A stretch of DNA of 64,000 nucleotides. Source: Candidatus Falkowbacteria bacterium (lineage in GTDB: Bacteria > Patescibacteriota > Patescibacteriia > CAIXNZ01). The translations under genes and the position numbers were made by a program. Shown piece by piece: positions 1 to 64,000 of the stretch (position 1 is the stretch's first letter; every line of letters starts with the position of its first letter). The stretch spans positions 296,716-360,715 of the forward strand of contig CAVZGV010000004.1 in assembly GCA_963774955.1 (NCBI GenBank), read 5' to 3'. Under the pieces are notes generated by a model, which was not told the DNA's origin, made no database searches, and saw only the letters and a program-made list of their open reading frames with translations.

Positions 1-486
1 GCCGATAATTCTGTAGATTTGGTTGCTTTTGGTAAAAATTAATAAAATGTTGATACCAGTTCTGTAAGATTTTTTCTTCTTCATTGTAAGGATTTGCAGT
101 GAATTTCAAAAAAGGCAGAATTTGAGGCCAGTCAGTATTTTGCCACCAGTGTAAGTCTTCCACTAATTTAGCTCCGGTTAGTTGGGTCCAAACTTTTACA
201 TCTTCGGCATCTGCTGGAACCCATGATCGATTGAGTATAAGCTGGTCTAGATGATGTAGTCCCAATTTGTCATACCAAAGATGTACTTGCCATCCCTTAA
301 TAAAAGCATCATCTAAAGATGAAATTAGCCCGGGTGCTATTCTTGTATGGGTCAATTTTCGTTCAAGTCCGGTCAAATATCTTGAATCAGGGTAAATAGT
401 TCCTGACAAGTATCTGGTTAAGTCGCGGGCCTTAACTAGTTCTTTAACACGGAGGGCGAATTGTAAATGGGAGGCTTGAAATGACA
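1..486 (-). CDS. hypothetical protein, N-terminal part; ORF runs off the window edge
   Basis: ATG at 486-484 on the minus strand. My manual translation (MSFQASHLQFALRVKELVKARDLTRYLSG...HLWYDKLGLHHLDQ...) shows no stop before position 1. No family recognised. Confidence 0.4.
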
Positions 487-515
487 TAAGTTATAGAGCT
501 ATTAGCCATTAGCAA

Positions 516-1001
516 TTAGCTATTAGCCAATACTTCGTGTTTTAAATAATTATTATTTTCATCAAAGAAAAATCTATATTTTATTTTTTGGCCGGCCAAA
601 GCGTCCAAGAGCCAGTATTTATCATCAGGCCACATTTGGTCCAAGGGGATTTTATCAATTTCCCACCATTGGGGCCGGCATTCATCAGATTCCTGCATTT
701 TTCCAGAAAAGTCTTTGGTTAAAAAGATATGGCAGACTTGGTTATTTTCAGGCTTATGCGGCCAGATAAATTCAATGTAACCCAGGTTATTTAAATTAAC
801 CGGTTTATAGCCGGTTTCTTCTTCAACTTCGCGCCTGGCCGCCTGTTCCGGATTTTCACCTGGTTTAACTTTGCCTCCCGGGCCGTTCCAGCGGCCAGCG
901 CCAAAACCTTTTTTCTTCATAATTAAAAGCACCTGGCCTTGATCATTAAGTAAGTAACATAAATTAGTTGTATAATTAAAGGTGTAGTGCATATTTGGCA
1001 A
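516..1001 (-). CDS. NUDIX hydrolase
   Basis: Nudix box GKVKPGENPEQAARREVEEETG (GX5EX7REVXEEXG pattern), 161 aa. Confidence 0.8.
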   Translation of the reverse strand: MPNMHYTFNYTTNLCYLLNDQGQVLLIMKKKGFGAGRWNGPGGKVKPGENPEQAARREVEEETGYKPVNLNNLGYIEFIWPHKPENNQVCHIFLTKDFSGKMQESDECRPQWWEIDKIPLDQMWPDDKYWLLDALAGQKIKYRFFFDENNNYLKHEVLANS

Positions 1002-1059
1002 AAGGTTAATTTAGGTATATCATAATATGAATTTCATTAATTGAAAAGGAGGTACGGCT

Positions 1060-1254
1060 ATGGCTAATGCGGGCGAAAAATTGGTGGCAGTGGAATTAGA
1101 GACATTATCCGATGCTGAATTAAAATTAAGGCAGGTATATAGGCAAGCGCAGCAACGGGAATATCCTCGTTGTAGAGTCTTGCTGGAAATAGTCGAGGCC
1201 GATTTAAATGCGATTTCTCTAGAGGCTCAAAAGCGCAACATAGTTCTTTCCTGA
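1060..1254 (+). CDS. small hypothetical protein (64 aa)
   Basis: SD AAAGGAGG 8 nt upstream of the ATG; followed by an intrinsic terminator. Confidence 0.45.
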   Translation: MANAGEKLVAVELETLSDAELKLRQVYRQAQQREYPRCRVLLEIVEADLNAISLEAQKRNIVLS

Positions 1255-1263
1255 ATCATGATC

Positions 1264-1295
1264 AGGAGTCCCGCCCAAGGGGACTCTTTTTATTT
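1264..1295 (+). terminator. rho-independent terminator
   Basis: ggagtcccc / ggggactc stem followed by tttttattt. Confidence 0.6.
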
Positions 1296-1409
1296 ATGTC
1301 ATATAATTTAGCAAACAGCAAATGATTGACAATCATCTAACTTTATGATATATTTATATGTTTGAAGGTAGTTCTTTCGGAACTTAATTTCAAATTCAGG
1401 AGGTAGCTT

Positions 1410-2237
1410 ATGATTAATCAGGCCCGGCTTAAAGAGTTAGAAAGATTGGTTCCCTCTAAGTTTGCCGCAATTGTTTTTGACATTGACGGCACCCTGACTT
1501 ACAACCTGAAAAATTGTCCGGCGGTTCTGGAATCAATGATTCGTCTGGTCAGTCTGAATCTGGTCCAGGTAGTTTTGATAACCGGCCGCCGCAATAAGAC
1601 TGCCGCTATATTTTACGATGAAATCGTAAAATCACCATTGGTTCCCCGGAATGCTCTAAAGAAATTGGATATTTATGTGTCCAATGGCTGTATGGGTTTT
1701 AATGCCTATTCCGGCGTTAGTAACCCTTATTACCTGATTCAGTTTGATGAGCTAGTCATTGCCCAGATCTGGAAATATCTCGCTCAGGATGAGTTTCAAA
1801 ACCGGCCGGAGTTTTTCCTAGAGCTGGTTGAAGATCGCAATAAATTCATCATCAGAGATCTACAGGTTGCACCTCAAAGTTTCTTCTGGGCTTTGCAAAA
1901 AAAAGTTTCTCATGATTTGAAGCGGCTGGGGCTGAAAGTAGAAGTCAAATATTCAGGCAATGCCATCGATATCACCCCTGAAGGTTATCATAAGGGTTTT
2001 GCCCTGGATCATCTGATGAAGCGGCTGCAGCTGACTGATGAACAAATAATTAAGGTCGGGGATAAAGGCGGTCAGGGCGGTAACGACTTCGAGTTGTTAT
2101 GCGGTCGTCACAGTTTCAGTGTCGATCAGTCCGATCCCGATAATCCTAATCAGGTCAATGTCTCAAAACTTTTAGACGAAAAATGTCCCGATGTAACCAA
2201 ATATCTAATTGATATTTTCGTCAAGAAGCTGAGCTAA
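1410..2237 (+). CDS. HAD-superfamily hydrolase (Cof / sucrose-phosphatase-like, subfamily IIB-like)
   Basis: Motif I FDIDGTLT; motif IV GDKGGQGGND; SD AGGAGG; terminator hairpin 2248-2285. Confidence 0.75.
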   Translation: MINQARLKELERLVPSKFAAIVFDIDGTLTYNLKNCPAVLESMIRLVSLNLVQVVLITGRRNKTAAIFYDEIVKSPLVPRNALKKLDIYVSNGCMGFNAYSGVSNPYYLIQFDELVIAQIWKYLAQDEFQNRPEFFLELVEDRNKFIIRDLQVAPQSFFWALQKKVSHDLKRLGLKVEVKYSGNAIDITPEGYHKGFALDHLMKRLQLTDEQIIKVGDKGGQGGNDFELLCGRHSFSVDQSDPDNPNQVNVSKLLDEKCPDVTKYLIDIFVKKLS

Positions 2238-2432
2238 AAAAAATAAAATCGTCCCTCTGTAAACCAGAGAGACGATTTTTTATTTTAGCTGTATTTTTTG
2301 CCTCTGCCTGATGCTTTTTCACGCCATTTCAATTTTGGGCATTTAATACCAGTGGAAATTTTTTTGCCTTTAGCCATATGTTTATATAGGTTATTTGAAC
2401 CACGAAATTAATACGTAAAAACTCCGGGTTAT

Positions 2433-2846
2433 TTATTGATTAATTTTATTTAAATCGTTGTTAATGATGGTGGGTTGGGATAACTTGACCTCCAGGCTGT
2501 ATCTTAGAATTTTTTCATCGGGTAGGTCATTTAAGATAAATATTTTTTTATCCAAGTATCTAGCCACGGCAATTTCCATTAAGGACGAACCTCCGATGTA
2601 ACCGGCAATGTTGTTTTTAGGGAAATTTAAAACTAAAATAGCATCACTGGCTTGAATTTTTTTAAAATGATCTCGCATGACATCATTAGCCAGGCAAAAT
2701 TCCAGATCTTCATTAAGACCATCCTGGGTCGTACATTGTTGGGTGGTGATCGGAATTTCAACTTCGTGCCCCTGGCTTTCAAGTTGTTTTTGGATGTCCA
2801 GCATTTCTTTGGCAAAAGCCATACTGCCGCAAATTGTGATTTTCAT
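2433..2846 (-). CDS. nucleoside 2-deoxyribosyltransferase-like protein (flavodoxin-like fold)
   Basis: MKITICGSMAF... and ...ASDAILVLNF...GYIGGSSLMEIAVARYLDKKIFIL resemble the PF05014 pattern. Weak. Confidence 0.4.
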   Translation of the reverse strand: MKITICGSMAFAKEMLDIQKQLESQGHEVEIPITTQQCTTQDGLNEDLEFCLANDVMRDHFKKIQASDAILVLNFPKNNIAGYIGGSSLMEIAVARYLDKKIFILNDLPDEKILRYSLEVKLSQPTIINNDLNKINQ

Positions 2847-2889
2847 ATTGTTACGAATCTACGAATTAGCTACAAATCTACTAAGTATA

Positions 2890-3639
2890 TTAATTTTTGA
2901 TTGCTTTTAGAATGAATGATATGGGGCAATCAGCATCATCTTTGAAGCGAGGAGCGGATTGTAATAGTTTCTTATTGATTTGCGGCTCGTAAATTTGTTC
3001 CAGATTAAAGCCTGTGTCCTTCAGGGCTTTTGTATAATCTGCAATTGTTCGGTTGTAATGCGGAGCTTTGATTATTTTGTGTGTTTCCAGCCCCAGAATA
3101 AAATTGCTTTTTCGGCTATCAAAATAATCTCTGGGTGGAATAATTTTTCTGGATTTTTGGCCGGTCAGTTTGGCTTGCAGATATTTTTTAAAGGTAAAGG
3201 CCGGGTGAACAATAGCAATTATGTAGACTCCATTTTTTTTAAGCAAACGATAGGTTTCTTGAATTGCCAGTTGAAAGTTCTGAATTTCTGATAAAACCAT
3301 GCTGGAAGTGACAATGCCAATCGAGTTAGATTTAAGCTTGATTTTTTTATTCAAATCAGCTTGAAAAAATTTTAATTTGCTGTTGCAACTTGGCAGATTG
3401 TTTTTCGCGCATTGCAGATTACCCTGAAAATAATCTAATAAGATTAATTCTTTAGGCTGAGAGCGAGCCATTTTTTTGGCTAAATGGCCATTACCGCAGC
3501 CCTGCTCTAAAATGATTTTATTTTTAACAGGCTGACACAGCTTTAAAATTAGGGGGTCAATTACAAATTTCTTATAAGGCTCCCCTTGACCCTGATTCCT
3601 TCGATTCCAAATTATGGCTTTGTGATCTTTTATTTCCAT
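2890..3639 (-). CDS. class I SAM-dependent methyltransferase
   Basis: Motif I LEQGCGNGHLA; 249 aa. Confidence 0.7.
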   Translation of the reverse strand: MEIKDHKAIIWNRRNQGQGEPYKKFVIDPLILKLCQPVKNKIILEQGCGNGHLAKKMARSQPKELILLDYFQGNLQCAKNNLPSCNSKLKFFQADLNKKIKLKSNSIGIVTSSMVLSEIQNFQLAIQETYRLLKKNGVYIIAIVHPAFTFKKYLQAKLTGQKSRKIIPPRDYFDSRKSNFILGLETHKIIKAPHYNRTIADYTKALKDTGFNLEQIYEPQINKKLLQSAPRFKDDADCPISFILKAIKN

Positions 3640-3640
3640 G

Positions 3641-3713
3641 TGACCCGGCCGGGGCTCGAACCCGGGACCCGCTGCTTAAGAGGCAGCTGCTCTACCAACT
3701 GAGCTACCGAGTC
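3641..3713 (-). tRNA. tRNA-Lys(CTT)
   Basis: Reverse complement reads GACTCGGTAGCTCAGTTGGTAGAGCAGCTGCCTCTTAAGCAGCGGGTCCCGGGTTCGAGCCCCGGCCGGGTCA. It has a 7 bp acceptor stem, a T-arm GGTTCGAGCC and anticodon loop CTCTTAA. No encoded CCA. Confidence 0.85.
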
Positions 3714-4007
3714 GTGTTGTGTTTTAAGTTACTCTTTCAATTTAAATTACTAGCGAAGTTGGTAGGCCGACCCTTCCAACCTTCTATTTTGCAACTGCCC
3801 GCCCGCCATAGCACGAAGTGCGAAGTCGGGAGCTACCGAGTCCAGATAAAAGTATACGTATTAGCATCATTAAACATTTTAAGACTACCCTAAGATATAA
3901 AAATGTTTTAAAAGTGTTATCACCTAAACTTTTATCTGGACGAGTCATAGCACACGGCAGGATTTGCCCGCCATGGGCGGGTCCGCCTCTGGCGGAAACC
4001 CACTTTA

Positions 4008-4082
4008 TGCACGCGGCAGGATTTGAACCCACGACCCCCTGGTCCGAAGCCAGGTGCTCTATCCAGCTGAGCTACGCGTGCC
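4008..4082 (-). tRNA. tRNA-Arg(TCG)
   Basis: Reverse complement reads GGCACGCGTAGCTCAGCTGGATAGAGCACCTGGCTTCGGACCAGGGGGTCGTGGGTTCAAATCCTGCCGCGTGCA. Anticodon loop CTTCGGA. Confidence 0.85.
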
Positions 4083-4255
4083 TCTAATAATTTAAAACTA
4101 ATAACTCAAAAGTCAAAAGTTCGTAATCATTTTAAATTTAAAAGCTCTAAGCTCAAAGCTCCGAGCAAAGAGCTTAATCTTATCTTAGCAGAATTTCATT
4201 ATTTAGTCAATGTTAAGAACTCGCCATTTATTGGCGATTTTGTTATAATTATCGC

Positions 4256-4795
4256 ATGATTATACTTCAAGCCTTGTATTTCCTTTTGCCGGCTTATTGC
4301 GCCAATATGGCGCCGGTTTTTGCAGCTAAGATTTTTGGTAATAAATATAGTACACCGCTTGATTTTGGCTATCAGTATCAGGGTAAGGATCTTTTAGGTA
4401 AAAACAAGACTTGGCGGGGGTTATTTTCCGGGATCATTGTTGGCATTTTTATAGTATCTCTGCAGGGATATTTATATCAGTTCGGATTTTTTAAAAAAAT
4501 CAGTATTATTAATTATGAAGCCATTGAGGCCATGGTCTACGGATTTTTATTCGGTTTTGGGGTCATCTTGGCTGATGCTATTAAAAGTTATTTTAAAAGA
4601 AGAAAAAACCTGAAGCCGGGTGCCAGGTGGTTTCCCTGGGATCAGCTGGATTTTGTCGGCGGTTTGATACTTATCTTGTTTGTTTTTTTACCGCCCTGGT
4701 ATATTTTTGTTTTAGGTTTAGTTATTTCTCCATTTTTACCCTTAGCCGCTAATTGGCTCGGATATAAATTAAAAATTAAAAAAGTAGCCTGGTAA
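4256..4795 (+). CDS. CDP-archaeol synthase (CarS, DUF46)-like CTP-transferase membrane protein
   Basis: 179 aa, multi-TM, GKNKTWRG motif typical of the CarS family. The -10 box TATAAT ends about 7 nt before the ATG, suggesting a leaderless mRNA. Confidence 0.5.
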   Translation: MIILQALYFLLPAYCANMAPVFAAKIFGNKYSTPLDFGYQYQGKDLLGKNKTWRGLFSGIIVGIFIVSLQGYLYQFGFFKKISIINYEAIEAMVYGFLFGFGVILADAIKSYFKRRKNLKPGARWFPWDQLDFVGGLILILFVFLPPWYIFVLGLVISPFLPLAANWLGYKLKIKKVAW

Positions 4796-4796
4796 T

Positions 4797-5420
4797 ATGA
4801 TTTTAGCAGCCTGGTATGAAAAATATAAAAAGTTTTCCATTAGTTTTCGGGCTCAATACTTTAAGCCCGTTTTAAAATTACTGGCTGGTTTGAAAATTAC
4901 TCCCAACCAAATTACGACTTTCCGTCTTATCTTTATTTTGCCAATAGTCTATTACTTTGCCACGGAAAATTTATGGGGGGTTTTTGTTTTTTATCTTCTG
5001 TTTTGGCTGTTTGATCTTGTTGACGGCGCTCTGGCTCGATATTTAAATCAAACCAATGACAAGGGCCGGTTTTTGGATACGTTGGTTGATAACTTTATGT
5101 ACGGAGTTTTAATGGTCGGCCTGATTCATTTACAGGTTGCCTGGATATCACTTTTGGCTATAAATATTGTTTTAGAATATATTGTCCAAATTCTGGCCAT
5201 GATTGTCCGTCAGCCTGAAATTAAAAGTGATTGGCTTTTTAAGGCCGAAGCCAACTTGCCTTATTTTAAATCAGTCAGTCATCTTGGCTTGTTTATGTAT
5301 CTGTTCGGTCTGAATTTTTTAAATTTTATTTATTATTTTTTAAATCTGGCCTTGCTCGGTTTGGCCGGATATTTTTATCTGCAGCTTAAAAATAAAGATT
5401 TAAATATTAACTCCAAGTAA
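4797..5420 (+). CDS. CDP-alcohol phosphatidyltransferase family protein
   Basis: Signature DGALARYLNQTNDKGRFLDTLVD matches D-G-x2-A-R-x8-G-x3-D-x3-D. Multi-TM. Translationally coupled to the upstream gene (TAATATG). Confidence 0.8.
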   Translation: MILAAWYEKYKKFSISFRAQYFKPVLKLLAGLKITPNQITTFRLIFILPIVYYFATENLWGVFVFYLLFWLFDLVDGALARYLNQTNDKGRFLDTLVDNFMYGVLMVGLIHLQVAWISLLAINIVLEYIVQILAMIVRQPEIKSDWLFKAEANLPYFKSVSHLGLFMYLFGLNFLNFIYYFLNLALLGLAGYFYLQLKNKDLNINSK

Positions 5421-5984
5421 ATGCTGGTTATTAGCATAGTCACTTTAATTAAATTATTTTTACTTCTTTTGGCCTTTCTGCTTTTAGGAACTGTCGGCTT
5501 TATTATGGGCAGTTTCCGAAACAAAGTGCCTTTTGTGCCCACGCCCAGGAGAATTATCAGAATTATGGTGGCCATGGCTGGTATTTTGCCCAATGAGAGA
5601 ATTTGCGATTTGGGGTCAGGGACCGGCAGGATACTTTTTTCAGTGGTTAGAAAAAACAAGCAAAATTTAGTGGTAGGCTTTGAAAAATCTTTTACTTTAA
5701 GGCTGGTCAGTAAGTTTTGGCTGGCTATACGGCCATGGCTGAAAAAAAGAGTCCGGATAGTTAATGCGAATTTTTTCAATCTTGACCTTTTTGAGTACGA
5801 CGTTATTTTTTGTTTTTTAACACCTGACGCCATGAGAATCTTAGCCCCGAAATTCCAGACTCTCAAGCCGGGCAGCCGTTTAATTTCCTATATGTTTCCT
5901 CTGGAAGAAACGCAGAATTTTCAGGAAGTCATAGAACATGTGGGCGATAAAGATAGCATTTACTATTATAAGAAGGTCTCATAA
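5421..5984 (+). CDS. SAM-dependent methyltransferase with N-terminal TM helix
   Basis: Motif I ICDLGSGTGRILF. Abuts the preceding stop (TAAATG). Confidence 0.65.
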   Translation: MLVISIVTLIKLFLLLLAFLLLGTVGFIMGSFRNKVPFVPTPRRIIRIMVAMAGILPNERICDLGSGTGRILFSVVRKNKQNLVVGFEKSFTLRLVSKFWLAIRPWLKKRVRIVNANFFNLDLFEYDVIFCFLTPDAMRILAPKFQTLKPGSRLISYMFPLEETQNFQEVIEHVGDKDSIYYYKKVS

Positions 5985-6075
5985 TAAATAAAGAATGAAG
6001 TCGGCTATATACTAATAACTAATAACTTATAACTAAGAACTAAAAACTTAGGAAGATTAATTTAATAGAATTAAT

Positions 6076-6855
6076 ATGCTAGTCAAACAATTACAACAAA
6101 TCGGCTTGACCGAAAAAGAGGCCAAAGTTTATGTCGGGGTCTTGGAGCTGGGGGAGGCGACTGCCCAAGAGGTGGCCCAAAAGACCGGCTTAAACCGGGC
6201 CACAACATATGTAACCTTGGAGTCTCTGCTGGCACAGCATCTGGTTAATCGGGTCGACAAACAGAAAAAAACTCTTTTTACCATTGAGCATCCTTTGCAG
6301 ATTTTGGATTTGTTGCATAAAGAAAAACAGGACGTGGAAATCCGCATTAATCTGGCCAAGGCCTTAATGCCTGAACTGGAAATGCTGGAAAAAGTAACCG
6401 GCGAAAGCGCCAAAGTCAGATTTTTTGAAGGTAAAGAAGGCCTTATGATGATGCAAAAAGATTTTGTGCGCAGTAATCCAAAATTTACAGATGAGATTTT
6501 TAATTTAAATCTTGCTTTAAAGCATTTTCCCGTTTCAGACCATGACCATCGGCAAATTATTAGAAAGAAACAAAAAGCCGGTAGAATGTTATTAATATAT
6601 AATCCCAAAATTCCAATTCCTTATTTTCCGCCATTCCCTGGAAAGGAGTTAAGATATTTACCTGAAAATAAAAATTTATTTCAAGCAGATATTGTTTTTT
6701 ATAATGATAAAGCAGCCATTTGTTCAGTTGAGGGTAAATTAATGGGTATTATCTTACAAAATAGAGCTATTATAGATGGTTTGAGATTTTTATTTGAATT
6801 GGCTTGGCAGGGTTCAGAAAAATACATGAAAGTTTCGGAAAATAAAAAACCCTAA
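6076..6855 (+). CDS. TrmB-family HTH transcriptional regulator
   Basis: N-terminal LTEKEAKVYVGVLELGEATAQEVAQKTGLNRATTYVTLESL is a TrmB-type wHTH. Confidence 0.7.
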   Translation: MLVKQLQQIGLTEKEAKVYVGVLELGEATAQEVAQKTGLNRATTYVTLESLLAQHLVNRVDKQKKTLFTIEHPLQILDLLHKEKQDVEIRINLAKALMPELEMLEKVTGESAKVRFFEGKEGLMMMQKDFVRSNPKFTDEIFNLNLALKHFPVSDHDHRQIIRKKQKAGRMLLIYNPKIPIPYFPPFPGKELRYLPENKNLFQADIVFYNDKAAICSVEGKLMGIILQNRAIIDGLRFLFELAWQGSEKYMKVSENKKP

Positions 6856-7514
6856 TATGGGGACATATTAAGGTTTTAGGAAGGCGCCAAAGTGTTTTGG
6901 CTCCTTTTATTTTCGCAATTATCAAAGCCGGCAATGACCAGCTCAGTTCGCTGTCAGGAAGAGATTCGTGGTAGCGAATGATAGGAGAAATAGGTTCCAA
7001 TAATTTTCCAGGGGTAAGCACATCCCTATAAAATTATTTGGACTGATTATAGCCTAGCGGCTTGGTTAAGCTTTCGGACTAAAAAGACATAATTCTGGCA
7101 AATATCCAGCATGTTCGCTGATGTCGGTGTGCTTCATCTTTGTGCGCAGGCTGAATTCATAAATATCCTGATTCTGTCCTGAAAAAGTTTTTTGATTCTG
7201 GCAGAAATTCAGTTGTCATACAATGGTAGCTAACCGCCACCAGGACAATGCGCAATCGGGCGTAAGAGCCAGCGTTTAAAAACATTAACGCTGTCTAAGT
7301 TATTAATCAACTTTCCCCTGAGAGCCATGGCTATAACTCTGATCTTTTCCTACATAGGAAAAGGGTTATAGATCGACATCGGCCCTGTTGTTGACTAATC
7401 ATTTTTTTTCTCCTTTCACTGTTTGATTTCATGTTAATGAACGATCAGGTTGATACTTATAGTATAGCAAATATTTGTCAAATTTAGATGTGGATAAAAG
7501 CGCCCTGGATATCT

Positions 7515-7546
7515 CTTTGTCAGTCAGCGGTTAATTTGCTATAATA
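7515..7546 (+). promoter_or_regulatory. sigma70-like promoter upstream of hsp20 (TTGTCA ... TGCTATAAT)
   Basis: -35 TTGTCA and extended -10 TGCTATAAT. The spacer is about 19 nt, slightly long. Confidence 0.4.
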
Positions 7547-7574
7547 GAATCAGTAAATATAGACATTTTATACT

Positions 7575-8054
7575 ATGGACGAGCAAACGCCCGTGTTTTT
7601 TACGAGTTTCGATGAATTAAAGGACAATTTGGAAAACGGTCATGGCGCTGACCGCTCTCTTTTGAGTTTTGACGGGCAGTCTTTGAAAAACAGGGACCAG
7701 GAAAATTGGTTTAACGAAGATTTTGAGGGAGAATTATCCGTCGATGTTTATCAAAGCGGAAATACTATTATTGTTAAATCCACGATTGCCGGAGTCAAGC
7801 CGGAAGACCTGGAAATTTATGTCCATAATGATTTGTTAACCATCAGAGGTAAAAGGGAAAGTGAAAGTGAAGAGGACGGTTCTGATTATTTTTTTAAAGA
7901 ATGCTACTGGGGCGGTTTTTCCCGCTCAATTATTCTGCCCGTGGAAGTCCAGGTTGATAAGATTGAAGCGACTTTAAAACATGGCATTTTAAAAATTGTG
8001 CTGCCGATTTCTCAAAAATCAAAATTAATTAATGTCCAGGTTCGCCAGGATTAA
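7575..8054 (+). CDS. Hsp20/alpha-crystallin family small heat-shock protein
   Basis: Alpha-crystallin domain (VDVYQSGNTIIVKSTIAGVKPEDLEIYVHNDLLTIRGKRE ... ATLKHGILKIVLP). Confidence 0.85.
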   Translation: MDEQTPVFFTSFDELKDNLENGHGADRSLLSFDGQSLKNRDQENWFNEDFEGELSVDVYQSGNTIIVKSTIAGVKPEDLEIYVHNDLLTIRGKRESESEEDGSDYFFKECYWGGFSRSIILPVEVQVDKIEATLKHGILKIVLPISQKSKLINVQVRQD

Positions 8055-8056
8055 GT

Positions 8057-8290
8057 ATGGCGCAAATATTTGTCACCATTGACCGTTTTGAGGGGGAAAA
8101 GGCTGTCATCATTTTAGATGATACTCAGACCTTGGTTGTAGCTAAAAAAGTTTTACCGCAAAATAGTAAAGAAGGCGATATTATAGAACTCAATTTTTCT
8201 GTTAGTCACTCACAAACAACGGCTGTCCGAAATTCCGCCGCAAAATTATTAAAAAAAATAATAAATCGCCAAGGCCATGAAAATACTTGA
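8057..8290 (+). CDS. DUF3006-like small protein
   Basis: MAQIFVTIDRFEGEKAVIILDD...LPQNSKEGDIIEL pattern. Its end overlaps the vanW-like start by 14 nt. Confidence 0.4.
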   Translation: MAQIFVTIDRFEGEKAVIILDDTQTLVVAKKVLPQNSKEGDIIELNFSVSHSQTTAVRNSAAKLLKKIINRQGHENT

Positions 8291-10223
8291 AATTTTAGGC
8301 ATTCAAAAAAAAGAGGAAAAACCCCAGAAAAGGTTAATGCTTGAGTTAACCGTTTTTTTTATTTTGCTGATCCTAATTATTTTGATCGCTACCCCGGTTA
8401 TTGCTTATGAAAAGTTATATAAGGATAAAATCTATTCCGGTGTTTATATTGACGGGATAAATATAGGTGGCCTGGAAAAAAATCAGGCCATTGATGAAGT
8501 AAACCGAAATTACGATAATATCAGAAATAACGGCTTGAGTTTTACTTTTAACAATCAAAATTTTAATCTGCCGATTACCGCTGTTTCACCGACTGATCCT
8601 GACTTGGCTTTTGAAGTTTTTCGCTTTAAGGTGGATGAAATGGTGGATAAGGCTTATTTGTATGGGCGGTCAGGTCGTTGGGATGAGAAATTTAGCCAGC
8701 AGTTGGTGGCCTTATTAAATGGGGCCGAGCTTCCTTTGGAGTATGATTTAAATAATGATGAGCTGATAAAATCCCTGATGGGGCGGTTCAGCCAATTTGA
8801 AAATCCTGCTCAGGATGCCAAAATTACCTTTGGTGATAATGGGGAAATTAAAATTTTACCGGATAATGACGGATTTGTCATCGATTACAACCAGGCAATT
8901 ACTGACTTGAAAAACAATTTTAATCTGATAGCTATTAACAGTATTCAATTGAAAACCAAGCCGGGCCTTGCCCAGGTGCGTAAGGCTGATGCTGAGAAAT
9001 TATTACCGAAGATTAAAGACATTATCGACAGGGAAAAGTTTGTTTTAAAATATCAGCCTTTAACCGACGATGATAAGATTTGGGAAATTAAAAACTCAGA
9101 ATACAGGAATTGGTTGGGTTTTGCCAAGGCCAATGATCAGATTAATGTTGTTTTTGAGGCAAATTTAATCAACGGTAAATTAGATGCTATCGCTCAGGAA
9201 ATCAATGTCGCGCCGCAAGATGCTAAGTTTCAGATGACCGACGGCAAGGTTACTGAGTTTAAGCCGGCTTTGCCGGGCTTGGAGCTTGATAAGGACGTAA
9301 GTTTGGTTCAGCTTAATCAGGGGTTTATTGCGGACAAAAAAACAGAAATCGAATTGGCAGTCAAGGAATCTGCACCAAATAATAAAACAGAAGATTCTAA
9401 TGACCTGGGTATCAAGGAATTAATCGGCAAAGGGGTTTCAGATTTTGCCGGCAGTCACACCAACAGAATTAAAAATATTAAAAATGCCGTCGAGCATCTG
9501 AATGGCTTGATTATTCCGCCGGGAGAATTTTCAACCGTTGACGCAATTGGTGAAGTTAATGCGGCTACTGGTTATTTTCAGGAATACGTGATTAAAGGTG
9601 ACCGGACCATACCCGAGTACGGTGGCGGTTTATGTCAGATAGGGACGACTATGTTTAGAGTAGCTTTATATAGCGGGTTACCAATTACAGAAAGAAGACC
9701 CCACTCATATATTGTTTCTTATTACAAACCAATCGGTATGGACTCGACAATTTATGGGCCGCATCCGGACTTGAAATTTTTAAATGATACTGGCCACAAC
9801 CTTTTATTACAGATAAAAATTGAAGGCACAGAATTAACTTTTGAATTTTGGGGCACTAGTGACGGTCGTAAAGTGGAAATCACTGATCCCGAGTTATATA
9901 ATTGGACCGGTATACCCGCTGACAGGCTGATTGAAAATCCGGCATTAAAGCCCGGTGAAAAGAAGAAAATGGAAACCGGACGTCGTGGCGCTGATTCCCA
10001 TTTTTATCGTTATTTGACCTTACCTAACGGTGAGAAAAAAGAAGAAATTTTCCGCAGTCATTATGTGGCCTGGCCAAATATTTATGAAGTCGGGATTACA
10101 CCCAAACCAGAAGAGCCGCCTGTAGAAACTGGTACTTCAGAGCCTAGTACTTCAGACAGTGCTTCTGCCGGCCAAAGCGGCACAGCCAATACAAATACCA
10201 ATACAAATACCAACTCTCAATAA
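8277..10223 (+). CDS. VanW-family protein (N-terminal TM, PG-binding-like region, VanW domain), low-complexity TN-repeat tail
   Basis: VanW core YGGGLCQIGTTMFRVALYSGLPITERRPHSY; C-terminal TNTNTNTNS. Confidence 0.75.
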   Translation: MKILEILGIQKKEEKPQKRLMLELTVFFILLILIILIATPVIAYEKLYKDKIYSGVYIDGINIGGLEKNQAIDEVNRNYDNIRNNGLSFTFNNQNFNLPITAVSPTDPDLAFEVFRFKVDEMVDKAYLYGRSGRWDEKFSQQLVALLNGAELPLEYDLNNDELIKSLMGRFSQFENPAQDAKITFGDNGEIKILPDNDGFVIDYNQAITDLKNNFNLIAINSIQLKTKPGLAQVRKADAEKLLPKIKDIIDREKFVLKYQPLTDDDKIWEIKNSEYRNWLGFAKANDQINVVFEANLINGKLDAIAQEINVAPQDAKFQMTDGKVTEFKPALPGLELDKDVSLVQLNQGFIADKKTEIELAVKESAPNNKTEDSNDLGIKELIGKGVSDFAGSHTNRIKNIKNAVEHLNGLIIPPGEFSTVDAIGEVNAATGYFQEYVIKGDRTIPEYGGGLCQIGTTMFRVALYSGLPITERRPHSYIVSYYKPIGMDSTIYGPHPDLKFLNDTGHNLLLQIKIEGTELTFEFWGTSDGRKVEITDPELYNWTGIPADRLIENPALKPGEKKKMETGRRGADSHFYRYLTLPNGEKKEEIFRSHYVAWPNIYEVGITPKPEEPPVETGTSEPSTSDSASAGQSGTANTNTNTNTNSQ

Positions 10224-10312
10224 GATCAATGAAAAAAGACAAACCGTCATTCAAAACGGAGTGAAGAATCCAGGACTTCATGGATTCCACGCTGCGCTCT
10301 GAATGGGTATAA

Positions 10313-11365
10313 GGGGTCCAAACTGGTTGGTGAATTAATGATTTTTGAAATGAATATACCAGCTAATGTAATTGTTTCTGTTATCTTTGCTTAATCCTGA
10401 ATGCTGGCGATACAATCTTTTTAAACGAGAAAAATATCCTTCAAGTTTATTCGTTGATTTGGCGATATTCGGATTATCTAAATAATGGAACATGTCGGGC
10501 AAGGCATGAATTACTAAGCTTCTAGTTCTTTGCAAATCACTAAAGACTTTGTGGTTACAGTCGAGTCTTGAAACCGCTTTGCCGAATTTTCTTTCCCACT
10601 TATGAAAATCTGAAATAAATTTATGTTTTTCCGGATAATTGTTAATGTTTGTTACCGCCAGTAATATCTTGCGTAATTGTATCGATGGCTCCAGTTTAGG
10701 ACGCATTCTTAACCAAGATAATCCCTGCCTCTGGATATGAACGATACAGCGCTGTATTACGATATTCGGCCATGCGTCCTTTAAGGCTCTAATTACGCTA
10801 GTATTACCGTCAATTGTAATGGCTGTAGGCTTGATTCCTTTATCTGACAGCTCCTTGAACAGCTCAAGGGCGGCAAAGTAATTTTCACGCCTTAAATACC
10901 TATTTGTGATGATTTGGCCATTGGCATTATTCATTGCCAGCATTAAGCAATTCATGCGGTGGAAATATGTACCATCAAAAAGCAGATATTTTATTCCGGT
11001 TTGTACGTTTAAAGGGCTCGGTAATTTTGCGAGCCAATAACTGATTATTCCCTTAATTGTTTTCCTGCTGTGGTGGCTAATTCCCGAAATTTGCCTGACT
11101 GAATATCCTTCGGCTATCCATAATTTAAACCATTTAAGTTGGCGGTTCAATTTATTCTTTGCATTGCGGAAAACAAACAGTCGATTGCACTTCCCGCACT
11201 TGAATCTTTGCCGTCCGCAATCATTTTGGCCATAAAAAATTACATTATTAGAGGAGCAATCTGGACAAGTTTTTTTTCATAATATTGAACCAGTTTAATA
11301 TTAAGTATCAATTTTAATCTAACCTTAACAGAAATTTTGTCTTTTCACCAACCAGTTTGGGTACC
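10313..11365 (-). mobile_element. IS1595-family (ISXO2-like) insertion sequence, about 1.05 kb
   Basis: Terminal inverted repeats: ccaaactggttggtgaa at 10318-10334 pairs with ttcaccaaccagtttgg at 11344-11360, a 17/17 match. They flank a single DDE transposase gene. Confidence 0.65.
10335..11150 (-). CDS. IS1595/ISXO2-like DDE transposase
   Basis: Motifs LFDGTYF, ITIDGNTSV, QRCIVHIQRQ and STNKLEGYFSRLKR match H...TNxxEgfwsxLKR. An in-frame upstream extension to about 11240 with no ATG encodes a Cys-rich zinc ribbon (DCGRQRFKCGKCNRLF), so the real N-terminus is probably upstream of the annotated M. Confidence 0.65.
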   Translation of the reverse strand: MNRQLKWFKLWIAEGYSVRQISGISHHSRKTIKGIISYWLAKLPSPLNVQTGIKYLLFDGTYFHRMNCLMLAMNNANGQIITNRYLRRENYFAALELFKELSDKGIKPTAITIDGNTSVIRALKDAWPNIVIQRCIVHIQRQGLSWLRMRPKLEPSIQLRKILLAVTNINNYPEKHKFISDFHKWERKFGKAVSRLDCNHKVFSDLQRTRSLVIHALPDMFHYLDNPNIAKSTNKLEGYFSRLKRLYRQHSGLSKDNRNNYISWYIHFKNH

Positions 11366-11470
11366 ATTTACCCTGAATGACAACCTGACGGTTTGTCTTT
11401 TTTTGTTTATTGACATATTTAATTTTTATGCTAAGCTGGAGTCAAACATTGAACAAAGGAGGAACGAATC

Positions 11471-11779
11471 ATGGCCCACAATGTCAGTAAGACAATTCTT
11501 CATGAAGCCAAAAGCCCTCAGGAACTGCTGGAGTTCCTGGCCGAGCACGCTGCCCGGTATCAGGCGGAAACGGAAATCGAGCATCCCGCCTATCAACTGC
11601 AATTGCTGATTGAGTTTCATGAAAAAACCGGCTACTGGATCCTTTATTCCCAGCGGGTCTTGAAGCCAGACTTCGGCGGCCAGGTCTATCAGGAGCAGAC
11701 AAGGGAACACCTGTTCGCCGTCCACGAAGCTTCAGTCAAACGCGGCCAGGATATGGCCAAAGTTCCGGACACTCTCTAA
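11471..11779 (+). CDS. hypothetical protein (102 aa), GC-rich coding sequence
   Basis: SD CAAAGGAGGA; strong terminator 11798-11830 (gcccccg / cgggggc + T-run). Codon usage is GC-biased relative to the neighbours. Confidence 0.5.
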   Translation: MAHNVSKTILHEAKSPQELLEFLAEHAARYQAETEIEHPAYQLQLLIEFHEKTGYWILYSQRVLKPDFGGQVYQEQTREHLFAVHEASVKRGQDMAKVPDTL

Positions 11780-11831
11780 CCAGAATCACAAAAATCACAG
11801 CCCCCGGGTTTTTTCTCGGGGGCTTTTTTAT

Positions 11832-12602
11832 TTATTTTTTATACTCTTTCGACCCCAGCCACAAGCCTTCAAACATGGCTTTAAAGAAGTCATTGATTTC
11901 CTTGGACTGAATCAGGATGGCTGAGAGTTCATCCAGGGAGGAGATTATGGCGACTTTATCGTCAAAGATGATCATGACTGATTGGAAATGGCCTTGCATA
12001 ATTTCAGGCAAATAGCGGGGATTGCGGTCTTTGATTTCTTCGGGTGTCAGGCTGCGGCGGCCGGGGTTGTTTTCCCAAAGCGAGCGGGCCGTGATCTGGC
12101 GGGTTTGACGGGTTTGGATGAAATAGTCCGCGTATTTTTTATCAAATTCCGAAAAGAAATTTTTATTGGGCGCGATAATATCCCAGTGCCGGGATTTGCA
12201 ATATAAGGCCTGTTCCACCACCAGCTTAATGCCGCTGATGCCTTCATAATGTAAAACATTAGCCTGGCCTAATTGCCGGGCATTTTTGGGTTGCAGCAAG
12301 GGCAGGACCTGGTCCAGTTCTTTTTGCTGGTCCTGCAAGACCTGAATCTGGCTGGTAATCAGGCGTTTGATGTCTTTGGGCTCGGTCATGATAAAAGCCA
12401 GACGGTTGGCCGTGCCTTTATTGGCGACCAGGCCTTTGTGCATTAGAGTGTTTAAAGCGTGGTAAATAGTAGTGCGCTTAATACCCGTGATTTTTTCCAG
12501 TTCCTTGACCCCGATACTGGGAAAATCCAAGCCGGCCAAGTAAATCGTGGTTTCAGTGGCGGTTAAGCCAAGGCTTTTTAAGATAGTCGTTATTTGATCC
12601 AT
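11832..12602 (-). CDS. TrmB-family HTH transcriptional regulator (second paralog)
   Basis: N-terminal LGLTATETTIYLAGLDFPSIGVKELEKITGIKRTTIYHALNTLMHKGLV. Confidence 0.7.
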   Translation of the reverse strand: MDQITTILKSLGLTATETTIYLAGLDFPSIGVKELEKITGIKRTTIYHALNTLMHKGLVANKGTANRLAFIMTEPKDIKRLITSQIQVLQDQQKELDQVLPLLQPKNARQLGQANVLHYEGISGIKLVVEQALYCKSRHWDIIAPNKNFFSEFDKKYADYFIQTRQTRQITARSLWENNPGRRSLTPEEIKDRNPRYLPEIMQGHFQSVMIIFDDKVAIISSLDELSAILIQSKEINDFFKAMFEGLWLGSKEYKK

Positions 12603-12861
12603 ATACTTAAATTTAGCTCATATATTTATTTTTGTCAATGATATGTTGAAAATTAAAATTGCTAATTTTAGCATAAAATAATCTTTGTCATTCAATGGTT
12701 ATAAACACGTATTGTAAGCAGGTCAGGGATTTTATATATTTTAAGCAGTAAAACTGGAACCTTGACAATTCAACCCAATACGCCTATGCTTAGAAGAATA
12801 TTAAATTGTTTGAAGGCCCGCCTTCGCTCCTACGGAGCTTCGGCGGGCAAGGAGGAAATCA

Positions 12862-13739
12862 TGAAGAAAATCGACTTTCACGCCCATACTTCGGATCATA
12901 AGCTTTGGGGTCTGCACACGCAGACTGCCACGATTTCTGATTTGGTGAAACTGGCCGCCAAATACGATTTGCATAAAATCGTTTTGCTGGCCACATATTT
13001 TCCCTTCAAAGGCAGCGGTCTAAAAAATCAAGAATTGTTGGAACGTATTACTGGTAATCCGCTTTTCTGCATGTTCGGCAGTTTGGATGTTCAAAATAAT
13101 TTTGAACAGGGTTTGCAGGAATTGCGGGAACTGGCAGCGCAAGGGAAAATCTGCGGGCTTAAATTGTATCCTGGCTATCAGGTTTTTTCTCCATCTGACC
13201 CGAAAGTTTTTCCGGTCTATGAACTGGCCAGGGAGTTTGATTTGCCGGTCATGTTTCATGGCGGCGAACTGCATCATTGTTGCCAAAAGGAAGATCGGCA
13301 AAAAGGTCTTTTCCGTTGCGGCCAGGCTTGCAAGATTGATCAGTTGGGACATTTGTCTCAGCCGCAATCTTTTGAGGGCGCGATTAAAAATTTTCCGTCA
13401 GTCAATTTCATCATCAGCCATCTGGCTAATCCCTATTTTGATGACCTAAGGCGGTTGATGAACCTTTACCCTAATATCTTCACGGACATATCCGGCCAGT
13501 TTTTGTCAGGCACTGACGAAGCCAGTTCGGCTTATCAGCAAATGGTGGTCGGTGAAATTAATAAATTTCTGCAAGTGTCCAATGGCCCTGACAGGTTATT
13601 GTTCGGCACTGATTGGCCCATCCAATCATATGACGACTCAATCAGACTGATTGAGTCGCTTAACCTCAGTGCAGCGGACCAAAATAAAATTTATTTTGCC
13701 AATGCTGCCAAACTTCTTAAACAAGCCCTCCTTCGCTAA
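12862..13739 (+). CDS. amidohydrolase-2 / TIM-barrel metal-dependent hydrolase family protein
   Basis: MKKIDFHAHT start preceded by GGAGG. The six-frame ORF starts at 12762, but that upstream part translates a conserved hairpin repeat. Confidence 0.65.
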
Positions 13740-13768
13740 AGCTACGGAGGGCAAAGGGAGGATTAGTC

Positions 13769-14432
13769 ATGAACAAAAAAGTATTGGTCACAGCAGGCTC
13801 GACCAGGGTTAGGATTGATCAGGTTCGGGTAATTTCCAATATCTTTAAAGGCACAACCGGTACGCAAATCGCCGCTTACTTTCAGAGATCAGGGCGATAG
13901 CGTAACTTTAATCACTTCCAACCCCAAACTGGCGGCGACTTTAAAGGTCTCTAAAGTTGATGATTATCGCACCTTTGATGAACTGGCTGACCTGATGGAA
14001 TCTTATATCACTGAACGTGATTTTGATGTCATCATTCACTCAGCTGCAGTCAGTGATTACAAAGTTACCGGCCTCTTTACCCGTGAATTTCCTGAAGGGG
14101 AACTTATCAGCGTGGATAATTCCGCCAAAGTTTCTTCTGCTCATGAGGAGTTATTTCTCAAGCTGTCACCGACTTCCAAACTTATTGATCAGATCCGTCA
14201 GCCCTGGAATTTTCAGGGCGTGCTGGTCAAATTCAAACTGCAGGTCGGCATGACCGACTGGAATCTGATTGATCTGGCCAGAGATAGCCTGCACTATTCC
14301 CATGCCGATCTTATCGTGGCCAATTGCCTGGAATGGGCTCGGGAATATGCTTATATCCTGGATAAAAAAAACAACGTCAAACAAGTAGACCGCGCTGATT
14401 TGGCGGCTGAGCTGTACAGGAGGACCAGATGA
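13769..14432 (+). pseudogene. coaB: phosphopantothenate-cysteine ligase CoaB (DFP domain), interrupted by a +1 frameshift near 13895
   Basis: Frame 1 reads MNKKVLVTAGSTRVRIDQVRVISNIFKGTTGTQIAAYFQRSGR* and stops at 13898-13900. Frame 2 continues DSVTLITSNPKLAAT...DVIIHSAAVSDYKV. CoaB homology is continuous across the two frames. Confidence 0.6.
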
Positions 14433-16183
14433 AAATTTTGCTGGGTGTAACATCTAGCGTGGCTGCCAAGCTGACTCCCAAACTGGTTAAGCTTTTGCTT
14501 AAACAGGGCCATATGGTTCAGGTGGTGGCCACGGAAAAATCTTTGTATTTCTGGCAACAGGAACAGCTGGAAATTCCGGTGGTGACTGAAGCTGATGAAT
14601 GGCCGGGTACTCAGTATGATCAGGACGCTCCCATTGCTCACATTGCTTTGCGGGAATGGGCTGATTTGATGCTGATTGCTCCGCTGACTGCCAATACTCT
14701 GGCCAAAATGGCCAATGGTCTGTGTGACAATTTGCTGTCCAGTATTGTCCGCTCCTGGGATCCACAAAAACCAGTCGTGATCGCGCCGGCCATGAACACT
14801 AAAATGTGGGAGCATCCGCTGACAGCTGAACAGCTGAAAAAGCTGGGTGAGTGGTATCCGCTTTCCGTTGTCCAGCCGATTGCTAAAAAATTAGCTTGCG
14901 GTGATTACGGACTTGGCGCCATGGCTGATTTGGACACGATCGTTCAGACAGTACAGGACGTCATCAATTCACTAAAGCAAAAAAAACAAGAACCCAAGAG
15001 CCCCAAAAAAATCACGGTCATCGGCGGTCCCATCAGCCAGGCCATTGATCCGGTGCTGAACCTTGTGCCGAGTGGCAGAGGTGAGCTGGCACATAAGATT
15101 GCCCTGGAATTTGAGCGACAATTTACTGATGTTGATCGCCTGGGTAATTTTGAGCAGAGCAAAAAGTGCGACTACGTTGATCTGGAGCAGGAAGTCATTA
15201 ATCTCAAGAGCGACGTGGTAATTTTCCTGCCCCATATTGCCAATGTCCTGGTGGACAAGCAGGCGACCAAGATTCGGGTGGCTGAAGGCGAGGAATCTGG
15301 TATCAAAGTTATCAGCGCGCCCAAGCTGGTCAATCTGGTCAAACAGTTTCATCCTGAAGTTCTGCTGGTTCCGTTCAAACTTGCAGAACAGGATATGGGC
15401 AAGGCGAAAATCGTTAAATGGATGTTGGAAGCCCATGCGGCTCTGGCGGTTTATTCCCGGCTGGGCAATTCCAAGTCATTCTGGATCATTGATGCTCTGG
15501 GAAATGAAACGCCCGTGGCCAAAGCTGATTTACCGGTTGAACTGGTTGCTCAGGTCCAAAAATATCTGCAGGCCATCAGACGCCGCAGTGTAAAAAAAGG
15601 CGAAGCCGTGCCACCGGTACCGCATCTTGAGGACTGGGTGAATTTTTCCCGGCAGATGCAGCCGGCTTTTAGCCAGATCATGGAACGAAATGTGGCTACT
15701 GGTCGCTGGCCAGGAAATTTTTCTTTCCGTTGCACGCACGGCTTTATGTCTGAACGTTGCGAGCAGGGCTTTGTCATCACCAAACGCAACGTGGCCAAAA
15801 GCGGTTTACAGCCTGATGACTTTGTCTTGGTCAATTTGGAACTGGAAGACGAGCAATTGTCTTATCAGGCTAAAGGCGAAGCCAAGCCCAGCATTGACGC
15901 GCCGATTCACCGTTTGATTTACGAAAAATTAAGTTGGGTCAAAAGCATTGTCCATGGCCATTTGCACATTGTTCTACCTCCGGAAGCTGATGTCATGCTC
16001 GAACAATGGCCTTGCGGTGCGGAAAACGAAGCCATCGAGCTTCTGGAAATCGCGCCACAGGAAAAAAGTCCTTTGTGGGTAGTTAATGTTACCGGCCACG
16101 GTTTCATTGCCCTCATCGGTGATGAAGATCCGTCTGCTTCTTTGGAGGAGCTAAGCCGGCTTGATTACAAAGTTACCTATTAA
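14429..16183 (+). CDS. fusion protein: phosphopantothenoylcysteine decarboxylase flavoprotein (CoaC) + CoaB-like domain + class II aldolase/adducin-like domain
   Basis: N-terminal flavoprotein (LLGVTSSVAAKL...PAMNTKMWEHP). Middle VIGGPISQAIDPVLNLVPSGRGELAHKIA matches the CoaB signature. C-terminal ITKRNVAKSGLQPDDFVLVNLE...KPSIDAPIHRLIY is aldolase class II-like. Confidence 0.65.
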   Translation: MKILLGVTSSVAAKLTPKLVKLLLKQGHMVQVVATEKSLYFWQQEQLEIPVVTEADEWPGTQYDQDAPIAHIALREWADLMLIAPLTANTLAKMANGLCDNLLSSIVRSWDPQKPVVIAPAMNTKMWEHPLTAEQLKKLGEWYPLSVVQPIAKKLACGDYGLGAMADLDTIVQTVQDVINSLKQKKQEPKSPKKITVIGGPISQAIDPVLNLVPSGRGELAHKIALEFERQFTDVDRLGNFEQSKKCDYVDLEQEVINLKSDVVIFLPHIANVLVDKQATKIRVAEGEESGIKVISAPKLVNLVKQFHPEVLLVPFKLAEQDMGKAKIVKWMLEAHAALAVYSRLGNSKSFWIIDALGNETPVAKADLPVELVAQVQKYLQAIRRRSVKKGEAVPPVPHLEDWVNFSRQMQPAFSQIMERNVATGRWPGNFSFRCTHGFMSERCEQGFVITKRNVAKSGLQPDDFVLVNLELEDEQLSYQAKGEAKPSIDAPIHRLIYEKLSWVKSIVHGHLHIVLPPEADVMLEQWPCGAENEAIELLEIAPQEKSPLWVVNVTGHGFIALIGDEDPSASLEELSRLDYKVTY

Positions 16184-16188
16184 CAACA

Positions 16189-16218
16189 AAGCCGTTCCGC
16201 GTTGCGGAACGGCTTTTT
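16189..16218 (+). terminator. rho-independent terminator
   Basis: gccgttccgc gtt gcggaacggc followed by ttttt. Confidence 0.6.
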
Positions 16219-16339
16219 AAAATTGCCGAAAACGGCAACGTTTACATAAAGTAGAGACGAGGTTAACCGCGTCTCTACCGTCCATTTACATAAAATACAG
16301 CCGTTTTCGTGGTTCCGGTCGGTTTTTTTACGCTAACTA

Positions 16340-16369
16340 TTGACAAAAAGTTTTAAATGTGCTATTATA
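16340..16369 (+). promoter_or_regulatory. consensus sigma70 promoter (TTGACA-18-TATTAT), promoter module copy 1
   Basis: ctaactattgacaaaaagt...gctattat; a near-identical copy is at 16791-16819. Confidence 0.55.
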
Positions 16370-16427
16370 TAGATACAAAAATAAGCGTCTGAACTTTTAA
16401 CTGCAACCTTTTCAAAGGAGGATACAT

Positions 16428-16697
16428 ATGTATACTCAGAGCAACTCGCAGACTTACGAACCCCCGACCATGCCCGGCAACTGGGAGCCGGAGGACCTCG
16501 CGCTGATGGATGCCGAGGAAGCTTCCTTTCCCTGCGATGAAGACGAAGCAGAATATGAAGAGGAAGAGCGTCAGGCCTTGGAGCGGCAGCGCCTGGAGGC
16601 CATCTACCAGGAGGATATCCTGGAGGCCTTCGCAGACCGCGATTGGCAGCATCAGTTGAGTGTGGCGTTTCTCGCCTCCCTCGACCCAGCGTACTAA
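16428..16697 (+). CDS. highly acidic small hypothetical protein (89 aa), GC-rich
   Basis: SD CAAAGGAGGA; D/E-rich; terminator 16711-16745. Confidence 0.5.
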   Translation: MYTQSNSQTYEPPTMPGNWEPEDLALMDAEEASFPCDEDEAEYEEEERQALERQRLEAIYQEDILEAFADRDWQHQLSVAFLASLDPAY

Positions 16698-16790
16698 AAA
16701 AATACCCTCACACCCCGGGAGACTTTTATCCCGGGTTTTTTATTTGTAAGCCATTTTCAGCGTTTATTTGAGGTTATTTCCCCCTAACTA

Positions 16791-16819
16791 TTGACAAAAA
16801 GTGAAATATATGCTATTAT
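16791..16819 (+). promoter_or_regulatory. consensus sigma70 promoter, promoter module copy 2
   Basis: ctaactattgacaaaaagt-N9-tgctattat, identical core to copy 1. Confidence 0.55.
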
Positions 16820-16876
16820 GTAATGATGTGTCTTTTTTAGGATTGATTGTTTTTACCACTATAACCAAGGAGGAAT

Positions 16877-17617
16877 GTGATGTCGAGTACTGAGGATAAT
16901 GGTGTTAAAGTGGAAACTACGGACAATGTTCATCATCATTTCGAAGATCCGCTGGGAGTTTTCGACGGCTATGGCGAATACGACGATCGTTATTTTGATG
17001 AAGAAGAAGACTGGTGCGATGAGGAGGATCGTCCACGGGAAGAAGATTCTATGGGGATTTTCGCCGGCTACGGCGAATTCGACGATCATTACTTTGCCGA
17101 GCCGCCCATGTGCAAATGGGAAGACGGCGACGATTTCCGTGACGAATGGCTGTACGGCGACGACTTTCCCACCCCGGCCAGATTTGCGGGCCTTGAAGTT
17201 CCTCCTCCCAAAACACGGTGTACCATCAACTTTGCGGAGGAGATAAAGACATCGCGAAATCGCCTTTGGCGAAAGCGTTGCCTCGGCAAGAATCCGAGGT
17301 ACAAATGCAAGCGCCAGGGCAAGCGGTTTTCCACCATCCTGCATGCTCATGTTGAGCTGACTCGGGAGGAGTGGTTCCTCTATGACCAGATGAACGCGCA
17401 GGAGCAGTCCTTCAGGGATCGAATGGAGGACGAGAATGAGAGCTTCGACGAGGACATGAGGAGTCTCAACCAAGATCTGGCCACCATTCAGCAGATGATA
17501 GCTGAAATGTGGGCAGACCGTATTCCCCGCTGGTTGATCGAGCTCCAGACCGAAATCGAGATCAAGATGTACGAGCGTCAACAGGAGTTCAATGAGCGGT
17601 ACCAAATGGCCGCCTAA
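16877..17617 (+). CDS. acidic hypothetical protein (246 aa) with an internal duplicated GxFxGYGE(Y/F)DDxYF motif, basic Cys-containing middle and coiled-coil C-terminus
   Basis: SD CCAAGGAGGA; GC-rich codon usage; terminator 17632-17665 (cccccggg / ccggggg). Confidence 0.55.
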   Translation: MMSSTEDNGVKVETTDNVHHHFEDPLGVFDGYGEYDDRYFDEEEDWCDEEDRPREEDSMGIFAGYGEFDDHYFAEPPMCKWEDGDDFRDEWLYGDDFPTPARFAGLEVPPPKTRCTINFAEEIKTSRNRLWRKRCLGKNPRYKCKRQGKRFSTILHAHVELTREEWFLYDQMNAQEQSFRDRMEDENESFDEDMRSLNQDLATIQQMIAEMWADRIPRWLIELQTEIEIKMYERQQEFNERYQMAA

Positions 17618-18316
17618 AAGCAACAACCTAACACCCCCGGGACTTTTACCGGGGGATTTTTTTATACAAAAAAACACCCCGTCAAACGAAGTGTCTTCAT
17701 CTATGCCGCTACGCGGCACTTTCCAAAATCTGCAGACAAGAATATCTGAAGAAGGAATAATCTAGCCGGAGCCGGATTGAAACCTTTTTCGGACACCCAT
17801 GCTTATCGTGCCTGCAGATTTTGAAAAACAATTTGATTAAATTGCTTCCCCAAAGTCGCCCAAAATGATGGTCATGCTGTTTTCAGGGGGAATAGAAACA
17901 GCTCTAACCGCCAATTGGACGATACTTAAACTTATCATAATACGGAAAACTTGTCAAGAGAATGACAAGTTTTCTATGTTTTTGGCTTATTTTAGAGGAA
18001 TTTTGTTTATTATTCTATTATCTGGAATTATGTTGTTTTTAAGCTAAATCTTGAATAAATCTGCCAGTCGGCTTCTTACTTTTTATAACTAAAAAGTAAG
18101 CAAAAAGTTTTGGGGGTGCTCAATGCGCTAGTGCATATGGTTAGTACGTGGTTTTGATAATGACGCTTAGTTCGCACCCCCAAACCCCCGGGGAGGGGTG
18201 AAAAACGTTTTGAGTAATAAGTTTAAGATTACTTTATGATTTTGTCTACCAGCCCATATTTAACTGCCTCTTTCCACCTTCGCTCCTGCTGGAGCTTCGG
18301 TGGATTTCGGTTTACA

Positions 18317-18922
18317 TTATTTAATAATCTTATCCACTAATCCGTATTTAACTGCCTCTTCAGCACTCATAAAAAAGTCCCGATCAGTGTCTTTTTCTAT
18401 TTTGTTAATCGGTTGGCCTGTATGATTAGCTAAAATAATGTTTAATTTGTCTTTAATTTTTAGGATATGTTCAGCTCGGATTCTAATATCAGAGGCCTGA
18501 CCTTCGGCTCCACCCATGACCTGATGGATCATGACTTCGGCATTAGGCAAAATAAGTCTTTTGCCTTTGGCTCCGCTAGCTAAAAGGACTGCACCCATTG
18601 AGGCGGCAATACCCAAGCAAATAGTAGAGACATCCGCTTTAACAAATTGCATGGTGTCATATATAGCTAAGCCCGCTGTCACTGACCCGCCCGGTGAATT
18701 GATATATAATTTAATATCTTTTTTCGAATCTTCACTGTCCAAAAAAAGCATTTGGGCAATAACGGTATTGGCCACGGCATCGTTAATCGGGGAACCCAGA
18801 AAAATAATTCGTTCTTTTAATAAGCGTGAATAAATATCATAAGCTCGTTCGCCCATGGATGATTTTTCGACTACGGTTGGGATTAAATAATCTTGAGTTT
18901 CGTTATTTTTTGATTTAGGCAT
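18317..18922 (-). CDS. clpP: ATP-dependent Clp protease proteolytic subunit
   Basis: Full-length ClpP homology (catalytic Ser in GIAASMG, His in MIHQ). Confidence 0.9.
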
Positions 18923-19055
18923 AGAATTTTGAAGGGTAAGAAGGGCGAAGAAGGGTAAGAGGAGAAAGAAGGGTCTACACTTCTTACTCTTCTTACTCTT
19001 TTTACTCTTCTTTCTCCTTTTTAGTTATTAATTTTAAAGTTATAGTTTTGAGTTT

Positions 19056-20066
19056 TTAGATTTGAGCTTTAAGTTTATCAATTATAGCATTTATAATGTA
19101 ATTTTTCCAATCGGTATTAGCGCCCATAATTTTTCGTTCAAGCTTGAAGCCCGCCGCTTTTTTATGGCCACCGCCGCCAAACAGGCCGGCAATTTGAGAA
19201 ACATCAAGATGATCTTTGGTTGTCCGCAAACTGCCTTTAATCGTCTGCTGATCACGTTCGGTCAAAACAGCAATAAAATCAATATCTTCCAGGGTCGATA
19301 GGAAATTAGATAAGCCGTCGCTGGCCTCATCTGCTGTCATTTGATATTCAATTAAATCAGCTTGAGCAATGACTGTATAGACGAAGTTGAATTCCTGATT
19401 GAATTCCAGCTGAGAAAAAACCTTGCCCCAAAGCTTCAGACTGAGCAAGTTTTTATTTTGACTGATGCTGCTGATGATTTGGTTGGATTTGGCGCCATAA
19501 TTAAGAAGTTTCGAGGCAATTTCCAGACTGTCTTGGGTGGTAGCGCCATTAGTAAAATTCATGGTATCAGTAATAATTCCGGTCATCAGACTGGTGGCCA
19601 TAAATTTATCAATTTCCATTTTGTTAAGTGTGAAAAGTTTGTAAAAAATTTCACAGGTGGAGGAAGCACTGGGAATAACCAGGTTTAGATGACCATAGTT
19701 ATCGTTGGTCTGATGATGGTCAATATTGATTATCTTGAGCCGGTCTTTTTGTTTGAGTAACTCCTGGCTAATGCCTGTTCTGGCAATAGTGCCACAATCA
19801 ATGATTATAACCAAGTCATGGTCAGCCAAATTAATCTGCTGATAATCGGTTATCAGGTTTTCAATTTTGGCCAGATAGTTAAAGTATTCCGGCGGTTTGT
19901 CTACACAGAAATGTTTATGAGGTTTATTGTTTTTATTAAAATAATGAGCCAGAGCTAAAGATGCACCGAGGGTGTCACCATCGGGCTTTTCATGCGAAAT
20001 CAGCAGGGGATGATTGGCATTCTGGATAGCATTCAGTATTTTCGGAGCTGTTTGTCGGTAAATCAT
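19056..20066 (-). CDS. nrnA: DHH/DHHA1 phosphoesterase (NrnA-like oligoribonuclease / pAp phosphatase)
   Basis: DHH motifs HEKPDGDTLGAS, IIIDCG, NIDHHQTN; DHHA1 GGGHKKAAG. Confidence 0.8.
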   Translation of the reverse strand: MIYRQTAPKILNAIQNANHPLLISHEKPDGDTLGASLALAHYFNKNNKPHKHFCVDKPPEYFNYLAKIENLITDYQQINLADHDLVIIIDCGTIARTGISQELLKQKDRLKIINIDHHQTNDNYGHLNLVIPSASSTCEIFYKLFTLNKMEIDKFMATSLMTGIITDTMNFTNGATTQDSLEIASKLLNYGAKSNQIISSISQNKNLLSLKLWGKVFSQLEFNQEFNFVYTVIAQADLIEYQMTADEASDGLSNFLSTLEDIDFIAVLTERDQQTIKGSLRTTKDHLDVSQIAGLFGGGGHKKAAGFKLERKIMGANTDWKNYIINAIIDKLKAQI

Positions 20067-20116
20067 CTTTATTTCGTATGGTTAATTAGATGTGATAAGC
20101 GGGATTTTTAAAGGTA

Positions 20117-20455
20117 TCATTCCTGTCGAATTTCGTCAAGAATTTGATCAATTTGATTGGCATATATCTCCTGATCGTCCATTAAAAAATGGAAATTAGG
20201 AATAATTTTTGTTTCCAATTCCGCCTTGAGTAATTCGTATAAATGTCGGCGATTTTTTCTTAAAAGTTCCAAAACTGTGCCGCGCAACTTGTCAGGTAGA
20301 ATAGTGACATAGATTTTGGCGTTTTTCATATCAGGCGTGGTTTCCACTCGGGTTATAGTTACCAGGCTATTTGCAGGCAGTTCAATATCTTTAATGATAA
20401 AGCGGCCCAATTCTTGTTTGACTAGTTCGTTAATGCGTTCAATGCGTTGAGACAT
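20117..20455 (-). CDS. rbfA: ribosome-binding factor A
   Basis: Typical RbfA sequence and length (112 aa). Confidence 0.8.
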   Translation of the reverse strand: MSQRIERINELVKQELGRFIIKDIELPANSLVTITRVETTPDMKNAKIYVTILPDKLRGTVLELLRKNRRHLYELLKAELETKIIPNFHFLMDDQEIYANQIDQILDEIRQE

Positions 20456-20992
20456 AAGTATTTTTGGTTAGTGATTTATTGGTGAATGGGTTAGGATGCT
20501 GGTTTGGTGAATAGTATAGAGTGTAAAGTGTATGAACCTTAACACCTGGCACATAACACCATCCTAACTTCTTTACCTATTCACATTTCACCTGTGGATG
20601 GTGAGTAGGTTGGGATTTTAGTGGAGAGTGTATTGTACTAGGCGATTTTACCTTAACACTAAACATGACAGACTATATTTGCCTCCTTGCTTATACACTT
20701 TTGATTGCTATGAATTTGGCTAATGTTAGGGTCTTTTAATAACTAACGATTTAACCTTACATATATAGACTATCTGAAATCAGGCTTCTTGGCAACCTGT
20801 GTGGGTAATATGTGAATAAACTTAGCCATTTTCTCTTGACAACCCCCAAAGGTTTTGGTAATATTAATATCACCAGAGAGTTCCCGCTATAAATCTAAAA
20901 AAATAAGTTGCAAAATAGTGGGCTTTATTTTTACTTCTTAATTTTATAATTTTTAATAAAACTCGTCTAATAAGTGAGACGAGGTATTTTTT

Positions 20993-23900
20993 ATGTCTAG
21001 CAAAAAAAATAATACTCAAATTCAACCGGGGAATCAAACAAAGCTTGAAAAAAGAAAATTTTTCAGTAAAGAGCATGAGGCCATGGACGTGCCTGATTTG
21101 GTTGAGGTTCAAAAAAATTCTTATAACTGGTTTATAAGGGAAGGTTTGCGTGAGCTTTTTGATGAAATAACTCCGATTAAGGATTTTGGCGGACGTAATC
21201 TGGAATTAGCCTTTAAAGATTATTATCTGGATGAACCGAAGTTTGATGAAAAAACTTCCCGGGCTAAAAACATTACTTATGAAGCTTCTTTGCGAATTAA
21301 AGCTGTTTTGTCCAATAAAAAGGATGATGTGCACAAAGAACAGGAAATTTATCTGGGTGATTTTCCGGTCATGACCGATCGCGGCACTTTTATTATCAAC
21401 GGCATTGAAAGGACAGTCATTTCTCAGATTATCAGATCTGCCGGTGTTTTCTTTACCTCTAATTATACCAGAGGTAAAAGATATTACGGAGCCAAAATAA
21501 TTCCAAATCGCGGTGCTTGGCTGGAAATCGAAACTGATGCCAATAATATTTTATGGGTCAAAATTGACCGTAAAAGAAAAGTTGCCTTAACTTCGTTATT
21601 GCGTGCTTTTGGTTATTCTTCAAGCGAAGAAATTTTAGAATTATTTAAGGACGCTGACAGCAACCCCAGTGTAAAATATATTCAAAATACTTTAGCCAAA
21701 GATATTGCCAAGAATATGGATGAAGGTTTGATTGAAGTCTATAAGAGAATCAGACCAGGCGATATGGCCACTGCAGATAATGCCAAGTCCCTGATTTATT
21801 CGATGTTTTTCCGTTTTGAACGTTATGATCTGGGCAAGGTTGGACGCTATAAGATTAATCAGCGTTTCAATTTAGATTTGGCCAATATACCGGATAACAG
21901 GATTTTACGTAAAGAAGATTTATTGGAAATTATTAAGGAAATTATCCGCTTAAATATTACCCAGGTTGATTCAGACGATGTTGATCATTTATCCAACCGT
22001 CGAATCAGGTCCGTAGGCGAATTGATTCAGAATCGTTTTCGTATTGGCTTGGCTCGTATGGAAAGAATTGTCAGGGATAAAATGAGTACGGTTGATATTG
22101 AATCAATGTCTCCCAGTAAATTAGTTAATGCCAAACCGGTCATGGGTGTGGTTAAAGAATTTTTCATGTCGTCCCAATTATCGCAGTTTATGGATCAGGT
22201 AAATCCATTAGCGGAATTGGAACATAAACGCAGAATTTCAGCTATGGGCCCGGGCGGTTTATCCAGAGAACGCGCCGGGTTTGAAGTTCGTGATGTGCAC
22301 ACTACTCACTATGGCAGAATTTGTCCGATTTCTACCCCAGAAGGTCCTAATATCGGTTTAGTCGGTCAGTTATCAAGCTTTGCCAAAGTCAATGAATACG
22401 GTTTTATCGAAACTCCTTATCGTGTCGTAGAAAGAATTGCCTTGGAAGATATTAAGGATCCGGAAACAAATAAAGTAGCTATTAAAAAGGGACAAAAAGT
22501 ACCCAAGGAAATCATAGATAAACTAAGAAATAAAAACGTGGGTTTTAGCGTTAAATCCAGAGTAACAGATGATGTGGTATATTTAAACGCCTTGGCCGAA
22601 GAAAGGTCTGTAACTACTGCGGCTACGACACCGCTTGATGAGTCCGGTCATTTTATAAAACCAAAGGCCGAAGTCAGAAAATTCGGCAAACCCGATTTTA
22701 CTCCTGTCAGCCAGGTTGATTATATGGATGTAGCTTCCAATCAGATTGTCAGTATTTCCACCTCTTGTATTCCGTTTCTGGAGCATGATGATGCTGTTAG
22801 AGCTTTGATGGGCACTAATATGCAACGTCAGGCAGTTCCTTGTATTCGACCTGTCCCGCCATTAGTGGGGACTGGCATGGAAAGTATGGCGGCTTTATAT
22901 TCAGGCTACTTAGCTATAAGCAAAGCAGACGGCAAGGTTGTTAATGTTGACGGCAGTGGCATTGAAGTTTTAGAGGATAAAGGCGATTTGAAATTTTATG
23001 ATTTAAATAAATTTGAGAGATCCAACGCTTCAACCTGCATCAACCAACATCCGACAGTCCAAAAAGATGAACGAGTTAAAAAAGGACAGATAATGTCTGA
23101 TGGCCCTTCAATTGCTGAAGCGGAATTAGCCTTGGGGCAGAATGTTTTAGTGGCTTTTATGGCTTGGGGCGGTTATAACTATGAAGATGCGGTTATTATC
23201 AATGAACGGGTGGTTCAAAAAGATTATTTTACTTCTATTCATATTGAAAATTATCAGGTGGAAGTTCGTGAAACCAAGCTGGGGTCTGAAGTCGTAACTT
23301 CTGATATACCCAATATTGCCGAAGAAAAATTAAAAAATTTAGATGAAAACGGTATTGTCCGAATCGGAGCTGAAGTTTCTTCAGGCGATATTTTGGTGGG
23401 TAAAATTACGCCCAAAGGTGAAACAGAGCTTTCAGCTGAAGAAAAATTATTGAGAGCGATTTTCGGTGAAAAAGCCCGTGATGTGCGCGATAGTTCATTA
23501 TATTTGGAACACGGCGATCACGGCAAAGTTATTGATATTAAAATTTTCACTCAAGAACACGGCGATAAATTATCTCCGGGCGTAACTCAAATGGTTCAGG
23601 TGGCTGTAGCTGATTTGAGAAAAATTCAGGTTGGCGATAAAATCGCCGGCCGTCACGGTAACAAAGGTATTGTTTCTAATGTTGTGCCGGCTGAAGATAT
23701 GCCATTTTTAGCCGATGGTACTCCCATTGATTTTATCTTGAGTCCGTTGGGGGTGATCTCTCGTATGAATTTGGGACAGATATTAGAAACTCATTTAGGC
23801 TTGGCTGTTCAAAAATTAGGGTTTAAAGTCGCCACGCCGGTTTTTTATGGAGTGAGTGAGGAAAAAATAAAAGAATTATTAACCCAAGCCGGGTTTCCGG

Positions 23901-24370
23901 AAAATGGCAAGCTGACATTATATGACGGACGTACCGGTGAACCTTTCGGTAACAAGGTGACTGTCGGTTATAAATATATTTTGAAATTGAATCATATGGT
24001 GGAAGATAAGATCCATCAAAGGTCTATCGGCCCCTACTCATTGATTACCCAACAGCCTTTGGGCGGTAAAGCGCAATTCGGCGGTCAGAGATTCGGTGAA
24101 ATGGAAGTTTGGGCCCTGGAAGGTTATGGCGCGGCGCATACTTTGCAGGAAATTTTAACGATTAAGTCAGATGATGTGCCTGGTCGCGCCAAAGCGTATG
24201 AGTCCATTATTAAAGGTGAACCTATCAGAAAATTAAATATTCCCGAGTCATTCAATGTTTTGGTCCGTGAACTTAAGGGTCTTTGTTTGGATGTGGAATT
24301 ATTGGACGGAAAAAATGTAATTGATGATTCAACTAAGGAAGATCCCAAGAAAATCAGGGAAAAACAATAA
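20993..24370 (+). CDS. rpoB: DNA-directed RNA polymerase subunit beta
   Basis: 1125 aa with conserved RpoB blocks (e.g. GDKIAGRHGNKG, NMQRQAVP). Confidence 0.95.
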   Translation: MSSKKNNTQIQPGNQTKLEKRKFFSKEHEAMDVPDLVEVQKNSYNWFIREGLRELFDEITPIKDFGGRNLELAFKDYYLDEPKFDEKTSRAKNITYEASLRIKAVLSNKKDDVHKEQEIYLGDFPVMTDRGTFIINGIERTVISQIIRSAGVFFTSNYTRGKRYYGAKIIPNRGAWLEIETDANNILWVKIDRKRKVALTSLLRAFGYSSSEEILELFKDADSNPSVKYIQNTLAKDIAKNMDEGLIEVYKRIRPGDMATADNAKSLIYSMFFRFERYDLGKVGRYKINQRFNLDLANIPDNRILRKEDLLEIIKEIIRLNITQVDSDDVDHLSNRRIRSVGELIQNRFRIGLARMERIVRDKMSTVDIESMSPSKLVNAKPVMGVVKEFFMSSQLSQFMDQVNPLAELEHKRRISAMGPGGLSRERAGFEVRDVHTTHYGRICPISTPEGPNIGLVGQLSSFAKVNEYGFIETPYRVVERIALEDIKDPETNKVAIKKGQKVPKEIIDKLRNKNVGFSVKSRVTDDVVYLNALAEERSVTTAATTPLDESGHFIKPKAEVRKFGKPDFTPVSQVDYMDVASNQIVSISTSCIPFLEHDDAVRALMGTNMQRQAVPCIRPVPPLVGTGMESMAALYSGYLAISKADGKVVNVDGSGIEVLEDKGDLKFYDLNKFERSNASTCINQHPTVQKDERVKKGQIMSDGPSIAEAELALGQNVLVAFMAWGGYNYEDAVIINERVVQKDYFTSIHIENYQVEVRETKLGSEVVTSDIPNIAEEKLKNLDENGIVRIGAEVSSGDILVGKITPKGETELSAEEKLLRAIFGEKARDVRDSSLYLEHGDHGKVIDIKIFTQEHGDKLSPGVTQMVQVAVADLRKIQVGDKIAGRHGNKGIVSNVVPAEDMPFLADGTPIDFILSPLGVISRMNLGQILETHLGLAVQKLGFKVATPVFYGVSEEKIKELLTQAGFPENGKLTLYDGRTGEPFGNKVTVGYKYILKLNHMVEDKIHQRSIGPYSLITQQPLGGKAQFGGQRFGEMEVWALEGYGAAHTLQEILTIKSDDVPGRAKAYESIIKGEPIRKLNIPESFNVLVRELKGLCLDVELLDGKNVIDDSTKEDPKKIREKQ

Positions 24371-24407
24371 TTCATTTATTTTTTCATTTAATATTAAATA
24401 GTTTTAT

Positions 24408-27400
24408 ATGATTTTCAACCAAACCAAGCCATTAGAATTTGACGGCATCAGGCTCAAGCTGGCTTCTCCTGACGTGATTAGAATTTGGTCACACGGCGAA
24501 GTAACTAAGCCGGAGACGATTAATTATCGGACTCAAAAACCTGAAAAAGACGGGTTATTCTGCGAGAAAATTTTCGGACCATCAAAAGATTGGGAATGCT
24601 ATTGCGGTAAATATAAAAAGATCAGGTATAAGGGGATTATTTGCGATAAGTGCGGAGTAGAAGTTACCCATTCCATGGTCAGACGCGAACGCATGGGGCA
24701 TATAGAATTATGTTCGCCAGTTTCGCATATTTGGTTTTTGCGCGGCGTGCCTTCCCGTTTAGGATTAGTCTTGGATATTTCAGTCCAAAGTCTGGAAAAG
24801 GTCATTTATTTTGCGAGTTTCGTAATTACTTCTGTTAATCAGGACCTGAAAAATCAGGCCATGGAACAGCTGAAGGAAGAATACAAAAATAAGAAGAAAC
24901 AAATAGAGGCTAATTTCAAAAACCGGGTTAATCAGATTAAAACCAATAAAGATCTCAAGGAAAAGGAACAGGACAAAAAGATCATTGAATTGAATAAAGA
25001 AAGAGATTTGGAATCAGCTGAATTCGAAAAAGAATATGTTAAAACCGAGACGGACTTAAAGGAGCTCAAAGTAAAAAAAATTATTTCAGAAGATCAATAT
25101 CAGGATTTATCTCTTAAATTCGGCCATCTTTTTGAAGTGGCTATTGGCGCTGAAGCAGTCAGGAAATTGCTGGAAGTGATTGATTTGGAAAAAACTATAA
25201 AAAGTTTAGACGCCGAATTGGAAGAGGCGATCGGCACAAAAAAAGAAAGAGCTGTTAAACGTATTAAATTAATCAAGAATCTGGTTAAAAATAAAATCAG
25301 ACCTGAATGGATGATCTTGAATATGATTCCGGTTATCCCGCCTGATTTAAGACCGATGGTTCCTTTGGATGGCGGTCGTTTTGCCACTTCTGATTTGAAT
25401 GATTTGTATCGCCGGGTTATTAATAGGAACAACCGTTTGAAAAAATTAAAGGAACTCAACGCTCCGGAAGTTATTATCCGCAATGAGAAAAGAATGCTTC
25501 AGGAAGCTGTCGATGCTCTCTTGGATAATAGCGCCAGACATTCAAAGACAACTACGGCTTCAACCGGCCAAAAACGCCAGTTAAAATCAATTGCTGATAT
25601 TTTAAAAGGCAAGCAAGGTCGCTTTAGACAGAATTTACTGGGTAAACGTACTGATTATTCTGGCCGCAGCGTTATTGTTGTCGGTCCAAATTTAAAACTT
25701 GGCCAATGTGGCTTGCCTAAACGTATGGCGCTGGAATTATTCAAACCGTTTGTAATCAGTCAGCTTATTAAACGTGAATTTGTCCATAATATCAGAAGTG
25801 CCAATAGGTTTATTGAAAGCAACCGTCCTGAAATTTGGGATATTCTGGAAGAAATAGTTAAAGACGCCCATGTCTTATTGAATCGCGCGCCGACTTTGCA
25901 TCGCTTGGGCATCCAAGCCTTTAAACCAACTTTGATTGAGGGTAAAGCTATTCAATTACATCCTTTGGTTTGCGCTGCCTTTAATGCTGACTTTGACGGT
26001 GATCAAATGGCAGTTCATGTGCCTTTAACAGACCAAGCAAAAAATGAAGCCAAGGAATTGATGCTTTCTTCCAAGAATTTATTAAAGCCGGCAACCGGCA
26101 ATCCAATCGCTACTCCAAGAATGGATATGGTCTGGGGTTGTTATTATATAACGGAATTAAAAAAGTTAAGGGAAAATCTCAGATCTTTTGGCTCATTTGA
26201 AGAAGCAGTCTTGGCTTATAATTCAAAAATTATTACTGTTTCTGAAGAAATCGAAGCGCGTGATATTTTGCCAGGTAAAAAGAAGCCGGAAAGAATTATT
26301 ACTAATGTCGGACGCATCTTATTCAACCGTTTATTACCTCCAGAACTCGGGTTTTTCAATGAACAAGTTACCAGCAAAAATCTGGGTGATTTAATTAAAT
26401 TTTCCCTGGAAATAGTGGGTAAGGATAGAACTGCAAAATTACTTGATGACATTAAAGACCTTGGCTTTAAGTTTTTAACTTTAAGCGGTTATTCCTGGGG
26501 TATGGAGGATTTGCCGGAATTGCCTGGTAAACAGATACTAGTAGATGCTGGGGATGTGCAGATTGATGAGGTTAATGATCAATTTCAACAAGGTTTACTG
26601 ACCAAAAGTGAGCGTCATTCTAAGATCATTGAAATTTGGACCGCGGTTAAGGATAAAATCGTACAATTAGGTAAGGATTCATTGAGTAAAGAAGGTCCTG
26701 TTTTTTCCATGGTTACTTCCGGTGCTCGCGGATCCTGGACCCAGGTGACTCAGATGGTGGGTATGAAAGGCTTAGTATCCAATCCCGCAGGTGAAATTAT
26801 TGAATTGCCTGTCAAAGCCAGCTTCAAAGAAGGGTTTGATGTTTTGGAATATTTTATTTCTACTCATGGTTCCAGAAAAGGCTTATCAGATACTGCTTTG
26901 AGAACCGCTAATGCCGGTTATTTAACCCGACGTTTAGTTGATGTGTCTCAGGACGTAGTCGTTCGGGAGGAAGATTGCGGTGATAAAAAAGGCATGCTTT
27001 ATACTAAAAAAGACAGCGATGAAATCGGAGTTAATATCATGGAGCGCGTCTGGGGCAGAGTCAGTCTGGAAAAAATCACTGATCCAAAAACAAACGAAGT
27101 AATCGTTGATAAAGATCAATTAATTACTGAGGCAGTGGTGCGTAAATTACTACCTTTAGATTTGGAACAGATTACTGTCCGCTCGGTTCTGACCTGTAAA
27201 ATGACCAAAGGACTATGCACCAAATGTTATGGCTACGATCTCGGTTATAATGAAATGGTTAAATTAGGCGTAGCCGTCGGTATTATCGCGGCTCAAAGTA
27301 TTGGTGAACCAGGCACTCAGCTGACGATGAGAACTTTCCATACCGGTGGTGTGGCTGGTACTGATATCACTCAAGGTTTACCTCGGGTGGAAGAACTTTT

Positions 27401-28295
27401 TGAAGCTCGTCCGCCTAAGCGTAAAGCTATATTGGCCGAAGAAGACGGCCTGGCTTCTATTTCTGATGCGCCCAAGAAAATTGAAGATGCCAAGGGCCGG
27501 GTTATATTTAGCTCCACCCATGGCCAAAAGATATTGAAGATAAAATTTGATGATGTGGAAGATGATTCATATTCCTTTAAAGGTCAAGCTCCGACCTTAA
27601 AAGTTAAAGAAGGGGACAAGGTCGTTAAAGATGAAGTTTTGTTTAAATTAGGTAAAACAGAAATGAAAGTTAAACGAGATGGCGTAGTTAAGATTACTGA
27701 AAAAACCGTAAAAGTAGTCTGTAATGTTGAAAAGGAAAAAGAATATCTCATCCCCTCAGGCTATCGTTTATGGATCAATGACGGAGATTTTGTAAAAAAA
27801 GGCGATCAACTGACAGAAGGCAGTTTGGATTTACATCAATTATATAAACTTAAAGGACGCGATGAAGTCAAGCGTTATGTGGTTAAAGAAATTCAGTATA
27901 TTTATGCTTCCCAAGGCCAGCGTTTAAATGAAAAGCATATTGAAGTTATTATTAAACAGTTGTTTAGCCGTGTCTTAATTAAAGATGCCGGTGATACCAA
28001 TTTATTGCCTGGCGAAATAGTGGAAAAAGCTGAAATGGATGAAGCTAATATAGAGATTGATAAAACCAAGGGCAAACAGGCCACTTCTGAAGAATTATTC
28101 CTGGGCATTACCAAAGTCTCATTGACTACCCGCAGTTTCTTGTCTGCCGCTTCTTTCCAGGAAACATCACGTGTCTTGATCAATGCGGCCTTGACCGGCA
28201 AGATTGATAAACTGGAAGGCTTGAAAGAAAATGTGATTATTGGCCGCTTGATTCCGGCCGGCACCGGCTTTAGGAAGAAAAGTAAAGATGAGTAA
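24408..28295 (+). CDS. rpoC: DNA-directed RNA polymerase subunit beta'
   Basis: 1295 aa with NADFDGDQMAVHVP and zinc-binding cysteines. Confidence 0.95.
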   Translation: MIFNQTKPLEFDGIRLKLASPDVIRIWSHGEVTKPETINYRTQKPEKDGLFCEKIFGPSKDWECYCGKYKKIRYKGIICDKCGVEVTHSMVRRERMGHIELCSPVSHIWFLRGVPSRLGLVLDISVQSLEKVIYFASFVITSVNQDLKNQAMEQLKEEYKNKKKQIEANFKNRVNQIKTNKDLKEKEQDKKIIELNKERDLESAEFEKEYVKTETDLKELKVKKIISEDQYQDLSLKFGHLFEVAIGAEAVRKLLEVIDLEKTIKSLDAELEEAIGTKKERAVKRIKLIKNLVKNKIRPEWMILNMIPVIPPDLRPMVPLDGGRFATSDLNDLYRRVINRNNRLKKLKELNAPEVIIRNEKRMLQEAVDALLDNSARHSKTTTASTGQKRQLKSIADILKGKQGRFRQNLLGKRTDYSGRSVIVVGPNLKLGQCGLPKRMALELFKPFVISQLIKREFVHNIRSANRFIESNRPEIWDILEEIVKDAHVLLNRAPTLHRLGIQAFKPTLIEGKAIQLHPLVCAAFNADFDGDQMAVHVPLTDQAKNEAKELMLSSKNLLKPATGNPIATPRMDMVWGCYYITELKKLRENLRSFGSFEEAVLAYNSKIITVSEEIEARDILPGKKKPERIITNVGRILFNRLLPPELGFFNEQVTSKNLGDLIKFSLEIVGKDRTAKLLDDIKDLGFKFLTLSGYSWGMEDLPELPGKQILVDAGDVQIDEVNDQFQQGLLTKSERHSKIIEIWTAVKDKIVQLGKDSLSKEGPVFSMVTSGARGSWTQVTQMVGMKGLVSNPAGEIIELPVKASFKEGFDVLEYFISTHGSRKGLSDTALRTANAGYLTRRLVDVSQDVVVREEDCGDKKGMLYTKKDSDEIGVNIMERVWGRVSLEKITDPKTNEVIVDKDQLITEAVVRKLLPLDLEQITVRSVLTCKMTKGLCTKCYGYDLGYNEMVKLGVAVGIIAAQSIGEPGTQLTMRTFHTGGVAGTDITQGLPRVEELFEARPPKRKAILAEEDGLASISDAPKKIEDAKGRVIFSSTHGQKILKIKFDDVEDDSYSFKGQAPTLKVKEGDKVVKDEVLFKLGKTEMKVKRDGVVKITEKTVKVVCNVEKEKEYLIPSGYRLWINDGDFVKKGDQLTEGSLDLHQLYKLKGRDEVKRYVVKEIQYIYASQGQRLNEKHIEVIIKQLFSRVLIKDAGDTNLLPGEIVEKAEMDEANIEIDKTKGKQATSEELFLGITKVSLTTRSFLSAASFQETSRVLINAALTGKIDKLEGLKENVIIGRLIPAGTGFRKKSKDE

Positions 28296-28325
28296 GCAGG
28301 ATTTAAAGAACAATACAATTAAATA

Positions 28326-28361
28326 GAAAAAACACCTCTCGGAAACGGGGGTGTTTTTTTT
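28326..28361 (+). terminator. rho-independent terminator of rpoC (copy 1 of a duplicated roughly 35 bp sequence)
   Basis: aaaaaacacctctcggaaacgggggtgtttttttt. Confidence 0.7.
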
Positions 28362-28493
28362 GTATTAATTTTTATGATGATTTTATAAAAATTTCATCTG
28401 TTTGCGGTATAATTAAGTCAAATTATGGCTTTACTGCCGCCTGCGCTTAAGTTATAATTAGTACAGGTATGCTTAATTATTTTTTAAAGTTTT

Positions 28494-28769
28494 ATGACTC
28501 TCAAATCCGCGCATTTTTCTCAAAAACTGACAATCACCTTGTTAGTTTTTTTATTTATCTTTTCCCAGCCTGGCATTTTGCTGGCGGCCGAAGAAGCTGT
28601 AAATGACAATACCGTTTCGGTTAACACGACCGAATCCCCGGCCGAACCGGCCACTGACACTTCAGCTCAGCCGGCTGTAACTCCTGAAACACCGACAGCC
28701 CAGACGGTTCAGATCAGGCTACGGCTGATGCGGTCAAAGCTGACACGGAAACGCCAGATCAAGGCATGA
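28494..28769 (+). CDS. signal-peptide-bearing N-terminal segment, probably the true N-terminus of the giant RHS protein separated by a frameshift
   Basis: Signal peptide MTLKSAHFSQKLTITLLVFLFIFSQPGILLAAEE plus a PT-rich linker. The last 20 residues (RLRLMRSKLTRKRQIKA) look out of frame. The giant ORF frame upstream of its ATG reads linker-like sequence (DGSDQATADAVKADTETPDQG). Confidence 0.4.
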   Translation: MTLKSAHFSQKLTITLLVFLFIFSQPGILLAAEEAVNDNTVSVNTTESPAEPATDTSAQPAVTPETPTAQTVQIRLRLMRSKLTRKRQIKA

Positions 28770-31700
28770 ATACTTTAGACAGTTCCGGAGGAGAGGTGTA
28801 CGGAGACGTCTCCAATATTACTGATTCGCCCAAAACCAATAAATCAAATTTGGAAGTTGATCAGAACTCTGGTGCCTTATTATATAAATACCCGATACAA
28901 GTTCCTCCGGGCAGAAACGGCCTGCAACCTGACTTGGCTTTGAGTTACAATAGTCAGGATTTAAAATACGACAGTGAATTCGGTTATGGCTGGGGTATAA
29001 CTATTCCATACATTGAAAGGTTGCTTAAAAAAGGTATTGATAAGGCGTATACTGAAAATTATTTTACATCGTCTTTGAGCGGAGAATTGGAAGATGTTAG
29101 TTTGAGCGATGGGCATCACGGCACTTATGGCGCTAAAGTTGATAGCGGAGATTTTCTTAAATACGAGTTTAATACCAGTAACTATTGGTTGGTAACCGAT
29201 AAAAAGGGGACTGTGTACAAATTTGGATACAATGCTTCAGCTCGCCAGAATGATCCTAGTGACAGCTCACATGTGTTTAAATGGATGTTGGAGGAAGTCC
29301 GCGATACCAATAATAATTACATTAAATATGAGTATTATAAAGATAATGGTCAGATTTATCCCTCGGCGATAAAATATACCGGCTATAATACGACTGACGG
29401 AATTTTCGAAATAGATTTTTTAAGAGAAAGCCGGAGCAATGACTACGTTTCTTATAAAGAGGGTTTTGAAGCAACAACTGGTTATAGGATTTATGAAATC
29501 CAGGCCAAAGTTAGTGGGACATGGGCTAGAAAATATGAGCTGGACTATACGGCATCAAGTGAAAATGATTGGCAGGAATTATTAACTTCTATAACTGAAA
29601 GTGGCAATGACGGTAGTCAGACAATCAGTTTACCAGTTACTACGTTTACTTACCAAACGAATGGAGGATACGTTTTTTATACTCAGGATCAGAATGTTGA
29701 TTTTCCAACTAAAGCATATAATGCGATGTGGAACGGTCATGCCAGCAACGGCACTTTTTCAACTGATGCAAATGGCGACGGCCTATCCGATATTGTCCAA
29801 TATAAAGTAGGTTATACAAACTGCCAATATTCTTTAAGCAGAAGTTTTTTAAGTAACGGGAACGGTTGGGATGAATCAAGTGAATGGACTTCATTTAATT
29901 TAGCTAAAGAACAATATTGCCATAGTAATGGAGATTTTAGCGTATATTTAAGACCTGCGATTTTTATCGATATAAACGGAGATGGTTTATCTGATTTTGT
30001 GAAAAGTGGAATTAGATTAAATAACTCTGCTAATCAAGACTATGTAAGTATCAGCTGGAATATTCCCTTATCATTAACCGATGCCAATGGCTATGGAATT
30101 CAAGACTACGTTCATCTTGGAGATTTTAACGGCGACGGACTAGTTGATTATTTTGCTAAATATTACATAAATGGAAATTGGCATATGGATATTATGCCCA
30201 ATTTAGGTAATGGCTGGTATGTTGATAATACTTGGAGTTTCCCAAGTTATCTGAGCGATGGCATAATTTATAATCACGGCATTAAATTCGCGGATATTAA
30301 CGGTGATAGCCTGGACGATATATTGGTATCGCAGAATGATGACCAATACGGGACAATAAGAAAAGTATATTTAAACACCGGTGCCAAAAGTTGGGCGGAA
30401 ACAACTGATTTTACAATTTCTAGCAGCCTTGTTTTTTTTATCAGGCATACAAATCCCGATCAAAATATGGTTATGCCTATAGAATTTAATGATCTAAACA
30501 AGGACGGTTTAACTGATGTTATTTATGACGAGAGTGTTTATATAAATGACGGTTCGACCTTTATTGATACTACTGATATTACCTCTTTTTATAGCCCTTA
30601 TTTTGGTCAAATCTCCGGCCGAAATTTCATGGAAATAAACGGAGATGGTATGCCCGATTATTCCATATCCTCCAAGTCAGGCATTGATGAATCATATTGG
30701 GTCGGTTCCCAATATGAAAATTCAGAAGATTTAAGTAGTATTTCTAAATCGGTGTATATTAATCAAAAAAAGCCTTCGGGATTATTGATAGGTGTTGAAA
30801 ATTCCAAAGGCGGGTCAATGGAAGTTACTTACAAAGGTTCGGGTGAATACAAAGGTAGTAATGATAATTTACTAAATCCGCATTTGCCGGTGATTGTCCA
30901 GACCGTCTCCCAGATCACCTACAATGACGGCCTAAATAATTCATGGTCGGAAAATTACCAGTACGCCAACGGTGAATACTATTTTTCTGACTACCTGAAT
31001 CGCAAGCTGGCGGGATTTGGTTTGGTGACAAAGACTGATGCGGGAGGGAATGTTACGAAGTCATATTTTCATCAGGGGAATACTACTGACTCAAGTCATG
31101 GCGAATATTCTGATGATGTTTCCAAGATCGGCAAGGTTTATCGCGCAGAAGTTTATGATGACTCGGATAACTTATATTCAAAGTCCATTAATAAATGGGA
31201 AAATTATGATTTGGGGAATGACAGGGATTTTGTGAAGTTAACGCAAACGATTAGTTTTAGTTATGACGGTAATACAAGTCATAAGGACAAGGCTGAAACT
31301 TACACTTATGACAATGCGACCGGCAATTTGACGCAGAAAGTTACCTGGGGCGAGGTGACGGGTTCGGATAACGGCACGTACACGGACACCGGAACGGATA
31401 AATTTACGACTGATATAGACTATGCGGCCACTACGGGTAGCGCAGTCATTGGCTTGCCAAGCCAGGAGACGACTGAAGATCAAAGCAGTAATAAAGTTAA
31501 GGAAACCAAGTATTATTATGACAGTCTGACTTTGGGCAATGTGGATAAAGGCAATCTGACCAAACAGGAAATGTGGAAATCAGGCACCAGTTATATTGAT
31601 GTTGAAAAGACATATAATTCTTACGGCATAGTTACCCAGGAAAAGGATCCGCGCGATAAGACAACGGATTATACTTATGATTCATATAATTTGTATCCGG

Positions 31701-34700
31701 CGACTGTTACTAATGCGTTAGACCTGGATACTGATTATGAATATGATTATTCTTCAGGCAAGCCGACCCAGGTGACTGATCCTAATGGGCGGGTGTTTCA
31801 GACAGTTTATGATGCCCTGGACAGGGTAAAACAGGAAAAACAGCCGGATTTAACCACGCCGAGTACTTTGGTGGTTAAAACTGAATATACATACACTGAT
31901 AATACCGTACCGAGCAAAGTTCAGCAGACAAATAATCTGGATTCTTCAACGAGTTTTGATATTTATACTTATCTTGACGGTTTTGGACGAAAAATTCAGG
32001 AAAGAAAAGAGGCCGAGGCTTCAAATACATTTAGTGTCAAAGATTTTGCTTACAATGACCTTGGCCTGGTGGACAGGGAATCTTTGCCGTACTTTTCGAC
32101 CGGCACATCCAGAACAACCGCCACCACTGATAATTCGCTTTATACCAGTTACACTTATGATCCTTTGCAAAGAGTCGCCACCTCAACTAATGCAGTTGGC
32201 ACCACCACGAATACTTATGACGACTGGAAACTGACCATTACTGACGCGGAAAGCAATGTTAAGGATTTGTACAAAGATGCTTATGATAATTTAGTCCAGG
32301 TTGATGAACATAATGACTCAAGTACCTATACCACGACTTACGGGTATAATGGTCTGGGAAATTTATTAAATATTACTGATTCTCAGGATAATGTCAGGAA
32401 TTTTACTTATGACGGACTTGGCCGCAGATTAACAGCCGAGGATTTGCATGATCCTGAAGACGAATATTTTGGCGAGTGGACGTATGGTTATGATGATTCA
32501 GGTAATTTAACTTCCAGAACTGACCCCAATTCCCAGACAGTAAACTGGACTTATGATGATTTGAACCGCGTTTTGACTGAGGATTACACGGGTCAAAGCG
32601 GAACCGAAGTGGCTTATGTTTATGACACTGGAACGGACGGAATTGGCAGGCTTTATACGGCCACAACACCTGACGTGGTTACGACTCATACTTACAATCC
32701 GCTGGGCGGAGTGAAAACTGAAAATAAATACATTGATTCAACCAATTATCTGACCGAGTTTGCTTATGACCGCCAGGGAAACCAGACCTTGATTACTTAT
32801 CCGAGCGAAGATGAAGTTAAATACGAATACAACACGGCCGGGCTTTTGGAAAAGATTCAAAATAAACCAGCCGGTGAACAGTCTTTTACAGACCTGGTCA
32901 GCGATTATGATTATTCGCCTTTGGAGCAGGTAACTTATCAGGAAGACGCCAATGGCGTTAAAACCTTTAATACTTATGACGAGCAAAAATTGTACCGCCT
33001 AAAAGAGAAAATCACAGCCAGTCCGGATGAAGGTGATTATGGTGAAGGGATGTTTAATATGGCAATGGCTGTCCCGAGCGCAGGTGTCATTCAGAGCGGT
33101 AGCGAAGAATCCATTGCCCCCGCCACAACCGGAATCCTTTCAGCGCTCGGCGTTACTGCGGATTCGCCGTTGACGAGCGCAGGTGTCATTCAGAGCGATA
33201 GCGTGGAATCCATTGCCCCCGCCACAACCGGAATCCTTTCAGCGCTCGGCGTTACTGCGGATTCTCCCTTAACCCCGCTCATAAACAGTGTAACCATGGC
33301 TACGGAAAGTTTAGGTCTGGTTAAGGATCCTCAAATAGAACCGTTACCGGTTAAGCCTGGGGAAAAAGTCCAGCGGGATTTCCTCGGCCGGCCGGTTGAT
33401 TATTCCAATTATCCCAAAGATACCACGGTTTACATTAAAACAGATCCAAACGCCAAATCTCAGGAATTGCCTAAAGAAGCGATTGAAGCCTATGATAAAG
33501 CGGCTGCCAAGCCTCAACCCGAGCCTGAATTAAAGACTTTATTGCCCCAGGAGGCTGTTGATTATTACAACAGTCAGGCTCAAACATCACCAGGCGACGG
33601 CTCCATGATGCTTTTGGAAAGCGTTAATCCACCTAATCCGTCAACGAATTTACAAACTGAAAATTTATGGAAAAGCGACAATATAATCTACAATTCCGGT
33701 TTTGAAGACGGATTTGCATACTGGCAGTGGCAAAATAAGCAGGGCGATACGCATACGGAAGATTGCACAGTTTCCTACAGCGGTTCCTGTTCGGAAAAAG
33801 TTACCATTGCCACTTCAGGTAATTTTTGGGAAACCCAAGTTTACCAGGTTTTAAGGCTGGATGAGAATATTAATTACAAACTGCGTTTTAAGGCCAAAGC
33901 TTCAACAGCCATCACATTTAGCCTGGAAGCCGTGCAAAACCACACGCCATTCAATGACCTGGGCTTGTGGAAAGGGGATTTAAGCATTGGCACTGACTGG
34001 CAGGAATACGAATATACTTTTACTGCTTTGGCAAGCGATCAGGACGCCAGAGTAACCTTTTATCTGGGCGCCAATGCGGCAGATTACTGGTTTGACGATA
34101 TTGAACTCATACCCGATGCTCTCAATATGCTGAAAAATACCAGTTTTGAAAACAATCTTGATAATTGGGAATTTTATGATTACAACAGCACCAGCGAAAA
34201 TACCCGAGACTGCGCAGAAGCGTCTGACGGCGACTGCAATAACAAGGTGGAAAATATGCAGAGCGGTGAATGGTGGCAGGTTTCCCTTAACCAGCCGATT
34301 TCAGTGGTGGCTGACCAGACCTATATTCTGACGTTTTACGCTCATTCCAATTACGATACTCGAATAGCCAAGGTGGCAATCGCCAAGAATTACAGTCCCT
34401 GGACTGATTTGACCGCCATTGCCGAATTTCACACCAACTGGAACGGCGGTTTTGCCAAATACCAGATTGAGCTGACCCCGAACGCCACTGAAAGCAACGC
34501 CCGCCTGATCTTTTATCTGGGCGATGATCAGGGCTGGATTAAGCTGGACAGTCTGCGCTTATGGCCTCAGCAGGCGACTAAGGTTTCAGATTCAACCCCT
34601 GAATTCTCCGCGATTTATGATGATCCGGATTCCGGGGATTATGCAACAGATTACCAGATACAATTAATCAAATATGATGGGAACTGGTCGAACCCCATCT

Positions 34701-36454
34701 GGGATAGTGGGAAGACATCGTTTAATTCTAACGTTTTAGAAGGTAACAGGACTGAAGACATTATTTATGACGGCGACGCCTTGCCTTTGGACGGCATGAA
34801 ATACAAGTGGCGCATCAAGTTATGGGACGAGTCGGATAATGAGGGTGTCTGGACTAATGGCGAGGACTTTTTCATTATGAATGGCAAGCGGATTCAGGAT
34901 TTAAGTTACACCTACGATGATGTGGGCAATATTACGCAGATTATTGACGAGTCTGAAACCAACACGAAGAAAGCCGCCAACTACGCTTATGATGATTTAT
35001 ATCGCTTAACATTGGCCACAATTACGGATTCCGCGACTGATGAGGATTACACTCAGACGTACACTTATGATTCATTAGGTAATTTTACAGACAGGTCAGA
35101 TGTCGGGGATTATGATTATGACGGCAATACCGGGACAAGTTATGCCAATCCGCATGCGGTTACCAGCGTACAGAATGACGCAGTAGCCATAAACTATGAT
35201 CATAATGGTAATTTAACCAGTGAGATTTTAAGCCAGTATCAATGGACGATCTTTGAGGCGGAGTGGGATTACAATAACCGGATGATAAGTTCAGGAGGCT
35301 GGTCAGCAGAAACCGTGTACAGCTATGATCACAGCGGGCAGAGGATTGTGAAGGACACCGGCGATGAATATAGCGGTATTACTACTATTTATGCGAACAA
35401 GTACTACAACGAGCGGACGAACAAGGAAACGTCGGAATTGACCAAGACATTGAATATTTATGACAATAAAGGGAATTTAGTTGCTACGGGCGAAGAAGTC
35501 GGAGAAACTAGTAATATTTATTACGTAAATGGTGACCATTTGGGAAGTTCCAGCGTTATGACGACTGATACAGGGGACATGGAACAGGTGGTTGACTATT
35601 TTCCGTATGGAAATATGCGGTTTAATGAGCAGAGAGTACAAAATGAAAGCTATGATCAGAAGGAAAAATTTTCCGGAAAAATTTTCGATCAGGATGCAGC
35701 TGGGTTGTCATATTTCGGAACCAGGTACTATTCTGGTGAAGCAGGGAAGTTTATTAGTGAGGATCCTGTGTTTTTAGCAGTTGGTGATAATGAAAATATA
35801 AAAAGGTTAGCAAGAATTGAATTACAGCAGTATTTATCCAATCCGCAGATAATGAATAGTTATTCATATTCCTATAACAATCCTTTGATTTATAAGGATG
35901 GTGATGGTAACTTTGCATTTTTGATCCCCATTGCTGCTTATGCAGTCGCTACTGCACCAGTATGGGTACCAGCAGTAATTACCTGGTCTGCCGCCACTAC
36001 TTTAGCCATTAGCACACCACTTGTCGGGGGACAAATATATTCATATGCTAAAGGAGATAATGCAACTGGGAATCAGATGGGTGATGTCGCGATGGGGGTT
36101 ATGGGGATTGAGGCAGGTGTAGCTGGCGGTATTATGTCCATAGATAAAATGTTGAGTTCATCTTATAATAAGCCGGCAAATAGAACAAAATCTAACAGTA
36201 AATCAGCCCCCCTTTTTTCAAGTCATGCACAAATGCGTATGGAGCAAAGAGGAATTTCGATAGATCAAGTTAAGAATGTAATGGAAAATAATAAACCATT
36301 TAATTATTATCACGAAAATAATTGGAAAACTGGGTATTATGATCAATCTAGTAAAGTATTCGTCGCACAAGCAAATGAAAGTGGGCAGGTCATAACCGTA
36401 ATAAACGATGTAAGTCCGCAATATATTAGTAATTTACAATCACTAAAACCATGA
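28766..36454 (+). CDS. giant TcB/TcC-like RHS-repeat polymorphic toxin (2562 aa): SpvB N-domain, FG-GAP repeats, RHS/YD repeats, 2 CBM4/9-like modules, RHS core, DUF4258-like C-terminal toxin
   Basis: SpvB-like LYKYPIQVPPGRNGLQPDLALSYNSQ...GYGWG. Six DxNGDGxxD FG-GAP repeats. Many YD repeats. NSGFEDG...W CBM-like modules. RHS core YYVNGDHLGSSSVMTTD...DYFPYGN...RYYSGEAGKFISEDP. C-terminal HAQMRMEQRGISIDQVKNV... resembles DUF4258. Confidence 0.85.
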   Translation: MNTLDSSGGEVYGDVSNITDSPKTNKSNLEVDQNSGALLYKYPIQVPPGRNGLQPDLALSYNSQDLKYDSEFGYGWGITIPYIERLLKKGIDKAYTENYFTSSLSGELEDVSLSDGHHGTYGAKVDSGDFLKYEFNTSNYWLVTDKKGTVYKFGYNASARQNDPSDSSHVFKWMLEEVRDTNNNYIKYEYYKDNGQIYPSAIKYTGYNTTDGIFEIDFLRESRSNDYVSYKEGFEATTGYRIYEIQAKVSGTWARKYELDYTASSENDWQELLTSITESGNDGSQTISLPVTTFTYQTNGGYVFYTQDQNVDFPTKAYNAMWNGHASNGTFSTDANGDGLSDIVQYKVGYTNCQYSLSRSFLSNGNGWDESSEWTSFNLAKEQYCHSNGDFSVYLRPAIFIDINGDGLSDFVKSGIRLNNSANQDYVSISWNIPLSLTDANGYGIQDYVHLGDFNGDGLVDYFAKYYINGNWHMDIMPNLGNGWYVDNTWSFPSYLSDGIIYNHGIKFADINGDSLDDILVSQNDDQYGTIRKVYLNTGAKSWAETTDFTISSSLVFFIRHTNPDQNMVMPIEFNDLNKDGLTDVIYDESVYINDGSTFIDTTDITSFYSPYFGQISGRNFMEINGDGMPDYSISSKSGIDESYWVGSQYENSEDLSSISKSVYINQKKPSGLLIGVENSKGGSMEVTYKGSGEYKGSNDNLLNPHLPVIVQTVSQITYNDGLNNSWSENYQYANGEYYFSDYLNRKLAGFGLVTKTDAGGNVTKSYFHQGNTTDSSHGEYSDDVSKIGKVYRAEVYDDSDNLYSKSINKWENYDLGNDRDFVKLTQTISFSYDGNTSHKDKAETYTYDNATGNLTQKVTWGEVTGSDNGTYTDTGTDKFTTDIDYAATTGSAVIGLPSQETTEDQSSNKVKETKYYYDSLTLGNVDKGNLTKQEMWKSGTSYIDVEKTYNSYGIVTQEKDPRDKTTDYTYDSYNLYPATVTNALDLDTDYEYDYSSGKPTQVTDPNGRVFQTVYDALDRVKQEKQPDLTTPSTLVVKTEYTYTDNTVPSKVQQTNNLDSSTSFDIYTYLDGFGRKIQERKEAEASNTFSVKDFAYNDLGLVDRESLPYFSTGTSRTTATTDNSLYTSYTYDPLQRVATSTNAVGTTTNTYDDWKLTITDAESNVKDLYKDAYDNLVQVDEHNDSSTYTTTYGYNGLGNLLNITDSQDNVRNFTYDGLGRRLTAEDLHDPEDEYFGEWTYGYDDSGNLTSRTDPNSQTVNWTYDDLNRVLTEDYTGQSGTEVAYVYDTGTDGIGRLYTATTPDVVTTHTYNPLGGVKTENKYIDSTNYLTEFAYDRQGNQTLITYPSEDEVKYEYNTAGLLEKIQNKPAGEQSFTDLVSDYDYSPLEQVTYQEDANGVKTFNTYDEQKLYRLKEKITASPDEGDYGEGMFNMAMAVPSAGVIQSGSEESIAPATTGILSALGVTADSPLTSAGVIQSDSVESIAPATTGILSALGVTADSPLTPLINSVTMATESLGLVKDPQIEPLPVKPGEKVQRDFLGRPVDYSNYPKDTTVYIKTDPNAKSQELPKEAIEAYDKAAAKPQPEPELKTLLPQEAVDYYNSQAQTSPGDGSMMLLESVNPPNPSTNLQTENLWKSDNIIYNSGFEDGFAYWQWQNKQGDTHTEDCTVSYSGSCSEKVTIATSGNFWETQVYQVLRLDENINYKLRFKAKASTAITFSLEAVQNHTPFNDLGLWKGDLSIGTDWQEYEYTFTALASDQDARVTFYLGANAADYWFDDIELIPDALNMLKNTSFENNLDNWEFYDYNSTSENTRDCAEASDGDCNNKVENMQSGEWWQVSLNQPISVVADQTYILTFYAHSNYDTRIAKVAIAKNYSPWTDLTAIAEFHTNWNGGFAKYQIELTPNATESNARLIFYLGDDQGWIKLDSLRLWPQQATKVSDSTPEFSAIYDDPDSGDYATDYQIQLIKYDGNWSNPIWDSGKTSFNSNVLEGNRTEDIIYDGDALPLDGMKYKWRIKLWDESDNEGVWTNGEDFFIMNGKRIQDLSYTYDDVGNITQIIDESETNTKKAANYAYDDLYRLTLATITDSATDEDYTQTYTYDSLGNFTDRSDVGDYDYDGNTGTSYANPHAVTSVQNDAVAINYDHNGNLTSEILSQYQWTIFEAEWDYNNRMISSGGWSAETVYSYDHSGQRIVKDTGDEYSGITTIYANKYYNERTNKETSELTKTLNIYDNKGNLVATGEEVGETSNIYYVNGDHLGSSSVMTTDTGDMEQVVDYFPYGNMRFNEQRVQNESYDQKEKFSGKIFDQDAAGLSYFGTRYYSGEAGKFISEDPVFLAVGDNENIKRLARIELQQYLSNPQIMNSYSYSYNNPLIYKDGDGNFAFLIPIAAYAVATAPVWVPAVITWSAATTLAISTPLVGGQIYSYAKGDNATGNQMGDVAMGVMGIEAGVAGGIMSIDKMLSSSYNKPANRTKSNSKSAPLFSSHAQMRMEQRGISIDQVKNVMENNKPFNYYHENNWKTGYYDQSSKVFVAQANESGQVITVINDVSPQYISNLQSLKP

Positions 36455-36681
36455 AAATCACTTATGACAAATCTATAGATGCGGTATACATATATTTAAT
36501 TCCTAATCAAAGAATCCACCCGGGATGGTCTAAAAAAACTTATCCTTGTGACCCCAAAGAAGTAAATGGCATGATTAATTTAGACTTTGATAATAAAGGT
36601 AGGCTGGGTGGGATTGAAATAATTGGAGCTAGTCAAAAATTACCAAAAGAAATTATCGATTCAGCTGAAGTTATTGGTTAG
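36451..36681 (+). CDS. DUF2283-like immunity/antitoxin protein (cognate to the DUF4258 toxin tip)
   Basis: MKITYDKSIDAVYIYL...INLDFDNKGRLGGIEIIGAS matches the DUF2283 pattern. ATGA overlap with the toxin stop. Confidence 0.6.
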   Translation: MKITYDKSIDAVYIYLIPNQRIHPGWSKKTYPCDPKEVNGMINLDFDNKGRLGGIEIIGASQKLPKEIIDSAEVIG

Positions 36682-36789
36682 TCCACAGTAATCGGTTTAG
36701 TTTTCATAAATACTGATAAATAGAGTTGTTCAAAATAGAATGAGTAAATAGCTAAGTTCTTTTAAAACTTAACAATTTAATTAATTTAA

Positions 36790-38605
36790 CCAATTACAAT
36801 TAATCAAATATGACGGGGCGTGGTCGAACCCTGTTTGGGACTCTGGCAAAACAAGTTTTACAAGTTCAGTTTTAGAAGGCGATAGGACGGAGGATATTGC
36901 GTATGACGGCGATGCATTGCCTTTGGACGGCATGAGGTACAATTGGAGGATTAAGCTGTGGGACGAATCTGATAATGAGGGCGAGTGGACCAATGGCGAA
37001 GATTTTTTCATCATGCAGGGCAAGAGAATTCAGGATTTGAGTTATACTTACGATGACGTAGGGAATATAATGCGAATAGATGACCAATCGGAGACAAATA
37101 CCAGGAAAACCGCTGAATACGAATATGACGAATTATATCGCTTAACCAGCGCCACAATTACCGATTCCGCCACTGAAGAAGATTACACGCAGACTTATAC
37201 GTATGACAGCTTGGGCAACTTTACTAATCGTTCCGATGTCGGTGATTATGAGTATGAGGGCAATCAGGGAACCAACTATGCCAATCCGCATGCGGTTACC
37301 AGCGTACAGAATGATGCAGTGGTCATAAACTATGACCATAATGGCAATCTGTTGTCAGAAATTATTTCTGGGTATAACTGGACAATATTTGAAGCCGGGT
37401 GGGATTATAATAACCGGATGATAACAAGCGGAGGTTGGTCAGCAGAAACCTTGTACCGCTATGATCACAGCGGGCAGAGGATTCTAAAGGATACCGGCGA
37501 TGAATATAGCGGCATTACGTCCATTTATGCTAATCAGTACTACAACGAGCGGACAAATAAGGAAACATCGGAATTGACCAAGACATTGAATGTGTATGAC
37601 AACAAAGGTAATTTAGTCGCCACCGCAGAAGAAGCCGGTGAGACAAATAATCTTTACTATGTGAATGGTGATCATTTGGGAAGTTCCAGCGTGATGACGA
37701 CTGACGAGGGTGAGCAAGAGCAGGTGGTTGATTATTTCCCGTTTGGGAATATGCGGTTTAATGAGCAGAGGATACAAAATGAAAGCTATGATCAGAAGGA
37801 AAAATTTTCCGGAAAAATTTTCGATCAGGATGCCGCGGGGTTAAGTTACTTTGGGGCGAGATACTATTCGGGGGAGGCCGGGAAGTTCATTAGTCAGGAC
37901 CCTGTATTTTTAGCAGTTGGGGATGGTGAAGGTTATAAGAAATTGACTAATTTTAAATTTGAACTTTATCTTTCCAATCCCCAATTACAAAATTCCTATG
38001 CGTATGCAGCTGATAATCCTTTAAAATTTATTGATACAAAAGGCAATATTGCTGAAACAGTCTGGGATGCCGGATGTGTAGCATTTGACATTGGTAGCTA
38101 CTTCCATAATGAGTTGAAAGCTGTTGGTGCTTTATTCCGAGGCGATCTTAGTGGCGCGGTCAATCATACAAACGAAGCAATGGGCTTTCTGTTAAATCTC
38201 GGAGTAGATACTGGGTCTGCTATGATCCCTTTTGTTCCCGCTGGGTTATCGCATGTTGATGATGCGGCTAAAGCGACATCATTAGTTAGACAGAACTGGG
38301 CTAAGGGTATGCAGTTTGAGAATAAAGTCTTGAATTTATTGGGAGAATCTAAAAACACTCAAAAGATTTCTACTCAATTTGGTAATGTGATACCTGATAT
38401 TTATAATAAGGCAGGAAATATTATTGGTGAGATAAAAAATACTGCGTATGCATCCCTAACAAATCAATTTAAGGGTATTTTAGAAATGGTAGAAAAAGGG
38501 AAATCCCAATTTACATTATATGTAAATCAAAATACTAAAATTTCTGGGCCGTTACAAAAAGCGATAGATACCATTAAAGGAACAGTACAAAGAATAACTC
38601 ATTGA
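36790..38605 (+). CDS. orphan RHS-core cassette with alternative C-terminal toxin (PD-(D/E)xK nuclease-like); longest ATG-ORF is 36917..38605
   Basis: About 90% identical to the giant gene's 3' region from the junction caattaatcaaatatgacgggg onward. The tail diverges after NPLKFIDTKGN, with IPDIY...GEIK suggesting a REase fold. Confidence 0.65.
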
Positions 38606-38632
38606 ACTTTAAAAATTTGATATTTTAAATAT

Positions 38633-39592
38633 ATGAAATTTATTGTGTTAAATATATATACCTTAATTGATATTAGAAAGGAGGAAATCGCTAAAAAGTT
38701 TTACAAATTAATTGTTAAATATGGTTATACGCCTGACAAAATTGGCATTGTTGAACCTTTGAAGAAGACATTTAATGTAAGTAATTTGGCTGATACTATA
38801 AATATGTGGATGCATACAGATTCTGAAAAATATCATACCTTTAGTGGTACTGTTATACTATTAAAGAAAAAACCTCGGATTTTATTCATGGCTCATTGGA
38901 TTAAGGGAAAGAATGCGGAATTCAATTGGGTATCAATAGATATTTCTGAAAGATTTTTAGCTAATGGCACGGAACTGAATAAATTTATTAAATTTATTAA
39001 TGAAATGTATAAATTATTCAATCCAATATTAATATATAGTAGCCATGATGATGTTAAAGAACAACAAATTAGAATAGTTACTGTTGATGAACGTGGTTGG
39101 GAGAGCTCAAGAATAACAGGTACGATAATTGAATGTATCCCTGGTATTTTCTGGTTGAATTATTTCGGGCCAGTTTTTGTGGATTTTGTAGGCCGCGATA
39201 AATTTAAAAATGCACCTTGCTATAAAAAGGAAGAAATGCCCGATGGGGGATATATGCTAATGACGGCAGAGGATCCATTTAATCCAAATGACCAAATGAA
39301 AAGAAAAGCGGAACAGGATTTAAAGGAATATTTTGGGTTAGAGTATTTTGGCAACCCAAAACAGCCTGGCAAAAAATGCAAAATGCCCGATTTTGACTTT
39401 AGTGATCTTAGAGGCGATTATAAAGAATTAACTCCTGAAGAAGAAAAGAACCAAATTTTAGAGCATTTTAAGAAAACAGGGCTTGAATTGGTTGAAGAGG
39501 AAGGCGATGGCACTTTAGTCTTTAGGAGTAAAAGAGGCAAACACGATATCGTAAAATTTAAAAAAGGAAGTATTGATTATTTTAAAAAGTAA
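38633..39592 (+). CDS. hypothetical protein, putative immunity protein for the preceding orphan toxin
   Basis: Position immediately 3' of the toxin module. 319 aa, no recognisable domain. Confidence 0.4.
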   Translation: MKFIVLNIYTLIDIRKEEIAKKFYKLIVKYGYTPDKIGIVEPLKKTFNVSNLADTINMWMHTDSEKYHTFSGTVILLKKKPRILFMAHWIKGKNAEFNWVSIDISERFLANGTELNKFIKFINEMYKLFNPILIYSSHDDVKEQQIRIVTVDERGWESSRITGTIIECIPGIFWLNYFGPVFVDFVGRDKFKNAPCYKKEEMPDGGYMLMTAEDPFNPNDQMKRKAEQDLKEYFGLEYFGNPKQPGKKCKMPDFDFSDLRGDYKELTPEEEKNQILEHFKKTGLELVEEEGDGTLVFRSKRGKHDIVKFKKGSIDYFKK

Positions 39593-39598
39593 CAAAAT

Positions 39599-42500
39599 AT
39601 GTCTAAACTCAAAATTTGGTTGGGTACCATTTTATTTGCCATAAGTAGCATCCCGAATATTTCTTTGGCAAATATTTCTGATGGGCAAATCAATCTTGAT
39701 AAAACTGATTTTTTTGAAATCGGGTATGTTTTTGCTGGAAACGAGCCAATAGCATTAGTTCTATCAGAGAAGAAGGATGCGGAATTTAAACAACTAATAG
39801 TCCTTCCAGAACAAAAGGTTCAGCACGACTTTCTCGGACGTCCTGTTGATTACCAGAATTACCCCCAGGACAAAACAGTGTATCTGAAAGCTGATCCTAA
39901 TGTTAAGCCCCAAGCCTTGCCCAAAGAGGCGATTGAGTCGTTTGATAAGGCGAGCGAGAAATGGAACCAAAAGCCGGAGTTAAAGACATTGTTGCCCCAG
40001 GAGGCTGTTGATTATATGTCCAAGCAGGAAACAGCCAAGGGTATGAATATGCTGCTTTCAGGTACTCCGCCTAATCCGTCCACTAATTTGAATTCCAATG
40101 ATTTATGGCTGAGTCAAAATTTAATCACCAATCCGGGCTTTGAAGACGGGTTTAATAACTGGAGCTGGCAGAATAAACAGGGGGACACGCACCAGGAAGA
40201 CTGCACGGTTTCATACAGTGGCAGTTGTTCGGAAAAGGTTTCAGTTGCCTCAGCCGGTAATTTCTGGGAAACCCAGGTCTTTCAGGTTTTAAGATTAGAT
40301 CAGAATACGGATTATAAACTGCGCTTTAAGCTTAAGGCGTCAACAAGCGCAAGTTTTTCACTGGAAGCGGTGCAAAACCACACGCCGTTTAATAACTTGG
40401 GCTTATGGAAATACCAGCTGACCGCAAGTACTGACTGGCAGGAATACGAATTTTATTTTAGCGGACTGGCAACTGATCAGGATGCCAGACTGACCTTTTA
40501 TTTGGGTGAAAGCGCCGCTGATTATTGGTTTGACGACATAGAATTGATTCCTGACAATTTTAACCGCCTGAAAAACCCGAGTTTTGAAAATGGTACTACG
40601 AGCTGGGATTTTTACATCTACTCTCAGGGACAGGGCACTTTAAGCACCGATACAGGCGCCATGCCTGACGGCAATACAGCCGCCAAAATAGACTTTACCG
40701 GGGCAGGAGAAAACTGGGAAGTCAATCTGGCCCAGGGAATAGGGGCAGTAAGTTCGGCTAAGACTTATGCGGTTACCTTTTACGCCCGTTCTTTTTATCA
40801 GAACCGGCTGGCTTATGTGGCTCTGGCGCAGAATTATAGTCCCTGGTCAGATTTGACTGATGAGGTAGAATTTACAGCTACGCCTGACTGGCAAAAGTAT
40901 GAAATAGATTTTACTCCAAGTTCTTCGGATTCCAATGCCCGGGTAATTTTCCTGCTGGGTACTGACACGATCAGCATTGAGTTTGACGACATTCATGTCT
41001 TTGAAAAACAGGTGACCAGGTTTGACACTGAACCCACTTTTAGCGCGATTTACGATGATCCGGATTCAGGGGATTATGCAGAATATTACCAAGTTCAAAT
41101 AATAAAGTATGACGGGGCCTGGTCGAACCCCGTCTGGGACTCTGGCAAAACAAGTTTTACAAGTTCAGTTTTAGAAGGCGATAGGACGGAGGATATTGCG
41201 TATGACGGCGATGCCTTGCCTTTGGACGGTATGAAGTACAACTGGAGGATAAAGTTATGGGACGAATCTAATAATGAAGGCGCCTGGACTAATGGCGAAG
41301 ATTTTTTCATCATGAATGGCAAGAGGATTCAGGACTTGTCTTATTCGTATGACAACGTTGGCAACATTGCCCAGATAATTGATCAATCGGAGACAAATAC
41401 CAGAAAAACCGCTGAATTACGAATATGACGAATTGTATCGCCTAACGTTCGGCTACGATTAGCGGACAGCTGCGACAAATGAGGATTACACTCAGACATA
41501 TACTTATGATTCTTTGGGTAACACTACTAGATCAGGTCTGATGTAGGCGATTACGATTATGAAGGCAATACAGGTTCAAATTACGCCAATCCGCATGCGG
41601 TAACCAGCGTACAGAATGACGCAGTGGTAATAAACTATGACCAAAATGGAAATCTGATCGACGAAGTTTTAAGCCAGTATCAATGGACTATTTTTGAGGC
41701 GGAGTGGGATTATAATAACCGGATGATAACAAGCGGAGGTTGGTCAGCAGAAACCTTGTACCTCTATGATCATAGCGGGCAGAGGATTCTAAAGGATACC
41801 GGCGATGAATATAGCGGCATTACGTCCATTTACGCTAATCAGTACTACAACGAGCGGACAAACAAGGAAACCTCGGAATTGACCAAGACATTGAATGTGT
41901 ATGACAACAAAGGTAATTTAGTTGCCACCGCAGAAGAAGCCGGCGAGACAAATAATCTTTACTATGTGAATGGTGATCATTTGGGAAGTTCCAGCGTGAT
42001 GACGACTGACGAGGGTGAGCAAGAGCAGGTGGTTGATTATTTCCCGTTTGGGAATATGCGGTTTAATGAAAGAAGCGATGCGGAGAATTGGTCCTTTGAC
42101 GAAAAGAAAAAGTTCACGGGGCATGAGTATGACGCGGACGCCGCTGGCCTTACTTATATGGGAGCACGCTATTATAGTGGAGAGGCGGGTAAATTCATAA
42201 GTCAGGATCCATTATTTTGGATTGTTGGTGATAAAGACTATAATGATATGTGGAGAGAAAAATTATTTTCCCCGCAGTCGTTAAATTCATATTCTTACGG
42301 TCTAAATAATCCGATGATATATTTAGATCCAACGGGTTTAGATAGTGATGTATTTTACACAAAACCTTTCTCATCTCAGGCATCAGCTGAACAAAGTAGA
42401 TTATCTTCAGCATATGGAGAACCAGTGTATATGCATGAAGTTTCAACTGTTAATCAATTTACATCTGCCTGGAATGGTATGGGTAAAAATGGTTCAGATA

Positions 42501-42955
42501 TAGATGAGGTTACTATTCTGTCGCATAGTGATGCGAATAATATTTACTTGAATGGAGATAAAGAAAAACTTACCACAACACCAAATATGTTTAATGTAGA
42601 TCCCAAAACCCTAGGAACCTCAATTGATTCATTAAGTAAAAAAGATATCGGTCAGATAAATTTATATACATGCGAAGGGGGTAATATAAGCCACGCCACG
42701 AATTTAGCCAAAGCCTTTGCTACTTCACAGCAAACTACTGTGATGGGTTTTGATGGTAGATTATCTTTTGTTCCATTTTTAGGAAGTCCCATGTTTTCAC
42801 TTCGAGGGCAATTAAAACATTACAATGAATACGGCAGAGCTCCGTTAGGTTGGGTTACTTACAGTAAAAATGGAAGCTATAGTGTCGGAAATGATTCACA
42901 GCGTCCGCCTTATATTTATAAGTGGATAGGTTATTTTGCTGGTTTTAATAATTAA
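39599..42955 (+). pseudogene. second secreted RHS-like toxin gene (signal peptide + CBM-like modules + RHS core + distinct C-terminal toxin), disrupted by indels around 41400-41620
   Basis: ORFs 39599..41428 and 41624..42955 are colinear with giant protein residues about 1530-2400. Region 41400-41620 has scrambled/indel versions of sequence that is intact at 46908-46990. Canonical NPMIYLDPTGL precedes the toxin tip. Confidence 0.6.
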
Positions 42956-42967
42956 TTAGATATATAT

Positions 42968-43522
42968 ATGGATAATTTAGTCATAAATTTTATATTTTTA
43001 TCAGTGCCTTTATTTGTTTCTGTTTTTATTGTCCTACTAATCTTTACTTTAAGGACATTGAGACAGAAACGAAACATTTATCAAGGTAATATGAAAATGA
43101 AAATTGGGTTGCTTGTTATTATTATAATAATACTAGTTATCCCTTTCCTATATAGTTATTTTGACGGTTTATCGTTAAGGCTGGAATATCTAGGCATGAA
43201 TAAACTAGGTACGGAAAGTCCTAATATGAATTATGGTGATTGGGGTTTTATAAGATCCGAAGAAGAACAAAAAAATATAGAAAATAAATTAGATATTAAT
43301 TTGACCTACGATATAAATTACTCGAAGGAAATGGAACTTGTAAGTTACGGTAGAAAAATTTATAAAATAAATTATAGTTTGTTCTCCAGGTGGTTCAATA
43401 ATAATTTGCCGGTTACAATATTTGCCGACAATAAGAACGAATCGGATAGTATTTTTATTTATAAGGTTGATGATAACTTCTCACCTAGTGAACAGGGCAG
43501 TAGTTATCGAATTAACAGATAG
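42968..43522 (+). CDS. hypothetical membrane-anchored protein (immunity candidate)
   Basis: N-terminal TM segments; AT-rich; located after the toxin tip. Confidence 0.35.
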   Translation: MDNLVINFIFLSVPLFVSVFIVLLIFTLRTLRQKRNIYQGNMKMKIGLLVIIIIILVIPFLYSYFDGLSLRLEYLGMNKLGTESPNMNYGDWGFIRSEEEQKNIENKLDINLTYDINYSKEMELVSYGRKIYKINYSLFSRWFNNNLPVTIFADNKNESDSIFIYKVDDNFSPSEQGSSYRINR

Positions 43523-43569
43523 AGCTTTATTACTCGGTTGTATCAAATAATAATTGTATATATAAAATT

Positions 43570-43920
43570 ATGTTCGACAAAACAAAACAATTCTTCGTTA
43601 ATTTAAAAAGGCCTTATCGTTATTTAGTCTTTATTTTGAGTTATTTCCTGTTGAATCTAATATTATTGATTTTGGCAATTTATATTAAGAGCTTATCCTC
43701 ATCTTTATATGAGATTGTATTCATCTTTTACTTTTTCGCATTATTGTTGATTGTTGCAGCTGTTTTGGGATGGGGATATGTTTTAATGTCGTTATCCAAG
43801 GAAATAAAAGATATGACATTCTTTGCATTAACTATAATCTTAGCGGTTATTTTTTTCATAATTTGGCCTATGATTTTATATTACTTATCGGTTTATGGCT
43901 GGGATGTGTTAAGTGGATAG
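43570..43920 (+). CDS. small multi-TM membrane protein (immunity candidate)
   Basis: Roughly four predicted TM helices in 116 aa. Confidence 0.4.
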   Translation: MFDKTKQFFVNLKRPYRYLVFILSYFLLNLILLILAIYIKSLSSSLYEIVFIFYFFALLLIVAAVLGWGYVLMSLSKEIKDMTFFALTIILAVIFFIIWPMILYYLSVYGWDVLSG

Positions 43921-43953
43921 AAATATTTTAAGAATAATTAATAAAAAAATGAG

Positions 43954-44352
43954 ATGAGGTTTTTTATGTCCGGAGAAGTAAGTGGCGAAGCTCACGAAAA
44001 ATTCAGAGTATTAATGCTCGAAATTGAAAAACAAATTAAAAGTTTGATGAATATTAATGATTATGGGGATGCAGTTTCTGAGATTGCCATAATACCTACT
44101 ATATTTTCCGCTGAATTTTTAACAGCTTTGCCCTATAAAGAACGCAAGCGATTTTCACCTAAAACGAAAGTAGGTGAGTTTAGATTAAGGATAGATTACG
44201 ATAAATTTGTTAAGGCAAACGAAGATAGTAAACGTAGATTAATAGTGCAAAATATTATTGATTCAATCAGGATTCTAAAAACAAAAGTTAAAAAAGGATT
44301 TGATGGCGACAAATTGGAAAAAGATATTAGAGAATTATTCAAAATAGAATAG
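43954..44352 (+). CDS. hypothetical protein (immunity candidate)
   Basis: 132 aa, SD-like GAGATGAGG upstream. No domain recognised. Confidence 0.4.
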   Translation: MRFFMSGEVSGEAHEKFRVLMLEIEKQIKSLMNINDYGDAVSEIAIIPTIFSAEFLTALPYKERKRFSPKTKVGEFRLRIDYDKFVKANEDSKRRLIVQNIIDSIRILKTKVKKGFDGDKLEKDIRELFKIE

Positions 44353-44394
44353 ACGGATAATTCGGTTCTTTTAAAATTAAATAAATTAATTAAT

Positions 44395-46220
44395 ATTACC
44401 AAGTTCAAATAATAAAGTATGACGGGGCGTGGTCGAACCCTGTTTGGGACTCTGGCAAAACAAGTTTTACAAGTTCAGTTTTAGAAGGCGATAGGACGGA
44501 GGATATTGCGTATGACGGCGATGCCTTGCCTTTGGACGGTATGAAGTACAACTGGAGGATAAAGTTATGGGACGAATCTAATAATGAAGGCGCCTGGACT
44601 AATGGCGAAGATTTTTTCATCATGAATGGCAAGAGGATTCAGGACTTGTCTTATTCGTATGACAACGTTGGCAACATTGCCCAGATAATTGATCAATCGG
44701 AGACAAATACCAGAAAAACAGCCGAATACGAATATGACGAATTATATCGCCTAATTTCAGCGACAATTACGGATTCCGCCACAGAAGAGGATTACACCCA
44801 GACCTATACTTATGATTCTTTGGGTAACACTACTTATCGTTCTGATGTAGGCGATTATGATTATGAGGGCAATACAGGTTCAAATTACGCCAATCCGCAT
44901 GCGGTAACTAGCGTACAGAATGACGCAGTGGTAATAAACTATGACCAAAATGGAAATCTGACCGACGAAGTTTTAAGCCAGTATCAATGGACTATTTTTG
45001 AGGCGGGGTGGGATTATAATAACCGAATGGCGACATCAGGAGGTTGGTCGGATTCTGCTGTTTATAAATATGACCATAGCGGACAACGAATATGGCAGGA
45101 GACCGGAGGCCAGTATTATGGCGTAAAAACAATTTACCCGAATAAATACTATAATGAAAGGACGGATAAGTTTCTGGCTGAGACTGTTGACACCTTGCAA
45201 ATATATGATAATAAAGGGCAGTTAATAGCTACCGGGGAGGAAAACGGAGAAACTTCAAATATTTACTTTGTCCATAATGATCATCTAGGTTCTTCCAGTG
45301 TAATGACAAAAAGTGACGGGAATGTTGAGCAGGTAATCGATTACTACCCGTTTGGTGATATCAGATTCAACGAAAGAAGTGATCCTGATAATAATTCCTT
45401 TGACGAGCGCGTCAAGCATTCTAACCATTTGTACGATGACAATACGTCATTAACATACATGGGGGCTAGGTATTACACAGGAGCCGGGGGAAAATTTGCG
45501 AGTCAAGATGAGGCATATTTAGCTGTTGGTAGTAGTCAATTAAGGGATCTAACTAATAGAAGTTTAAGCGAATATTTAGGCGATCCTCAGAATTTAAATT
45601 CTTATACTTACGCACGAAACAATCCTATAATAAATATTGACCCCACTGGCAATTTTTGGTGGTATGGATTTTATAATTGGAGCGGATATAATGGTTTCAG
45701 TGGTTTCATGATGAAGGCGGGGGAAGTTTTAGGCGGTCATAATCGAGCGATGAATGTAATTCAGCAGAATCAAACTATAATAAATGAAACAAGCGATAAA
45801 TATGGGGTTAATCCCAATTTAACCAACGCAATTATTTATGAAGAGCAGTCTCATCTAACTCCAGATGAAGTTGTGGGAAGAGAGCAACTATTGCCTGATG
45901 TAGGGAGTGGTGGCGTGGGTGTAATGCAAGTAAGTGCAAAAGTCGGTGAAGAATTTGGGTATAGTAAAAGTGATTTAGCTCGCGATCCGGTTAAGAATAT
46001 AAATGCGGGAATTCAGAATTTATCTAAAGAGCAGAATGTATCTAATTCAGCAGCAGTTACAGCAAGTAAATATAATAATAGCCAAGCTACTAATATTACA
46101 AATTATGGATTAAGAGTAGAAGCTCAATTAAACAATCCCAGTTATAACCGCAATATTATAACTGATGTTAAGAATTCGGTTTCAGCGATTAAATCACTGT
46201 ATAATTTAATAAGTAAATAA
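44395..46220 (+). CDS. orphan RHS-core cassette with lytic transglycosylase (SLT)-like C-terminal toxin; longest ATG-ORF is 44526..46220
   Basis: Homology to the giant gene starts at ccaagttcaaataataaagtatgacgggg. The tail after NPIINIDPTGN contains IYEEQSHL...GSGGVGVMQVS, an SLT-like catalytic-Glu context. Confidence 0.6.
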
Positions 46221-46221
46221 T

Positions 46222-46563
46222 ATGACTAATAAAAATTCGAAGTTATTTATTATTACAATAGTTACGTTAATTCTTTGGATATTGCCTTTCGTTATTTATT
46301 TCTTTGAGAAAAGTATGGGCTTTTTATCTGATCAGAAAAGTTGGTATGAATTAGGAATAAATCATGGGCCTTGGAGAGGGAGGATAGAAAGTATAATTTT
46401 ATTTTATCCACTTATAGTAGTGGCAATTACTACTCTAATTCTTGCCACACTTCAGATAGTAAGGAAAAATTTTAAGATTTTTGTTTTACTCTTCCTTTTG
46501 TTTATTGTTCAGCTATTATTAATTTTTATCCAAGTATACTTTTTAATTTGGATGATTGATTAA
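46222..46563 (+). CDS. small 3-TM membrane protein (immunity candidate for the SLT-like toxin)
   Basis: ATG overlaps the toxin stop (TAATATG). Confidence 0.4.
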   Translation: MTNKNSKLFIITIVTLILWILPFVIYFFEKSMGFLSDQKSWYELGINHGPWRGRIESIILFYPLIVVAITTLILATLQIVRKNFKIFVLLFLLFIVQLLLIFIQVYFLIWMID

Positions 46564-46569
46564 ATTAAG

Positions 46570-47655
46570 ATGTTTATAAATACCAAATATTACCAAGTTC
46601 AAATAATAAAGTATGACGGGGCCTGGTCGAACCCCGTCTGGGACTCTGGCAAAACAAGTTTTACAAGTTCAGTTTTAGAAGGCGATAGGACGGAGGATAT
46701 TGCGTATGACGGCGATGCCTTGCCTTTGGACGGTATGAAGTACAACTGGAGGATAAAGTTATGGGACGAATCTAATAATGAAGGCGCCTGGACTAATGGC
46801 GAAGATTTTTTCATCATGAATGGCAAGAGGATTCAGGACTTGTCTTATTCGTATGACAACGTTGGCAACATTGCCCAGATAATTGATCAATCGGAGACAA
46901 ATACCAGAAAAACCGCTGAATACGAATATGACGAATTATATCGCCTAACGTCCGCCACGATTACGGACAGCGCCACTGAAGAGGATTACACCCAGACATA
47001 TACTTATGATTCATTGGGCAACACTACTTATCGTTCTGATGTAGGCGATTATGATTACGAGGGCAATACAGGTTCAAATTATGCCAATCCGCATGCGGTT
47101 ACCAGCGTACAGAATGACGCAGTGGTCATAAATTATGACCAAAATGGAAATCTGACCGACGAAGTTTTAAGCCAGTATCAATGGACTATTTTTGAGGCGG
47201 GGTGGGATTATAATAATAGGATGATAACAAGCGGAGGCTGGTCTGCAGATACCGTGTACAGCTATGATTACAGCGGGCAGAGAGTCTTTATGGAAACCGG
47301 TGATGAGTATTCGGGCAAGGTCAATATTTATGCTAATAAGTACTATAGTGAAACAACTGACAAGGAAGCATCGGAACTTACCAAGACTCTGTACGTCTAT
47401 GATAATAAAGGCAATTTAGCGGCCACCGGGGAAGAAAAAGGAGAAACCAGCAATCTTTACTTTGTCAGTGGAGATCATTTAAGTTCGTCCAGTGTCATGA
47501 CAACGGATCAAGGCGAAATAGAGGAAGTGATTGATTATTATCCTTACGGCAATTTGAGGTTTAATGAAAGAAGCGATGCGGAGAATGGGTCCTTTGATGA
47601 AAAGAAAAAGTTTTTGGAAAGATTAATTATTCTTAATATATTAATTAATAATTAA
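46570..47655 (+). pseudogene. truncated orphan RHS-core cassette (no toxin tip)
   Basis: Colinear with the other cassettes but ends ...NERSDAENGSFDEKKKF then junk. Confidence 0.55.
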
Positions 47656-47667
47656 CTTTTCAAAAAT

Positions 47668-48285
47668 ATGAAATTTTATTACATTTTTGAGCAAGAAGAA
47701 GATTTGAAATATGTTCCTTTAGTGAGTAATAAATATACAGTTTACGGGTTGAAAGATTATGAACTTGAGGAAGGCAAATTTATTAAGAGATGGGATAACC
47801 GAAATGTGTTGTATTATGACAAAGAAGGTATTTGCGAGGATTTTTTATCAAACACGCTATTTGCTCCGGTTATTTCCCAAAGAATTAAAGATATTCTTGA
47901 AAAAGAGCTAGGGATAAAAGGTATTCAATTTTTTCCTATATCTATTAAGCACACCAAGAGTGATAAGGTTGTGTATGGTTATTATGTTATGAACGTTACA
48001 AATTTAGTTAGAGATGCCCTTGATAGGGAAAAATCTATATTTAGTGTTACGGAGTTACCAAAACTGAATATCAGATCAGAAACTGTGATGTTTTATACGT
48101 TAGATGTAGATAGGTTAAGGGGACAAGACGTTTTTCGTGTGGGAGATGGTAGATTATTTGTATCTGAAAGAGTAAAGGATGCATTTGATAAATCTGGTGT
48201 GACGGGCATAGCTTATGGAGGGACTTGGCTATCCGGTGATAAAAATAGACCTTGGGAGAAAAAGAAGTTAAAATATAACTTATGA
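47668..48285 (+). CDS. hypothetical protein (possible orphan immunity gene)
   Basis: 205 aa; no recognisable domain. Confidence 0.35.
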   Translation: MKFYYIFEQEEDLKYVPLVSNKYTVYGLKDYELEEGKFIKRWDNRNVLYYDKEGICEDFLSNTLFAPVISQRIKDILEKELGIKGIQFFPISIKHTKSDKVVYGYYVMNVTNLVRDALDREKSIFSVTELPKLNIRSETVMFYTLDVDRLRGQDVFRVGDGRLFVSERVKDAFDKSGVTGIAYGGTWLSGDKNRPWEKKKLKYNL

Positions 48286-48289
48286 GATA

Positions 48290-48485
48290 TTGTTTTATAC
48301 AATTAATCAAATATGATGGGACCTGGTCGAACCCCATCTGGGACTCTGGCAAAACAAGTTTTACAAGTTCAGTTTTAGAAGGCAACAGGACTGAAGACAT
48401 TATTAAAAATAGGAAAACCCCCGGCTTTAGCCGGGGAGACTTGAAAAGCTTTGAGCGTTCCTTTGGGGCGCGTATATTTGCTTAA
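48290..48485 (+). pseudogene. remnant of a further RHS cassette junction (about 110 bp of homology) ending in a terminator hairpin
   Basis: caattaatcaaatatgatgggacctggtcgaacccc...gttttagaaggcaacaggactgaagacattatt, then cccccggctttagccgggg. Confidence 0.5.
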
Positions 48486-48537
48486 ATTAAAAAAATCGGC
48501 TATAATATTGATATAATACAAAATTTAACCTAAATAT

Positions 48538-48822
48538 ATGTCTAAAATAAACTTAGAATTTAAATTACCCGTGTCTTTTTTGCGTGAAGGAAATAAGTAC
48601 ATCGCTTATACTCCTGCGCTAGATTTATCTACTTCCGGCAAAACTTATAAAGAAACAAAAAAAAGATTTGAAGAAATTTCGCAGATTTTTTTTGAGGAAC
48701 TAATAAAAGAGGGTACTGTAGATAGCGTTTTGACTGATTTAGGCTGGAAAAGGGTTCGGTCCAGATGGAATCCGCCGGTTTTAATTTCCCAAGAATCCCA
48801 GCTAATTAAAATGGCTGCCTAG
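48538..48822 (+). CDS. hicB: HicB-like antitoxin (UPF0150/DUF1902-like)
   Basis: KYIAYTPALDLSTSGKTYKETKKRFEE pattern; adjacent to HicA. Confidence 0.5.
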   Translation: MSKINLEFKLPVSFLREGNKYIAYTPALDLSTSGKTYKETKKRFEEISQIFFEELIKEGTVDSVLTDLGWKRVRSRWNPPVLISQESQLIKMAA

Positions 48823-48827
48823 TTTAT

Positions 48828-49058
48828 ATGCCTCATTTAACTCCTATCGCCTGGAAGAAATTTGAAAAATTTTTATTATTTGTAGGCTGTAATTTTACAA
48901 GGGAAAAGGGCGACCATCGGGTATATTGGCGCGAAGGACTGAAAAGACCTGTAGTTATTCCGCGAAGCGGGGATTTACCAATTTTTATCATAAGAAATAA
49001 TTTAAGAGTATTGGGAATTAGTCCAGATGAATACATTGAAATATTGAAACAGGTATAA
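48828..49058 (+). CDS. hicA: HicA-like mRNA interferase toxin (YcfA family)
   Basis: REKGDHRVYWREGLKRPVVIPRSGDLPIFIIRNNLRVLGISPDEY matches the GSH...P.h PF07927 pattern. Confidence 0.6.
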   Translation: MPHLTPIAWKKFEKFLLFVGCNFTREKGDHRVYWREGLKRPVVIPRSGDLPIFIIRNNLRVLGISPDEYIEILKQV

Positions 49059-49145
49059 GAAAAACCGCTCATGATATGGGGCGGTTTTTTTGTTCGAAAT
49101 ATAGTATAATTTCTTCAGGCTTGATGAGCGAAAGGAAATTATATC

Positions 49146-49544
49146 ATGCATGATTATCAAAGCTTATCTCATTCAAAATGGGACTGCAAATATCATTTGG
49201 TTTTTATTCCCCAGGGTCGGCGAAAAATACTTTTCGGCAAAATAAGAAAGTACTTGGGTAATATTTTCCACGAACTGGCAAAGTATAAAAGTTGCACAAT
49301 TTTAGAAGGACATTTTATGTTGGATCATGTTCATATGTGCATTCAGATACCGCCCAAATTTTCCGTGGCTTCAATCGTGGGCTATCTCAAGGGTAAAAGC
49401 GCCATCATGATCGCCAGGCAGTTTGGCGGCAAAGAAAGAAATTTTAACGGCGAACATTTTTGGGCGCGCGGTTATGCTGTTTCAACCGTGGGATTTGAAG
49501 TTAATCGGATTAGGCAATATATTAGGGAGCAGGATTTGCATTAA
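49146..49544 (+). CDS. tnpA: IS200/IS605-family TnpA (Y1 transposase)
   Basis: YHLVFIPQGRRKIL, HVHMCIQIPPK (HuH) and GYAVSTVG (catalytic Y); 132 aa. Confidence 0.8.
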   Translation: MHDYQSLSHSKWDCKYHLVFIPQGRRKILFGKIRKYLGNIFHELAKYKSCTILEGHFMLDHVHMCIQIPPKFSVASIVGYLKGKSAIMIARQFGGKERNFNGEHFWARGYAVSTVGFEVNRIRQYIREQDLH

Positions 49545-49628
49545 CTAATTATAAATGATACTCATCAGGCATATAAAAGAAAAAGCGTTTAGATATAAAG
49601 GTGAAAAATTACTTTTTAATATAGATAT

Positions 49629-49666
49629 AAAAAACACCTCTCGGAAACGGGGGGCGTTTTTTTTTA
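49629..49666 (+). terminator. rho-independent terminator (copy 2 of the duplicated rpoC-terminator sequence)
   Basis: aaaaaacacctctcggaaacggggggcgttttttttt; 34/35 identical to 28326-28361. Confidence 0.65.
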
Positions 49667-49898
49667 AGTCTAAAGTATAAAGTCTAAGATCTAAAGTAGG
49701 TATAGTTGAATTAGTTATTTCTAAAATTAGCCTTTAGCCTTGTTTGGTTTATTTTGGTCAAATCAGGCTGACAAATACAGGGATACATTCTTGGTATTTA
49801 TCTAATATTAGCTAAAATGTAATCTGGGGGTATTGACAAGTCTCTTTAGATATGATATAGTGGCAAATCACGCTGAAAAAAGCTATTAGGCGTCCTCC

Positions 49899-49928
49899 TT
49901 GACAAATTGTCAAAAGTGTGCTATACTA
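49899..49928 (+). promoter_or_regulatory. consensus sigma70 promoter (TTGACA-18-TATACT) with TTGACAATTGTCAA palindrome; a second one at 49833-49861 (TTGACA-17-TATAGT)
   Basis: Direct sequence reading; both point into the GC-rich island. Confidence 0.5.
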
Positions 49929-50247
49929 ATAAATCATGAAATTTGAAAAATAAACACTTTAGTGACCAGCAATATGGGGGTAGTAGTGCATTAGGTCAGT
50001 AGAGTTTTCCGGCTCAGCTAGAAAACTTCTACGCCTGGTGTTTAACTGATAAGGCTCTGTCCTATATCAGTCGTCTCGCTTCGCGGGACAACACCTCCAT
50101 ATTCTTGGTCATTAAAATAGTTCGAGCTTCTAACAAAGGGCACAGAGTTCCATTTAAATTTAAAATGTACTTTTTAAACAGCGGGACTTCTTAAGCCCTT
50201 TGTCAGGATCTTGAACGCTTTGTCTAACTGCAAGAAAGGAGAAAAGA

Positions 50248-50409
50248 ATGAAACCGGAAATAAACAAGACGAATAAGAAACCCATGGCCTGGATCATGCG
50301 CGTTCGTGACGAAGTCGTGGCGCAGGTGCCCCTGGGAGTGGCTCGCCACTACCAGAAGATCGGTACGGCGATGATCATCGCCTTTTGCGTCAACGGCAAG
50401 ATCCACTAA
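50248..50409 (+). CDS. small GC-rich ORF (53 aa)
   Basis: SD AAAGGAGAAAAG. MKPEINKTNKKPMAWIMRVRDEVVAQVPLGVARHYQKIGTAMIIAFCVNGKIH. Confidence 0.3.
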   Translation: MKPEINKTNKKPMAWIMRVRDEVVAQVPLGVARHYQKIGTAMIIAFCVNGKIH

Positions 50410-50588
50410 GCCGAGATCCACAGCACGAGGGACTGTCAAAAGTCCCTACTTCACCCCAAGACGGGATAGTCTCGCGTAGATTATTTTGTCTTGAGGCGAG
50501 GTCTTAAGTGATCTTTCAAAATTGTTGGTGGAGAAATCCACGCCTATCAGGGAGCAATTCCTGATATACAAAAAAGGAGGAGACGCCC

Positions 50589-51413
50589 ATGACCGAACCC
50601 AATACCGCGACCGATACGACCGCGACCGAACCCGTGATCGAACCCACCGCCGGCGAGCAGGTTTTCACCTGCGCCTGTTGCGGGCACGAAGCCACGGCCG
50701 AAGACGGCGTCGTGACCAGCATGGTCAACGGTCGGTCCAAGATTACCGACGCGACCATGTGGGCCGCGGCCGGCCAAGTCGGATCCGAAACCACGCTCGA
50801 GGTCTTCTGCAAGAAATGCGTGACCGAAGGCGAGGAAGACGGACAGGTGTTCTTCCCGTTGAAGAACGCCCTGGCCTACGCCGACCGCGTCAAACGGCAC
50901 TTTCCCAAGCGCGAGCGACTGCTCGAGTCGGCGAGAGAGCCGGAGATGCGGGAGTCCAGGCCCGAGATGGTCTGCAAAAACTGCGGCAAGCGCCACGGCC
51001 AGATCGACAACTACCGCGGCGACGTGACCATCATCCGCAAGGCTCTGCGAATCGACTTCCAAAAGAAGCCCTTCATCGCCGAGTTCCTCTGCGGAGAGTG
51101 TCTGGCCAAGCTCGGTCTGCTGCCCAAGAAGAACGCCGATGGCAGCTTCACGCAGCCGCAGGGCCTCTTCCCCCCGTGGAAGACGCTGACGATGGCCAAG
51201 GCCGCCGAAGCTGAGCGTCTCGAGCGTATCGCTCGAAACGATGAGGCCAGGCAGCGGAAAGCCGCACAGCGCCAGCGGGAAGACGAGATCCGTCAGCAGG
51301 CGCTGGCTCCCAAGCCCAGCCCCCAGACCAGGGTCTTCTATCGACCCGCGGGCAAGCCCGGCACCGGCAGCATGAGCCATCACGCCAACCGTAAGGCCGG
51401 CAACGGCAATTAA
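50589..51413 (+). CDS. GC-rich (about 63%) Cys-rich hypothetical protein with two CxxC...CxxC zinc-ribbon-like modules and a charged coiled-coil tail
   Basis: SD AAAGGAGGAG 8 nt upstream. Modules FTCACCGHE...FCKKCV and VCKNCGKRHG...LCGECL. Confidence 0.5.
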   Translation: MTEPNTATDTTATEPVIEPTAGEQVFTCACCGHEATAEDGVVTSMVNGRSKITDATMWAAAGQVGSETTLEVFCKKCVTEGEEDGQVFFPLKNALAYADRVKRHFPKRERLLESAREPEMRESRPEMVCKNCGKRHGQIDNYRGDVTIIRKALRIDFQKKPFIAEFLCGECLAKLGLLPKKNADGSFTQPQGLFPPWKTLTMAKAAEAERLERIARNDEARQRKAAQRQREDEIRQQALAPKPSPQTRVFYRPAGKPGTGSMSHHANRKAGNGN

Positions 51414-51414
51414 C

Positions 51415-51672
51415 AAATCTTAGCTTTCGCTAAGTTGGGACAAATGGTTGTTTTGACAACCCCCCGGTCCTGTTAAACGATGGGTTTGGAAAACGTTCCT
51501 AATATCCACAGGATAACTGAGGATAGCGAGGAACAATTGGAGAGGATCCAATCTGCCAAAGCAATGATGGTCAAAGACCATATCATTCCTTAAGCAGACA
51601 TCCCCTCGGGTAGAGACCAAACGTCCTGCCCAACCCTTTGAGCCCATAAAGCAATTTGTGGTTTCAAACAGG
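51415..51672 (+). repeat. roughly 250 bp structured repeat element, copy 1 (starts right after the stop codon)
   Basis: Aligns with 51850-52094 (aaatcttag..ctaag hairpin, ggYtgttttgacaRcc hairpin, caattggagaggatccaatc, ccRtaaagYaatttgYggttt). Confidence 0.55.
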
Positions 51673-51707
51673 TTAATAAAAAACAATAATCCCCAGCCAA
51701 GGAGAAA

Positions 51708-51848
51708 ATGATGCCCAAGTTTCTGCAGGTCATGTTGGCGAATATTCCTTTCCTCGAAGGCAATCAGCCCGACGGTCGCATCCGGCACTATATCTTCCCG
51801 GACGGCCATGTCCTCGAGATCAACCTGGACGCGCTCCCGGCTCTCTGA
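51708..51848 (+). CDS. small GC-rich ORF (46 aa)
   Basis: SD CAAGGAGAAAATG. MMPKFLQVMLANIPFLEGNQPDGRIRHYIFPDGHVLEINLDALPAL. Confidence 0.3.
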   Translation: MMPKFLQVMLANIPFLEGNQPDGRIRHYIFPDGHVLEINLDALPAL

Positions 51849-51849
51849 A

Positions 51850-52094
51850 AAAATCTTAGGCACACTGCTAAGTTTGGGCAAATGGCTGTTTTGACAGCCA
51901 ACCCGGCCCAGTAAAACGAGGGGTATCAACGCGCTCCATTATTTCCGCCTAAGAATTAGGAAATGATCAGGAGCAAATTGGAGAGGATCCAATCCTGTTG
52001 CGGCAAAGCGCTAAAACAGGAAAATATCCTGGGGCGAAACCTTGTTTCGCCCGACTTTCTGAGACCGTAAAGTAATTTGCGGTTTGAGAAAGGG
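51850..52094 (+). repeat. roughly 250 bp structured repeat element, copy 2
   Basis: See copy 1. Compensatory changes in two hairpins (ggttgt/acaacc versus ggctgt/acagcc). Confidence 0.55.
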
Positions 52095-53364
52095 AAAGGT
52101 CAAAAGTTGCATACAACTTTGACACCTTATCTTAGAACGGAAAGCTTGCTAAAGTAATTAAATGCTGATTCAGCAGCCAAACAAGTTTGCGTTCTTAGAT
52201 AAGGAAGTATTTTGAAAATATTTTAAAAGGAGGAAACGTGAACCGGAAGGCTTTTTTCCGCGCCAAAAGCAGGGGACCGCCCTGAAATTAGTCCGAGGAG
52301 ACAGTATAAAACTCCCGGTCATCGCCGAAAAGGAGCCAAAATGCGCTGGAAACTCAAGTTGACCGCGGGGACCTGAGACCCCGAGTACACTCAGGTACTG
52401 TTTAAGAGCAATCTTAGGCAGTAAGGTAATGTAGTCGCGTCAGCACAGATTGGCGGGAATCGCCCACCCTGGGCAAATCCGGATTTGGACGCGGCGTTTT
52501 ACCTCGCCGGATCACCTCAAGCTCCACAGGAGGGAAAACATGACCTTCCACAGCGGTTTCACCTAGGTACACATTAACAGACAGAACCTGACTGAACACC
52601 GACATGATCTTTTTTTCGTCCGTAATACTGTTGTCTGCCGGCAAAGGTTGTCGGAGCATTAGGCGGCAGTCCCTGCCAGGTTTGACCCCCGGTCTCGGGC
52701 CTCTTCGCCCAGCAGTCAAACCGGCTCATCGTCATCATCCCCAGGAGGGTGCCCATGAGACGACTTCACGGACGGGGTTCCTGGATCCCCTGAATTCAAA
52801 TACCAGGATCAGTCTCTGCGCTCCCAAAAAGGAGCAAGAACCAGACCTCCTAAGGGTCACTGTTCCGTTCGACTTTTCATACCCGACAAAAATTTGCAGC
52901 ACTTACTCTTAAAAAGGGTTACGGCCGCGACATAAATCCATGTGGTATACCACTAGTGATCTTGTACGCGATTGCCAATGCCCAAAAAGTAATAATCAGA
53001 GAAGTATGCAAAAGCTTTTGCGGGTTCCGTTGCTTGAACACGCCGGCCTTGGCACCGATATTTCGGTAGCTACTACCGGCACGGACTCGCGCGAGTATGG
53101 TGGCTATCCGGCCCCCTCCACGCTGCGATTGCCCATCGTAGCGTTCCTCTCATCGCCGGAAGAATGGCCACGGCGGGGACCGGGGCGAGGATCCCTCGCT
53201 CCGGCCCCGCACCCCAATCGCAGGCGAAAAAAATCGGACCAAAATCGGACAAGATCGGACAATGACAAGGAGAAGGACAAATGAAACGAAGTTACCGTCG
53301 CCCCAGTTATTGCTGACCCCGACACCGGCTTCGGCCCCGGGTTGCCTCTGTACCCTAAACAGAG

Positions 53365-53397
53365 GGCGCCAAGCTCACAGCTTGGCGTATTTTTTTT
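53365..53397 (+). terminator. rho-independent terminator closing the GC-rich island
   Basis: gcgccaagct caca agcttggcg followed by tattttttttt. Confidence 0.65.
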
Positions 53398-53630
53398 GGT
53401 GAAAAAGTGTTAGGGTAAGGATGCTAGTTAAGTGAATAGTGAAAAGTGTGGATGGTTAATTCTATACACTTTAAACACTCAATACCTTACTATCTACTAG
53501 ATTCATTGACGATTCACCAGGAATAAAAAAACAGCCTAATAATCAGACCGAGTGAAACGAGGGAAATAGATTCTTCGCTTCGCTCTGAATGACTACTAGG
53601 CTGTTTTATATGTGGGTAGTAGTTTATCAA

Positions 53631-53942
53631 TTAAGCTTCAGGAGTAACAGCTGCTGGTTCAGATTTACCTTTGAGAGCATCTTTTAACGCCTTGCCTGAT
53701 TTGAATTTAGGGATAATTACTTCAGGAATATCAATCTTTTCACTGGGTTTTTGAGGATTAACACCTTTGCGTGCATGTCTGGTTTTGGCTGAAAAGGTAC
53801 CAAATCCCGTCAAGACGACTTCTTCGCCTTTTTGTAATGATTCAGTAATGGAATTCAGCATGGTTTCCAAAACTTCTTCAATTTGTTTTTTTGTTAATTT
53901 TGTTTTTGAGGCCACGACCTCAATTAAAGCGGCTTTGTTCAT
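53631..53942 (-). CDS. hup: DNA-binding protein HU
   Basis: MNKAALIEVVASKTKLTKKQ...GFGTFSAKTRHARKGVNPQ; 103 aa. Confidence 0.9.
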   Translation of the reverse strand: MNKAALIEVVASKTKLTKKQIEEVLETMLNSITESLQKGEEVVLTGFGTFSAKTRHARKGVNPQKPSEKIDIPEVIIPKFKSGKALKDALKGKSEPAAVTPEA

Positions 53943-54062
53943 ATAATAGATTTTAGAGCTTAGATTTTTCCGCCAGAGGCGGATCCGCCTTTGGCGGAAG
54001 AGTATAGTTAATTATTAAAATTTAGCCAATGTTACCTTAAATACATTATATACCATGTCAAA

Positions 54063-54866
54063 TTAGATAGCAACATCTATCCACACCCTCTCAATTTTAA
54101 CAGCTTTTTGGGTTTTGGGGTTAATTTCCAAATAAACTCCGTTGATTTGACAGATTCCGCTTTCCGGAATCTCTCCCGGGTCATTAACTTGGCTTAAAAA
54201 GTTCTTTATAATGATTCTTTTATCCAGACCAATGACAGAATCTTTGGCGCCGGTCATACCAACGTCGGAAATGTAGGCAGTGCCTTGTTCTAGAATTTGT
54301 TCATCGGCTGTTTGGACGTGCGTATGGCTGCCGATAAAGGCGGAAATGCGACCGTCGAGATAAAAACCCAACGCCCTTTTTTCACTGGTAGCTTCGGCAT
54401 GGAAATCAACAATAATGGCAGCTAAATTTTCATGTTTATGTTTTTGTAAAATTTCATCAACAGCGCGGAAAGGATCATCAAAATCTTCTCGGAAAAAGAC
54501 GCGGCCGACTAAATTTATAATTAAAACAGATTTTAAACCTACTGAAATTACTTTATCACCGCTGCCTGGTGTTCCTTTGGGATAATTAGCCGGTCTAACT
54601 AAGGGAAAGTCTGCTTTATTCAAGAGGATATAGGCATCTTTTTTGTCCCAGACATGATTGCCGGAAGTAAAAAAATCAATGCCCGCGGACATCATTTCCT
54701 TGGTGGTTGTTTCGGTTAAACCTTTGCCGTGAGACAGATTTTCACCATTGGCAATGACTAAATCAGGCTCATATTTTTTTTTGAGCTTGGGCAGACCGGC
54801 AATCACTGCCTGACGCCCGATTTTGCCGAAGATATCGCCGAGGAATAATATTTTTAGGTTAGACAT
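54063..54866 (-). CDS. ymdB: YmdB-like metallophosphoesterase (2',3'-cNMP phosphodiesterase family, TIGR00282)
   Basis: MSNLKILFLGDIFGKIGR...ANGENLSHGKG; conserved synteny with rny. Confidence 0.8.
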   Translation of the reverse strand: MSNLKILFLGDIFGKIGRQAVIAGLPKLKKKYEPDLVIANGENLSHGKGLTETTTKEMMSAGIDFFTSGNHVWDKKDAYILLNKADFPLVRPANYPKGTPGSGDKVISVGLKSVLIINLVGRVFFREDFDDPFRAVDEILQKHKHENLAAIIVDFHAEATSEKRALGFYLDGRISAFIGSHTHVQTADEQILEQGTAYISDVGMTGAKDSVIGLDKRIIIKNFLSQVNDPGEIPESGICQINGVYLEINPKTQKAVKIERVWIDVAI

Positions 54867-54880
54867 TGTCGGATAGATTA

Positions 54881-55255
54881 TTAATTGTCAGGGAAACGCT
54901 TCTTTATAGTGTCCATCATTTGGGTTATTATCTGCTCATTGGAGCTAGTAATTTTTGGTTCATTTTCGACCCTATCAAAATCAGGCAATACGCCATCAGT
55001 GTCTTCAATAATTTGACCGTCTTTCCTAACGATTAGAGTTTTTCTTGCATACTTGCGATCGCGCAAAAACAAGCCAAGAGAAACGGAACTTTTTTCCGGC
55101 TCAAAAATTATTAGATCCAGCTCATTACCATCAATTGTAATCGGCATGGCGTTTTCCGCTCCAGATAAACCTTCTGGAAATCTTGTTGCCAGCCAATGGT
55201 AATAACCCTCAAATTTGTTAGGTTGTTGATTAAGCTCAAGGCTTTTTTCTGGCAT
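54881..55255 (-). CDS. hypothetical protein (124 aa) inserted between rny and ymdB
   Basis: ORF with a 14 nt gap to ymdB; no domain recognised. Confidence 0.4.
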   Translation of the reverse strand: MPEKSLELNQQPNKFEGYYHWLATRFPEGLSGAENAMPITIDGNELDLIIFEPEKSSVSLGLFLRDRKYARKTLIVRKDGQIIEDTDGVLPDFDRVENEPKITSSNEQIITQMMDTIKKRFPDN

Positions 55256-55362
55256 ATTTTTTGTATTACGTTATTCGGTAACGTTTTGCGTTTCGTTATA
55301 CGTCACGTTATACGTCAAATGATAAACGTAGCGATTGTCGATACCGTAATACGAGACACGAA

Positions 55363-56886
55363 TTAGCGAGCGTACTCAGTCACTCTCATTTCACGAATGA
55401 CATTAACTTTTATTTCACCGGGATATTTCAAATCTTCCTCGATTTTACGAGCAATGCTTTGGGCCAGTTTGGCAGCTTCCAGATCATTAATCTGATCAGG
55501 CATAACAAAGACGCGGATTTCGCGGCCGGCCTGAATTGCATATGATTTGGAAACTCCAGGGAAGGTGTTAGCCACATTTTCCAGTTCTTCCAATCTTTGT
55601 AAATATCTTTCATAGGTATCTTTGCGGGCTCCTGGTCTGGCGCCGGAAATGGCATCAGCCACTTTAACAATAATGCCTTCCAGGGTTTTGGGATTATCTT
55701 CATGATGGGCAATACAAATGTAGGCAATTTCTTCGGGCACATTAAATTTCCTCATAATGTCATGGCCGATTTCCGGATGACCGCCTTTGACTTCATGGTC
55801 AACGGCTTTACCAATATCATGAAAAAGTCCGCCTTTTTTACAGATAGTTACATCAGCATGGAGTTCCTCAGCCAATAAGCCTGATAAATGAGCGACTTCT
55901 AAGGAATGTAATAAGACATTGTGGCCGTAGCTGGTTCTAAATTTTAAACGTCCCAGAATTTGGACCAGTTTAGGATCAATGCCGGTAATACCCATTTCAA
56001 AAACAGAATCTTCGCCGGCTTTTTTAATTTCCACGGCTAATTCTTTTTTCGCATTTTCAATCGCTTCTTCTATTTTGGTCGGATGAATACGGCCGTCTAA
56101 AATTAAAGCCTGTAAAGCGCGTTTGGCAACTTGGCGGCGAATTGGTGAAAAGCCGGAAATAGTAATAGCCATAGGCGTATCGTCAACTACGATTTCTACG
56201 CCGGTTAATTGTTCAATGGCGCGGATATTTCTGCCTTCACGTCCGATAATTCTGCCTTTCATTTCATCGCTAGGCAGATCAACAGTAGAGGTGGTGATTT
56301 CCTGAGCATGGGAAATAGAACAGCGTTGAATAGCTAAAGCCAGAATATCTCGGGCTTTTTTGTCCAGTTCATCCTGTCCTTCGGCCTGGACTTTTTTAAA
56401 TCTGGCCAAAATATCTTCTTTAATCATTTTTTCAGTATTATCCAAGAGCACTTTAGCGGCTTCGTCCTTGGTCATTTTGGCGATTTTTTCAAGTTTTTCC
56501 AGCTGTTCTTCTCTGACTTTATTTATTTTTTCTTTGACTTCTTCAACCTCCTTGGCGCGATCAAGCAGTCGTTGCTGCTTATTTTCCAAATCTAAAAGCT
56601 TTTGGTCAAAAACGCTTTCGCGTTTTTCCAGTCTTTGTTGAAGATAACTTAATTCCTTGCGCCTTTGCTGTTCTTCACGTTTTGCATCGTCAATAATCGC
56701 CAAGGCTCTATCCTTGGCCTGTAAAAGCAATTCTTTTTGTTTGTTTTTAGCTTCGGTAATCAGGTTTTCAGCTTTGGCTTCTGCGCCTTCTATTTCTCTT
56801 TTACCGATAAATTTCCTGATAAAATATCCGGCAGCAAAACCAAGAACAATGATCACTGCCGAGACAATAAAAATAAGGGGATCCAT
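55363..56886 (-). CDS. rny: ribonuclease Y
   Basis: N-terminal TM, coiled coil, KH domain (GRIIGREGRNIRAIEQLTG), HD domain (HSLEVAHL...HDIGK). Confidence 0.9.
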   Translation of the reverse strand: MDPLIFIVSAVIIVLGFAAGYFIRKFIGKREIEGAEAKAENLITEAKNKQKELLLQAKDRALAIIDDAKREEQQRRKELSYLQQRLEKRESVFDQKLLDLENKQQRLLDRAKEVEEVKEKINKVREEQLEKLEKIAKMTKDEAAKVLLDNTEKMIKEDILARFKKVQAEGQDELDKKARDILALAIQRCSISHAQEITTSTVDLPSDEMKGRIIGREGRNIRAIEQLTGVEIVVDDTPMAITISGFSPIRRQVAKRALQALILDGRIHPTKIEEAIENAKKELAVEIKKAGEDSVFEMGITGIDPKLVQILGRLKFRTSYGHNVLLHSLEVAHLSGLLAEELHADVTICKKGGLFHDIGKAVDHEVKGGHPEIGHDIMRKFNVPEEIAYICIAHHEDNPKTLEGIIVKVADAISGARPGARKDTYERYLQRLEELENVANTFPGVSKSYAIQAGREIRVFVMPDQINDLEAAKLAQSIARKIEEDLKYPGEIKVNVIREMRVTEYAR

Positions 56887-57322
56887 AAGTTTTCCTATGT
56901 TAGAAATAGAGTCCGTATTGTCGTAAAGGAACTAAAAAATTAAACCCGTTGGGCTTTGAGAAAAAGAATGAAGTCTTTTTGTGTGGTATATGAGAACATG
57001 AGTAAAATTTGTCTAAGATTCGGATTTAATTAGATGTTATTGTTTTTTTACTAAATAACTGAAAACTCTATTTGCTTATTGATTTAGTATTTTTATCTTA
57101 GCATAATTATTTATTTTTAGCAAGTTAAAGCCTTAAAATTGACTTTTTTCATTTAATTACGTATATTTAATTAGTAAAAGGATGACAAGTCCTTATTTTT
57201 AGTAGTATTAGGTGTTGAGGTTAAGAAGTTAGTTAAGTGTTTAGTGTATGGTGTAAAGTTTTAAGATACACTAATCACCTTAAATAAAACCTACATCTTT
57301 ACCCATTCACTATCCACTAAAT

Positions 57323-59323
57323 ATGAATGTCTCCGAATTAGCGCGAAAACTTAAAGTCAACAGCACAGAACTTTTGGATATATTGCCGGAGTTTGGTTTT
57401 GATATTGGTAAACGAGCGATTAAGGTGGATGAAAAAGTGGCGCAAAAAATCATAAAACTGGGCGCTAAAATCCAGGATCGGCTTATTTCCCTGCAAAAAG
57501 AAAAAATAGCCAGCTTGGAAAAGTTAACTGCGGTTGCGACTGAACCAATAGAACAAAAGGAAATTCAAATACCCCCGGTGATTACCGTGAGGGAATTAGC
57601 TCAGGTTATAAATCGGCCAATCAGTGAGGTTCTTAAACAATTAATGAAAAATGGAGTTTTGGCCTCTTTAAACGAGAGGATTGATTTTGAAACCGCCGCT
57701 ATTATGGCTGATGAATTTGGCCTTAAAATTATTCCAGCCGAAGCTCCGGAAACTCAGCAATTGCAGGACGTGGGTTCAAGAATAAAGGAGGTTTTGGCTC
57801 AAGAAACAAAGAGTCAGCTAAAAGTACGCCCGCCGGTAGTGGTTGTTATGGGTCATGTTGACCATGGCAAGACAAAATTATTAGATACGATAAGAAAAAC
57901 AAATATTATTGATACTGAAGCCGGTGGTATTACCCAGCATATTGGCGCATATCAGGTGACTAAAAAAGGCAAGGTAATTACTTTTATTGATACTCCCGGC
58001 CATGAGGCCTTTACGGCCATGCGCGCCCGCGGCGCCAAAGTGGCGGATATTGCTATTTTAGTTGTGGCTGCCAATGACAGTGTTAAACCTCAGACAGTGG
58101 AGGCGATTAAGATAATCCAGCAAGAACAGCTGCCTCTGATTGTGGCGATTAATAAAATAGATTTGCCTGAAGCTGATATTGAAAAAGTAAAAAAGGATTT
58201 AAGCTCTTTAAATCTGATACCTGAAGATTGGGGCGGTAAAACCATTTGTCAGCCTATTTCCGCCAAGGGTAATATCGGTATCGATGATTTATTGGATACC
58301 ATTATTTTAATTGCGGAAATGGAAAAAGATAAAATCTTGGCTAATCCTCAGGGTGCGGCTATTGGGACAATTATTGAAGCTCATGTTGATAAAGGGGAAG
58401 GTCCTGTCGCCACTGTCTTAATCCAGAACGGTACCTTGAAAGTCGGAGATAATTTATGTATTAATAACAACTTTTTTGGTAAAGCGCGGGCGCTTAAAGA
58501 TTTCTTGAATCATGAAGTCAAAGAAGTGATTCCGGCTATGCCTGTTAAAATAATCGGTTTAAAATATGCCCCGAAGGTCGGAGATTTGGTGGAAGTTACC
58601 TGTGAAATTGAACGCCGACATAAGAAGGTAAAGGAACACGAATTAACCAAAGATAGCCAGCAACTTACTCGGGTTACTCAACAAATAGAAGAAGGTAAGG
58701 ATGAAAGTGTCAAGAAATTAAATTTGGTTATCAGGGCTGATGTCCTCGGTTCTTTGGAGGCAATTGCCGAGTCATTGGAGAAGATCGATTCTCGGGAAGT
58801 TAAAGCCAGTATACTTTCTAAAGGTTTGGGTAATATCACTGCTGCAGATATTGATTTGGCGGCTTCAAGCAATGCAATAATTTTAGGCTTTAAATCTAAG
58901 GCTGCTCCGGCAGTCGCAGATGTGGCCAGAGAAAAAAAGGTGGAGATAACATATTATGAGATTATTTATAAATTGATTGAGGAGGTCAAAGGCAAAATGT
59001 CAGCCTTACTTGAGCCGGAAATTATCAGAAAGGTTTTAGGCCAGGGTGAAGTTTTGGCCATATTCAAATCTGAGCCCAAAAAGGCAATCATTGGCGTTAA
59101 AATTTTAAGCGGGAAAATCAACAAAGGCATTAAAGTAGATATTTTTCACAAAAAAGAACTGGTTGATACGGCTGAAATTGAAGAACTTAAAATCGGCAAA
59201 GAAAAAGTAGCAGAAGTGGCTGAAGGACAGGATTGCGGGGTCAGTCTGCTAACTAAACAAGAAATTCAAGTTGGAGATAGTTTGGAATTTTATATAGAAG
59301 AAAATATTATTAAAAAATTATAA
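57323..59323 (+). CDS. infB: translation initiation factor IF-2 (short form, 666 aa)
   Basis: G-domain [17 protein letters not shown] and DTPGHEAF; C-terminal IF2 domains. Confidence 0.9.
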
Positions 59324-59366
59324 TAAAAAATGGCGACTCCTCGTTAAGGAGCCGCCGGTTTAAAAG

Positions 59367-59666
59367 TTACGGGCTATCCTGGTTAAAATAGTTTTTGCTG
59401 CCTGTTATAAGGGAAATTGTCCTGGCGAATCTACCGGGGCCGAAGATCAAAATCAACCAGATACCGAGGCAGAAACCTAGGAAGACAAGCAGACGCCAGA
59501 CCACGTACCAGTATACAGCTCCGAAATGGAGAAGTCCCCAGCCGATAAAGAATGCCGGGATCCCGAGAACGAGGCATAATAAGGTTTTTCGGCCTTCCAC
59601 CCGGATGAGAATCCAGATGATTATAAACATGGCAACAAAAATTAGTGCGATCAGACCATTTTCCAT
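59367..59666 (-). CDS. small membrane protein (3 TM), hypothetical
   Basis: Hydrophobic 99 aa ORF; SD GAGGGT upstream. Confidence 0.4.
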   Translation of the reverse strand: MENGLIALIFVAMFIIIWILIRVEGRKTLLCLVLGIPAFFIGWGLLHFGAVYWYVVWRLLVFLGFCLGIWLILIFGPGRFARTISLITGSKNYFNQDSP

Positions 59667-59776
59667 GGTACCCTCCTTTTCTTATGGTTAATATGCGGTT
59701 GTTTGGTCAATCTGACTATTTAAATTATAGCATAAATTAAATATTTTGTCAATATTAACGATTAAATTTACTATCT

Positions 59777-60097
59777 ATGGAAATAAAGCTAAATTTAGCT
59801 AATTTTGATCAAGAAGTTTTAAAAAGTAAAGACCTGGTACTGGTTGATTTTTGGGCTGAATGGTGCGGCCCTTGTAAGATGATGGGGCCGGTCCTCGAAG
59901 AATTAGCTAAGGAAATTGAAGGTAAAGGCATTAAAATTGCCAAATGTAATGTTGATGAAAATAATGAGTTGGCGCAAAAGTACGAGATTATGTCTATCCC
60001 GGCATTTAAAGTTTTTAAAGGCGGTAATATCGTTGATGAGTGGGTGGGAGCTCAGCCAAAGGATGCAATAAAACAGAGACTTGAAAAACTATTATAA
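59777..60097 (+). CDS. trxA: thioredoxin
   Basis: WCGPC active site; 106 aa. Confidence 0.85.
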   Translation: MEIKLNLANFDQEVLKSKDLVLVDFWAEWCGPCKMMGPVLEELAKEIEGKGIKIAKCNVDENNELAQKYEIMSIPAFKVFKGGNIVDEWVGAQPKDAIKQRLEKLL

Positions 60098-60216
60098 TTT
60101 ATATAAGTCTAAAGGTTAAAGTATGAAGGCTAAAGTTAGGAATATTTTATATTTGAATCATACATAAAAATTCCAAAACTAAGACTTTAGACTTTTTACT
60201 TTTGACTTAAATCTTT

Positions 60217-61176
60217 ATGTCTGAAAATATTCACGATCTCATTATAATCGGAGGCGGACCAGCCGGACTTACTGCCGGAATTTATGCCTCGCGTCGCAAC
60301 CTGAAAAATTTAATAATCACCAAGGACATTGGCGGTCAGGCTTCAACCACCAATTACGTGGAAAATTATCCCGGCTATGACAAGGTCGGCGGTTTTGAAT
60401 TAATGCAAAAATTTCAAAATCAGGCTGAAAGTTTTGGCAGTCAGTTTAAATATGAGGAAGTTGCTAAAGTTGAAAAAAATGACAATAAATTTTTAATTGA
60501 GACTGTTAGCGGTAATAAATATCAGGCCCTGGCTTTGATTCTGACCTTTGGTAAAACGCCCAGTAATTTAAATGTACCGGGTGAAAAAGAATTTACCGGC
60601 AAGGGCGTGGCTTATTGCGCGACTTGCGACGGTCCGTTATATAAAAATAAAACTGTGGCCGTAATTGGTGGCGGCAATGCAGCTTTGGAGTCAGCAGATT
60701 ATCTGGCGCAAATTTGCACTAAGGTTTATCTGATTCATCGCCGGGCTGAATTTCGCGGTGAAGAAATGCTGGTTGATAAAGTTAAGGCCGTTAAAAACGT
60801 GGAAATTATTTTAAATCAGGTAGTTAATAGTATTAGCGGCGAAAAATTTGTTAAAGGCCTGGAGATTGAAGATGTTAAGACGAAAGAAAAAAGGAAAATT
60901 GATTTGGATGGTATTTTTATTGAAATCGGGCACACTGTTAATGCCGCTCCGATCAGGGAACTGGTTAAAATCAATGAGAATAATGAAATTATTGTTGATC
61001 TGGACGGCCAAACCAGCGAAGCTGGAATTTTTGCTGCCGGCGATGTGACCAATATTAAATATAAACAAATCGTAATCTCAGCCGGTGATGGCGCTAAGGC
61101 GGCTTTATCAGCTTATAAATACATTTCGCAGCTTAAAGGTTTGAAAGAGCCGGTTTTTGACTGGGGCAAGAAATAG
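60217..61176 (+). CDS. trxB: thioredoxin-disulfide reductase
   Basis: GGGPAG FAD motif, CATC redox motif, GGGNAA NADPH motif. Confidence 0.9.
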   Translation: MSENIHDLIIIGGGPAGLTAGIYASRRNLKNLIITKDIGGQASTTNYVENYPGYDKVGGFELMQKFQNQAESFGSQFKYEEVAKVEKNDNKFLIETVSGNKYQALALILTFGKTPSNLNVPGEKEFTGKGVAYCATCDGPLYKNKTVAVIGGGNAALESADYLAQICTKVYLIHRRAEFRGEEMLVDKVKAVKNVEIILNQVVNSISGEKFVKGLEIEDVKTKEKRKIDLDGIFIEIGHTVNAAPIRELVKINENNEIIVDLDGQTSEAGIFAAGDVTNIKYKQIVISAGDGAKAALSAYKYISQLKGLKEPVFDWGKK

Positions 61177-61334
61177 CTTAAAACTCACAACTAAGAATTC
61201 AGAACTAAAACTAAGAACTTATAACGATGATTTAGAAATAGCAGACCTAAGTATGGGGTCGGAAAGGGCAGTTGTGTCCTTTTTTGTTTTATTATAAAAT
61301 AGGATTAAGTAATTAGTAATAGGCAGAAAGGTAT

Positions 61335-61733
61335 ATGGACAAAGAAAAAATGCAAGAATTTATTAATAAGGATTTTGTTTACGCGGTAGTTGGGGCGACT
61401 CAAAATCAGGACAAGTATGGATATAAGGTTTTGCTTGATTTAAAAAATAAAGGCTATAAAGTCGTGCCTATTAATCCTAAATATAATGAAGTGGCGGGTT
61501 TAACCTGTTATCCTGATTTGATTTCTATGGAAGAAAGGCCGGACGTAGTTGTTTTGGTCTTGGGCGAAGAAAATTCCAAAAAAATTGTACAAAATTGTAT
61601 TGATATGGCCTTAACAAAACTTTGGTTTCAGCCCGGATCTGAATATGATGAGGCTGTGGCTCTCGCCAAGTCAGCCGGTTTAGATATGGTCATCGCTGAA
61701 TGTATTATGGTGGAAACAGATCAAGAAGTTTAA
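61335..61733 (+). CDS. CoA-binding domain protein
   Basis: YAVVGATQNQDKYGYKVLLDLKNKGYKVVPINP is a PF13380-type CoA-binding fold. Confidence 0.55.
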   Translation: MDKEKMQEFINKDFVYAVVGATQNQDKYGYKVLLDLKNKGYKVVPINPKYNEVAGLTCYPDLISMEERPDVVVLVLGEENSKKIVQNCIDMALTKLWFQPGSEYDEAVALAKSAGLDMVIAECIMVETDQEV

Positions 61734-61770
61734 CCAACCAGTTGAAGCCTAATTAGAAAGACAGGAGGGA

Positions 61771-62280
61771 ATGATGCATTTATCAGGAAACTGTAGATTT
61801 GAAGACGGCGTGGTACATTTTCCTTCAGGGGAAATAAACCCCAACGCCTGTATCTTGGAGGATTTCAAACCCATTGTCGGTAATGTGCCGGCAGCGGTAA
61901 GCGGGCAGCTTCAAAACCAGGTGGTATTCCGCCATTCATTGGGTAGTCTGAGATTACTTTTCAATCCCGAGGACGAACCAGAAGAAAAATCGCCAGTGGT
62001 CATGTTTCAAATCGAACTGACTCAGCCCATTCATCTGGGCGAACTGCTAAGGCAGTACCAGGCAAAGGCCAAGTTTATGTATGAAGTGGTTGAAGATGAA
62101 AATGGCGAAGAGTTGACGATTCATACTGCAGTCTTCAGTCCGAATTTCGGGGCCCAGTTTGATCCGCAGACCATGATGGTGGATACTCTGATTTTCGTCA
62201 GGTTGGATCATATTTTGGGCTGCAAATGTCAGTCATGTGCCTGGATCAGGCAGGAATTTGGCCTGCCTCATCCGGCCTAA
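61771..62280 (+). CDS. hypothetical protein (169 aa)
   Basis: SD AGGAGGG; terminator 62288-62315 (caccccgcg / cgcggggtg). Confidence 0.45.
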   Translation: MMHLSGNCRFEDGVVHFPSGEINPNACILEDFKPIVGNVPAAVSGQLQNQVVFRHSLGSLRLLFNPEDEPEEKSPVVMFQIELTQPIHLGELLRQYQAKAKFMYEVVEDENGEELTIHTAVFSPNFGAQFDPQTMMVDTLIFVRLDHILGCKCQSCAWIRQEFGLPHPA

Positions 62281-62382
62281 ACAACTTATCACCCCGCGAC
62301 GCGGGGTGATTTTTCTTGCAAAAATATAAGAATTAAAGTAATCTTTATAAAAATTAGCTCAGGGCTGATAAGGAGGAATCAG

Positions 62383-62868
62383 ATGGATTTACCCTATGAA
62401 AAAAGAGGTAAACTTTGTTGGGGCAGTATCAGACTGGAACTCAATAATTGCAGTTTTGGTCAGATTCGGTCAGTCATCAGTATGCCGGATTTTTATCAGG
62501 CGCAAGACTATCAGTATGCACTTTTTGTCGCTGATATTGAATTGGGTGAAATTCAGGTGCTGATAGATATGCTGGATGACCGTTTGCTGCAATTGGAACT
62601 GGAGCTTTTTGAAGATTTGCCCCTCAATCAGGTTATGCTTTTTTTGAAGGAGGAGGGAATAATTTCTGATAGCAATTTCGGTTATGTGGAAGATGAAGGC
62701 GAGATTTACCTGGTTTTCAATCTTCATTTCATGATGAGGCTGACGGCTGATACCAACAAGATTTGTACTTTCGTTTTCTACAATTCTGATTTTATGCGTC
62801 AGAATGAAGATGAGTTTGCGGTGAAAATCAGGACAGCTGCCAAACAAAAAAAACAGGATTTAAATTAA
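62383..62868 (+). CDS. acidic hypothetical protein (161 aa)
   Basis: SD AAGGAGGAATCAGATG; hairpin 62867-62891. Confidence 0.45.
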   Translation: MDLPYEKRGKLCWGSIRLELNNCSFGQIRSVISMPDFYQAQDYQYALFVADIELGEIQVLIDMLDDRLLQLELELFEDLPLNQVMLFLKEEGIISDSNFGYVEDEGEIYLVFNLHFMMRLTADTNKICTFVFYNSDFMRQNEDEFAVKIRTAAKQKKQDLN

Positions 62869-62999
62869 CCCCCGCCTCACGGGGGTTTTAAATTTGAAAA
62901 AAATCTAAATCTAATGTAAGATTAAGTAAATTTAGCATATAGCATATGGCGTATAGCGTATAGCCATTGGCCATAAGCAATAAGCCATAAACAAACATT

Positions 63000-64000
63000 A
63001 TGAAACAATATAATCCATCCGAAATCGAGCCCAAGTGGCAAAAATACTGGGAAGATAAAAAATTAAACCAGGCCGAGGATTTTTCCAAAAAACCCAAGTT
63101 TTATTGTTTGATTGAATTTCCTTATCCTTCAGGCGAAGGTCTGCATTGCGGCCATCCTCGTTCATTTACGGCCCTGGATATTTTGGCGCGCAAACGCCGA
63201 ATGCAGGGTTATAATGTCTTATACCCGATCGGCTGGGACGCTTTTGGCTTGCCGGCTGAAAATTATGCCATCAAAACTCAGACGCATCCGAAAATTTCTA
63301 CGGCCAAAAATATTGCTAATTTCACCCGTCAGATTAAATCGCTCGGACTGTCTTTTGACTGGTCGCGCGAAATAAATACCACTGATCCGGAATATTACAA
63401 ATGGACTCAATGGATTTTTTTGCAGCTTTATAAAAAAAATCTGGCCTATAAATCAAAAATAGATATTAACTGGTGTACCAAGTGCAATATCGGCTTGGCC
63501 AATGAGGAAGTGGTTTTCGGCAAATGCGAACGTTGCGGGGGCGAAGTGATCCGCAAAGAAAGAGAACAGTGGATGCTGAAAATCACAGAGTATGCTGACC
63601 GCCTAATTGCTGATTTGGATACAGTTGACTATCTGGAAAAAATTAAAAAGCAGCAGATTGACTGGATCGGTAAAAGTTATGGCGCCCAGGTTGTTTTTAA
63701 AATTAAAAGTCAAACCATGCTTAAGGGCGAACATATGTATGATTTAGCGGTTTATACTACCAGGCCCGATACGTTATTTGGCTGTACTTATATGTGTGTA
63801 GCGCCGGAGCATGAATTGATTGATAAGTTTGCCGACCAAATTGATAATTATAATGAGGTGTTGGACTACCGTGAGCAAACCAAATGCAAAACTGAATTTG
63901 AAAGATCAAATTTGGAAAAAACCAAAACCGGAGTTGAACTGCACGGCTTGAAAGCGATTAATCCTGTTAATGGTCAGGAAATTCCTATCTTTGCCGCGGA
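63000..64000 (+). CDS. leuS: leucine-tRNA ligase, N-terminal part (continues beyond the window)
   Basis: [22 protein letters not shown]...[23 protein letters not shown] (HIGH-type motif, CP1 zinc-finger cysteines). Confidence 0.85.

Follow-up and report, generated by a model that had tools for sequence, protein, structure and literature searches.

A candidate structured RNA family in two old tandem copies beside a zinc-ribbon protein gene in one Parcubacteria clade

Few large bacterial RNAs with intricate folds and unknown function are known; several have proved to be ribozymes or parts of new RNA-protein machines. The large structured bacterial ncRNAs include OLE, which is found with the partner proteins OapA, OapB and OapC, as well as ROOL, GOLLD and raiA. 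Enterobacterial REP/BIME sequences form intercistronic hairpins that shield the mRNA lying upstream of them against 3' exonucleases. A REP measures about 35 nt; the copies are dispersed, number in the hundreds and have a link to RAYT transposases. The repeats of type III toxin-antitoxin systems are 34-45 nt long, nearly identical and located upstream of the gene for the toxin, an endoribonuclease. The attC site of integrons is a single imperfect palindrome of 57-141 nt that carries R''/L'' and L'/R' cores and the junction sequence GTTRRRY.

The window analyzed here, a stretch of 64 kb, contains a tandem pair of elements of about 270 nt (265-280 nt), designated E1 and E2, which a sequence-only reading had interpreted as either a structured ncRNA or a recombination site in a cassette array. 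The repeat pair is real: E1 (51406-51684) and E2 (51840-52105) both lie on the + strand and are the same element at 65-77% identity. Their proposed end-to-end alignment was borne out, with a mean column identity of 77% and 108 differing aligned positions, and the limits first given for them were right to about 10 nt, as shown by the covariance-model coordinates of both copies. When this model was run over the 64-kb window for further copies, exactly two were returned, both on the + strand and at 247 bits each. The start hairpin cttag-N-ctaag is present in both elements (51419-51434 in E1, 51855-51872 in E2), and the 19-mer AATTGGAGAGGATCCAATC, likewise common to both, occurs only at 51535 and 51976 (chance expectation 0.02). 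The end motif CCRTAAAGYAATTTGYGGTTT is found in the 64 kb only at 51644 and 52065 (chance expectation about 0.02-0.03), and the compensatory hairpin change, ggttg/caacc against ggctg/cagcc, was confirmed. The statement that each element follows a short ORF holds for E2, which has a 46-aa ORF upstream, and fails for E1, which is preceded by an ORF of 274 aa.

Homologues were reached by two routes. Relatives of the 274-aa protein, a zinc-ribbon protein, lie on the contigs labelled L003, L004, L084/85, L086, L087, L088-90, L091 and L092, and a metagenome scan with the 3' motif of the element added L030 and L036. The degenerate form of that motif matched 78 metagenome loci, mostly by chance in gut contigs, from which an nhmmer profile retained L030, L036, L040/L058, L082 and L019/L044. 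The sole viral match, L083, fitted the pattern only. An exact scan with the 19-mer gave no match in viral contigs, and its two GTDB matches, in a Methanobacterium and a Pyrinomonadaceae genome, are attributed to chance because both fall inside unrelated coding sequence. Two full copies of the element occur in each of L003, L004 and L087. More distant full-length relatives were found with the covariance model in L030 (74 and 33 bits), L084 (29 bits) and L092 (16.5 bits), and a diverged 3' half of the element was recognized by eye in L088. Thus homologues exist, the structure described below is conserved in them, and the pair is not an assembly duplication.

RNAalifold and reading by eye agree on ten helices. 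In E1 these include P1 (51419-51434), P2 (51436-51472), P3 (51445-51461), P4 (51497-51532), P5 (51537-51551, with the loop GAGGA), P6 (51552-51597), P7 (51569-51579), P8 (51608-51631) and the terminal hairpin P9 (51634-51671, with the loop GCAA). The corresponding helices of E2 are P1 (51855-51872), P2 (51874-51911), P3 (51883-51900), P4 (51934-51972), P5 (51978-51992), P6 (51994-52020), P8 (52031-52052) and P9 (52055-52092, with the loop GUAA); P7 is absent, and a possible closing strand lies at 51841-51848. In P5, most copies keep the GAGGA loop, and covariation is seen in the stem (UUGGA/UCCAA, UUAGA/UUUAA, UUGGC/GCCAA).

Across seven copies, 95.1% of cells are paired, compared with 35-50% when the partners are slid, and 23 pairs are altered on both sides, compared with 2-6 in the slid controls; none of 500 shuffles reached the observed values. 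Among 18 matches aligned with the model, 44 pairs are altered on both sides, in an alignment that leans to the model. Minimum-energy folds of single copies recover the comparative helices, and both copies fold much more stably than dinucleotide shuffles (z = -6.15 for E1 and -5.93 for E2). Cells with G.U pairs outnumber A.C cells by 42 to 9, which places the fold on the + strand, which is also sense for the ORFs. A coding reading of the element was rejected: mismatches between orthologous copies are evenly distributed over the codon phases, and only 0-2 indels per comparison are divisible by 3. In addition, Rfam 15 (4227 models) gave no match at the gathering threshold in the whole window other than two tRNAs, a permissive scan of 49500-54100 returned nothing credible over E1 or E2, and the eleven related loci scanned matched no family. 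With ten covarying helices, strand-specific pairing, a GNRA terminal loop and no codon periodicity, the ncRNA half of the sequence-only reading is strongly supported, and E1 and E2 are very probably a structured RNA rather than a DNA recombination site.

The element is a previously undescribed RNA family whose general kind is familiar, namely a large structured bacterial RNA with candidate partner proteins. As OLE, ROOL, GOLLD and raiA are generally described, it shares with them a long, covarying, multi-helix architecture, GNRA loops, a narrow phylogenetic range and a GC-rich composition within an AT-rich genome, and neighbouring genes for proteins of unknown fold provide candidate partners. 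It differs from them in being shorter, at about 270 nt, in occurring as two old tandem paralogues located between the ORFs of a putative mRNA, and in carrying a 3' module that is common to plain ORF ends; furthermore, it has no Rfam match.

This 3' module forms the last third of the element and is made up of a hairpin that is GC-rich and free in sequence, a gap of 3-6 nt and a second hairpin of 16-17 bp. The top of the second hairpin is conserved in sequence, (A/C)CC(R)UAAA-GNAA-UUUG(Y)GGUUU, and its lower stem covaries. Most copies have GCAA, GUAA or GAAA as its terminal loop; pairing in this hairpin reaches 91.5% among 14 sequences, seven of which have A-U and six G-C at one position. The module is also found by itself, right behind the stop codon of the zinc-ribbon gene and behind that of the gene for an orphan protein of 324-334 aa (L030, L036/L084, L040/L058, L086); outside such islands, it comes after small ORFs of no relation in L082 and L019/L044. 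Since the terminal hairpin is not restricted to islands (L019, L044, L082), a general host factor may be its partner instead of the island protein; the part specific to the full element is the 5' domain, P1-P8. Like REP/BIME sequences, the module places imperfect hairpins right after stop codons within operons. In contrast to them, it is limited here to one locus, with two copies in 64 kb, has a conserved top capped by a GNRA loop and, in the full element, is fused to a large 5' domain.

The 5' domain may in addition be closed by a helix, P0, in which the 5' strand CUCUCUGA pairs with UUGGAGAG. Six of seven copies are compatible with this pairing, which E1 of the window lacks; its changes occur on one side only, and P0 is treated as a possible helix because no pair is altered on both sides. 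Pairing in P0 and in the GAGGA-loop hairpin is mutually exclusive and involves the Shine-Dalgarno-like sequence GGAGAGGA. The stop codon of the small ORF upstream of E2 lies inside the conserved strand CUCUCUGA, and this strand is retained in L003 although the small ORF is missing there.

Both elements are part of an island of about 3.6 kb that is inferred from sequence to be one transcription unit, delimited by scans for consensus promoters and terminators. It would start at tandem near-consensus sigma-70 promoters on the + strand (49833-49927), with the boxes TTGACA-17-TATAGT at 49833-49861 and TTGACA-17-TATACT at 49899-49927 (11/12 positions each), and end at a strong intrinsic terminator at 53366-53397 on the same strand, which has a 10-bp stem followed by T8. 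An equivalent pair of promoters is found in L084 at about 967-1005 and 1054-1090, and the block around the terminator (53329-53403) is 83% identical to L087 12903-12980. Between the promoters and 53366, the + strand contains no terminator-like site apart from a weak consensus match at 50367-50382, inside the first small ORF.

Only about 1.1 of the 3.6 kb is clearly coding (sORF1, the 274-aa gene and sORF2), and several non-coding blocks, all on the + strand, are conserved. The 5' leader (49935-50235) is largely covered by a block (49752-50215) that shows 82.5% nucleotide identity to L087 and 85% to L004 and is far better conserved than the adjacent protein gene. A long hairpin of about 23 bp with many G.U pairs (50443-50497), located in the leader of the zinc-ribbon gene, is 97% identical to L087 8589-8646 and has a covarying consensus fold. 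After E2, the block 52125-52226, read by eye as a 15-bp outer stem around smaller hairpins, is 86-90% identical to L086 2969-3069 and L087 11528-11606. The stretch that follows (52227-52806) holds several units of a Shine-Dalgarno sequence plus a mini-ORF, as well as conserved blocks, of which 52540-52569 is 100% identical to L004 and 52773-52806 is another; a family search of its ORFs gave no match. The RNA blocks of the island are better conserved than its proteins. Its composition is also distinct, with a GC content of 54% over about 50.2-53.4 kb compared with 38% for the genome, and a GC3 of 0.54-0.89 in island genes compared with 0.28-0.46 in flanking genes in every lineage.

The gene at 50589-51413 (+ strand) encodes the double zinc-ribbon protein of 274 aa, which contains four CxxC pairs and the motif CxxCGKxHGQ and has a long helix at its C-terminal end as well as a basic tail. 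The family is rare: a full HMMER scan of 1.84 billion proteins was needed to find its 16 representatives, since word-indexed searches recovered only 3-4 relatives even with profiles. An AF2 model of the protein has a pLDDT of 85.5 and shows no structural neighbour in PDB or BFVD. Searches of Pfam, PHROGs, PADLOC, NCBIfam and PDB sequences gave nothing significant for any island protein, and a weak match to the anti-sigma factor Fin (E = 0.6) was not taken as evidence. The C-terminal tail KTGT[HND]G[KR] recurs in island proteins that are otherwise unrelated, and its codons come just ahead of the RNA module. The first small ORF, sORF1 (53 aa, 50248-50409, + strand), has a strong Shine-Dalgarno sequence and homologues in L003 (9681-9809) and L086 (187-324). 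The second, sORF2 (46 aa, 51708-51848, + strand), is the ORF preceding E2 and has homologues in L004, L087 and L092. Its pattern of substitutions marks sORF2 as a real protein-coding gene, with 18 differences from its homologues at the third codon position versus four at the second, and an in-frame indel of five codons.

The island occupies one fixed chromosomal place, between rpoC and hup, in a single clade of Parcubacteria. Wherever flanks are available, the order is rpoB-rpoC, the island and the convergent genes hup-ymdB-rny; the island is syntenic in L003, L030, L036, L084, L087, L088, L091 and L092, and several of the related contigs are MAGs named Candidatus Parcubacteria. The window differs in arrangement only by 21 kb inserted between rpoC and the island: rpoB and rpoC (20993-28295) are followed by about 21 kb with a giant ORF, CBM, SLT and RHS proteins and immunity proteins, and HicA/B-like genes and an IS200-family Y1 transposase gene (49146-49544) lie upstream of the island. 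Downstream, on the other strand, are hup (encoding HU), ymdB, rny and then infB.

Within this setting the two copies have separate histories. One cluster contains the E1-type copies of the window, L003 and L087, and the other the E2-type copies of the window, L003 and L087 together with both copies of L004; the two types stay apart in genomes that have just 38-70% zinc-ribbon identity to one another. As orthologues of both types occur in relatives, the duplication is old, having taken place before genomes with about 40% zinc-ribbon identity parted, and both paralogues have been retained since; a recent repeat is thereby excluded. E1 of the window and its counterpart in L087 are 80% identical in nucleotides, whereas the neighbouring protein is only about 40% identical. 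Zinc-ribbon identity tracks YmdB identity (Spearman 0.70) with faster divergence (70% at a YmdB identity of 94%, and 38% at 90%), which indicates that the island is vertically inherited and that the protein evolves fast. No match to the island was obtained by blastn against phages and plasmids or in viral collections. The order of elements and genes varies between genomes, with the variants zinc-ribbon-E1-sORF2-E2, zinc-ribbon-E1-E2, zinc-ribbon-sORF2-E2-E2 and 328aa-zinc-ribbon-F-E3, in which F and E3 are the two distant relatives of the element in L030; no recombinase accounts for this variation.

Taken as one combined statement, the best reading of the element is a cis-encoded RNA scaffold joined to a 3'-end module of an RNA-protein system, with a probability of roughly 0.5. 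The island would be transcribed as one long RNA, in which the two-hairpin module may serve as a site of recognition, processing and 3'-end protection, delimiting and stabilizing RNA segments by analogy with REP-type hairpins. The 5' domain would act as a scaffold for island-encoded proteins, the prime candidate being the double zinc-ribbon protein encoded next to it, which evolves fast and has a basic tail, so that the product of the locus would be an RNA-protein particle. A terminating ribosome may choose between P0 and the GAGGA-loop hairpin, since the upstream stop codon lies in or next to the 5' strand of P0 and the two pairings compete.

Several alternatives were weighed against a scaffold with a 3'-end module. 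A role as cis-regulatory leaders, in which each element would sense a signal (ligand, protein, ribosome or temperature) and control the next ORF, E1 acting on sORF2 and E2 on the downstream mini-ORFs, is doubtful. The element does precede a sORF2 homologue in the window, L087 and L092; its size and complexity resemble those of large riboswitches or T-boxes, and the competing pairings around the Shine-Dalgarno-like sequence would suit such a switch. However, the gene downstream is not constant, as L003 has E1 and E2 without sORF2 and L004 has sORF2 ahead of both copies. Neither a terminator nor a helix sequestering a Shine-Dalgarno sequence lies between the element and the next start codon, and the 3' module also follows ORFs where the 5' domain is missing.

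A bolder proposal, regarded as unlikely, is that the two paralogues and the zinc-ribbon protein form a self-contained RNA-protein machine unique to the clade, with an RNA-based activity not yet described; this would be, for example, a new ribozyme, an RNA-guided effector or an exported or packaged RNP. The signs of it would be the high GC3 of the island, the slower change of the RNA blocks than of the proteins and the common tail KTGT[HND]G[KR], features that place the locus above a routine motif.

That the elements are independent, trans-acting small RNAs, cut from the operon RNA or made from promoters of their own, is less probable again. In L003, L004 and L030, promoter-like boxes of the form TTGACA-17-TATGCT/TAAGAT immediately precede some copies, stable hairpins are present at both ends of the element, and two diverged paralogues have long been retained. 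In the same three contigs a consensus promoter follows 7-9 nt after a copy of the element, a point against the scaffold reading: individual copies may accordingly be transcribed separately, or the hairpin may act at the DNA level. On the other hand, no terminator follows either copy in the window and no target complementarity was identified; this explanation overlaps with the scaffold reading and does not exclude it.

Functioning as a guide or scaffold RNA, or as a ribozyme, with an HNH-like zinc-ribbon protein, by analogy with the omega-RNA of TnpB/IscB, is improbable. The likeness lies in the position of a complex RNA immediately 3' of a zinc-finger protein gene, in the fast evolution of the protein, as in conflict systems, and in weak HNH-like matches of the L030 homologue (PHROG E = 9.5e-5; Pfam HNH_5 E = 1e-3, below its cutoff). 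Against this, the 274-aa protein shows neither a RuvC nor an OrfB domain (Pfam gives neither OrfB_IS605 nor OrfB_Zn_ribbon), and a fold search with it gave no significant nuclease match; a variable segment resembling a guide was not identified, and transposon ends, defence-family matches and ribozyme family matches are all lacking. Identity with a TnpB/IscB omega-RNA was accordingly rejected. A type III toxin-antitoxin system was also rejected. Such a system (ToxI) resembles the locus in that tandem structured RNA repeats, which may be processed into units, share an operon with a small protein gene, yet here the units are of 270 nt, about 65% identical and downstream of the protein gene, and PADLOC gave no match of the protein to a toxin or defence family. 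The template and variable repeats of a diversity-generating retroelement were likewise discarded: the 108 mismatches are not biased to adenine, as copy 1 has A at 35 and copy 2 at 28, and no reverse transcriptase was found at the locus.

The recombination half of the sequence-only reading is not supported. A DNA-level element, either an attC-like single-strand recombination site or a MITE/PATE moved by the nearby IS200 transposase, is very improbable, even though hairpins follow ORFs, gene and element order differs among genomes, a Y1 transposase gene is close by and the G.T asymmetry would equally suit folding of one DNA strand. The locus is fixed, its paralogues are ancient, and the fold has ten helices, some of them long-range, with GNRA loops. 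There are only two copies in the 64 kb, always at the same locus, and phage, plasmid and viral collections contain nothing that matches the island. No integrase was found at the locus in the window or in nine syntenic loci; among the ORFs of 39.6-56.9 kb the IS200 Y1 transposase is the only recombinase, and none lies between rpoC and rny in L003, L084, L087, L088, L091 and L092. Integron attC sites do share with the element an imperfect palindrome after each ORF, strand-specific pairing and a variable order of ORFs and elements. The element is set apart by its 270 nt, its fixed position, its vertical inheritance and the lack of R/L cores at its borders, and the case for an integron cassette array was dismissed with IntI, attI and Pc all absent and ten helices within 265-280 nt. 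The claim that GTTRRRY is lacking holds for the element borders and is incorrect for the interior of E1, where GTTAAAC occurs at 51471-51477; being internal and absent from E2, it carries no attC meaning. With PATEs and the omega/reRNA of TnpB, the element shares subterminal hairpins at both ends, a Y1 gene 1.9 kb upstream and an RNA located 3' of a zinc-finger gene, but the transposase is absent from all related loci and the adjacent protein has no OrfB/RuvC domain. An IS200/IS605 PATE or MITE was thus rejected, as the ends are unrelated (at most 12 nt are common to the IS region and the element), dispersed copies are absent and the relatives occupy the same locus.

An artefact, whether an assembly duplication or a chance resemblance, can practically be dismissed, given the 108 differing positions, the separate orthologues of both copies in independent assemblies (NCBI, ENA, JGI, Logan) and common motifs far above chance.

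Altogether, the locus combines ten covarying helices, two old paralogues, an RNA that is better conserved than its neighbouring proteins and a deviant codon composition in the reduced genome of an episymbiont. Even if the element were merely an mRNA-stabilizing 3' module with a decorative 5' domain, it would still be a new RNA family for annotation. A testable candidate is now at hand, comprising a covariance model, about ten loci and a confidently modelled candidate partner protein without known fold relatives. It may offer an entry to RNA-based functions in Candidate Phyla Radiation bacteria, whose RNA biology is little known.

The genes of the GC-rich, mostly non-coding island that carries the two copies of the structured RNA element E (50248-51848) differ sharply in codon composition from their neighbours, with a third-position GC content (GC3) of 0.76-0.83 compared with 0.28-0.39 in hup, ymdB, rny and rpoC (reference genes at 53631-56886 and 24408-28295). 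The same contrast was found in related loci from other genomes (L003, L030, L084, L087, L088, L091 and L092), where island GC3 is 0.54-0.89 against 0.32-0.46, and it persists despite vertical inheritance of the island. Elsewhere in the window, GC content is also raised at 13000-18000 and 33000-35000 (0.45-0.50, above a background of 0.36-0.40). In addition, the island is separated from rpoC by about 21 kb (28766-49760) that are missing from all related loci. This stretch contains a 2562-aa ORF and genes for a CBM protein, an SLT transglycosylase and an RHS-repeat protein, together with those for the immunity proteins Imm44 and Imm11. It also includes a HicA/B-like pair as well as an IS200 Y1 transposase that has a terminator of its own. 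Taken as a whole, the stretch has the appearance of a polymorphic-toxin and mobile insertion.

The island gene at 50589-51413 encodes a 274-aa double zinc-ribbon protein, for which a confident AF2 model was obtained (pLDDT 85.5, pTM 0.70). No structural or sequence neighbour of this protein was found among PDB, BFVD, Pfam, PHROGs, PADLOC and NCBIfam, and its family comprises only 16 representatives among 1.84 billion proteins. Its C-terminus carries a basic tail, K-T-G-T-[HND]-G-[KR], that is shared with an unrelated orphan protein of 324-334 aa and is encoded directly ahead of the two-hairpin RNA module, the 3' end of E, which also occurs on its own after other ORFs. The tail was located at 51380-51413 in the window, at 3152-3180 and 2236-2262 (- strand) in L030, at 2420-2447 in L036 and at 122-150 (- strand) in L040. 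Since third codon positions differ among these copies, selection acts on the tail at the protein level.

Conserved non-coding sequence is not confined to E. The leader of the zinc-ribbon gene contains a hairpin (50443-50497) whose roughly 23 bp include several conserved G.U pairs. This hairpin shares 97% nucleotide identity with L087 8589-8646, was found in all islands, with two copies each in L087 and L086, and probably represents a further functional RNA element. Furthermore, additional non-coding blocks at 49752-50215, 52125-52226, 52540-52569 and 52773-52806 retain 82-100% nucleotide identity to relatives whose island proteins are just 40-60% identical, and the block at 52540-52569 contains a mini-ORF, MTFHSGFT, with a Shine-Dalgarno sequence ahead of it. 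In three lineages, a consensus promoter (TTGACA, 17 nt, TATGCT or TAAGAT) starts 7-9 nt past the terminal hairpin of one E copy (L003 ~11123-11160; L004 2416-2455; L030 1295-1255, - strand); in the window, the corresponding position shows no more than a weak match.

Parts of E were also encountered outside the island. In the AT-rich contig L019, the terminal hairpin occurs on its own, and about 260 nt upstream of this copy lies a type III hammerhead-like sequence (681-736, - strand; identical in L044) that matched Hammerhead_3 with 40.3 bits (E = 7.8e-7), under the gathering score of 48.5. In L082 (1-1100, - strand), an intergenic unit that contains a TTGACA box is repeated ahead of each ORF, and the two-hairpin module comes after the 148-aa ORF. 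This arrangement suggests that promoter-ORF-hairpin units exist outside the zinc-ribbon island.
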